NCBI GenBank assembly: GCA_043228905.1
Contig: JBHGNT010000009.1
Span: forward strand, 18,538,001-18,602,000
From: Azolla caroliniana
Lineage: Eukaryota; Plantae; Polypodiophyta
DNA: 64,000 bases
Reading direction: 5' to 3'
The translations under genes and the position numbers were made by a program. This document shows, piece after piece, positions 1-64,000 of the stretch (positions are counted from its first letter, which is position 1; each line of letters opens with the position of its first letter). The notes beneath the pieces were generated by a model that was given only the letters and a program-made list of their open reading frames with translations, did not search any database and was not told the DNA's origin.

Positions 1-2330
1 TTACAAAGGAAGCTTGAGTAGGGTGTTGGTATTAGGGCAATGGGGCCCATCAATTCCATTATGCAAGTCTGTCAAGCAGGGGTGCCCGTTGGCCCCCTAT
101 CTTTATTTATTTATTTCAGAGGCATTCTCTTTCTTTTTAAATAGACCGAATGCAAGAATTCGGGGATTGGTTGTCCCACATGCTTGCAAGGACTTGTTGG
201 ACTCCATGTATGCAGATGACACTATGTTCTATCTACAAGGCAATGATGTTAATTTACAGCAGGCTGAAACACGGATTGAGTTGTTTTGTAAAGCATCAGG
301 TGGGAAAATTAATTGGAACAAAAGTAGAGGGTTTTGGGTAAGTCCAAACTCATGGCTGCTTTGGCAACCTAATGCTAATTTTCAATGGGTCCCTAATGGA
401 AGGGCTGTTAAATATTTGGGCTTTTTGGTGGGAGTAGAGATTCAGAAAAATCAGCAGCTTGAGCAAGTGAAAGACAAAATCAGAAAAAAAACTTCGGTTA
501 TGGGCATCAATAAAGCTTTCCCTTGCAAATAGAGTGGTTGTGGTAAAACACATTTTATTGGCCACCATGTGGCACTCATTGGCATGTTGGATGTTAGATA
601 AAGATTGCATCAAAAATATTAAGGCAATGGTGAGAGGGTTCCTTTGGTCGGGTAGAGATCATGAGACGACGTCAGCTAAAGTGACCTGGAGTTGTTTGAT
701 CAAGGCAAAAAATCAAGGTGGACTAGGCATGGTGGATCCGGTTCACCAAAGTAAGGCTTTACTCGGTAAGCTCCTGGTGTGAAGTCTCCAACCTGGACCA
801 GAATTGTGGAAATTGCTTCTTAGAGACAGAACTGAACTCTAGTGTCCGAGGAATGGCGGCCCTTGGAAGGCAAAGAAGTGGTGGTTGTTCAGTCCAGGCC
901 TAAAGTTAAAAGAACCTATTAGCATGGAGGATAGGGTGGCCCGCACCATAAATAGGGCCTGGTCAAGTTTAAGAGAGGGGTTGGTCTTAATGCGGCCAAA
1001 AATGATGGAGGAACAACTCCGTCAACCACTATTTTGGAACCCCAGGATAAGAGATGATGACGGTATGATGCTTGGCCAGAAAAAATACTTGCCATGGGGG
1101 CAATGGTAGGGTACAATGTTAGTTCAGTAAGAGACTGGGAGGATTTCAAAAGGAAAAGAAGGGAGGGTCTGGTTGGTAGTCCTAAGTTTATTGGCTGGCT
1201 GGAAAAGGTGACCTGTTTGATAGATAAGGCTGTTGATGGTCTAGTTAGGCTGAATGAAGAAGAGGGGGTATGGTTTGGGTGGTTTGTAGGTGAGGGCCAT
1301 GCACAAATTATCCGAGGAAGGTGCCCATCTAATGAGTATCGTTTGTGGGCAACCTAAGTGTTGTGGCAGAGAATGGCCAATGGTTGGCAGTGCGAGTGGC
1401 AGTGTTGGAAGGTAAGGAGTGGCAAGTAAACCCGGACCTAGGGAAGTTGGAATCTGATTGTAAGCTTTGGATAGTTGACAACAAGCCTATATGTGATTTG
1501 GATTGGGATTCACTAGAGGTGTGGTGACAGAAACTGGGAACGGACAAACTGGAACGGTTTTTCGTGTACACTACTAAGTTAGGAAGGCAAATCATTAGCT
1601 CCAAATCGATGGGTGTTGCTCTAACTCGCAATAGTTGGAAGGATAAAGGAATTTCTGATGACTTCTTGAAGTCGTTTTGGAGGAGGCTATGGGCGTCCAA
1701 TATGCCAGAAAAAATAAAGCTTTGGTTGTGGCTTCTTAGTCACAAAGCGGTACCGGTGGGGGAGTGGCTTAGGTGTCGTGGTGGTGAGGCTGGTTGCAAG
1801 ATTTGTTGACACCCTTTGGAATAAATTCCTCATTGTTTTTGGAATTGCAAAGAAGCTATTAACATTTGGGGTAGAAGTCTCAGGATAGTGGCAGCATGCG
1901 GCGTGAATGGGAGAGTTGTATGGGGATCTGTACAGGGGCTGAAGTTCACAGGGGAAGGCTAGGTTGAACAGTTAAACCCCCACAATCATGGATTTATAGT
2001 GCAGGGTGGCAAGGTGTTTCAACGGGCTGGAGTTCGACCTAGCACTAACTCAAAATGTTTTGAAGAGATATGGATGATGGTGGCTAGTTTATCGGTTTGG
2101 CACATTTGGACCAGGCATTGTAAGTTTGTTTTTCAACATCAAAAGATCCCTAGCGGTGAGGTGTTATTAAATATCTTGTTTGAGTTGGTATCTTGGCTGT
2201 GGGGATGATACGACTCGATTAAGGGGGAATCTTATGCAACTGAAAGAACTCGATCAAAGTTCTTGCTGAAATGGGGTAGTTCTCCTATGGTGGGCAAATC
2301 GTCATTAGGGTCTCAATGGAATTACCAAAA
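1..2330 (+). mobile_element. Degenerate L1-type LINE ORF2 (RT C-terminal half, zf-RVT region and C-terminus), cut by the window start
   Basis: RT motifs SVKQGCPLAPYLY, MYADDT, KINWNKS and KYLG. Downstream are AKVTWSCLIKAKNQGGLG, KIKLWLWLLSHKAVPVGEW..GCKIC..HCFWNC and VWHIWTRHCKFVF. Several stops and frameshifts. Confidence 0.92.
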
Positions 2331-2925
2331 AATAAGAAAATACACATCAAGGGGATGACAACTTATACACATCATCCCCCTGATGTGTATTTTCTTATTT
2401 TTTGGTTATTCTTTCTTATTCCTTCTATTGGTCACACACTCAATCTCGCATATGCACTATGCTTCCACATACTCAACTCTAGGAGAGTTATATTCTTTAC
2501 GATAACTATGATAAACTCAAATATCATCTATGAGACCAAGATGGTTGTCTTCCAAATGGTTTAACTTCATTTTTTCTCAAATACTAGCACTAGATTTTGG
2601 ATTGAACATCACCAAAGGACAATAACCTCCAACCTCACATGGAAATGTCATAACATTTGTAGGATTTTCTGAAGGTTAATCTAGTCTATATATTGCAACA
2701 AACATAAAAATAACAGTAATCAGAACATATGGATAATGTACATGAAAATGACCAAATTACATTGAATGTCGTATCTATGTGGGTGAACCCGCATGATTTC
2801 TAGGTATTCCTGATAAACACTCTAGCACATCCACATGAGGGCCAACAAGATTTATTGAGCATTATGGTGAATCATATTGTGACAAACATAGAAATAAAAA
2901 TCAAGATGAGGGATGGAAAAGTATT

Positions 2926-2985
2926 GTCGTAGAGGTTAGGATTTGAACCTATGTGAGCAAACCAACATGATAGAAGTTCTAGTTT
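2926..2985 (-). pseudogene. Degenerate tRNA-Ser(AGA)-like 3' half (tRNA pseudogene or SINE head)
   Basis: The minus strand reads ACTAGA..TCATGTTGGTTTGCTCACATAGGTTCAAATCCTAACCTCTACG. This resembles plant tRNA-Ser (recalled as ACTAGAAATCATGTGGGCTTTGCCCGCGCAGGTTCGAATCCTGCCGTTCACG) with CpG-type decay. No 5' half found. Confidence 0.5.
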
Positions 2986-3789
2986 TCAAGATTTGTATCA
3001 TCAAAGGTACTCGCACTGGACAATGTAGATGAAAATACTTGCTCAAGAGCATAAGGCCATAAAACTTACATCGCTAGAACCATCTTGATGCAATATACCC
3101 AAGCTTTGCTTGCTGTTGTAAATCATATCATTATGACAATCATCTTATAATATCGTGATATTAATGAAGGTCCAATCATGAGCTTCTATAAATGTATTCA
3201 TTGATCATGAAGGTAGGTAACCGAATGTAACTCTTAAAACTTATGAAAGGTTAGGTTTAAGTGCATGATTGCATTGTGAAGTGTGTCTATGTGTTTGTGT
3301 CCAAGTATATGTGTAAAATCCATTTACGCTTTATACATGCTTTAATATATATGTATGGACAAGCACATTTCAAATGTAGGTATAACGCAACTACCTAAGC
3401 AACATGCTTACACTGTACATATACACATGGAGAGAGAGAGAGAGAGAGAGAGAGATGACAATATTATATTATCATATGGACAATGTTGACAACATTTCCA
3501 ATGGGGCATCAAAAGAGCATTATAAGAGAGTCTCCTATGATGCCACATGCTTGCGTTTTCTTTGAAGATCACGAATATGTTACAAAAGGTTGCAACTATA
3601 TGTACCTAGGGGAGAAGGATTTGTCAAACAAAAAGTTGGAAGATATTGAGTGAGTGAGTGTGTGTGCGTGCACGTGAGAGAGATCGTTGCATGTAAATAC
3701 ACGATCGCTAATACAATTTGGTGACTTAAAAAATGTTCATGGATGTGAATCTTTCTTGGTTGATTTGATATTCTATCATGCATACACAT

Positions 3790-5880
3790 TCTAAAAAGTC
3801 ATGGGTTTGCTATCTCTAAGTCGGACTCTTCGTTGTTCATCCGGCAAGGCTTTGACGGTCCGGTATGTATACTCTTGTATGTGGATGATTTAGTCATCAC
3901 CGGACCGGGTCTTCCCGAAATCAACCGCGTCAAGTTCCAGTTGTCAGACGCATTCGAAATGAAGGACCTGGGGGACCTTCATTATTTTCTTGGGATCGAA
4001 GTGATCCGGACCCCCGACGGCATATTGCTCTCACAACAACATTACGTGTTGAATATGATGTATAAGTTCGGCATGATGGATTGCCGACCTGTCTCCACAC
4101 CCCTGGACCGGAACCAGAAGCTCCGTCCCAACTCCGGACCGGCCTGCAATGAGAAACGGTTCCGCCAGGTTGTCAAAAGCCTGATCTACTTAACCATCAC
4201 CCGACCCGACATCAGCTATCCGGTCGGCATGGTAAGTCAGTTCATGCAGAAGCCGACCGTGGAGCATCTTCAGTGCACGCAACGAATATTACGGTATGTC
4301 AGCGGCACTAAGGACCGGCGAGGTATACCCGAAGAGCTTGTCGGTTACACAGATGTTGACTGGGCCGGCGATGCGTCTGATCGCCACTCCACTTCCGGAT
4401 ACATGTTCTCCATAGGTAGCGCGGCCGTTGCGTGGAGCAGCAAGAAGCAGCCCACAGTGGCTTTGTCAAGCACTGAGGCTGAGTACCGGGCCGCTACCAC
4501 TGCCACTTGTGAAGCCATTTGGCTTCGGCGACTGCTGCGAGACTTGAGGATCGAGGTACCGACCCCGATCCCGATTTACTGCGATAACATGAGCAGCCTG
4601 CAACTCGCCAAGAACCCTGTGTTCCATGCTCGCACAAAGCACATCGAGGTGCACTACCACTTCGTGCGTGAGCGGGTCCTGAGCGGTGAAGTTGACCTAC
4701 GGTATGTTCATAAGGATCGGCAAGTTGCCGACATCTTCACCAAGCCGCTCGGATCGGACAAGTTGCAGCACTTTACCGACATGCTTGGTATTCAGCATCT
4801 CGATGTGCCGCACTTGAGGGGGAGAAGCAAGGGCAAAGTCTCTACCGAAATGGGCAAAGGCCAAAAAACTATTGAACCCGTCGGTAAGAGGAGAGCCGGA
4901 AGAAGAGGAGACAAGAAGATGAAGGAAGCCGAGTCGACGAAGGAAGTCGACACATCCGAACAGGTCGGAGCAAGCGGCTGTGAAGAAGAGTTGTGCACTC
5001 ATGAAGAGAAGTGCATGTTGTGCGGAGGTCATCACGACGGTACTGACCATGATGCGGAGTCGAATGAAGAATTCGATTTCGGCTCACCGGCTGAAGAAGC
5101 CGAGGGAAGCATGGAGAAGGCCAGGACTCGGAAGTGGTCCGATGTGGTGAGAGGCCTGAAGCCGAAAGTCGAATCGGAGTGTATCGATTCGGACAAGAGC
5201 TGGAACGAGTCGGAGACAGCTGACTCGGATCAACAGATGGATCCGGATGAGTCAGATCGACTGAAGGCCAAGGGGACACGGACACGGCGGAAGTCGATGC
5301 CATCGTGGGAGAACCGACGGATCGGCAAGCGCCGGAGTCACAACAATGTGAGTGTTGAGATGGGCCTATTGAGCAGACATGCCGACCGAGAGGGTCGAGG
5401 CGCGTAGAACCAAAGGGGTCGCGACAAACCGGACCAAACCGGACAAGGAGCGCGAGCAAGGCGGAGTGACGCCAGGAGAAGTCGGTTGGAAGAACCGACT
5501 GCCACATAGGTCGACACTACGACCCCACCTCAGGTTGAGCTTGAGGGGGAGTGTTGAGCGGCAAGCTCAACCGGAGCCGGATCGGCTGAATAAGCCGGAG
5601 CCGGTAAGCGAGACGGATCGGGCGAAATGGATCAGTATGACGGTGAGCAACCGAACCGGCAAGCAATGGAGGCCGGGTGCAATCCGTAACCGGAAGTCCA
5701 ATCGGAAGCCTAGTATAGGATAGACTACTAGGTAGCTATAGTCTCGTAGTAAGTGTCAGATGCTCGTGTGAGCATTGAAGTACATGGTACTTCTGTCAGT
5801 CCCAAGAGGACTTGTATAAATAGTGCTACTTAGCACAGTGTGTATACAGAGTCTTGATATAATTTTGAAATTGTGTTCTG

Positions 5881-5912
<32 letters not shown>

Positions 5913-5955
5913 GTTGTTCTCTGTTTTACGCTTCCGCAAACACTCACGTTTATAA
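3790..5955 (+). mobile_element. 5'-truncated Ty1/Copia LTR retrotransposon: RT C-terminus, RNase H, PPT and 3' LTR
   Basis: LLYVDDLVITG, FEMKDLG, TRPDISY, GYTDVDWAGD, SSTEAEY, IYCDN and RTKHIEVHYHFVRE. PPT TTGAGGGGGAG at 5541-5551 is followed by TGTTG (LTR start 5552). The LTR has a (CT)n tract and CTTCCGC; its end is approximate. Confidence 0.95.
3833..5407 (+). CDS. Copia Pol fragment (RT-RNase H) with a ~190-aa charged C-terminal extension
   Basis: Uninterrupted 524-aa ORF. Recognisable Copia homology ends near HLRG at about 4820. Confidence 0.85.
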   Translation: MFIRQGFDGPVCILLYVDDLVITGPGLPEINRVKFQLSDAFEMKDLGDLHYFLGIEVIRTPDGILLSQQHYVLNMMYKFGMMDCRPVSTPLDRNQKLRPNSGPACNEKRFRQVVKSLIYLTITRPDISYPVGMVSQFMQKPTVEHLQCTQRILRYVSGTKDRRGIPEELVGYTDVDWAGDASDRHSTSGYMFSIGSAAVAWSSKKQPTVALSSTEAEYRAATTATCEAIWLRRLLRDLRIEVPTPIPIYCDNMSSLQLAKNPVFHARTKHIEVHYHFVRERVLSGEVDLRYVHKDRQVADIFTKPLGSDKLQHFTDMLGIQHLDVPHLRGRSKGKVSTEMGKGQKTIEPVGKRRAGRRGDKKMKEAESTKEVDTSEQVGASGCEEELCTHEEKCMLCGGHHDGTDHDAESNEEFDFGSPAEEAEGSMEKARTRKWSDVVRGLKPKVESECIDSDKSWNESETADSDQQMDPDESDRLKAKGTRTRRKSMPSWENRRIGKRRSHNNVSVEMGLLSRHADREGRGA

Positions 5956-5959
5956 GTTA

Positions 5960-6365
5960 GTATTGAATTGAAATGGTTGTAAATAGTACAATATGCCTCT
6001 ATTAATTAGGAGTAATCTTGAAGGTTCTAGAATGTTGCAGAGTATTCTAGAATATTCATGATTTTTCTAGATTATCCTAGAAAGTTCTAAAACCTAGTAA
6101 ACGAAAATAATATAAAATATATTATAATATTTGTTCTAATGGCATGACCCGTGTACTATAAGGTCATGGATTCAATTTCTATTTGAGGCCATATCATGAC
6201 ACTATCCCTCTCTTCAAATGACGAGTATTACGAGTCAACTTTAGTTAAAGACCTGGTTTGTTTGGGATTTGTTGATGAAATTCCTCAACAAGGTCTCAAG
6301 CATTTGCGACATTCGCTACCAGTTCCCAAGTACGGCTACTGTGACTATATCCCATAAAGAGGTTT
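5960..6365 (-). mobile_element. Ty3/Gypsy chromovirus (Tcn1-like) 3' end: chromodomain remnant, PPT and LTR piece
   Basis: A minus frame reads MGYSHSSRTWELVANVANA*DLVEEFHQQIPNKPG (chromodomain tail). PPT AAGAGAGGGATAG at 6214-6202 is followed directly by TGTCA at 6201. TCTAGAA-rich LTR-like sequence at 6025-6095. Confidence 0.75.
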
Positions 6366-6660
6366 AATGAAAGGGGTGCAACAAATCATAAAAGAGGAGC
6401 CATGTTTGAAATTTTGCAAATAATTATTGGTAGCTCCCCAAACAAGAACAAAACATACACTAGAAGACTACAAAAAGATGCTTGTGTTAAGAGGTGATTG
6501 CCAATACGTGAGACCGAGAAGGTTTAGTGTTTGCACAGTGATGATTTAACATTGACTTCAAGGGACTCTAATGATGTGGTTTGCATAATTTGTGGGTGTA
6601 TTTTGTCAACCATTGTAAAAGAGCAATGATCTCTAAATTATTTTGAATTATCTTAGGAGC

Positions 6661-9300
6661 AAGGCTTGAATTTGACGGGTTGGTCTTTAAGTTTTTTTAC
6701 GGGCACTTTTTAAAGATGTATGTCATATGACACGAGAGTGCCAAAACTAACATGTTATTTGACATACAAGTTTTAATAATGAAAAGCATATGATGCTTGA
6801 GCTATAGAAAGTATACAAAGATACACAAATAAACATAACTACCTCACAAAGATAATGAAATCATACAAATTGAATATTTAAATCATCATATATTTCTTAA
6901 AACCCAAAAAACAGAAAAAATGTTTATCATACCGTGACTCCTCATATTAAGCATTGTAAAATATGTGTCTACTTCAATGATAATATCCTTCTCTCTTTTT
7001 CTTCATACCAAAGGTTAAATATATCCCTCCAACAAATGTTTGATGTATCTTGAGCATTCAAGGATATAAACATCAAAGCATCTAAAGTTTCCAGAGATAA
7101 ATCGTTTCTAATATCATTTTTTATGATATTTTGACGTGAAAAACCTCGTTCACATGTTGTTGTACTAATAGGAATAGTCATACATAGTTGCCACAATTGC
7201 ATAATACCCGGAAATAATTGCCACCAAGATTGTGCTTTGCAACAAATATCCCATGCATCATGCATTCGTCTTCCTTTAGCAATTCTAACAAGCATACCAA
7301 CAAAATCTTCTCGTTCATTGAAGCATATTTTCATGTCAACAATTTGCCTATCAATATTAAACTTCCCAATAAGTTTGTGCAACCATTCCGTTGTCTTTTT
7401 CTCTCTTTCATTTTCCTCAATGGGATATGAAGACGGATTAAACAACTTTACAACATTGAAAAATGTAACATCCGGGAAACGATTGTTTAAGGCATCAATA
7501 ACATGTTGGACAAAGTCCTTTCCAATGCTAATGCATTCATCCAAACTACCATTTTCCACATTACCATGAAACATATTCAAGTTGAAATCACTATCTTCAT
7601 TCTCACTATCAAGACCACTTACTAGTCTTCTTGATCACTTACTAGTCTTCTTGATCGTTTTGTTACCTCCTTTGGGTTTGGAATTTGTATAAACTTCAAT
7701 GGATGTGAATGAGTAACATTATCACATCCAATATATGTGAGTATGCCATCTTTCATATTATCTAGAAAGTTTGTAAGAAACATAGACCCGGTGCCAAATG
7801 TTTCACAAGATAAATAGCGTCTTCGAAGTTTCTCATGGATGATATCCAAGTGAACACCAAGCATAGTTACATCCATTAATTCCCTTTGGAACTGCTCATT
7901 TAATGTATTTAATTCCACAAGAATATCTGCCAATAGGTGTAACATAAATTGCACTTGGAATATAGTAGCATACTCGTACCATTTTTTCTAATGTTTTTCC
8001 CATTACTCTAAAATTGCAGGCATAAGTGTAACTAGTCTCTCCATTACTTGACCTCGAGATAACCATCTTATGGAGTGAATTTTAAGCACCTTCAAATCAC
8101 CCTTACCATGTCGTTTCATTATTTCTTTTAGCTCCTTGTGTCTGTCTATTAGTTGACTTTCCCAACCAAGAGTATACTTTATTTGCAAATGCATCAAGGA
8201 ACCTAAACACATGTGCATGAGACATTATATATGTATCTTTTATGGCAAGTGCTTCACGATGTGCAATGCAATGCACTCCCAAAATATTAGGCATCATGGA
8301 TTGAAACTTAGAAATTGCTCCATTATTCTTACTTACCATAGATGATGCCCCATCACTTGCAAAAGCCACTAGTTTTTTTAAATCTAAATTGCTTTTCAAA
8401 ATGAATTCATTAATAGTATTATAGATACCTTCAGCTTTCCCATTTTCCACCGGAAGAAGACGCACAAATTTACATTGTGGCTCCCCTTTGCCACCTTCAC
8501 TTAAGTACAAGACATAGATAATGAGGTGTTTTTCCAATGTCAGATCGGTGCTTTCATCAATCAAGATGGAGAAAAATGGACTTCCACGAATTTCATACAA
8601 GAGTTTTCTTGTGTGGTTCTTCATAGCCATTAAGAATTCTCTTGTAGATTTAGCATTAGCATAAGCATTGTATTCATTTGAGGCAGGGGCATTTGGAGTA
8701 CCAAGTTCTCTTTGTAACTGACATTGTTTTACATATTTCTCTAATGGAATATCATTACAAGCATAAAACTGAACCAACTTCATGCATAAGATTATCCTCT
8801 CATTTTCTAAATGCATGATTTCTGAAATATTGTCATCCACATTTGCATTTTCCTTTTGTATCTTTACATGATACATATCACTTGTTATTACATGGTCGGA
8901 TGACTTAGAATGCTCATTCAATGATGACAATTGCATGCTAAGGGATCCACCATCTATAAAAACATTATTCCTTCTCGCATCTTCACACCACATGCATTTT
9001 ATTTTTTCATCACCTAATAAGGACTTTGTCAAATATGCCCATGGGTGGAGCAAAGTCCACTAGTTTCTCCACTTTCTTTTTGTTTTATTAGAAGAAGATG
9101 TTGACACATTTACATTTGTGACAACCTCTTCATCATTATTTGGAGTATCGTTAAGATGTGCTTTCTTGCAAAACACACTCTTAATCGAAGGTTGGTGTGA
9201 TCTATGTTTTTTGGGGCAGGACATACACTTGAAACTGAGGGAATTCACAAACCAAGAAAAAAAACAAAGATGAGATGGGCAATAAAGGATAGTTTCCACT
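6661..9300 (-). mobile_element. hAT DNA transposon with a ZNF862/C17orf113-like transposase pseudogene
   Basis: N-terminal zinc-finger-like CMWC..HSKSSDH, then FFSILIDESTD, FASDGASSM, HCIAHREALA, IRWLSRG and the hAT dimerisation motif TIPISTTTCERGFSRQNIIK. Broken by stops and frameshifts near 9060, 8100-8200, 8003 and 7622. Candidate terminus CAAGGCTTGAATTTGACGG at about 6660. Confidence 0.9.
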
Positions 9301-9496
9301 CTAGATCTTCCAATCTATAAAAAAAACGAAGAAAGATGAAGACTCACATTAGCTTACACGCACATGCAAATCGAAGTTACGGTAAGAGTTCTTAGGATGG
9401 GTGTGGGGAGTTGTTGCACTATTTGTGCCTCCGAAGTTCCATGGTATAGAAGTCTACACAGAAACACTTTTGGTCCTCGAATTGCAAGACTATGAA

Positions 9497-10115
9497 GAAA
9501 TGTCTAATCTGAAAGTTAGTAGCCTATAGAGTATCATGAAGAGGAGGCAATTGAAGTGGTTCATAGTTTCAAACACCTTAGTGTTGCCATACCTAGTCAA
9601 CACACTTGGAATACATGGTGAATGGAAACCACATAGATTCATAGTATGAATTTGAGAGCATGTGGCACTTGCACACAACCCAAAGATGGGAGATTCCAAC
9701 AATGTCATTTGTATGCATGCAACACATAAACCAAGCATGCTCTTACACACATTTATGCAGACAATGTTGTACTTCAGACATGTTATCCATTATGACTACA
9801 AATGCTTCCACATATGATCATTCCTTTTTTGAGAATAGTGGCCTAGCAATCAAAGTGCCTAAGGTCAAGTTCATGGTGAGAAGCAATGTCTAATCTGACA
9901 GTCAATAGCCTGTAGAGTAACATGAAGAGGAAGCAATTGAAGTGGTTCATAGTTTCAAACACCTCAATGTTGCCATACCTAGTCAGCACACTTGGAATAC
10001 ATGGTGAATGAAACCACACAGATTCATACTATGAATTTGAGAGCATGTGGCACTTGAGCACAACCCAAAGATGGGAGATTACAACAATGTCATTCGTATG
10101 CATGCATCACACAAA
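9497..10115 (+). repeat. Direct duplication: two ~230-bp copies about 387 bp apart
   Basis: AATGTCTAATCTGA...GGCAATTGAAGTGGTTCATAGTTTCAAACACCT...CAACCCAAAGATGGGAGATT...GTATGCATGCA occurs at about 9499-9730 and 9885-10115, highly similar. Confidence 0.95.
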
Positions 10116-11399
10116 TTCTGCTTTACAAAAAAGGTATGGGAGGAAGCATTTCAGTGAGCTTGTGGAATGAAACAATGAAAGTATAAAAGAGATTTCACTG
10201 CCTTCATTTAGGGGGTTAAGAGCACAACCCTAGTACATCTAGAAACGAGAAGAAAGCCAATCAAGTGGTGTGAACTTCAAAGGGGTTATTCCAAGAAAAT
10301 ATCGAAAGTAAGGATGATAGCATGAGATTGTATCCTCAATGCAGAACGTGAGACCATGTTTTACTCTACGAGAGGTCATATGAAATGGAGATCAGCCAAT
10401 TATAGATCTAAATTTAAGTGTTATTCCAGCTGCATTTATACTCGATATTAAGAGAATTATTGGGGGGGTTGGCCAATGCCCAAGCACAAAATACATCCAA
10501 ACATGAGATTAGTTTCTTGTAATAATTTGTGATCTCCCAACGTTTGTTAAGACAAGAATAGGGGAGGGCAGGAGGAGAGACTGATTGATTGATTTGTCAT
10601 ATTATAGCCGCCCATGATGACCCTCATGACTATGGCCACCCCTCAAATAAGTGGGGATCGAACCCGAGTCAAATAAGCGAGGAATGCATTCAAGCGAGAA
10701 AATAGAGAGAAATAGAAAAAAAAAGACAAATACATACCTCAAAGTGGTGACAAATAGTAGATGTGCAATCACCGAGAAGCGACAGGGAGCAACGAGTAGT
10801 GAGAGTGCTGGGAGCAATGGGCAACGACCAAGCAACAGGGAGTAGGAAGTGAGAAGGAGGAGGAAGAAGGAAAGCAAGAAAAGAGAAAATAGGGGGGAAA
10901 GAGAAAAGAGTAGGAAAAGAGAAAGAGGGGGGGTTCGGGAATTTAGAAATGAAACATTGAAAGCATAGTTAATATAGTTATTAGTCACGACTCACATTAT
11001 ACATATACAGTTATACTATTATAAAATGTACATACTACAATGTACATTATAATAGTATATGTCTTTATAGTATCATGTATGTACATTTTATAGTATGTAC
11101 TATGTAAATATACTATATATAATATGTATTATGACATTATACAATGTCATATATATATATGACATGGAAAATAAATTTTTAGCATGTCATTTGACTTGTA
11201 TAAATTTTGGGCACATTTCACATGAAAAATGAAAATTGTAAGTTTATATGTCAGTTGACGGACATTTTTATTGGGTGTGTGTTTTTTATAGGCAAAATGG
11301 CCTTTGACGAGCTCTAAATATTCCAATGTAAATTTTACGGTTTTTAGCGACTTAAATTTGTATATCTAAAACTTTTGAGTTAGATTGAACGTCTGATCT

Positions 11400-11715
11400 T
11401 TGGATTTTTTGGTGGTTGAATTTTTTGGTGTGACTAAACTTGTTATATTTGAATATTTGAGCTTTTTGTCTCCGAATATGTGTGATCTTTGGAATTTTCG
11501 GCAATTGAAAATTTTGGTGAGAAGAAACTTGTTATATTTGAATCTCTGCGTTTTTTGTCTCTAAATATGCTTGATATTTGGAGTTTTTGGTATCTGAATA
11601 TGCTTGATATTTGGAGTTTTTGGCATATGAATATGATTGATCGTTAAAGTTCTTGTTCTTTGAAGTTTTTGGAGACTGAAATTTTGTAACCTTTGAAGTT
11701 TTTGATCTTTTTAGA
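11400..11715. repeat. Degenerate ~30-bp minisatellite (GATATTTGGAGTTTTTGGTATCTGAATATGCTT-like)
   Basis: Repeated units are visible at 11440-11480 and 11530-11635. Confidence 0.7.
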
Positions 11716-11884
11716 AAATTGGGTCGGGGTAGATGCAAGTAGCCCAATTGGAAAACTGAATCTGCCGAGTTAGACGACATGAGTTGAGTTAGATGCCGGG
11801 TCAAAAAAAATTGTCAACCGGGTTACAAGTGAAAGAGACAGGAAAAGAGTTGGTTTGCATGTGGGCGAGGCGGGTAAGAAATGC

Positions 11885-12020
11885 CAAAGATAGGGACAAA
11901 CTCGGGCTAGAAATGACAGAGGTAGGAACAAGACCCGGGCTAGAAACGACAAAGGTAGGAGGAAACCCGACCTAGAAACGACAAAGGTAGGGACAAGGGA
12001 CAGAGCCAGGTTAGAAATGG
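11885..12020. repeat. ~33-bp tandem repeat (CTAGAAACGACAAAGGTAGGGACAAGACCCGGG), about 4 copies
   Basis: Direct inspection. Confidence 0.8.
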
Positions 12021-12467
12021 GTGCGTGCGCGCTTCTCCTGGATAATGATATGACATGGGTGCAGATATCACGAGATGATCAAAGGCATCTAACACATAAG
12101 AGATCAAAACCAGCCTTTGTAGCTTCTTACTTCTTGCTCAATTTATACATAGTTTGATACAAAGGTACCCATTTGGGTTGGCTTAGCTACATGCGTGGGA
12201 AAAAAGGGTGTGTTAAAAGGGTGGGTTGGCTTAGGTACATGCATGCTAAAAAGGGTGTGCTAAAAGGGTGGCACAAAGGAACAAATGCACACCACCGCAT
12301 AGATGCATTCTTTTTTGTCATGAGGCCTATATATTTAAGATTTGGTTGCAAATACTGGTAGACACGGATGGACGGACTGGTGGACAAATAGACGGACAGG
12401 GGAGGCGGAGGCGGAGGCATATGGACAAAGGAATGGCCAATGAATGAATGAATGTGCCACCATAACA

Positions 12468-12760
12468 ATACATACATACATACATACATACCTACGTACA
12501 TACATACATACATACATGCATGCATACATACATACCCATGTACATACACATATGCATGCATACATATACATACATATGTGTACACACATTCATAACAATA
12601 TGTATGTATGTACATGCATACATACGTACATACACACCATTCATAACAATACATGTACATGGAGGCAAATGGAGTTATGTATGTATGTATGTATGTATGT
12701 AGGCAAATGGAGTTATGTATGTATGTATGTATGTATGTATGTATGTATGTATGTATGTAG
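12468..12760. repeat. Compound microsatellite, (TACA)n followed by (TATG)n
   Basis: Direct inspection. It explains the spurious HTYI and MYVC ORFs. Confidence 0.95.
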
Positions 12761-12850
12761 ATAGTTGGCCATCCATTCAAATGCGTGAAGAAGAAGAAGA
12801 AGAAGAAGAAGAAAGAAGAAAGAAGAAAGAAGCCTTTTCTGTCTCCTCCA

Positions 12851-12859
12851 TTTCCCGCC
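12851..12859 (+). promoter_or_regulatory. Canonical E2F binding site TTTCCCGCC
   Basis: Exact match to TTTSSCGS, about 540 bp upstream of the ATG at 13395. Confidence 0.55.
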
Positions 12860-13336
12860 TCATTCACAGACCCAAAAAAAATGAATGAAGAAACTCTTCT
12901 AAGTTCTTCCCTCCCTCCATTCATTCATTTCGATTTACATTATTCATTTTCCCTCCCATCTCTCCATCGATCGCTCTCTATAATCATCTCAGAAGCAGAA
13001 GATCGCCATCGCCATCGCCATCGCTTTCTTCTTCCTTATTCTTCTTCTTCGTTCTCCTTCTCTGCCTTCATAATCCATTCATCATCCATACTCAGAAGCA
13101 GAAGATCGCCATCGCCATCGCTTTCTTCTTCCTTCTTCTTCTTCATCATCATCTTCTTCGTCCTCCTCCTCTGCCTTCATAATCCATTCATCATCAAATC
13201 CCATCCATTCCTCATCGCCATCGCCATCGCCATCAGGTCATCAGGCCACCGTCGCCTTCTCTATTGCCTTCTTCTCCCATCTATGTCCCTGTAACAGTCC
13301 CGTGACCCGCTCCTTCCCCCCTCCGATTCAAGACCG

Positions 13337-13381
<45 letters not shown>

Positions 13382-13394
13382 TCACTGCCGTGCC

Positions 13395-15903
13395 ATGGCC
13401 ACGGCTGGCTCTTCTCCCTTGCCCAATGTAGCAGGAGCCGGGAAGGTTACGGACACACAGGTAGCTTTCATGGTGGAATGCTACCTCAGAGACTGCCATT
13501 TCGCTAAAACCCTAGATCAGTTCCGCTCCGAAGCCGCACGCGTCTTGCAGCCTCTAAAATCGGTAGGTTCTCGACTTTTCGCTTCTCCTTCTTCTCTTCT
13601 TACTCTGTATTCTGTGTTATGTATTCATGCATGACTGTCTGTTCCTTCTCCCATGGGTTTTCTAACTTCCACAGTTCTTTCTTTCTTTCTTTGCTTCCTT
13701 CGTGCGTCTTCATCTTTTTCCTTCTTTCTTGACTCTGCATCTTTATATACGCCTTTCTGTATTTTATTGATCGGAGATGCAGATTCCGAAGGGTGCTCGC
13801 AGCCTAAGCGCGGTTCTGAATGAATATGTGCTTCTCAAGGAGCAGCAGATTGAGTTCAATAGCGAGAGGTCTCGAGTCCAAGCTCTGTTCAAAGGACTGC
13901 AAGAGATCGTTACTGTGTATCAATCTGTTTCTAATGGCGTCCTCGGAGGAGGAGGAGATCAATTTAACGCCATAGCTTCTCCTGTTCCCTATTCATCTTC
14001 TGCCTCTCCTTCGTCCCAGCAGATTGGTAAGACCAGAGGTCTCTGAAGTTAAGACACTACATTTACATTTCGATCATTCATGTATTGCATTTCATGGCTG
14101 ATCTCTTGACTGGTATGCCGATTCACCTGCATGGCAGTGGAAACCGTCTCTTCTCCTGCGGAGCCTGTGACCAAGGAAGGTTCTGGTTTCTTGTCTTCTT
14201 CTCTCGCCAAGAGAAAAAGCCATGTAATTGACTCTGACACAACGAATAACAACGATTGCTGCATTATTGAAACAGCGAATAAGAAAGCACGCCCGACTTC
14301 TTCCTCGCAGGCGAAGCTCTCGTCTTCTTCTCCATCGCCATCTCCTGCACAAGGTTAGTCTCAGCTCTTCCTGTACAAGAAAACACGGTCTTTGGTATTT
14401 CTTTTGATATGATCATTATCTCTATTTCGCAATCTCTGCAGGAATTCTGATGCAGACTGATCATAACTCTGCTTCGTCTGATCGATCCAACAATAGAGGT
14501 TCAGCTCAACCTAGAACGCCTCCGGTGAAGATTGAACAGAGACAAGCAATATCGTTAACACCTGCATCTCATTCTAATTCTGGGTCACCTTCTGCTATAC
14601 AGCAACAGCAGAAGCCAAATCCCGTGTCTCCACATGTAAACACCATAGCCTCAGTGTCATCAGCACCGACAGCTAACCACTTCCTCTCTCCATTGAGAGC
14701 TAACAATTCTTCTACTTCGCTTCTTCAACATGGTGTTGCGGATTCCCCAACACCTTATCTGCATCCTTCTGCTACCGCAAAGTTGAATAATAGCTCTAAT
14801 AGTAGAAGGATTAATTCTGCCGCTCCCGGTTACACCCTTCGAGCTCCCAAAGAATCGGATCTTTCTTCTTCTGCCGTTGCTAAACCTTCTGTTGCATCTA
14901 ACAGGAAGAAAGGAGGTAACAGTAAGTGCAGATTGTTGGACTTCTCTTCTGCTTCAAATGTTGCTGATTCAGTAGTCTCATCCTCCATGCCAAGTACTTT
15001 GACTGCACAAATCCATGCATCTTCATGCTCTTCGCCATCATCATCATCCTCTTCAGGACATATCCTCCCACAGCTCCCCTTGGAAGCTTCCACTGAGATA
15101 ACACAGCCACAAGCCGTTTCAGCTTCTGAGCTCCCACTGTCTTGCGATGGTGTCTTTTTTGACGATCTTTTTGATCTGGAGCTCGATGTGGATCTAATCT
15201 CTGAGCTCGAGGATTTACAGCCCATGAATGATGTTCTGGGATCTGCTTCTAGACCTCAAGCATCGGTCAGGTATGGTGATGATATCTGCATACTATCGTT
15301 TATCTGAAACCCACTGTTGATCAAGACCTTGATTTCTGATCCATATGTGCAGTGAAGAAGACACTATGGAGAAATCTTCTGATTCTGTAGAATCCTCTCC
15401 ATCTGATCGCAGAGTTCTGAGCGAGAAAGGAAACCTTTTAGGTAAGACAGATTACCATCTATACTATTCTATCCATCTCTTTACTCTGTCTAGTCCATGG
15501 ATATGAAGCCACTTTGCTTCTTCTTTTTTGTCTTATCTGCTGGTCATGAATTGAAATCCTTACGTTGAACCGTGTTATCTTGGTTACAGGTGGACATGGT
15601 GGTCATTTCGAAGGTCAATGTGTTCTACAGATGCAGGATATGGTGGGATCGTACTCTGTTTCTGGTTCTCCAAATCATTCCAAAGCTCTTCGCAGATATA
15701 GTCCATCTGCAGGTAAATAGATATTTTCATACAAGCATGATTCTGATTGTCGTTACATATTCTGATTCATAATGAATTGTGTTTTGGAGCTGTTTTGTTT
15801 CTTCTTCTCAAAGGGTTCCTCATCGTTCTTGTTTCTTGGTTCAGTTTCTGCGGAGAAGCAATGGACAGATAAAGAGAATGTGCCATCGCTGCCTGCCAAA
15901 TGA
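13395..15903 (+). CDS. LisH-domain Ser/Pro-rich protein (plant 'myosin-M heavy protein'/AT2G37960-like family; NPAT-like N-terminus). Exons 13395-13562, 13783-14026, 14138-14353, 14442-15270, 15353-15441, 15590-15712, 15845-15903
   Basis: All six introns are GT-AG and keep the frame. The N-terminus reads GKVTDTQVAFMVECYLRDCHFAKTLDQFRSEA..IPKGARSLSAVLNEYVLLKEQ and the protein ends WTDKENVPSLPAK*. Confidence 0.85.
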
Positions 15904-17049
15904 GCATCAGCCACAGGAATTCTCATTTTGCTAGAAGAATAGGGCTGTACGTTTTTGTATCATTGATCAGGCATCCGCAAGAAGATAATCTCTTAACCCT
16001 AAACCACTTATGATTGATCGATTGATCCTGAAGGGTTAATTCCTAAAACCTAAACCAGTTGTGATTGATTGATCCTAACTCCTAATTCCTAGATGATTGA
16101 ATGCCTGCACTTCTAGAGTGTTTCCTAATCATCTACCAGAGAATTCCTCCCAATTAACTATACTTGTTTGTGGCCATCTCTTCCTAGAATTTAACATAGT
16201 TTGCTAGAGCAATTAGGATTGTATTGGTTTTAGAATCTTACTTGGGGTTCTCCCCACCAAAATTGATGTATACTGCTGTTTGTTTCCATCGAAAGATCAA
16301 ATTGTTTTCTTTTGTTGCTCATAAACATGGGAATGCAAATGGTCGAAACTCTTGATTGCATACCAATCTTACAAATTGAATGGCAATGTCAACTTCAAAT
16401 ATATTCACTGAATGGCAATTTCAGCTTCAAATATATTATTCATTGGCATGTTTGAATCGTTGAACCATCAAATTTACAATAATCGTGGTATTAACTGAAA
16501 ATAGGATATAACCACACATGTGGAAGCAAAAAATGGTTATGGTGCTTGTGGGTGTATGGAGCTCGTCTCCTTGAAATCACAATAGAACTAAGCCACCCTC
16601 CATAGGATTGTTTGATGTCTTGCTTACACCCACACCTACTATAGTGTAGCACAAATAAGATATGATGTGAACATCTCTCTGGATGGTGTAATAGGATTCA
16701 AGTCAGTTGAATCAATTAATCCGGTTTCTTGGCATATGCATCATTAGAAACAATGGTAATTTCACCATAACATGTGGTGGTTGTGTTATGATTTTTCTTT
16801 GTTTCAATGACTCCAATTCTCAAGTCTTGTAGGTTATAATGTGACATTGATGAAACCCAAACTTTGTTATTGCTTTTGCTTGTTCTAATGTTTGCTCTTA
16901 TGCTTGTACCAAGATGCTTAGAGGTAGCCTATTCTTAATTTGATTCCCTTTCTTTCTTGAATTTTATTCTAAAGATACAATTTTATTTTTCAAAGCCAAA
17001 ATGTGATAAGGTGGACATGAGATAATGGGCTATATGGTCATCTTAGATT

Positions 17050-18700
17050 GGTAGGAGGCTCTTGTCTCACCATGCATTCTTTTTTACTTTAATCCTTTTG
17101 GTTTTTTTCCCCAATAGAGATTACATTTGCATTCAAAAAAGCCCTAAGGTTGTACATAAACTCTGTACATGTAGTTAAGCTCGTGCTAAGTTCTAACTTC
17201 TAACTATTGGCTTAAATAAATACTTTGGTATAGAGTAGAAACATTTGCGTTGTCTAAAATCCACCTATAAAATATTCCTTTGTCCCATATGGCATGAAAC
17301 TCTTAAGTGTAACTTTGCTTGTTGCATACTACCTTTTGTGTTATCCAAAGAACCTCTAAGATTATGCACAATTTTTGTCCACATCCTAGTCTATTAGTTA
17401 TTTAAGTAGGTCTTTTAGTCACATTTTGGAATACCGTCAAACATCTAGCCTTCCAAATATACCAAATGTTACCTATTGGCATAGTTTAGGTTTACCAATC
17501 TTTATTTGAGGTATGCTTGTTTTTTGCATCAAATCATGTCTCATAGAAAGAGCATACGCAACATCCTCTTGTTCATATAACATTTGGTTAACCTTGTACC
17601 ATCGACCATAATATCGCGCCTTATGTTTAGCCGCTCAAGAATAATATCGCGCCTTATGTTTAGCCTTATGTTTAGCCGCTCATTACGATTCTTTCTCATA
17701 TTCCCATCGCAAAATCACAACTATACAAACAATGCTTAGCAATTTCCTCTAGATTTGTACAAAAAGGACGTATGTGGTTGGCGTTCACCCCTTTTTGCCA
17801 ACCATTAACTAGTTTTTTTAAAAAGTATTTTTATAGGTTACTTAGCAAAAAACATGACTTTTTAGCCCATAAGTCATTCTTGTGATGAAGCAATTTATGC
17901 TCATCCAACATACTAGTGAACAATACTTGACGATTGGAGGTGAGTGAAACTCTTGTCAATGGTTGAAATGTTTGGTCAACCCTCTTATCTTCTCAAGTCT
18001 ATTAACCTCAAGCAAAAGAGAAGGGAGGAAAGACGTTGTGACAAAACATAATGAGTGAGCAAGTGTAACCTTTGCCGCTTGATAGAATCCAAGATTGACT
18101 TCACTAATGAAACATGCTCAATGAGCAAAGGCCAATAAAGAGTGAAGGGTACTAGTAGTGTCAATTTCTAGCCTTGCATTGAATGTCCAATAAACTCTAG
18201 ACTAAGAAATTGCCCTTACATCAAAATATGATGGTTGTGAGATCATCCCACGAAGTAAATATTGCGCCTACAAGTTGTTATAACTATCCAATACACTTGA
18301 ACAAAAAGTATCCCAAACTTGTGGTGGGTTGTCAAACTTAAATCTCCATAGTAGCCAATTTCTCCGAAAAGTGAAGGCCTTGACGAATAGAGTCTACGGA
18401 ATGTAAAAGGGAATGGATTGTGGATACACACAAATGGAGACTTAGGATCTCGATGGTCAATGTAACGCATGAATTATGAACAATTTCTACCTTAGGTAAA
18501 ACCTAAACAATACCTTGGTTTCTTTTGACCCAACTTCCTAGCTACTATTTGACAATAAGCTCTTAACGTTTAATAATGAAAGGGCATAAAGTTCAAGTGA
18601 AATGGTGGCATTTCAACTAAAATGATACATATTTGCAATACTATATGTTTGCATTTTTGTCATTTTGTTGTCTAGACTTTTTACAAATGATAAAGTAATA
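17050..18700 (-). mobile_element. Highly degraded LINE ORF2 C-terminal remnant
   Basis: Minus frames give EEIAKHCLYSCDFA (zinc knuckle) and IWYIWKARCLTVFQN..MWTKIVHNLRGSLD, paralleling the LINE tail at 1820-2220. Boundaries approximate. Confidence 0.6.
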
Positions 18701-19849
18701 ATAGCAATGTATATAAGATTCATTTATTAGGAAACCTAATCTAGTATGTGTTATGCGGATGCCGAGTAGGTGTTTTCTTGAGATATTGAATCATAATTCA
18801 TACCTTGGCAATTGTTCTTAAGTAAATGGTGGTTTTCTTTTTTACTTGATTATGCGACTATAATTAGTTTCTTCTTTCATGTATTCCTAACTTCTTTTAT
18901 TGCTTTTTTGGCTTTGTTCACAAAGTGCACAAATGAAAATCATCATGAAGGCATACTAAATGGACATCATACATAACTTTTATCTTTGGTGGTGTCGTGT
19001 ACAATGTTTTGTCACATCAACATGTAGTGAATTGTGTGTAGGTTGAATGGGATTAGAGAGTGATCCATCCCAAATATAGAGGATGAAGGGGTGAGGTGGA
19101 CTATAAAGAGAGGCTATGGGGAGTCGGGACCTAAGAGTAACATGCTTACATAGGTAGGGGTGAGTAATCATAGTTTGTGGTAATGGCACTTGTTAAATCC
19201 AATACCCCCATGATAGGTGTTTAAGAGAGTCTTGGAGTTCGAGTTCGGATGCGACGGCGATGACGACACATGGTTTACAAGTGTAAAAAGAATTGTGGGT
19301 AGATAGGCTGCAACGGTGCTTGTCCATATCTAAAAGTGTGGAAGCCATTCCTTCTATATGCGCTCTGCATTGCCTAGGGAAAGGAGACACTAAAATCTAT
19401 GTTGTCCATTCCATGAGGGAGGACCAAGAGTGTGGGTTTGAACTACACACGATGAAATGTGGTGGAAGACCTGTGTCTTCCTCATCCATTTCCTTCTTGT
19501 GTGTACATACATGCATCTATCTATCTATCTATCTATCTATATATAGGTATAGATATATGGCACTAGCTTTTGTGTCCTCTTGAGAAGTTAGGTCCTCCAA
19601 TCCCATGTGGCAACTCATCTACCTATTGGCAATCACAATTGTTCCCTCTTGTAGTAGCCATGCATGGTCCGTCAAATCCTTACACTACAATGTCAAAATA
19701 GTTTGGTCTTAATAACATAATTTGGTTTGGGCTTAGTTGGTTTAGCATATTAACTTGTTGCATAAGATTTTGAATTGCAAATCGATCCCACTCTGTTGCT
19801 ATTGTGCCAACCACCACCGAGACATCCATGCAAGAGGGAGATCTTGTCC

Positions 19850-21650
19850 AAGCCAAACTAGTTTAGAATGTTTCAAACTTGATTTGAATTAAACCAAAAC
19901 GAACCCTAAATTAGTTTAGCCTAAACCAGTTAAACGCAACTAGTTTAGGCTTAAATTAATTCTTCTAAGGAAATGCAAGAATAAACACGAATATTTCCAA
20001 AAAATCAAATAAATCTGAAAATTTGTAGGGTTGTATTTCATAAACATCAGCAATTCCAAAAATCTAAAAATTCATCACTTGTCCAAGTACAAGTATTCCA
20101 CAATATCATTCTTTCTTCTCATCATGTCTTCTAAATCAATATTGTCGATCGAAACTATTATATCTATCATTAATATCTTTGGTTATAGAAATGTTTGCAC
20201 CATGAAGTAAATCCAACCAAGATCTATTGCACATCATCACCTTGAAAGTGCATGCATGCAATTGAAACCTATCTTCAAAGTTATCATGATAATGAGCTTT
20301 AGAGTTAGCTTCCTCTGAAGGCATCAATGAAGTTGGAATTGCCAAATATTCACATGTTATCTTGTACATCTTTGGTAATTTGAGCAGGTTTCAAATCATC
20401 AAATTAAATAATATCAACAAGTGTGTTTAAAACGTAAGGAAAGATTCAACCAAACATGTTCGTAAACCACATTAAAGAGGATCTATGCCATTCTTTACTT
20501 GTGGAAGCTTCAAGAAATCTTCAATTTTTGATTCAATAACCGCCTTAGTGGGCGAAGATAAAGGAGTTGTAGCTTGATTATCTTCCATAATAATGTCCAC
20601 ATGACGTATATCACATGACCTTGCTTGTGATCAATGATTTTCATGAGTGGTTGCGTCCTGGGGATTGGCTATGGTCATGCACCTAGGTTCACTCGTTTGT
20701 GTTGTGATGTCTTTTGATGCAAGGTACAACATAATAGTGTGGTTGCTAATGGGGTGGTTTGGTAGCTGGCTAGAAAGAGAAGATGGTCCTATGATCCAAG
20801 TAGTACGTGCCCTCTCTAACTCCTATAAGAGACTCAAAGAGGCACATTGACCATGTAACCACAACATTGTGGATAATTGGCAGAGAGACCAACCATGTGC
20901 TAGATATTTTGGGCCTTAATTATTCCACAACAAACATATGGTCACTTGAATTGAGTTGATCCACGTACTCAATAGTTCATATGATGCAATTGTCCACCTT
21001 AATGTCTCCTTACAAAGTAGTATCACGCCACTTAGCTATTATAGCCATGTTGTTAGTGAAAAGGTGCATGCTATAGAGCTAAGTCCATTATGCTATTATG
21101 ATCTTTTCTTTATACCTTTACATATGTACCCATTTCTCTAAGGGATATATGTTCTTTACAAGTAGTTGGTGAAGTTTGCAAAATGCATGGCATTAGGTTG
21201 ATTGTCCAACACATAATACTACTCTTAGACAATATCAACAAACATGATTCAAATTAAAGAGTTCTCCAAAATATTCTCCGCACTCAAGCGAGCATGCATT
21301 AGTGAAAGTTCAAGACTGTGGCTTTATAAAGTGAAATGCCAAGGTCTTGGTTTGATCCACTTGTTCTTATGTATGTCAGTCAAGTGATCAAGTTACGTTG
21401 TTGACTAGATAAACCTAGTAGACACTCTCCGTTACATGTATTACATACTGCATTATTAAGTTGAGGTTCAAAATTGTTCGCATTATTAAGTTGAGGTTCA
21501 AAATTGTTCTAAACTGCATGTTGCTTGTTGATGAGCATTATTATAGGTAACTGTGCGTATGTCACATAGGGTAAAAATCTGCTATTTGGATCAAAGCATC
21601 TCAATGTAGTATCTTTTAGCAATACCATATGTTACATTTTTTAACCAAAG
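19850..21650 (-). mobile_element. Degraded hAT transposon remnant
   Basis: MYKITCEYLAIPTSLMPSEEANS at 20369-20300 resembles the hAT dimerisation motif (ARDYLAIPASSVPSE). AAACC-rich subterminal-like repeats at 19850-19950. The upstream extent is uncertain. Confidence 0.6.
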
Positions 21651-21956
21651 GAGGCCTTACGTGGCACTAGAACTTGTTAATCCTTGTTGATGGGTATTGG
21701 TTATTATTACATTTAAAAATATGTGCGTGTTTCAGGAAAATCAGCACACTAGTTGAGAGTAAAGCTAAGTTGGGGGTGAACGCAAAGTTGGGTGGGGTAT
21801 ATGGTCTCAGAGGCATCCTCTTTTGTCTAGCAAGTAGCCGGCCATGAGATTAGCCAATGTGGTGTTAATTAGGCCACATGTATCGATAACTATGTAAAAC
21901 TAGATGAGTTGATCAAGGATACATAGTAGTAGACGAGGAAGAGGCTTGGTGAAGAG

Positions 21957-22234
21957 TAACAATCGGCAACGGTTCGGTTCGGTTCGAGAGGGTCCAAACC
22001 AAACTGGTTTGAAACCGAACCGCAGTTTCGTAGTTCGGTTTCGATTTTTAGCTTAGGTCAAATTTAAATTTGTTAAATTTTTTTATATTTCAATTTTTTT
22101 AATTTTAAAGATTTTCGTAAAATGTGAGAATAAGGAAAAGAATTTTTAAAACAAGTTTTTACAATTAAAAAAAAAAAAACCATTAAACCGTTTAAACCAC
22201 GGTTTCGTGGTTCAGGAACCATTGCAGATTATTA
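21957..22234. mobile_element. hAT-type MITE, 278 bp
   Basis: 19-bp TIRs TAACAATCGGCAACGGTTC and GAACCATTGCAGATTATTA (16/19). 8-bp TSD GTGAAGAG (21949-21956) and GTGAAGTG (22235-22242). Subterminal CGGTT/AACCG repeats and an AT-rich core. Confidence 0.85.
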
Positions 22235-22330
22235 GTGAAGTGTGTGTTTAGGGTTTCCATGAACCTCGAGCAAGCGACAAATTAGTTTAGGGTTTACATC
22301 AACCTTCAAGAAGTGACAAATTGAATGAAT

Positions 22331-22357
22331 GGGTTTAGGGTTTAGGGTTTAGGGTTT
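22331..22357 (+). repeat. Short interstitial plant telomere repeat (TTTAGGG), about 4 copies / telo-box cluster
   Basis: GGGTTTAGGGTTTAGGGTTTAGGGTTT, with single copies at 22247 and 22286. Confidence 0.85.
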
Positions 22358-22760
22358 AAATGAGTTGCTACTTAATATTTGGACACAAAGGAAAAGGAAT
22401 ACCAAGAGCAAATAAAAAGAAAAAGAACTTATTTAACTAATTTGAAATTAAAAATAAAATTTAAATTAATAGATTAAATTTAAAATTATTAAAAACCAAT
22501 TTATATACAGTATTCTTTCTTCTGCATGAACTCTTCTTCTTCTTCTTCTTGAAGCTTCCGCCATCGCCATCGCCACCGCCTCGCCTCTCTCTCTCTGTCT
22601 CTGTGTGTCTTTATCTGTCTCTCTGTCTCTGTGTGTCTTTATCTGTCTTTCTCTCTCATTGATCCCTGCCTCATCACTATTGACCTGATCTTACCGCCAT
22701 AGCCAATACAACAATATAGCTCTGTGAATTTTAGGTTTCCCCACCTGTACGCTCGCCCCC

Positions 22761-25700
22761 ATGGATACTGCAGGTTTCGTGACCTCCCTCCTCACCTCCT
22801 TCGCCATCTTCTTGCTCCTCCTCGCTCTCCATGCCTGCCTCTCTCGCCTCCCTTCCAACTCCGTCATTTACTACCCGCGGAAGATCCTGAACAATATCAC
22901 GCCTCCTTCCAGGCCTGGTCCCTTCCTCTGGATCAAAGAATCTTACCTTGCAACTGAAGACGAGATCATCGGTCATGCTGGCCTCGATGCCACAATCTAC
23001 ATGATATTTCTTGGCTCTGGTAACATCCGAATTCGAATTCGCATCGAATGCATCTTCTTTGGATATTGTTCAGATTCGTTTCCTGATTCTCTTGCTTGTT
23101 TCGAAGCTTTCTCCACCATTTATGGCTGTTAATTGGTCAGAAAATAAAAAATACTGTTTTATGCTGATTCCTTTAAACAATCTGGTTTCTTAAAAGCATT
23201 TCTATAACTATTTGCCTTGCCTAACTCCAAATTTATTTCAAGCTGTGTATGATAAAAGCTTTTTAAGTCCTTACAACAATTATGGCTCGTTGAGGAAAAT
23301 GCAGCTTCCGTTATAGATTTAGATTCTTAAAATAGGGAAAAATGTCTACATTTCAACTTTGTATAGTATGATATTTGAGCTTTTTTTGGTTGCAGGCTAT
23401 GAGTGAAACAGAAAATGATAAAAGGAATTAATGCATTTTCCTGTTGCATTGTTTTGTGGTAAATAGCTCTTTCGATTTGTCTGTATACTGCATTCTTCTG
23501 CGTGCCTGTGCTGCTTCCGCTATCTGGAACAGACCATAATTTCAAGGTGACAGGCCAGAACAATGCTTCGAGTAATACTTCAAATTCAAATTTCGACAGG
23601 GTTGCTATGGGGAATGTCCGGGTAAGTGCATTGAAACGTGAAACTGGAAAATAATCTGAGAGATGAGAAATTTGAGGATTCATATAGAGAGAAGTGTAGA
23701 GAGTGAGAATGATGAGTGATGATGGCATGTCTCCTGTATTCTGGATGTAAAATTTAAACATAATTTCCCCAGAGGAAGACAAAGAGTGTGAGTTGGATTT
23801 CTCTTTGGCAATAAATTTGAGCTTATTGGAAATCAAAAGAGATTTAGATTTCTCTGCATGTTGCAAATGGAAAATTTGAATTCATCAGAAGAAATATGTA
23901 TATATTGACATATACACAGAGAGAGAGAGATATAAAGAGAGAGTATATTGTTTACTCTTTGTTCCTAATTTGATTTATTCGTGTTTTTGATATGTCAGGA
24001 TGAGAGCAAACGCCTGTGGGCTTTTGCAGTTGGAGCATATTGGCTCACCATAGCCACATTTTATGTTCTTTGGAAATCTTACAAGCACGTCATCCTCTTG
24101 AGAACTCAAGATCAATCATCTCTGACGGCTAAACCAGAGCAATATGCTGTTCTTGTAAGGGATATTCCTTCTCCTCTCACAGGATCTATAGCTCAAGAGG
24201 TTGAAGATTACTTCAGAAGTCTGCATCCAGGAACCTATGAGAGCTTCATCATCGTGACTAACATGTCCAAGGTAAACCTCGATTTGAATCTTTCAATGCT
24301 AGAATTGTTCTGATATAGCTTTAAATGTCAATTCGCCTTCTATTTGTTTTTGTTTTTCTCATTTTCTGCTTCTGTTTTGGCGTTGTTGATCTATCTATCA
24401 CCACTCAGATTAATTCCCTCTTTTATCTGCCCTTTTTCTAAGATATTCAATTCATGTCCTGATGCAATTTTGCATTATTTCTCGCTTTGCTTGCTTTCAC
24501 TTTGCCGTTCTAGGGATTTTGGTCATTCCCTGCTTCTGTTTACTGTCCTTGATGTCTCTGTTGTTGCTCAGATTAATGCTGGCTCTCCTTAGACAAGTTC
24601 TTTCTATTAGTCCAGAAGAAACGCCCGACAGCTACACATCTACCACGATGAGGTGATAAACAACATATGTAAAGGGTAAACTTTTCTCTGGTATTTGTTT
24701 TAGGTCTCCAAGATCTGGGAGAAGATGGAGGGGTTTAGGAAGAAACAAGCTCATGCAGAGACAGTATATGAACAGACAAAGTCTCGGCCCACACATAAGA
24801 CTGGGATTCTGGGTCTCTGTGGACCCCGAGTAGACTCCATTGATTATTACAAGGAAGAGAAAGAGAAGCAAGCAGCTGCCCTCAAAGATGAGCAGATTCT
24901 CACACAATCTAAACTTCAGAAAGGCTCTGCCATAGTCTTCTTCAATAGTAGAGCTGCAGCTACAAGTGCTGGTCAGGTTAAAAAGAAAACTTTCTTTCTA
25001 TTTGCTTATTGTCTGTACCATCTTCTTTTGATTGAATGCATGCATTTCTTTATGTATTGCCATGTAATGGGGTATGTTTCAATGTACAAAATCAACACAT
25101 CCAAATTGCATTGTTGGGTTTTCTAATTGGCTATGTAAGTAGGCTATATATAGCTAGCATTTTCTTAAAGGGGAAATTACAGAAAAACATATGCTTTAAA
25201 TCCTCAGTTCATAAAAGGAATCCCACTGTAATACTATTCAGAACTGTGGCTATCTATTATTAATGATCTGATTAATGCAGTAATCTCTTTTCCATCTGAG
25301 AATGTGAAACACTTTCATGTTAGGCTTAGTTTCTGTGATAAATGTATAGTATTGTTTTTAAAACAGGTTATGCATAGCCCCTTTGCTAATCAGTGGACGA
25401 CTTATCCGGCTCCGGAACCTCGAGAAGTGGTTTGGAGAAACCTACCTATTCCATTGGTGCAAAGGCTCATCCGGCAATTTATTGTCTATAGTTCGGTTGT
25501 TCTCATGATACTCTTCTACATGATACCCATCGGTTTTATCTCGGCAATCATCTCCCTCAATAACCTAGTCAACAAGCTTCCATTCCTGAAACCCATCGTA
25601 GATATCCCGGTGGTCAATGCAATACTCCAAGCTTTCTTGCCTCAGCTCGTGCTCGTTATCTTCCTTTTCTTGCTTCCTTTTATCTTATTGAAGCTCTCGG

Positions 25701-27620
25701 ACATCGAGGGCATTCCTGCACAAAGCCTTCTCGTGAGAGCAGCTGCCGGAAAGTATTTCTACTTCAACGTGTTCAATGTTTTCTTGGGTGTGACCATAGC
25801 GGGAAGTTTGTTCAACTCCCTTAAAGGCATTGTAGACGATCCCAAGTCTGTTGTAAATTTGCTAAGCGAATCGCTTCCTGGGCAAGCCACCTTCTTTATT
25901 TCATTCGTAGCCCTCAAGTAAGTTACTTCCCCCTAAATTGTTGTTAGAAACATATGCATAAACCATATACCTTCATGAACTCAAATTATGTTACGAACAA
26001 GCCCGTTAGCTTGAATACATAGCTAAGGTTTGGGAATATAGGGGTACCATCTTGGCGACCACAATTTAGAAAGTTATGGTCTTAACATGGATCTAAGATT
26101 AATTTGTCACATAATGCAATTGTTGAGTTTACCACAATTTGGAGAGTTTTAATTTGGATATAGATGTAGGGTCAACTAATATATAAGGCTAACTACCCTA
26201 ATGTGAACTCCACATGGTGAACATTATAGATACAATTCTACCTTTAAGGTGCACCATTGTTTTCCAAGTTTCCACAATTAGTTAGGTGGAAAAGTCTTGA
26301 ATTTATTCTTCAATCCTACTACTTTCTCTTTAAGGTGCACCATTGTTTTCCAAGTTTCCACAACTAGTTAGGTGGAGAGGTTAACACTCAATTTCTCTAC
26401 TTTCTCGCTAGTTATTCTATTTATTTTGTTCACGGCCTCAAGCCTAACTTTTGGTTGGAATGACAAAGATTTTCCCATGCGGTTCACAATGATATAACTA
26501 ATGTTTATCATGACCTTGCTTACAGGTTCTTCGTGGGCTATGGCTTGACATTCTCTAGGATAGTTCCACTTGTCATCTTCCAATTGAAAAAGAAGTTTCT
26601 TTGCAAGACGGAAGAAGAAATCAAAGAGGCTTGGGCTCCTGGGTCTTTTGACTATGCAACATGTGTGCCTAATGATATGCTCATTTTGACAATCACTATT
26701 TGCTATTCAGTGATAGCACCAACTATTTTGATATTTGCCATAATCTATTTTTCCTTAGGATGGCTGCTCATGCGGAATCAGGTAAGCAAATGTCACCATG
26801 ACGTGTCTTCTCATGTATCTATTTTTCCTTAGGATAGCACCAAATAATATAATTGTGAAGTTGCATACACCTATAGATTTATACAATTTTGTATGCACCT
26901 TTATGGTGTATGTTAACCTTAATCTTGCTCATCAAAGATGTTAGTATGTACACATATAGACCGAAGTTAAAACATATCATAGCTTTGGAGGTGTATCTAT
27001 ACAAAATGTATGCCGACACACCATAGTTAAATGCATGTACTAAAAATGTATGCACATTGATGATATACTTGCAAATTCGCATACATCTTATGTTATCATT
27101 TAATTGTAAATTTGTTTATGCTTGTATTATCATATAAATGTATACGTCTTTAGTGTGTGAGATCTTCACACCTATATTATATAATAGAGTGAAGTTTTGT
27201 ACACGCGCACACCAATGATCATTCCCTTATTCACTCCATTGTTTTTGTGTTTAGGCTCTCAATGTGGTGGTGCCAAGCTATGAAAGTGGAGGGCGGATGT
27301 GGCCTCACATGCATTCAAGGATACTAGCTTCTTTGTTCTTGTCCCAACTCACCATGTTAGGTTATTTTGGTGTTAAGAAGTTTGTGTATGCACCATTGCT
27401 ATTCCCACCACTAGTAGCAACAATCGTGTTTGCATATATATGCAAAAAGTTCTTTTACCCATCTTTTGTTGTACCTCCTCTCTCTGCTAGTTGCAAGGAA
27501 GTGAAAGAGCCACCGTCGTTTGGATCAATTGTAGAAGCATATACCCCTCCTCCATTAACCCCCCCAAATCTGGATGAAGAGGCGTCATCTAAACATCATG
27601 GACAAGTGATTGACTTATAG
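22761..27620 (+). CDS. ERD4: CSC1/OSCA mechanosensitive channel, ERD4 (OSCA3.1) type. Exons 22761-23019, 23467-23621, 23999-24271, 24704-24976, 25367-25917, 26526-26781, 27255-27620
   Basis: MDTAGFVTSLLTSF..IYYPRKIL, AGLDATIY, PEQYAVLVRDIP, RPTHKTGILGLCGPRVDSIDYY, APEPREVVWRNL, SLPGQATFFISFVALKFFVGYG and RNQALNVVVPSYESGGRMWPHMH. Introns are frame-consistent GT-AG. Confidence 0.96.
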
Positions 27621-29499
27621 CTTTTGTGTATCCTTATTGAATCTTTAACCCGAGTTGGATTATGCTATCTTGTATTAAAAGGCTCATTAAATCCAATGAA
27701 AGAGTTGTAATTATCGGTTACAAGGCATGCTAGTAAAGTACTCCCGTACTTTTCATTCAATTTATCTCGATCAACATATAAATGGGTAGTTTTGAGAGTG
27801 ACATCGTGTGAATAGTCAACCATAACAAATTTGTTTAATTAGTGATTCTTGGTAATTATTTCATTAAACGATTGGTAAGAGATTATGCATGTCTATGTTT
27901 ACGTGCTTTCATGTTTGTTAAGTAGTTGTGTGTGATGTAATTAATTATTGGAATCATGACCACCTAATTATGTGATGTAATTAAGTAGTAGAATCACAAT
28001 TCAACCATTACCTACTTATGTGATGTAATTCATTAGTAGAATCACGCCTTGAGCATCATCCAATTATATGGCGTTTAGCATTTTGTGATATCAAGGGAGT
28101 TAATTCTATAGTTTTCTGGGTGACGAGGATTTGAAAGGTGTGAATCGTGATAAATGTTAACAACTCTTAGATTTTATGGTGGGTCACAAGCAAAAATAAC
28201 ATAATATTAAAGGAATAAGATACATGAAAATAGTACACAAACGTATGCCTTATTTTGTACTAAAAGTATAGGTCAAGTTTGTGCCCAGGTCACGTGAGTT
28301 TGCTTGGCCTTATTATTTTGGTGCCAATATTGCAAAAAAGGAAGAAAATCATCCTAAGTTGTAATGTGTTTTTCAGAAACATTGAAAGTGATTGGCAAAT
28401 CTTTCAAAATGTTATGCAATAGTACGGAAAGTGTTGAGATTTGTTAAATATTATAGTTCTTTTTGGTAGTCCTTGAACTTCCCGTTATAACTTAAATCAC
28501 ACTAAAATCTTTTTGGGGCATTGCCTTTTGAGTTTTGGGATAATTGAGGAAACACATTGATGAACGATAATCTCAAGAGTCAGGTAACTGTTATGACGAG
28601 TCGAGAAGTAGACAACACATACCTACGCATATTGCAGTGAACAATAGAAAACATAGTTCCATATGCAAATTACATAAAGCTTGTGCATCTCTAGTGCCTT
28701 TTCGCATCTCATTGGTTTCCCATTGTGTGGACAATGAGGCTCAAACTTTGATCTTGTAAAGTTTGCTGTAGCATGCAAACTTTATACAAAAATATTTTCA
28801 ATTTTTTTGAAGTTATCCATAACGAGATAACTTGTTCCCATGGTATACTGTCTAGAGTCTATCAAATAAGGTTCGTAGATATGTGTATGAATGTTGAAGC
28901 GTCAAGAGGAACGCATTAAAATCTCCACTCATTTTTGCATTGCAAGACATGAAGCTTTTTGCTCGATTTGCTTTTCCGGGTTTAATTCAACAAATTATTG
29001 AATAATGATGGATACATAAGTTGTATGTAGACAACAAGTTAGCGTCACATATATTGGGGGAGTGTTTTTCGATCACTTTGGATGAGCACGGGGATGTGAG
29101 GTAGCAACAAGTTAATGCAAGTTTGTGTATGAGCAAAGGTCTGTCAATGTGGTAAGGAAAAACATATGAAAGGGAGTGTATACTTAATAGGCTCATCCAT
29201 GTGTGGGCATTCCAATCCGCATGTGACAAAAGAAGGGTTGATTGAATAACAAGAGACATTGGAGGGGAGCTGATTTGCCCAAGTCATGCATGGGTGGGTT
29301 TAGGGTAACCAATGGATGCAAGCCAATGATGCCACATCAAAACATACTGGATGGGCCAATTTGCACCATGTCTCAGTGTTCTGATCTGCGTGTGACAAAG
29401 AAGGGGTTGATAGGAGACGTTCGGGGGGAGGTGATTTGCTAGCGCAACTATCTAATGCAAAGTGTCCAGCAACACGCCATTTTGATTGAAGTGTCCGGG

Positions 29500-29990
29500 A
29501 CGGCCTGGGCTGGGCGAATCAATCATGAGGGAATGGACACCCAATGCAACGGGCGCCGGACAAAACTCACGGGACATTGGGACAAAACTCATGGGCCCGA
29601 TGGCCGGGGAAGAAGCTTATGGACAAGAAGAGTCTAGTTTTTCCTTTAAACTTATGGATGGTTTTATGCTAATAGGGTTAGGGTTAGGGTTAGGGTCCTC
29701 TCTTTTAGGGTTTTGGATTAGGGTTTCTCTTTCTGGGTTCTCTTGTCTTGTATCTTGTTAAACTTGTGGACAAAAGAGTCTAGTTTTCCTTTAAACTAAA
29801 CCTATGGGTTTTTTTCTGCTAATAGGGTTAGGGTTCTCTCTTTGAGGGTTTTGGATTAGGGTTTCTCTTTTCTGGGTTTCCTCGTCTTGTATCTTGTTAA
29901 ACGAGAATTAGGGTTTCCTGATTCTCTTCCTTCTCCTCGCCGAGCTTAACTTCTTCTTATGCATCAGACGCAGACAGGTTAGGGTTTCTC
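29500..29990 (+). promoter_or_regulatory. Site II (TGGGCC/T) and telo-box (TAGGGTTT) cluster, including a ~145-bp tandem duplication
   Basis: TGGGCT at about 29506 and TGGGCCC at 29592. TAGGGTTT at about 29706, 29719, 29857, 29909 and 29980. The unit TGGACAA..AGAGTCTAGTTTT..TCTTGTATCTTGTTAAAC is duplicated at about 29618-29763 and 29765-29902. Confidence 0.6.
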
Positions 29991-30026
29991 CCTCCTTCTG
30001 TATATCATCTGCCTGTCTGCTCCGCG

Positions 30027-31571
30027 ATGGCTTCACCCGCAAGGAGCGTCGCGGCGGTAAGCTCTAGCCCTATTTCCCCTCCTTCACCATGGATCGACAG
30101 TCCCCGATCCTCCACTGATTCCATCTCCCGGCCCAGGCGATCTCTTCTCTCTGCTCATTTCTCCAAAAAGAAATACTCGGAGCGGAAGCAAGAGCCAGAG
30201 AAGGCCGATGGATTGCCCTTGCCCCGAACTATGGATATGGCAGAGGTCCTTCACGCGATGGAGAGGAAAAAAGGCGAAGAAGAAGAAGAAGACGAAGAGG
30301 ACAAGGATGCCGAAGACTGTGAAAGCGATGGAATGTCTCACATAGTGGATGTGACAGACATGCTTCACGATATGGAGCAGACGACGGATGATGATGGAGT
30401 CTATGGGATACTTCAAACGGTACATATGGATTACCTGATGGAGCGTAAGACGGACTATGAAAGAGACAACAACGGCATTCTTCTAGCAGTGAATACGGTG
30501 GAGATTCTTCACTCGATGGATCAGAGGACAGATAATCCTTGTGATGATGGTGATGAAAGAGACTGTGGAATGCTTCAAACTGTGGATATGGCAAAGGCAA
30601 TTACCATAATGGATCACAAGACAGACAAGAACGATGAAAACGAATTAACTGATACTTTGGAGCCTGCTCAGATGATGAAGCAGACAACAACAGATGACGA
30701 TAAAAGTGATAATCGACCAGTGGCTATGGCAGATCTGCTTAATTACACAATGCAGCTAAAGAATATTGATGATGGAGGTGAAGAAGAAGGTAGAATTGGC
30801 AGGCTTTCGAAAAGCTTGCCTTCTCCCAGCAGTTCTTGGGAATTATTTGACGAGCCAGGAACACCTCCAGAGGTGGCTGCCATCTCCAATCTTCCTCCTC
30901 CCATGGCTCCCAAGAAGAGCTCCAAGAATCGTATTATTCCTTTAGGCAAACAGCGCCCCAGGAAGCTCATATTTGGTGACAGTGAATCGTCAGATCTCCC
31001 GCAAGAACCTATGGATACTCTTCAAGAAGATAGATCCTCAGGCACACAAGGCCATTCCAGGCTCTTAATTAATGAAGATGTACATGCAGATCTCCATGGA
31101 CCAGATGATATGCAAGAAGACAGATCATTAGGTAAACAATGCAATCGTAGGAACTTGTTTGGGGAAGATGTACTGCAGGCTGAGCCTTCAGATGTCGTCG
31201 ATCAGGTACATATGGATCTGCAAGAAGACAGATCTTTTGGCAAACTACACCAATGTAGTCTCTTATTTGGTGAAGATGAACGTCATGAACCGAGTGCAGA
31301 GCTTCATCAGAATCCTCTTAATCTGCATGGAACTAGACCTGTAGAACTCCATGAATGGCCTTCCGGTCTGCAAGAAACCAGACCTTTAATAGGCAAACAA
31401 CTACATCGGAATCTCTTATTTGGTGAAGATGAACAACAAGACGAACGTTCAGAGATTCAACAAAGGCCTAAAGAAACTAGAAAATCCTCCTCCTCCCCTT
31501 CGTCTGCTTCTTCTTCTTCTTCTTCTTCTTCTTCTTCCTCTTTTTCTGTCCGAGTCATGCAATTACGTTAG
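30027..31571 (+). CDS. Intronless acidic, probably disordered 514-aa protein with two internal repeat arrays and an SMR-like core; function unassigned
   Basis: Long uninterrupted ORF in good start context (GCGATGG), preceded by a telo-box promoter. No TE domain recognised. Confidence 0.75.
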   Translation: MASPARSVAAVSSSPISPPSPWIDSPRSSTDSISRPRRSLLSAHFSKKKYSERKQEPEKADGLPLPRTMDMAEVLHAMERKKGEEEEEDEEDKDAEDCESDGMSHIVDVTDMLHDMEQTTDDDGVYGILQTVHMDYLMERKTDYERDNNGILLAVNTVEILHSMDQRTDNPCDDGDERDCGMLQTVDMAKAITIMDHKTDKNDENELTDTLEPAQMMKQTTTDDDKSDNRPVAMADLLNYTMQLKNIDDGGEEEGRIGRLSKSLPSPSSSWELFDEPGTPPEVAAISNLPPPMAPKKSSKNRIIPLGKQRPRKLIFGDSESSDLPQEPMDTLQEDRSSGTQGHSRLLINEDVHADLHGPDDMQEDRSLGKQCNRRNLFGEDVLQAEPSDVVDQVHMDLQEDRSFGKLHQCSLLFGEDERHEPSAELHQNPLNLHGTRPVELHEWPSGLQETRPLIGKQLHRNLLFGEDEQQDERSEIQQRPKETRKSSSSPSSASSSSSSSSSSSFSVRVMQLR

Positions 31572-34500
31572 ACACACAACAGTAAACTGTATCATTCTTC
31601 TTATATCTAACAGACAATGAACAGCAGGGACAGAAAGAGAAGCTGCATGATTCCTTGTCCCCTTCCTTAGGTCCAGGTCAGAGTGCAAATATGCTGGGAA
31701 ATTCCTAGTTTTCTGAGAATAGAAATAGTTTTTGCTCTATTTTTGTTATTGTGCATTTGGTTTACGCACATGGCATTGGTGAAGAACACACTCTCTCTCA
31801 TATTGCGAAGCTAACTATTTTGTCTTCCTACACAAGGTGCAGGATATATGTCTGCATCAAATGTCATATATGTATTCCATATTGCCATGTTCTCAATTGT
31901 ATAATCTGCTCAGGATGGTAAGCACCAAATGAGGTACATTTCATGATTGGTTCTGCTGTGGTATTGAGGCGTCAATCTTGCTTCAGGTCAGTTAGTTCTG
32001 TGGATATCTTGCTTTGGGTAGTCTGCATGCCCAAATGGTTCCCCTTTGTGGGCATGCTGTGAAGGAATGACGGATGTGGCATATTGTCAAATCTTATACT
32101 GTAAATTCCATCCAGTAGTGATGGACTCTAAAACTGAAATGCCCTGTATACATCCTTCTGGCAGAGAATCAATGCCTTATTGGTTTTGATGAATTATATG
32201 AAATCAATCACTTAAGGCAGTCAACCTCCTTTCATGCACTTTGTTGCATCTGTCTTTCAGATTGATTCTGAATGTGTAGAACATTCTCTGCAAATTGTGA
32301 AAGACAAGTTTTGTGTGCATGAACTGATGTGATATGAGGCGTGTTCGCAACGAGCTTTCACCATATACTTGTGGTCATGATAACCTTACCATTGGTCTAT
32401 CTCGATTGACTTTGTACAAGTATCGGACAGTATAGGAGGTTGTTTATATGCTCTGTTTTTGTATACTTGTAGCCTTAGTTACTGAATGATCATCAGGTAT
32501 GTGCGGCTTTCGGATAGTTTCTGTGTCAGCTTGATGCTGTTTTCCTGCTCTGCTATTAACTCTTTTAAAATTTCACGCCAATTTTTGTTTGTTTGAAGTA
32601 ACTTGAATTGTTGCGACATTGTGTGGGCTTTTCAATGCCAAATGGTTTGCCTGGTTTGTTCTAATATTCAGCATCCTATTACTTACTCAGTGCACCCATG
32701 CCTCACCTAGACAAGTCCTGAATTGTGATACATAATGGAACTTCGTGGATAGGGTCATAGTTTTTTATTGTAGATGGCAATCCATTGCAATTAATTGTGG
32801 ATCGTGGACTTGTCATTTTTGTGTCATCTATAAACATCACATTCTTGTGGTACTCTTTTGTACAAGGTGCTTGTGTATGCATATATGCATAATATCATGC
32901 AACATGGAATGCTGATTGATCGTCATTGCATTGACAGCATTGTTGTGAACTTATGTAGAAACATGTCTGATGCTTTTATGTTTGTCCCACTCCCATCTGA
33001 AACAGGAGAATGCAGGGTTTCCTGTTCTTCTGATTGATGAAAAGGGAAAGATGGTGATCATTATGTGTTAATGCTCTCTGGATCCCTGAAACATGACCTA
33101 AAAGGGTGTTCCACAATAATCTCCTTCACTTGCATCCTCATTCCGTTTGTTTGTGACTATGCCTAATAGTACATGAACTTACATTTATCATGAGAATGTC
33201 ATCAATGTTTGACCCCTAGTAATGTTCCCACGATACATCTCTTAACCCATTTGCATGAGTTGTATGCCCCATGATGTGAAGTGTTGAAGAGTGTTTGCAT
33301 GCCAAGAGAAAAGCACTGAATCATCTGCATTGAGAGATAGTTTAACAAAATAATGGCCTAGGGCTGGTTGTAAATTTGTTCATTTGTGTTATTTTGTATT
33401 ATAAGGAAATCTTCTAAAGTGGTTTATGCACTAGTCGTATTGATTGGCCAAGAATGTGTATCCTCTCTTTATCCCAAGATTACCACCAAACTCATTGGCT
33501 TGACTAACAATAGAACCCTTGAAGTGCATAAATATTATAGATCAAACTAATGATGAGGAAAAGTATAAGAGATTAATGAGAAGAATGGATTAACAGTTCT
33601 TAACCACACCAACCACTCCCAAGCAAAGGTCATGAGATGAACATAAAATATTGTTGGTGTCCCATGCCACCAAATGTTATCCTATGCCATACCTTGGTTT
33701 CGAATAATGGATGTGAAAAGGAGAGCTTCACCTGACCAATAGAGTTTGGACAAAGGACAAAGTAATTCACTTTATATAGCTTAACACCTAAGGCTCTTAG
33801 ACTACTGTGTTTTCCCATCTACCATAGGTCCATATGGGTTTGTATCGAATACTAGGATTTACAGTTTCTTGACCATCCTACCCTTGGTCCATTAAAATTA
33901 GTCATAAATTTGGTCAATAAAGTTATGGTATAACAATAAACAATCCGAAGGAGGTAGTAGTGACCGAGTTTTAAAGGATTTGGCAAGATTTGGAGAGACA
34001 ACAAGAAGTCAAGAACCTAAACCATAGTAAAACTTGATGCAATGCCTTGTAATCAAAGATGTGACTTGGAATGTAAATTTGTTCTTTCTTGAGACAACTA
34101 TCAAACTTCTAATTGTGGAATATTGAGAGGCACAAGAAGAGCAAGTAATTGTTATGGTATTTTGTGTATTTTGGGTCTGAGGAGAGAATAGATATTTTTT
34201 CAAGGCCAAATTTGACCTTAGAGTGAAAAAATAATGCACGCATGTAAGAAGGGGTTTATTATTTCTTGGTGGAGATTCAAGTATGTCAATTAAATTATCA
34301 TTCTCATCTAGCAAGTCATCATGCTTTACAAATTACCTTATATGTTGAGCATACAAAAGTAACTCACATTTAGCCTCCACTAGGTTTTCATTACATATGT
34401 TACATATCTACGTACTTAGCTGATGATGCCATATCATGTTCTTCTAACAAGTCATCATACTTCTTACAAATTACTCTACATGCCGAGCATAATATAAAAA

Positions 34501-35199
34501 TTAAGTGACATTTAGCCTTTGCTAGGTTTTCATTACATGTTGCATATCTGCATACTTGGGTGACGATGACATGATGCCTCAACACCCAACTTTGCAAGCG
34601 AGTTCAAAGAAGTGTTAAGGCCCATGAGGATATTAGCATCTTGCCAATTCATCCTCAATGCATCACCTAAGAAACAAGGTAGATAGATAGATACACACAT
34701 ATATATAATTTATTGTTGTCTTCATAGGTCAAATATGACCTATGAGACCAAAAATTATAGCATTTTCATGTAATACATGTGAAAGTGAGTCTTGATGTTC
34801 AAGAACTTTATTAAGAAATGTTGTAATTGAGATTGCACATTGTGATTGTGAGAGAAATTCGTGCAACGATTAGGTTTGGTGGAAGAGTTGTTTAAATATA
34901 TTCAAACCCATAAACCATTAACCATGGTTAAGGGTCTGGTTTGAGCTAAACGAAGCTAATTATCATTGTTATGTGGACGTGTGTGAATATACGTAAATAT
35001 TTTTAAACTGGGCATAGAGCCTATCTCGGGTAGCATGGACTCGAGTTTAGCTAGGTTTGGTGACAATGAGGTCCAACAACAACCCCTTTGTTTGTGATTG
35101 ATGGGGTTGGGGCAACATAAGTAGAAATGTGGCTCACCATACCTTCTTCCAAGCTTTCTACAAATGCTTTGAACATTGATTTAGTTTACATGAGGAATT

Positions 35200-35950
35200 G
35201 TCCGTGTTCATTCATGGAGGATTCTCTACATAATGTCCTCTCCCCACAAGGAACAACATGTGTTGCTTCACGTGGATTATACAATGATCAATAGACCTCC
35301 CTCCTCAAGATGGTTGATCATGAGAGAAGTTAAGTCCCTTTTTATCAAGCTTGGCAAAGAATTCGTTTCTGTTCCCAATCCAAGGGCACTAGATCCAGAG
35401 GATGCATATTCAAATATCTCATTGTCAAGTTTAGAGTAAAGATTTGAAATTCTTGTTTCTGTTGAAGTCGGGTTCGTTTTTCTCCAATTTCCGAAGAAGT
35501 AGGAAAATAGATCAATTTCATGGTGGCAACTTTTGCTAGATATAAATTCAAGTAGTGGATACCACATGGTTCCTTTGGGCCTTAAGGAAAGAGGTTTGAA
35601 CATGTTCCACGAGAATATGAACATTTTTTCTCATCGAGAGCATTACGTGGGCCACTTCTTTCATGATGAGATGTTGAGGATAACAAACCCACAGGGAAGT
35701 TTTGGGTATCCTACTCAAACCCGGGGAATTCTTGATGTAGATATTGATCAATTTTCATAACATTGTTTTCATATCCTCGATCTGACTCAGACTGCTCGTC
35801 CTATCCGATTTTCTTTATCGTGAGCACGGGGAGTGAGCCAACTCCCTTCCCTCGGGCGACATTCGTTTGAGACATCAATCATTTCGGCGATGGCTTGCTA
35901 AGCTTACACAAAAGAATGTCACTATGAGAAGACAACTTTTTTCACTTGTA
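35200..35950 (-). mobile_element. Possible degraded LINE ORF1 (DUF4283-like) remnant
   Basis: Broken minus frames such as GFVILNIS and MFIFSWNMFKP..MWYPLLE weakly resemble LINE ORF1. Confidence 0.3.
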
Positions 35951-36611
35951 TGGAGCCTTGATAAGAACTTCTTTTGCGTCGCGCTTACAAGATCAACTCA
36001 CTATTGGTTTCACATGGAAATCTAATGTCTCCAAACCATTGGTAAGTGACATGAATCATCTCAAATATCGTGGAACTTGTATCATGATTTGATTATTGTG
36101 ACTGGTAGGGATCCCTAATTCACTCGATAATTATGATAAATAACATTTGAAAAACTTGAGGCATTCTTTTGCATGTCAACATACAATCATTCTAGAGGAT
36201 CATGTAATTAGGTAGCTAACAAAGGTCTCGTGCATTAACAAAGTTAACCTACAACACGTAAAACTCAACATCTCATTATTTGATTTGAGGAAACTTGCAT
36301 TCCATGCACGTGACTTTGTGATTGTGTTTAATTGGTAGCAAAAAAGTTGAACTTCATTTGAAAAGTTTCCATGTTAACAAAATGTTACGGAAACAAAGAA
36401 AGCACATTTGTTTTGATGTTGCGCATTATATATATCTAGGTCTATGATATTGTTTCATTTTCAAATCAAGTGTGTCAGGCTACATTATAATGAGGCTACA
36501 AAGAATGTCTTTTTGTAGTTGCATACGAAATGTAAGCATTAGTTGCTAACATGGGCAAGTTAATTCCTCATAGTATACATATACATACATATACATGCAC
36601 ACATACTATAA

Positions 36612-39600
36612 GTAAATGGAGACTGTAGATGATCTTGTGTAGCGGAAGGAACTGTGTGTGTGTGTAAGACAAACAGAGAGAGAGAGAGACAGACAGACAG
36701 AGACAGAGAGACAGAGAACAAGAAGTTATATTAGTCAAGAGATAAAATTACATGCAACATCATCGAAGTTACATGCTCACATAGAGGGAGTTGTCTGATT
36801 TTGACATTCGGAAGCCAATTTGGTGAAGATATTGGGTGATCTTTGAATGCCAAGCATGCGGTGCTTGCTTGCGTCCATATAACGACTTCTTGAGTCGGAA
36901 AACTAATGTTAACTGTTTGGTCGATTCAAACCCAGGTGAATCATGAAGACCTCCTCTTCTAATTCGCCTTGAAGAAAGGCGTTCTTCACGTCCATTTGAT
37001 GGAGGTGCCACCCTTTAGCAGCTGCGAGAGTAATGATTGTTCGAATAGTCATCATCTTTGCCACTAGGGCAAAGGTCTCCTCGTAGTCAACTCTGTGTAT
37101 TTGAGTGTATCCCTTAGCTACGAGTCTTGCCTTGTAACGGTTCACTGAGTTGTCAACATTATATTTCACTTTATATATCCATGTGCAACTGATCTCTTTT
37201 TTATGTCGTGTGTGGGGAACAAGATCCCATGTCTCGTTCTTACGTACAGCCTGCATCTCTTCGTTCATGGTTTCGACCCATCAGGGATCCTTGGCTGCCT
37301 CAGAAAAATTTTCCGGTTCTTGGACTGTTGCCACCTTCATCATAAAGGCATAGTGATATGCTATATAGTCATCATAGCAATTCTTGCGTTTGGCCACTCC
37401 ATTTTGTTGAGGTGTGTCGGCATGAGAAATCTCATCGAATTCCTTCATTTTGAGAGATAAGTTGTGAATTCGTCCGAGAAGTACTCCTTACCCTCATCCG
37501 ATCGAAGGCATCAGACGTGCCGACTTGTGGCTTTTTCGACTTCATTCTTAAATTTTTGCAAGTGTCTAAACACTTTACTCTTCTGCCTCATAAGGTAGAT
37601 CCAAGTGTGCTTAAAGAATTCGTCGATGAACGTGACATAATATCGACAACTGCTGAATGTGGTTGTGTGAGCCAGTCCCCAAATGTCGTAGTGGACTACT
37701 TCAAGACTCCTTTCCTTACATTCCTCTCTGTCAGGAATGGATGTCGTTGTTGTTAGCCAAATTAGCACACTTCACATATACTCGTGCTCTCTCTTTTTTA
37801 TAAAATTTGGGAGCCCGATGATGACTCTTGTCGCTTGCATGTTCTGGAGCTTCTAGAGGTTAATGTGGCCATTTCTTTTGTGCCACAATTTCAAGTTGGT
37901 GTCGACTTTGAGGCCTTTCGCAAACATGGCCGACTTCATCCCATTCGACCCGAGGATGAACATTCAACCTTCTCGTCGACCGTGAACTACGAGCTGATCG
38001 TCTTTTTCAATGAAGCACCCTTCATTGTTGAACCGAACTTGCATGCCTTGTTCTACTATCTGGCCGATTGAGACCAGATTTTTTGTGATGGTCGGGACAT
38101 GCAAAACGTTCTTGAGGTAGGGTTGTTTGTTGTTGTTCCCGAATGGGACATTTCCGACATGCCGAATGGGGTGAGTTGTGTCATCCCCAATTTCGACATA
38201 GTCAGGTCGATCGGGCTTTCTCAACTCTCTGAAGGGTGAAAGCATGTGAATGGAAACACTATTATAGCTAACATGTAGCTAAAATGACCACAACTAAGTA
38301 GTTTTTTTTATAGCTAATTTTTAGTGGGAAAATCTTAAAGATACATGTCATTTATTATGGGGATAGAAATATTACCATTTATGGTTCACACTTTAGCTTG
38401 TCTTTATTTGAGATCACATTCTAATAATCCCTAAAATTGCCAAAATATGCCAATTACATGTACTAGCTTTTTGCATAAATTAGTTATGTGAAGGTCACAT
38501 CTAATTGTTCCCATTCCCATGCTTTCACCTAGAACCAATCTTCGTGAGACGTCTTATGATTGGATGCATCAAAGTCAACAAACCATACATTGTCTAAAGA
38601 AGAGGTGTTGATCGGACCCTATACTGACTGACATCGAGTGTGCTTTATGCCTCATTACGAACATTCCACCATGGTTGTCATAGTCGGAATTCAAGGCATA
38701 GTTAGTGAGTTGTCGGTAGGTCGGAAACCAACTCTCGTTTCTTCTTTTGGCACTCCTCTTCATAGTGGTCGAATTTTCCATAGTACCTGCATTCAATCGA
38801 GTTGTTTTGGCGACTTGGTCCAGTAGGATGGCTCCCCCTTCTGCAAACTCCCTTTGTGTGTTCCTAGTCTGATGGTGGGAGTCGCGCTCTTGGGTCAGCC
38901 GATCATGTCGGCCTCGTCGTAGTCGGCCTCCTCCCTAGTCCAACTAGAAGTACAACATTTGACCATCTAGTCCATTGCTCCTTGATCGAACATGGTTTTC
39001 TTCAACCAACAATATCGACTACAAGTCGAAAAATGAGGAAGGATTCTCCCTTGCAAGAATGGCCGATCTGATCGTGCCGAATCAAGGTGTTGAAGCATAT
39101 TTGCACCATTTCATTATCATGAATGATGACATTGATCGATCCAAGGACGTCGCACAACTCCTTGATTTATAAGGTGTAGCTAGTGACTGACATGTCCCTT
39201 TGTGTATATTATTCAACTCCTGACGGAGTTGAAGTTTTTGTGCAGCCGTGTTGGCTACGAATATCATCTTGAGGTTGCCCCAAGCTTCTTTTGGCATTTT
39301 TGCCTCTCGAATATAGCCGAGCATGTGGTCATGGACGCATGATGCTAGGCCACATCACACGACTAGCCGCTTGCTCCCATGTTGTGTGGGGTTGGGTTGG
39401 GTTTCTTGAGCTCCTTCAATATAGCTCCAATATCCTTGACCAACAAGGTATTGGTGTATCTTGTATTCCCAAGATGCAAAGTTCATCCTATCTAGCTTCT
39501 CAATAGGAAGAGCGCTTCCCATATGAGCATTCATGGTGGTGTTTTTCTTCCCTGGTGTTGAGTCGCTTCTGTTTCTGTTGTCAGCATGAGACACAACACA

Positions 39601-39703
39601 ATCGAATAAACTTGATAAGACAACCATGTGCTCTAATACCATGTAAAGAAATGGAGACTGTAGATGATCTTGTGCAGCGGAAGGAACTGTGTGTGTGTAA
39701 GAC

Positions 39704-39744
<41 letters not shown>

Positions 39745-39853
39745 TTAGAGAGATAGAGAACAAGAAGCTATATTAGTCACGAGATAAAATTACATCCAAC
39801 ATCATCTAAGTTACAAAAAGGTTGGTTTAAATACCAACTAACCTAAGGCAACA
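36612..39853 (-). mobile_element. Internally deleted Ty1/Copia element with 5' LTR (39853-39642), PBS, gag-protease-integrase-RT remnants and a partial 3' LTR (36772-36612)
   Basis: The 5' LTR runs TGTTG...TACA and is followed by the PBS TGGTATTAGAGC (39641-39630, Met-i type). Gag IEKLDRMNFASWEYK, protease region LKNVLHVPTITKNLVSIGQ, integrase YYVTFIDEF and RT YKARLVAKGY/HQMDVKNAFLQG. The 3' LTR copy matches the 5' LTR. Confidence 0.93.
38234..38531. mobile_element. MITE (~298 bp) nested in the Copia protease region
   Basis: ~25-bp TIRs GGGTGAAAGCATGTGAATGGAAACA and TGTTCCCATTCCCATGCTTTCACCT, flanked by a short GA/GAA duplication. Removing it restores the Copia frame DWFRELRKPDR. Confidence 0.85.
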
Positions 39854-40367
39854 ACCCTTTCTACTATTTACAAAACCAGCATGTTGTGTCCACTACTAGT
39901 GTGAAAGCCATTACATTTGGGAAGTTGGGTTTGATTCTCAACATGTGCATGTACATATATGTACATATACATATACATTATCACATACACGTACACATAC
40001 ACATACACGTACACATACACATACACATACACATACATATTGATCGATCGATAGATGCATGCACATAGAGACAAAAATACACACAAGAGTAATTGGGACG
40101 AGGGCATCGATTGATATTAGAGATAAGATTGTAATAAAATAGCTAGAGGGGTATGTTCTGTAATTAAGAAAAGCTTGTTCTAACAAGCAGGCTCCTCCAT
40201 CTCTGTCAGTGACGAATGCAGACGACGGGGATGGCCTCGCATTCTCTGCAAATGCTCCCACTTTTGCTTTGATCCTCTCCGCCTCTTCTGCATCTCTCTC
40301 TGAATCTGTACGAATGTATCGAAAATTTGCTGCACATATATACGGAGAGAAAGAAAGGACTGAAGAG

Positions 40368-42716
40368 ATGAGACGGCTGGAAACAGAGAGTGGGTGGAAA
40401 CAGAGATATCTGTTGAGAGCTGTGTGGGCTTCCGCTCTTCTTCTTCGCATAGTTTCCGTTCTTCTTGGTGCACCTTCATTGATCGGTCATCGTGTAGAGA
40501 TTGCAACACCTACGACTAGTATCAAGAGATGTGAGTTTTCTTGCCTGTCCTCCATAGATATGGTTCCTTAGTGATATTTGGCATTTTTTTCCTTGTTTAA
40601 TGTGTATAAACATTGTATGTCTCGGCAATGTATTTTCAAACATCAATTGAGCTGTGTAAATCCTGTTTTTTAAAGGAAATACCAGTATTACAAAAAGATG
40701 TGAGTTTGTCTTAAATCTAGTTAGAATACAATTAGTACTAAGAGATGTGAATATGTCATTTCCTTGGAGAGGGTTGTGTTTTTTTTTGTGATTCTATCCA
40801 CTTCTACAACTAGTACTAAGAAATTTGAGTTTTATTTTTCCCTTTCGATAAGAGATTATTTTCATGATATATAAGATCCAGATTTCTAAGGATAATGTTT
40901 AGGAATTATGAATGATGTTGTTTTTCTCTTATTTGGAAGTATTTGTAAATACGAAATCATATTGTTTTGACTAGGCTCTACTGAATTGTACATATTCCAT
41001 ATATTAACTTCTTCTTTAGTGGCAATTACTAGTGATTTATTATTCTGGCTATTTGGACATTAGTATAGAGATAATCTCTCGTAAAATGAAAGCATTCATA
41101 TGGCGTGTGTTTTCTGATGCAGTAGCAGAAGGGTATTGGCTGAAGCAGGCTGGGAACTCTCCTTATGCAGGTAATGTTTCCAAACATTGAATACATATAT
41201 GTATATGTGTGTGTGTGTGCGTGTGCTCACTACTTTAAGTTAAAGTATACAAATTGTTTATGGGTGAATGAAGAAAAGTCTTGGGAGGAGAATACTGTAG
41301 TAGGAATTATTTTTTAGGCGCTTGATTCTGAAGCAAATTAATGTATTTTTAGCTTGATTTTTGTGCAGGGTCTGTTTATCACGCATCACCATTATTACTT
41401 TCTATGCTTGGTCCATTCACAGCAGATGGGTGAGCCGAAACCCTTTTTTGTAAAGGAAAATAAAGATTTCATTGATTCTATATTGTTCTCTTTGAACCTA
41501 TTCAAATAAATTATCAAGAATATTTTTATTGAATGGCTGGTTGTGTGATCTCTTTTATGATGCAGTGGAGGAAAGTCATTCATTTTAAGGTATTTAAAAC
41601 TCCTTTGCTTACTGAGAGAATTCTTCATTACTTCCTTTCATGTTTGCTTACAGCATTAGTGGACCACAGTTTTATTTTTGTATGTGCAGATTGTGCTGTG
41701 GCTTTCCTCTTAGTTAGAATCGGAAAGTATATGCAGTGTGCCCAGTCAAATCAATTCTTATCATTGTGTTTGACTCAGTCTGGGTTAATCTTTACAGGTA
41801 TCCTAGACTGGTAATTCTTTATCAGCTCTGTGAAAATGTTTCCTTTCTTATTGAACATAAATGTTATCTTATCTCTACCTCAGTGAGGTTAGACATTGAA
41901 TGATGACTCCAGAGGGTTTTAATTACACAGAGCCACCGAGTAAAACATGAAAATACCTGACTTTCTGAATATTTCCCAAGATTTTTAAAAATTACTAGAG
42001 TATCCCTATATAGTAGTAAAAGTTTATTGCAAACAAATACTCTGGTATTTTTTGAAAAGCTAGCACTTATTTCTGGTTAATAATGATTATGTTAAGGGTA
42101 TTTTGGTGGTTTTTCCCTGTCTGAAAGGCCTCAAATAAGCTTAACTGATATCTTAGAATGTCAGTTCCTCATTATGAACTTGTGAGTATAGTAAATAAGG
42201 GAATTGATTTAGTTACAATGTATGTAATGGAAAGGATGAATAGGTAGTGCCACTGAGTTTTGACAATCAGAGAATGGATGGCTCTTTGTCTGAATACCTT
42301 CATCTGTCTGAAAAGACTGAACATGAGTTTATTTCTTTTACAGATACAACAAATATTTCTATAGGGGATATAGCAGCAATAGTATATCTGTGGAACCCAT
42401 TCACTATAGTGAGTTGTGTTGGAGGGTGTACTTCCCCTATTGAGAATGCCATGGTAATTCTGTCGTTGTATGGAGCTGTAGCAGGTGGGGATTCCACATT
42501 TCTTCCTTTCATACCTGATACCAAGGCATATGGCAAGAGTCAATTCCTATGTAAATATTTGTTGCAGGAAATGTTCCGCTTGCGACGTTTGGATGGGTTG
42601 CAGCCACACATTTTTCTCTTTATCCTGCAATCTTAATCATTCCTGTAATTATGCGTTTCATTTTTTCTTTATTGAAAGTAATTTGATTGTGGAATATTGT
42701 ATAGATGGCTACTTGT

Positions 42717-42778
<62 letters not shown>

Positions 42779-44331
42779 ATATGCATTTGTTTCATGGTCA
42801 TTTACAGGTAGCATTGACAATGGCTGTTGGAATTGATCACCCACCAAACAAGTTGTTCATAGGGGCTATTCCAAAATCTGAGACATCTGAAACTGATTCA
42901 AGTGGAACTCACACAGATAAAGAAAGCTCTTTGAAAGATTTTAGTTACAATTTGAAAGTCAACATTCTTCAAGATGTGATAATCTGGTCCGTCCTGTGGT
43001 GGGGATGCGTTCTTTTGCTGTGCATTATTTCACTTGGAAGAGCTGATGAAGTTTGGAAGATGTTATCCGAGTATGAGGGACATAACATCTCACCTTTATA
43101 ATGTCTTTTGTCATATACTGGTGATTTCTTAACTAGAAGCAAAACAATAGAGCTAATATATTAACTATATATTTTCATTTTGACATTGTAGGACTTATGG
43201 TTTCATCTTGAATGTAGATGACCTTTCACCCAACCTCGGCATTTTCTGGTGGGGTTTTGTGTGCGATATAAAAATATCAAACTAATTATACAGAAGTGCA
43301 CAATTTGCAGCAGTATTCATGTTTCAGAGTTCTGATTCATATGAAACCTCTTCCGTTTGCAGGTATTTTTTTACAGAGGTCTTTGACTTTTTTAGGACAT
43401 TCTTTCTCTTGGTTTTCCATGCCAATGTACTGTTCATGATCATGCCTCTTACTATTCGGCTCCATCATAGACCATTGTTTCTCGCCTTTACTTTCTGCTG
43501 TATCACTGCCATGTTGAAGTCTTATCCTTCTGTAAGTAAGAGGATTCTATTTTGGATATTTTGTGTTTTTTATACAACTCTTCATGCATAATCTGAATGA
43601 CAGATTCCTCTACTTGTGACAGGTTGGTGATGCTGCTTTGTATTTTGGATTGGCTCCACTCTTTATAAATGAACTTGCAGGTAGTAATACATATACAAAG
43701 TGAAGTTTGGCATGATAATATACACATAATACATACACATTATATATAGATATTCTTATTGGATCTTTGTTCACTAAAGATAACATGTATTTATGTTATT
43801 CCTCGATTATACTTTTTACAGAGATGCGCTTCATGTTCTTTCTATTATATGGATATTTTGGGATAGCACTTCTAAGTCCTGTTATGTTCAACCTGTGGAT
43901 ATGGAGGGTATTTATTTTAACAGTCAATGCATAAATGTTGTTTTTATCCTTTTCCATTTTTAATTTATTTCTCATCTTCGTGATTTTTGAGAAACATAAT
44001 AAATGTTGGCAGAGTTTTGAAAATATGAATACAAAGTTCAACTTTGTTTTCTTCTTTATCATGAAAATCATCAACCTAACCATATTAATGTATGATTTAC
44101 AGGGAACAGGGAATGCGAACTTCTATTTCGCCATGGCTCTTTCTTATGCATGCATCCAGGTACACAATTAATACTTGTTATAATCAGCATTCTTTTTTTT
44201 TAAACCATTTCTTTAAACACAGAAAACATTTCTTTTTATTGCAGTTAATTATGGTCGTAGAAAGTGTGAGCACAGTATTGTTATTCGACCGAAAGATAGG
44301 GAAACTCAGAGGTTTTCATGTAAAGAAGTAA
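40368..44331 (+). CDS. PIGU: GPI transamidase subunit PIG-U/Gab1. Exons approx. 40368-40530, 41123-41170, 41369-41429, 41566-41589, 41670-41797, 42344-42484, 42568-42644, 42808-43070, 43192-43248, 43363-43531, 43623-43680, 43822-43907, 44103-44159, 44245-44331
   Basis: RVEIATPTTSIKRLAEGYWLKQ..SPYAGSVYH, YLWNPFTIVSCVG, DLSPNLGIFWYFFTEVFDFFR, LKSYPSVGDA and WIWRGTGNANFYFA. An alternative in-frame ATG lies at 40314. Confidence 0.95.
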
Positions 44332-46049
44332 ACAAATAGTAGAAAAAACTGCTTTTTAGCATCATGTAAAAGAAGAGAAGGATTCTTGAGGAAATAAGCT
44401 CAAAAGCCCAAATTATCTTTTAAGATCTTTTATTTGGACGATACGTAGGTATGCCGGCTTTGGAGTATTAAACAACTGAGTTTTGTACTGCTTAGTTACT
44501 GAGAAAAAATGTTCTTAGGTGATTATATACAACAAACAAAATTCATCATCAAAGTTATTGATAAATTCACTATACAAAGCAAATATCAAGAGCTTGTAGT
44601 GTACACTATCAACCTTCATGATGGATTGTGGCATTGATAGCTAACACTTTCAGAAGGCTTCTTGTATAGGTGTAAATTGATATTTTATGTTCATCAAGAC
44701 ATTTGATTTCTTCCTGTAAGAAATCTTTTTACCTCTACTTAATAGTTTTTGTAATGCTTTCAAAATATAAAGGGGATTTTTTGACATTGCTAAACTATTA
44801 GTGACACAATAAATACTCACTTTTTATTACTACCATGTGATTGGCGAAGAGGTTTAATGAATGTTATGCATGCAAGTTCCTAAGATTATATATAAATGTT
44901 GGGAAGCATTTGTTATGACTCTCATAAGCTAAGATTATGTAAAGGTTGAGAAGCATTTGTTATGACCCTCATAAGAGATCTTGCTTCTAAACAAACCCAC
45001 AGTTCAATTCATAAAGTGTCTTGCTATGCTGCATATTTGATGGATGTTGTAGAATTTACAACGAAATAAAAATGCCAACAATGTTGTTATCTGTAGATTA
45101 TGTTTGCATATGTTGGAAGCCCAACTGTGTCATATATTTGCTACATGTGGAGTCGTGGTTAAGCCAACATCACAACATTTTGGCACTAACATGGCCACCC
45201 ATTGTTACGTAAACAAACATAGCTCAACCACTATGGTCAAGTTTGTCTTCTCCTCGATCTTGATCTCAATCTTGGCTCCGACCTCTTGCTTCATGGGTCC
45301 CTTAGTTTTTTGCTTGATCTCGATCTCTCGTTTGTCTTCAAATTTCCTTCTTGTTCAGCCTCTTTGATCAAGCCTTCCTCAATCTCACTTTTGATCTTGG
45401 TCTCGCTCTCAAGTTCCACTTCCCTTTGGGCCATTTGCTCCATAATTGGTTCGTCCACTGTGTTGAGCCAATCCCGATTAGAGTCACCTTGACATGCTCT
45501 TGAGTGGTTGACCCCACTTCCTCTTGTTCTAACATGTTATTTGAACAATTTCCTCAAATGCTTCATTTTCTCTTGACATCCTTGAATGTGATCATGGTGA
45601 TGGTAATGTAAACCCCAAAGGAATTGGGGAGTCATCTATTTGTAAATTCACATTGTTAAGTTTTCTAGCAATACGAGATGTCCTTAGTTGCACTATGTTA
45701 TATTTTTTAATCTAGGCTCAACTATTGTATATTTTACACCAATGCCTAAATGATTATGGTATTATAAGCCCTTACGGGTTGCTAATTCATAGAAAGGTAA
45801 GACCTCTGATTCTAAAAGGGTCTTTGGTGCTTCCTTGCAGCTACCTTATGGTTCTCATTCTCTTTCCCTTGCCTCCACTATGAGTCACTTCCCTCCATAT
45901 ACCTTTTCCACTCTAATTAATTGCCATGTTTTTTATCTAGTAATCCATTTCATTGAAACATCTACATCTTGTAATTAGTGCACCAATTAGGTATGTATTA
46001 AGCTTAATCAATCTTAAGAAGCCCTCTAGGCTTCCATGATTGCATGGAA

Positions 46050-48050
46050 TAATAGTTGAAGGTCTTTGCTCTTGGGAAATGACACTTCCAACACCATTAT
46101 TCGCTCATTGTGACTTAGTAGTCATCCTTGAAAGTGAAAAACAACATTCCAAGGTAAGAATATAGGCACACAATCATTGTAGGAACAATCAAGGAAAAGT
46201 ATTGGCATGTAGGATTGTTTTTTTTAACTCTTCATTTCATGATGGATTATAGATATATTGTGTTTTTACCAATAGAGGACTTCAAGGGTTTGGCATTTGT
46301 CCACAAAGTGACCACTCAAGCGAGAAATAAAATGACAAATTTTCCACAAAATAGTATGGGTAGAGCCAAAATTCAGAAACACTACTAATTTTTCTGATTC
46401 TTGCAACACGTCGACAATTTTAAGAGATATTGAACTCAAAAGTGTGAATGGTTACAACAATTTTCAAGACGATTCAAAGAAGTTCCAAATTTGGATAATG
46501 CATATCCCATTGGTTTCATGCACACTAAAATGTACATTAAAAACCCCCAACATTCATTGTTGTACTATTTGAATAGCCTTTTTAAACTAGTGCACTTGTC
46601 TATATAGATCCACCATAAAAGGAGTTTTTAAACCCCTTTTATTAAACCTGACATGATATGGTTACCTATGAGTTACAACAGCTAACTCATGGTCAAATGT
46701 GGTAACAAGTAAATCGCTTTTACGGTAGAGAAGTTGCAATCTATGGATTGTGTCCCGTAAAGTCAGTTGATTGCTTTTAAATTAAATGTCCCTACAAAAA
46801 TATTACTGCTCTTACTTTTTTGTCTTCATAAAGAGCTTACTTTTCAAATAGTATACTTGATAGCAAAGCCTACTTTTGTGATTTTATTTGATGCTTTATA
46901 AATACTTCTCATGAATCTTCTCATGTTATGGATATAGAGAGTGCATATTATTAATTAATTTAAACCTTCTGAATCAATTTGAATTGTTACATAGAATTTT
47001 ATTTGTTGCGTCAACATTAATCACTACTCCTAGTCGTTGTGACTTAGTGTGTGTATCATGTTTGGCATATTGTCTTGATATGATATATTTTCAGATGTTC
47101 ATTGTGCTCATGATAGCCAAAAAGGTCAATGATAAATTGAAGAATCCATCTATTACTGATAGTAAACTTCATTGTGTTACAACCATTAAATGGAAGGAGT
47201 TAACATAGAAAGGGACTACCACTTGGTTTAGCAATTGTCATTAGTAACTACAACAATGTGCACATTTCAAAATACTCATAGCCTCTTGGAGCTTTAATAT
47301 GGTGTCAAAATAGAATAATTGCTTCAATTGTTGTCCCATTTGCAAGTTCTTAATAATATTCACTAGAATGTTAAATTTTCTCTCTATGCTTTATTCCCGC
47401 ATCCATGGGTTGATGAAGAATATCCATGGGTTAATTCGACATTAATACTCTAGTGGACGTGCGCTTTTGAACGGGCTCATCATTTGGATTCTCGAAGAGC
47501 AAATGTTAACGTAACTAAAAAAGCCATAAGCATTCAAATGAAAAGTTGGCATATACAAACACAATTCTTCAATAAAAGGAAAGTTTTCTTGAAAACAAGG
47601 AGACATCTTGAACCATCCTTAGCCTTTAGTCAACATAAAGTGAACATCTCTTCCAAGACTGCCATACAGTCATTCCATAAGTGTTCTCCTGTATTATTGT
47701 CTAGCATCAATGGCAAGGAAATGCACCATGCTAATGCACTCTTTTCTCATAATTGGAGGACACTGGAATATTCCATTGTCAATGATATATCATTTGTTTT
47801 TATCCAATCTAATAAATGTGCTCATGCAAAAAATAAGGTTGTAGCCATTGTCACATATGCCTTCTGCAAGGCTTCACCAACATCAATCGCACTATGGTTA
47901 TCACACTATCCAAAAAAGGTAATCAGTTTATATGGACATTGATTATTGTTGTGATACAACAATATGCATTTTTCCCAAATGGGCCATTTTATTCCTTTTT
48001 AGGATAATGCCGCAGCATCATAACTAATGGCCTGCCCAAAGAAAATGTCA
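46050..48050 (-). mobile_element. Possible degraded hAT-like transposase remnant
   Basis: The minus frame SALAWCISLPLMLDNNTGEHLWNDCMAVLEEMFTL (about 47750-47630) resembles the hAT HTGENI segment. Many stops; extent uncertain. Confidence 0.35.
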
Positions 48051-48589
48051 CTCTCAAGACTAAAGTTACTGCTGATATAGGAGATCCAATCTAATTTGTC
48101 CTCTTTAAGAGTTAGAAAGAGAAATTTATCTCTTCACCAATTATTGAAGCAAAATAGTATGTTCTGGATTACTGATGAAAAGAAAATTTTGTATTAATGG
48201 AAAAATAGAAATAATAAATAAAAGCCTTTGAACATAATGCTACACAAGGATGAAAACCTCGGAAAAAGGAAATAAATATGAAGGCTGTCATAGATGAAGA
48301 AGTAACCTTGGTGGGTCGTGTCGGTTTGCCAAAACCAACCCCTGTATGTGATCCTCACAAAAACGTGAGAAATCAATAATAATAAGGATAATGATAAAAC
48401 AGCTTCCCTCAGGCAAACGCAGAAAGAACATGTAATCACTCTTGTGCTGCAACAGCCTTTTTTTCTTTGTTTTACGAACAACTCAGCCTTTGAGAAGAGA
48501 TTTTTTTTTTTGGAGTATATATTACCAACCCTCCCAAAAAACAACACAACACAACACTGGCATCATTATTAGTAATTATTATGACGAAA

Positions 48590-56731
<8,142 letters not shown>

Positions 56732-57029
56732 GGCTATTTTTTTTTGTCTTTTGTTAAACAACCCTCAGAAAACGTTCTGTGTAAGCTGATGCCAAAATCA
56801 TGCCTTTCCTTCCTGCAGAAGCAGAGGAGGAGGAGGAGATTGGCAAGTCCAACAATTGACCTATGTATTCTAAGAACCAGCGATGGTGATCGATCACAAG
56901 GAGGAAGGTGGAGCAGGGCAATTGTGTATGGCCTGTTTCTGTCTGTATCTGTCCTGTGCCTCTGTCTTTTACGTGCGTGTAGAGAGGTAGGTTTTTCTGT
57001 GTCGGCTATGGCGTTGTGGCCAGGTACCC

Positions 57030-57160
57030 TTTGCTTTTTGCTTTCTGCTTTCTCTGCTTTCTGCTTTCTCTGCTTTCTGCTTTCTGCTTTCTGCTTTCTG
57101 CTTTTTGCTTTTTGCTTCCTGCTCTTTGCTTTTGCTTCATGCTTCTTTTTTTGCTTTCTT
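57030..57160. repeat. (CTGCTTT)n 7-mer tandem repeat upstream of BSK
   Basis: Direct inspection. Confidence 0.9.
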
Positions 57161-60100
57161 CTAATCTCTGTTTTTCTTTTTTTTGCCCGTGTTGGGCGAT
57201 TGCTCTTGGCTAATTCGTATGTCTCGGCTAATCAATCATGTTCCTGTATCAATCCCTAATTGTTGTCTCTGTTGCCACTAATCCAATAGCCTTTATTTAA
57301 CTGATCTCTTCTTTATTGTTGTCTCTGCGTGTCTATATCCTAGGACAAGCTGATCTTTTTCGTCTCCATGATGTGCCCATCTCTCTCTCTCTCGTTGTAG
57401 TTATTGTGACCCCGTCAGCTGCTAATATGCACATATTAATCTTGTCTTCCCGATTCTTCTATTTATGTCGATATCGCATCTCTCTTGTCTCAAGAGCGAA
57501 GTTGTCCTTGTTTTGCTTAAGACACTGTTCCCCATCATTTTAAGAGCAATAGACACCAACGACTTCTCACTCTCTCACTCTCTCAATGAATGGGTAAATA
57601 TCCCATTTTGTTGTAAACCAATTGTCTTATGGGCCAATTTTGGCCTTAGAATACATTAATCTCTCTCTCTCTCTCTCTCTCTCATCTACTTTTGCCTATA
57701 GATTTTGCGCAATTGTCTCGCTATCTACCTGAATTTGTCTCCTTGAGACCAACTTAACTTTGTTAATCTCAAAGGAGATTCCCCTCGTCTTTCAATGCTC
57801 TTGATGAATTTGTCAACCTCTAGAGAAAGTGGCTTTATGTGTGATTAGAATTGAAGCGGAACATCCTCTACTCCGTTTTTTTTTTGTTTGGCAAGAGATG
57901 TCATGGATTGATGGGGATGTTGTTGGATGGACTTGAAAACTCTTGATAGAATGTTTGTTTGCATGCTTACGTTTATCAACATATCATTGGACAGTGTGTC
58001 ACAAACTCTTATCGTGATGTTGATTAAACACAACTATATTAGATGTAAACGCCATTTCTTTTCTTAGAAGAGATGCTTAGGCTCAATTGCCATGTCACTC
58101 AAACTCACTATCTTTCCAGACAAAGTTCTTTACATGTGATTATATCAAGGTTGCCAAAAACTTTCATCTTGTATTGACATAGTCGACGTTGTCATGAACT
58201 CTCCAAACAATGTCATTGCACGTGATTCTACCATGACTAAAGTCGTCTTAAAAGAGATACCTTCATGCCCACATATTGGACAACTTTACAAGCTTACTTG
58301 ATATATGTCGTTATTATAGATGAATGTTTATGATTGTGAGTTGTCACAAATGTGTTATGCTCCCATGTCGCAAGCATGTGCTCAATCACACAATGGATAA
58401 GTCATTCAGACTATAAATACTCTCATTAGTTTGTATCTTGATAGTTATTGTTTGACATAGACGTGGAGATCATGGTATATGTGTGGACTATTGTATGGAT
58501 TCCTCCCATTTGAATGGTTGATGATTTCTCCATAGGATGTTCAAATAATGAAATTTGGATTGTGCTATGTGTTTGTGTGTACATTATGGTGCTTCTCCCT
58601 TTATTATCTTGAATGAACAACATGAAGAGAAATGGAGGAGAGTTAACCATGTATGATATGCATATAGTTAGTGGATGATATGTTGAGAAACATATCCAAT
58701 ATATAAATTGCTATGAATAGTGCAAAGGAGAATATGAAAGTTGAATGACGACGAAATCTTTTAGGTATGAAATAGAAGTAATAATCATGTTAAAGAAAAG
58801 TATATTCGCAGTAATTGTGCAAAATAGTACACTATATAAGCATTGTGGCAGTCATAACGTTGACATAAAATATAAAAGAAAAAAAAGCATTGAATGTCAT
58901 CACATTAACCCATTATTGCATGAACTGTATCGTCCCATGACTATTATCGCCCGCATGCAACATAGATTCTTTTGTAGAGGGGATCAATCTAGTGTTCTCA
59001 AACAAGTGTGATGGGTATTTATGTTCTTTGCAATCTAGCCTCACTTAGTCTTGGTAAGGAATCATATTCAGTGGTTTGCCATACCTGTTCCGGGTCATGG
59101 TGGATTGCCCTAAATATGGATTTAAGCTTACTTGAGAGCTCGTCATGAGTCATGAACTTGTGAGCTCTTAGAGCGATATCTTTTAATGTTGAATTCCATG
59201 GGTTCGAGTTTGAACCTCCATAATGGGTGTGTTTCAAACCTATAAACTTGAAGCCTTCATGATTGAAGGGTTTGAACCTCCCAACTACAACACAAAAGTA
59301 AAATATCTTAGATGTTGAAAACTCTTGACCCAAAACAATAGAACTTATGAAAATCATAGGATTTGATAAGTAAAGCTTGAACCGTAATTTGAATCATCAA
59401 ATACAATAGGAATTTTAAAAAGCCAAAACTAAGACCCGGGAGGGCAAATTAGTGAGTTCTTTTGTGGAAAGACTATGGATTCATTGCATGTAAAAATGGT
59501 TCATATCATGCGCTTTCAAGGCATTCTAAAAAAACCTTATTTGCATTTTTTTAGTGAATTAAACATGCCCCTTTAACCTGCAAATACTCTGTTATGTGTG
59601 GTACCCTTTGATATTTAATAATTTATAGAAAAATGTGTTTATAAAAAATTCCTTTTCTCGAGCTCACGTGACGGGGTCTAATATGAACTCATACTGTATC
59701 TTTATTTATTATTTAAATGAAAGAAAACTATTGTATCATATAATATGTACACAAGTATGGTGACAATTAAATAATGCCTCCCACTAAGCACTGAGAAGGT
59801 TTGCGGCACACAAAGAAAATGAAGTTGATAAGCAAGTCTCGACCTCAGAACCTTTGATAGAGTACACACAATTATCAATGGAATAACAAGATATACAAAC
59901 TAATGACGTACAACTTCATCATGATGTAATTTTAATTGTATCGAGCTGTAAATTCATCTTCCTCCAAGATGTTTAATGCAAAAAGGTGCACTCTCATGTT
60001 GTTTGAAGGCTTGTATACTAAACTTGACTTTGCTAGTACATGCTCACACACTTTCCATGTCTTGTACATGAATAAAACATCATGATGAGTAAGAATTGTA

Positions 60101-62867
60101 GGAGGGTAAATACGTAAAGATCAACAAATAAAGGATTGGGTACATTTATGGATACATAACGATATAGGAAACACATATTTTAGAGCCAATATCAAGAATG
60201 CCACTTGAATAAAGGGTATGCACATTATTGTTCCTCGTAGTTCGAGAAATATATCCACATACTCCTAGTAAAAAAGCAATGTAGTTTTTATTTGAAATCA
60301 ATGAAGTTAATAAGGTCATTTCTTGTGGTAATCACGTTCATTTTTTTAATGATTCTTGCAATATTCTTCATGATTACGATTGAGTAAGATCAATGAATGG
60401 AGATCGTCACGAGAATGAATACAAAATGCAAGATTTAACCATAGAGTTTATTGTAGATCGGGCTTTCATATGTGAAAGTAACATGACACTAAGTAAAGGC
60501 ACAAAATAATGGAGAATAAGCTCCCATAGGAAGAAAATGGACTTTAACATTAGATATAAATAACATATATTTTTATTATTTTGGGCTAGTTGTCATTCAA
60601 ACCATCAAAGTAGCTGGATATGTGCTTTACATCTTCATTTTAGTGTCACAACTTCATATCTATCCCCTCTCGTGTTGTTAATCGTAAGAGCTAAAAAAAC
60701 ATTCAATGTCATTTGTAGTTGTGGAAAGGCTTGGATGTATGTGTGTGGGATGACCTCCTCCTACAATTTACAAACCTCGGCATCAACTAATTCCAAATTG
60801 AGATAATGGAGCAAAATGCAAGAACTCTGAATACATGTTAAGAAATCCTTTTTATGGTCACAGGCAGATCTAGTTGAGGGGCTATAGTAGTTTGACGAAC
60901 TAGATACATACAACGGTTTTCAATTGACGTGACAACAGTTTTTTACATTCTTTATAGTGGTAGTGTGGCCATCAAGGAATATTCAAATATGTTGTAAGTT
61001 TTGCAATATACTGCTTTTATTACTAAGGATAGTAATCATATTTTTGAAATCATAAAGCATGTAGATGATATATTGACATCTTATACCAAGGATGTCTTTT
61101 CTATTAATAGGGATATATAACGGTATGGTGTATCCTAACACTATCCATGATAAGCGTCCATTCCAGTGAATAAACACGATTTAGAGTACTCAAATTATTA
61201 TATTGTAACATGAAACAGTCAAATGATAGGAAGTCCTCAATGTCTTTTAAGTTGATTTTCATGCAATGCAAATTTGAATAAGAGAGATGTAAGACAACAA
61301 AGGAAATAATGTTTCCTAGAACAAACATTTCATGTATCTCTCAAACAACGTGTTCACATAGGATCGTTGACACATGCTTACAATCCAATGCATCATTATA
61401 TCCTTAGCCTTGAATGTTGATGTCGTGCATGAGATCATCATTCCACGCATGGGAACACGCTAAGATGAATCTACGTGCAATGTGCAACCGCATGTTCTAC
61501 ATTTTCACATGCAACTCTACACTACACAATGTGTCATGATCATACATTCACTTACATGCTCTATCATGTTACGTAAGTAAAGTATAATGATATTTTTATC
61601 ATTATTGGTGGTCACTATGTGTTGCTATACTATTAATATATACTTGCTTAACTTTGAAACTTAATTTAAAAACTCACAAAGATTCCTTTTTCCCAAACGA
61701 GTATGATGGTTGAACGGATATAAACAGACAATATTGTGAAATAAATAAGTTGTAATAGATTTTAAAAAAGGGTACTGAAGGGGATGATTGGCACAAAAAT
61801 GTACCATGCAAAAACAAGCGCATATATTGTAGGATTCGAGCCAATGATGACGTAGATATGTATGTACGTGTAAACACGAAGTGAATTTTACTTATAAACA
61901 TTGCGGTTGAGAATTCACATTGTCATAGCAAAGAAAATGTGTGTAGGAATTGAACTTGATTAACAATGCACGGAAAGAAAACTCAAATGTGGTAAAAAAC
62001 AAAGCATCATACCAATGTGTGATACTTCGAGTCATGAACTTATCAAGGAAAACAAAATGCATAGCAAATGAGTATAATTGTCAGTGTCCCAACGCTCTAT
62101 CTCAAATAAGAGAGCATGCGAGGTAAGTAATATGGAATCAATGTGTGTGTGTGGGTTGTAGACAAATGGATGGGTCGTAGCATGACATGGTGGTGAATAT
62201 GGTTTCCTTGTGGTTTTGTACTTTGGTGCAACATATGCAATGTAATGTATAAAACGCGACTCTCCACATCTTTTGCAAGCCACAACAAAAACGCCTTATT
62301 CACGAAGGTAAATCTCTCGCCCTCACTTTGGTTCAAAACAGGCTATTTGTTGAGATGAGTTTTATTTAGTTATTCAGTAGAGTCAAGCCATAATTGAGAT
62401 GGGCTATAAGTTTAAACGATTTTGGAGACTTCGACAAATTCGAGATGGACAGGGCCGCGTTTGAACTGTTAAGAGACTGCGAGGTCATGAGTTCGATGCA
62501 ACTGATGGGGTTGTGTGACAAAGTAGTTCATGAGAAGAGACATACAATGCAATCGAAGACGTGGTGAGAGGATAGATTTGAACAGACCGGTGTCTCATGC
62601 CGGTGGTGTGAGTGAAAATAGATTGATTCACTAGTAGCCATGTAGGACCCGTAGTAGCGAGAGAGCAGAAAGAAAAAAGAAGAGGAGGCTATTCCTGCTC
62701 TTTCTTTTTTGTGGAGGGGTATTTGGGGAATTATGGGAAACCAGGGGGAGAGGGGTATTTGTGGAATTAAGTGAAATCAGATGGAGAGGGGTATTTTGGG
62801 GAATTAACAAAAACCTACAAATTCAATCCTCAGAGAACAAGAGGAGAGCAGAGCAGAGAACAGAGCG

Positions 62868-63390
62868 ATGGAGGGACGCCATGCCCTCTCTTCATCTTCG
62901 TCGAGGTGAGTTATGTCTGTCTGATTACCCTGCCTCTTCTCTACAAACCACAGTGCGATCCTCCCGTCTCTCTCAAATCCTTCTGTTTTTTGTTGTTGTT
63001 GTCGTTTGTAATCTTTTCAGCTTCTTCTCCAATCAAACCATCTCTCTACCTCCTCACAGAAAAACCCTAAGAATCATATCATTCTCTTCTTCTTCTTCTT
63101 CCACACCAAATTTAACAGTAACCATTTCTTCATGTCATCACGAACAACAGAATGATGGAAAGAATGTCAGCAAGTCAGCTCCTAAAACGAGCCGAAGGTA
63201 ATTAGTTTAAAACAAGCGATCGATTCAGCTGGTTCTCTTATTCAATTCTCTCCCAAATCGTGTTTTTTGCTTCTCTCGAAAATGTGATCAGCTATAGCTA
63301 TGATCTGTATATTGAATGTTGGTTAATCTGCAGAGAAACCATTCTGCAAAGCAGTGGTGCTGCCATTCTTCTGGCTTTTGTCAACTTCAG
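62868..63390 (+). CDS. 5' part of a probable plastid/thylakoid-targeted protein gene (DUF1499-like), remainder not found in the window. Exons 62868-62905, 63021-63197, 63334-63390
   Basis: The spliced frame MEGRHALSSSSSSFFSNQ...KTSRRETILQSSGAAILLAFVNFS has a Ser-rich transit-like peptide, twin Arg and a hydrophobic stretch. It resembles the recalled RRELILRSSE..GAIFNFS of plant DUF1499 proteins. GT-AG sites are frame-consistent. Confidence 0.55.
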
Positions 63391-64000
63391 GTATTCATTG
63401 TATTGAATTTGTGGTCAGTATACCTTTGTCAAGTTCACTTTGTGTTGAATTTGTGGTAAAAAGAGGAATTGATTGGTTTCTGTAATTTATATACATAATC
63501 GTATGGTCGATCACATATTCACTTATTGCCATAGAAGTATCTGTGGCAATTTTAATGATTTAGAGGCACTGAATGCCTTTTCCTAGGTTTTAGGTTAGGT
63601 CAATTTCCATTATCTTATTTTTATCATTTGATGCATTTCTTAAGAAGGATCTTATGCCATCTCATCTCGTGGTTGACTGGATGCCCAATGGCTATGGTGG
63701 TTCTAATAGTTAAGAGGCATTTGGCACCTTTTACTGAATGATTTTCTGTGTAGCATAGTGTGAATCCACCATTTTTTCAATAATATTAATTTTTACTAGG
63801 ACTATTAATGAGTAATGGTGTATATGTACAAGGTCTTATGGAAGGGTGTGAATGTAAACCTTAAAGGGCCTTATAGAGCAAATCCTCAATTGTCGCGCTT
63901 ACATATAAAGGCACAAACTAAAACCATCTAAACATATATTTGAGTGTGTGAGAGATATGGATAGATTCTATTATCGTCTTCGGAGGTCAAATATAACCTA

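What the first reader, a model, noticed from the sequence alone, without database searches (positions are those of the whole stretch)
13395..15903. Candidate plant NPAT/Mxc-like histone-locus-body scaffold: LisH, LNEY helix and DLFD motif
Seen: the spliced protein begins QVAFMVECYLRDCHFAKTLDQFRSEA...RSLSAVLNEYVLLKEQ. A long SP/TP-rich low-complexity region follows, then acidic FFDDLFDLELDVDL (DLFD at 15164-15175). Known: human NPAT begins with a LisH domain (recalled as DVARLVLGYLQQENLISTCQTFILES...KNLTTILNEYVAMKTKE), is a cyclin E-CDK2 substrate and recruits TRRAP-Tip60 through an LFD motif to activate histone genes. Inference: the LisH-then-LNEY arrangement plus DLFD suggests this poorly annotated plant family is an NPAT counterpart. 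I know of no established plant NPAT orthologue.
Basis: partly seen in the sequence, partly recalled or inferred. Interest (0 to 1): 0.85.

Follow-up and report, generated by a model that had tools for sequence, protein, structure and literature searches.

The report
Plant cell-cycle protein resembling animal NPAT
This intact gene of a fern-like plant belongs to an unstudied family found across land plants; its protein is predicted to pair with itself, is likely switched on as cells start copying DNA, and may be the plant version of NPAT, the animal protein that turns on histone genes.

Summary
13395-15903 is an intact seven-exon gene (575 aa); all six introns are joined in a relative's probable RNA contigs. 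It belongs to an uncharacterised family found from liverworts to eudicots.

The family has a LisH fold, an LxxΦLx[ED]Y helix that lengthens into a coiled coil, a disordered region with four-fold enriched CDK sites, an RLxDF cyclin-docking-like motif (51 of 57) and an acidic-hydrophobic block. A homodimer is predicted. Both paralogs here have upstream E2F sites, and the presumed Arabidopsis members are published E2F/MYB3R3 ChIP targets. The genome keeps SLBP and histone 3' stem-loops.

The NPAT link is suggestive, not shown. No NPAT sequence could be retrieved, so the profile test was not run. Eight Mxc residues named in print match plant columns; five more distal ones do not. Literal DLFD occurs in only 4 of 51 homologs. 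The closest solved fold is TBL1's, so LisH plus helix is not NPAT-specific. The family persists where SLBP was lost.

Best reading: a CDK- and E2F-regulated nuclear co-activator, likely the counterpart of NPAT's transcription arm (0.45). A full histone-locus-body scaffold is less likely (0.12).

The parts
12851..12858 (+). E2F consensus site TTTCCCGC, 543 nt upstream of the ATG
   Evidence: the paralog has two TTCCCGCC at -374 and -313; background chance about 0.06-0.15 per 600 nt
13395..13562 (+). Exon 1: start codon and LisH motif (about 13449-13544; VxxYL at 13473-13487)
13783..14026 (+). Exon 2: LSAVLNEY helix (13804-13827) running into a long predicted helix or coiled coil (to about 13929)
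14138..14353 (+). Exon 3: disordered; KRK basic cluster at 14209-14217, a likely nuclear localisation signal
   Evidence: KR[KR] in 46 of 57 homologs
14442..15270 (+). Exon 4: S/P/T-rich disordered region holding PRTPP (14510-14524), the RLxDF motif and the acidic block
14924..14944 (+). KCRLLDF, the KGRLDF-type motif of the family; resembles an RxL cyclin-docking site (resemblance from established knowledge, binding untested)
   Evidence: 51 of 57 long homologs
15146..15223 (+). Acidic-hydrophobic block with DLFD at 15164-15175; likely activation domain
   Evidence: 11 D/E and no K/R in residues 441-475
15353..15441 (+). Exon 5
15590..15712 (+). Exon 6
15845..15903 (+). Exon 7: DKENVP (KEN-box-like, 15871-15879) and stop codon
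   Evidence: kept in the paralog and in Adiantum; KEN in the last 60 aa of 2 of 57 homologs, [KQ]EN in 11 of 57

Best explanation
The gene encodes a LisH protein of an uncharacterised land-plant family that is predicted to dimerise and likely acts as a nuclear, E2F-induced, cyclin-CDK-controlled transcriptional co-activator, most likely the plant counterpart of NPAT's histone-gene-activating arm. Steps: (1) E2F and MYB3R repressors likely limit its transcription to cycling cells. Promoter sites are seen here; ChIP binding is published for the two presumed Arabidopsis members. (2) The KRK cluster likely takes it into the nucleus (inferred). (3) LisH and the LxxΦLx[ED]Y helix form a predicted dimer, with the helix packing on the partner's LisH as proposed for Mxc. 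(4) A cyclin likely docks on RLxDF and CDK phosphorylates the SP/TP sites at G1/S (inferred from motifs). (5) The acidic-hydrophobic block would recruit an acetyltransferase or Mediator-type co-activator. Having no DNA-binding domain, the protein would be tethered to promoters by a sequence-specific factor (inferred). (6) The C-terminal KEN/QEN could trigger APC/C turnover in some lineages (inferred). That the targets are histone genes is the least supported step.
For: Intact spliced gene and a paralog with the same motifs. Family from Marchantia to eudicots; its tree roughly follows plant phylogeny. LisH fold. Mxc V14, Y17, L18, L58, I61, I62, E64 and I68 (named in PMC4395134) fall on columns that are nearly always V, Y, L, L, I/M, L, E/D and L. 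The paper's 9-residue SIF motif scores 6.6 bits on the plant helix profile, P=8.5e-4 against random 9-mers. Self-association score 0.53, best of 3 controls 0.06; mark reached by 21 of 30 solved homodimers and 0 of 23 single chains; runs agree in at least 52% of contacts; partner pLDDT at least 62; helix residues 64 and 67 touch residue 22 of the other copy. Full CDK sites 180 against 48 in shuffles (maximum 69 in 200) over 57 homologs; RLxDF in 51 of 57; F[DE]Φ[DE] in 33 of 51 against 2.4. E2F sites upstream of both paralogs and of 1 of 4 grass-like loci, whose upstream stretches were only 59-334 nt. AT2G37960 and AT3G54060 are both in the E2FA, E2FB, E2FC and MYB3R3 ChIP lists of 4,520, 2,870, 1,838 and 1,566 rows. 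NPAT is itself an E2F target (paper title in a reference list) and has a putative KEN box. The genome keeps three SLBP genes and animal-type histone stem-loops.
Against: No NPAT or Mxc sequence was obtained, so homology beyond generic LisH is untested. With the LxxII positions fixed, the 9-mer match is only P=0.05, and at 6.6 bits it scores below all family members that have the helix (11.4 or more). Mxc L6, H7, L71, V72, V76, L79 and P80 do not match, and the V-to-L spacing is mostly 39 against 44 in Mxc. TBL1, a co-repressor subunit, gives the best fold match over LisH plus helix 3, so the dimer pass may be from memory of such structures. DLFD is poorly conserved (4 of 51) and KEN is rare (2 of 57). 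The window protein has only one full CDK site. The two Arabidopsis ids are recalled, linked only through the NCBI name of a Camelina homolog, and thousands of genes are E2F-bound. The protein is well under half the length of NPAT (1,427 aa) or Mxc (1,837 aa). Nothing here ties it to histone promoters.
Confidence: 0.45

Rival explanations
1. A cell-cycle-regulated nuclear LisH co-regulator built separately from a TBL1-type module. It acts on other E2F/DREAM-linked or chromatin targets and resembles NPAT only through generic LisH, CDK-site and acidic-patch features.
For: The best structure and best PDB sequence match is TBL1. No NPAT hit in any search. All 18 named homologs, of 20 looked up, are land plants. 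The motifs are short and common among CDK substrates. A survey paper treats NPAT as metazoan.
Against: The sequence alignment to TBL1 stops before helix 3, whereas the published Mxc helix residues do fit. The searches that missed NPAT were insensitive by design. Other parts of the animal-type histone pathway survive in this genome.
Confidence: 0.3
2. A full histone-locus-body scaffold as in animals, gathering histone genes with FLASH, U7 snRNP and SLBP into a nuclear body.
For: Predicted self-association and a long disordered region. SLBP genes and 22 of 22 stem-loop pattern hits lying behind histone genes. LSM10 and LSM11 are reported in land plants.
Against: The family is kept in Selaginella and angiosperms, which lack SLBP and polyadenylate histone mRNA. 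Histone locus bodies are not described in plants. The one histone group examined holds only H3 genes, 4 in 60 kb. Only a pair of the 4 copies had a confident interface.
Confidence: 0.12
3. A structural LisH-coiled-coil or LisH-disordered protein of another compartment: nucleolar or Cajal-body (SRP40/Nopp140-like) or cytoskeletal (RELCH/FOP/OFD1-like), under CDK control.
For: Atlas leads are RELCH clusters at 0.77 and 0.80, within chance range. Among 12 other LisH candidate loci in the genome, the best-scoring exon (13.9 bits, L070) looks SRP40-like by recall. MYB3R3 binding would also fit a mitotic role.
Against: A conserved acidic-hydrophobic block and KRK cluster suggest nuclear transcription. 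There are no alternating acidic and basic repeats of the Nopp140 kind (that family feature is recalled).
Confidence: 0.13

Closest known systems
NPAT (vertebrates) / Mxc (Drosophila)
   Same: N-terminal LisH followed by an LxxΦΦxE helix used for self-interaction; long disordered body with CDK sites; acidic LFD-like patch; KEN-like box; E2F-controlled gene; no DNA-binding domain.
   Different: About 380-720 aa against 1,427 and 1,837. Helix 3 continues as a long coiled coil and distal Mxc SIF residues do not match. DLFD is not invariant. No NPAT_C (PF15712) match in any of 78 members. A FLASH-binding C-terminus was not testable. The family persists without SLBP.
TBL1X/TBLR1 N-terminal tetramerisation domain (PDB 2XTC, 2XTD, 2XTE); plant HOS15
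   Same: Best fold match: TM 0.75 by target over 65-69 columns, VIA Z 5.9 over 72 residues, Foldseek E about 0.1; similar first LisH helix.
   Different: No WD40 propeller. The sequence match covers LisH only. The genome has separate HOS15-like LisH exons (L075, L076; name recalled).
Database labels 'myosin-M heavy chain-like' and 'LisH domain-containing protein'; Pfam PF27702 on one soybean member
   Same: This is that family.
   Different: The label carries no function and no myosin domain was found. The name of PF27702 could not be read.
Yeast Spt21 / Ams2
   Same: KEN-box, S-phase-peaking histone-gene activators that a review compares with NPAT.
   Different: No sequence comparison was made; functional analogy only.

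Membership tests
LisH-domain proteins | Two-helix LisH motif with VxxYL that dimerises | tested here: met
   V in 78 of 78, Y in 77 and L in 76; Pfam LisH_PAC1 in 36 of 78 at E<=0.1, best 2e-4; top fold hits are LisH proteins; dimer predicted
NPAT/Mxc | N-terminal LisH | tested here: met
   shared with many families
NPAT/Mxc | SIF helix LxxII after the LisH | tested here: inconclusive
   L58, I61, I62, E64 and I68 match; L71, V72, V76, L79 and P80 do not; P=8.5e-4 overall, 0.05 given LxxII
NPAT/Mxc | Significant, specific profile similarity to NPAT/Mxc N-termini | not testable with these tools
   No NPAT sequence could be fetched; the searches were thin, word-limited or not calibrated for parts of proteins
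NPAT/Mxc | Self-association of the N-terminus | tested here: met
   Prediction only: 0.53 against best control 0.06; may reflect memory of solved LisH dimers
NPAT/Mxc | Cyclin-CDK substrate (CDK sites, docking motif) | tested here: inconclusive
   Family-wide enrichment 180 against 48 and RLxDF in 51 of 57; one full site in this protein; phosphorylation untested
NPAT/Mxc | Conserved LFD motif recruiting TRRAP-Tip60 (motif in NPAT recalled; primary paper not held) | tested here: not met
   As a literal motif: DLFD in 4 of 51, LFD in 7 of 51 against 2.9 shuffled. A looser acidic-hydrophobic block is conserved, 33 of 51 against 2.4
NPAT/Mxc | NPAT_C domain (PF15712) or FLASH-binding C-terminus | tested here: inconclusive
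   No PF15712 hit in 78 members or in the genome, where no positive control rang; the breadth of that model was not checked
NPAT/Mxc | Concentrates at histone loci and is needed for histone gene expression | not testable with these tools
   Needs imaging, ChIP and mutants
TBL1/HOS15 | LisH plus C-terminal WD40 propeller | tested here: not met
   No WD40 in 78 members; the model of P0007 has no confident fold after residue 105

The most novel reading that the evidence does not exclude
This family is the true plant orthologue of NPAT/Mxc, so the CDK-driven histone-gene activator predates the plant-animal split. In ferns and mosses it works beside a retained SLBP/stem-loop pathway, possibly in an undescribed plant histone locus body, and in flowering plants it survived the loss of SLBP as a purely transcriptional S-phase switch.
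Probability: 0.35. Interest if true: 0.88.

Novelty: new variant of a known kind. Interest (0 to 1): 0.64.

Why it matters
How plants couple scattered histone genes to S phase is named as an open question in a 2026 review (PMC13525598), and histone locus bodies are not described in plants (PMC9445803). Two 2026 surveys show SLBP and histone stem-loops persist in early-diverging plants, yet neither main text mentions NPAT. This family gives a concrete candidate with a Marchantia gene (Mp6g07930) and two presumed Arabidopsis genes, so one knockout and one ChIP would settle it. Even if the NPAT link fails, it is an unstudied land-plant-wide protein with strong cell-cycle hallmarks.

Tried and rejected
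Fetching NPAT or Mxc sequences failed, and none of these blanks shows absence.
- The HMMER scan of 1.84 billion representatives used a thin profile from 7 rows that kept intron-coded columns; it gave 131 hits, none longer than 716 aa.
- The word-indexed search of 999-2850 aa proteins scored 7,989 candidates and returned 2 plant proteins. The near-length search returned 4 proteins.
- Atlas hits scored 0.77-0.83, within chance range; two were unnamed, mostly chordate clusters of 69 and 124 aa that could not be identified.
- The metagenome scan gave 6 loci of 136 pattern hits, all plant-like.

Other dead ends.
- Rfam RF00032 over the genome scored 75 of 92,783 candidates; its 7 sub-threshold hits had no histone ORF nearby. 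The real stem-loops came from reading histone 3' ends.
- NPAT_C genome search: nothing, with no positive control.
- No run was on record as RNA.
- The two primary NPAT papers were not held.
- The two Arabidopsis ids were absent from 3 supplements of PMC12915602 and from the RBR ChIP sheet of PMC10477330.
- The tetramer was not resolved; only one pair had confident contacts.
- Earlier scan notes held nothing related.

Rejected: pseudogene or misreading; myosin relationship; LxCxE RBR-binding motif (loose matches in 6 of 58, scattered); histone genes beside the locus (none among the 24 of 87 ORFs scanned).

Full report
The gene. Reading 11500-19500 and splicing by coordinates gives seven exons with GT..AG introns and a 575-aa product. 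Contigs of run X3, a relative whose RNA status is a guess, skip all six introns at the predicted places, while the probably-DNA run X9 reads through them. The genome (523 Mb) holds a paralog on contig C15 that keeps LisH, SLSAVLNEY, RKCRLLDFS, the acidic block and DKEN. The closest named homolog is from the fern Adiantum, 69% identical over the N-terminal domain, so the organism is likely a fern. Neighbours among 24 of 87 ORFs scanned are copia and hAT remnants, an OSCA/CSC1-type channel, PIG-U and a BSK-type kinase; none is a histone.

The family. A profile search of 1.84 billion representatives gave 131 hits at E<=0.001. Of 20 looked up, 18 carry land-plant names (Marchantia, Riccia, Sphagnum, Selaginella, Diphasiastrum, Adiantum, Ginkgo, Taxus, Amborella, Nymphaea, monocots, eudicots) and 2 carry no taxon. 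Sources call them hypothetical, LisH-containing or 'myosin-M heavy chain-like'. A tree of 21 N-terminal domains roughly follows plant phylogeny, with 8 of 18 inner branches well supported. The 78-row alignment shows a conserved N-terminal domain and then islands: KRK, PxTPP, SPxK, KGRLDF and an acidic block.

Structure. AlphaFold2 on the Adiantum homolog gives helices 19-32, 36-45, 47-50 and 63-104 at high confidence and no confident fold elsewhere. A 148-aa homolog folds the same way. Foldseek's top hits for both are the TBL1 tetramerisation domain (TM 0.75 by target, E about 0.1), then LIS1 and SMU1; none reaches E<=0.001. VIA-align puts TBL1 first at Z 5.9 over 72 residues, tied within 1 Z with unrelated single helices. 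Four copies of residues 12-106 scored 0.53 against a best control of 0.06 (mark reached by 21 of 30 solved homodimers and 0 of 23 single chains; runs share at least 52% of contacts; pLDDT at least 62). One pair had a confident interface, in which helix-3 residues 64 and 67 touch LisH residue 22 of the other copy. LisH dimers are textbook, so the pass may be from memory. The trans LisH-helix contact is what the Mxc paper proposed.

Test against NPAT/Mxc. I used residues named in PMC4395134 instead (passages; section 7). V14, Y17, L18, L58, I61, I62, E64 and I68 fall on matching, near-invariant plant columns. L6, H7, L71, V72, V76, L79 and P80 do not, and the V-to-L spacing is 39 in 54 of 77 rows against 44. 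The paper's 9-residue motif scores 6.6 bits: P=8.5e-4 against random 9-mers, but 0.05 once L, I, I are fixed. This is suggestive only.

Motifs, in the 57 aligned homologs of 380 aa or more (patterns were written after seeing the alignment). RLxDF is in 51 of 57. Full CDK sites number 180 against 48 in shuffles, and SP/TP 735 against 458. KR[KR] is in 46 and PxTP[PTSA] in 41. In the 140 residues after RLxDF (51 proteins): DLFD 4 (0.4 shuffled), LFD 7 (2.9), D[LIVF]FD 10 (0.9), F[DE]Φ[DE] 33 (2.4). Liverworts, Sphagnum and Selaginella read IDDIL there, ferns DDLFD or DELFD, angiosperms DIFD, EIFD or DLFD. So the block is real and old, but DLFD is one spelling of an acidic amphipathic segment. 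PMC4705935 shows the motif in E2F2 and adenovirus E1A too. That NPAT itself carries LFD is recalled; NPAT's recruitment of TRRAP/Tip60 and its putative KEN box come from PMC5706932. KEN lies in the last 60 aa of only 2 of 57, [KQ]EN in 11.

Cell-cycle control. The window gene has TTTCCCGC at -543 and the paralog has TTCCCGCC twice; background is 0.06-0.15 per 600 nt, and the pattern is not enriched in the window as a whole (5 against 7.2 expected). AT2G37960 and AT3G54060, which I recall as the Arabidopsis 'myosin-M heavy protein' genes and could not confirm by sequence, are both in the E2FA, E2FB, E2FC and MYB3R3 ChIP sheets and the EM class of PMC10477330, and not in the RBR sheet. The text says that class is enriched for cell-cycle terms. 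[quoted passage not shown]

Genome context. Three two-exon SLBP matches pass the Pfam cut-off. Of 15 histone ORFs read, 11 have a 6-bp stem and 4-nt loop within 130 nt of the stop. A pattern built from them hits 22 places genome-wide against 0 for the reversed control, and all 22 follow histone genes: 20 core and 2 H1-like. This is not new. PMC13130582 reports SLBP and poly(A)-less histone mRNA in moss, fern and a cycad, with loss in Selaginella and angiosperms, and bioRxiv 10.64898/2026.10.14.759114 reports LSM10 and LSM11 in land plants. It raises the prior that an NPAT-like factor survives in plants. Since the LisH family is kept where SLBP is lost, any such role would be transcriptional, not tied to 3' processing. 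The H3 group on C20 is H3-only, 4 genes in 60 kb.

Mechanism and verdict. Shown: intact gene, family range, conserved motifs, promoter sites, histone stem-loops and SLBP. Predicted: LisH fold and dimer. Inferred: nuclear location, cyclin docking and phosphorylation, activation by the acidic block, histone genes as targets. I put the NPAT-like co-activator reading at 0.45, an independent cell-cycle co-regulator at 0.30, a structural role elsewhere at 0.13 and a full histone-locus-body scaffold at 0.12. It is filed as 'works like NPAT, membership untested'; the literal LFD criterion fails.

Literature. Searches for a plant NPAT counterpart or for this family listed no paper proposing the link. 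I saw titles and abstract starts for most, one search showed 15 of 966, and subscription journals are mostly missing. Read as passages: PMC13525598, PMC9445803, PMC12819152, PMC5706932, PMC10730174, PMC8004629, PMC1794435, PMC11613458, PMC4705935 and PMC13130582. Passages plus one section: PMC4395134. Outline and passages: the preprint, whose supplements are closed and could list further factors. Passages plus supplement searches: PMC10477330 (one scanned file unreadable) and PMC13445536. Supplement search only: PMC12915602. PMC545797 holds both 'NPAT' and 'LisH' and was not read. A newer Pfam family, PF27702, is recorded on one soybean member and may already carry a name.

Noticed in passing
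G000:C20:13,889,811-13,890,384 (L006) and C20:13.91-14.03 Mb (L017, L018, L020-L022): An SLBP gene lies 23 kb from a group of five H3 genes, four of them with stem-loops. No other histone type was found in the 60 kb read.
   Followed up: partly
L037-L058, 5-12 nt after each stem-loop: Many histone genes share a CTG(A)TGATT-like element just downstream of the hairpin, seen by eye; a candidate histone downstream element that could be used to find a fern U7 snRNA.
   Followed up: no
L037 (G000:C1:2.24 Mb) and L039 (G000:C2:27.41 Mb): Two H1-like genes carry the stem-loop; L037 appears to have an intron, unlike animal stem-loop histone genes.
   Followed up: partly
L016, L022, L029, L030: Two H3 and two H2B genes show no such hairpin within 130 nt of the stop, so both 3' end types may coexist in this genome.
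   Followed up: partly
L059-L062: A grass-like clade of the family reads from LisH through helix 3 in one open frame and has a shortened coiled coil.
   Followed up: no
P0002: A relative's first intron is in frame and stop-free, so gene callers read exon 1, the intron and exon 2 as one 210-aa protein.
   Followed up: no
P0142: A 1,228-aa Glycine soja model holds several tandem copies of the N-terminal domain, likely a fused tandem array; it carries Pfam PF27702.
   Followed up: partly
window 3764-5407 (+), 6969-9059 (-), 22728-27620 (+), 42244-42636 (+), 50105-50524 (-): Copia-type reverse transcriptase remnant, hAT transposase pieces, OSCA/CSC1 channel exons, a PIG-U exon and a BSK-type kinase TPR exon.
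   Followed up: partly
window 29922-31571 (+): A 549-codon stop-free frame with no Pfam match at E<=0.001.
   Followed up: no
window 12980-13200: The presumed 5' leader holds a direct duplication of about 90 nt and ATCGCC and CT repeats, seen by eye.
   Followed up: no
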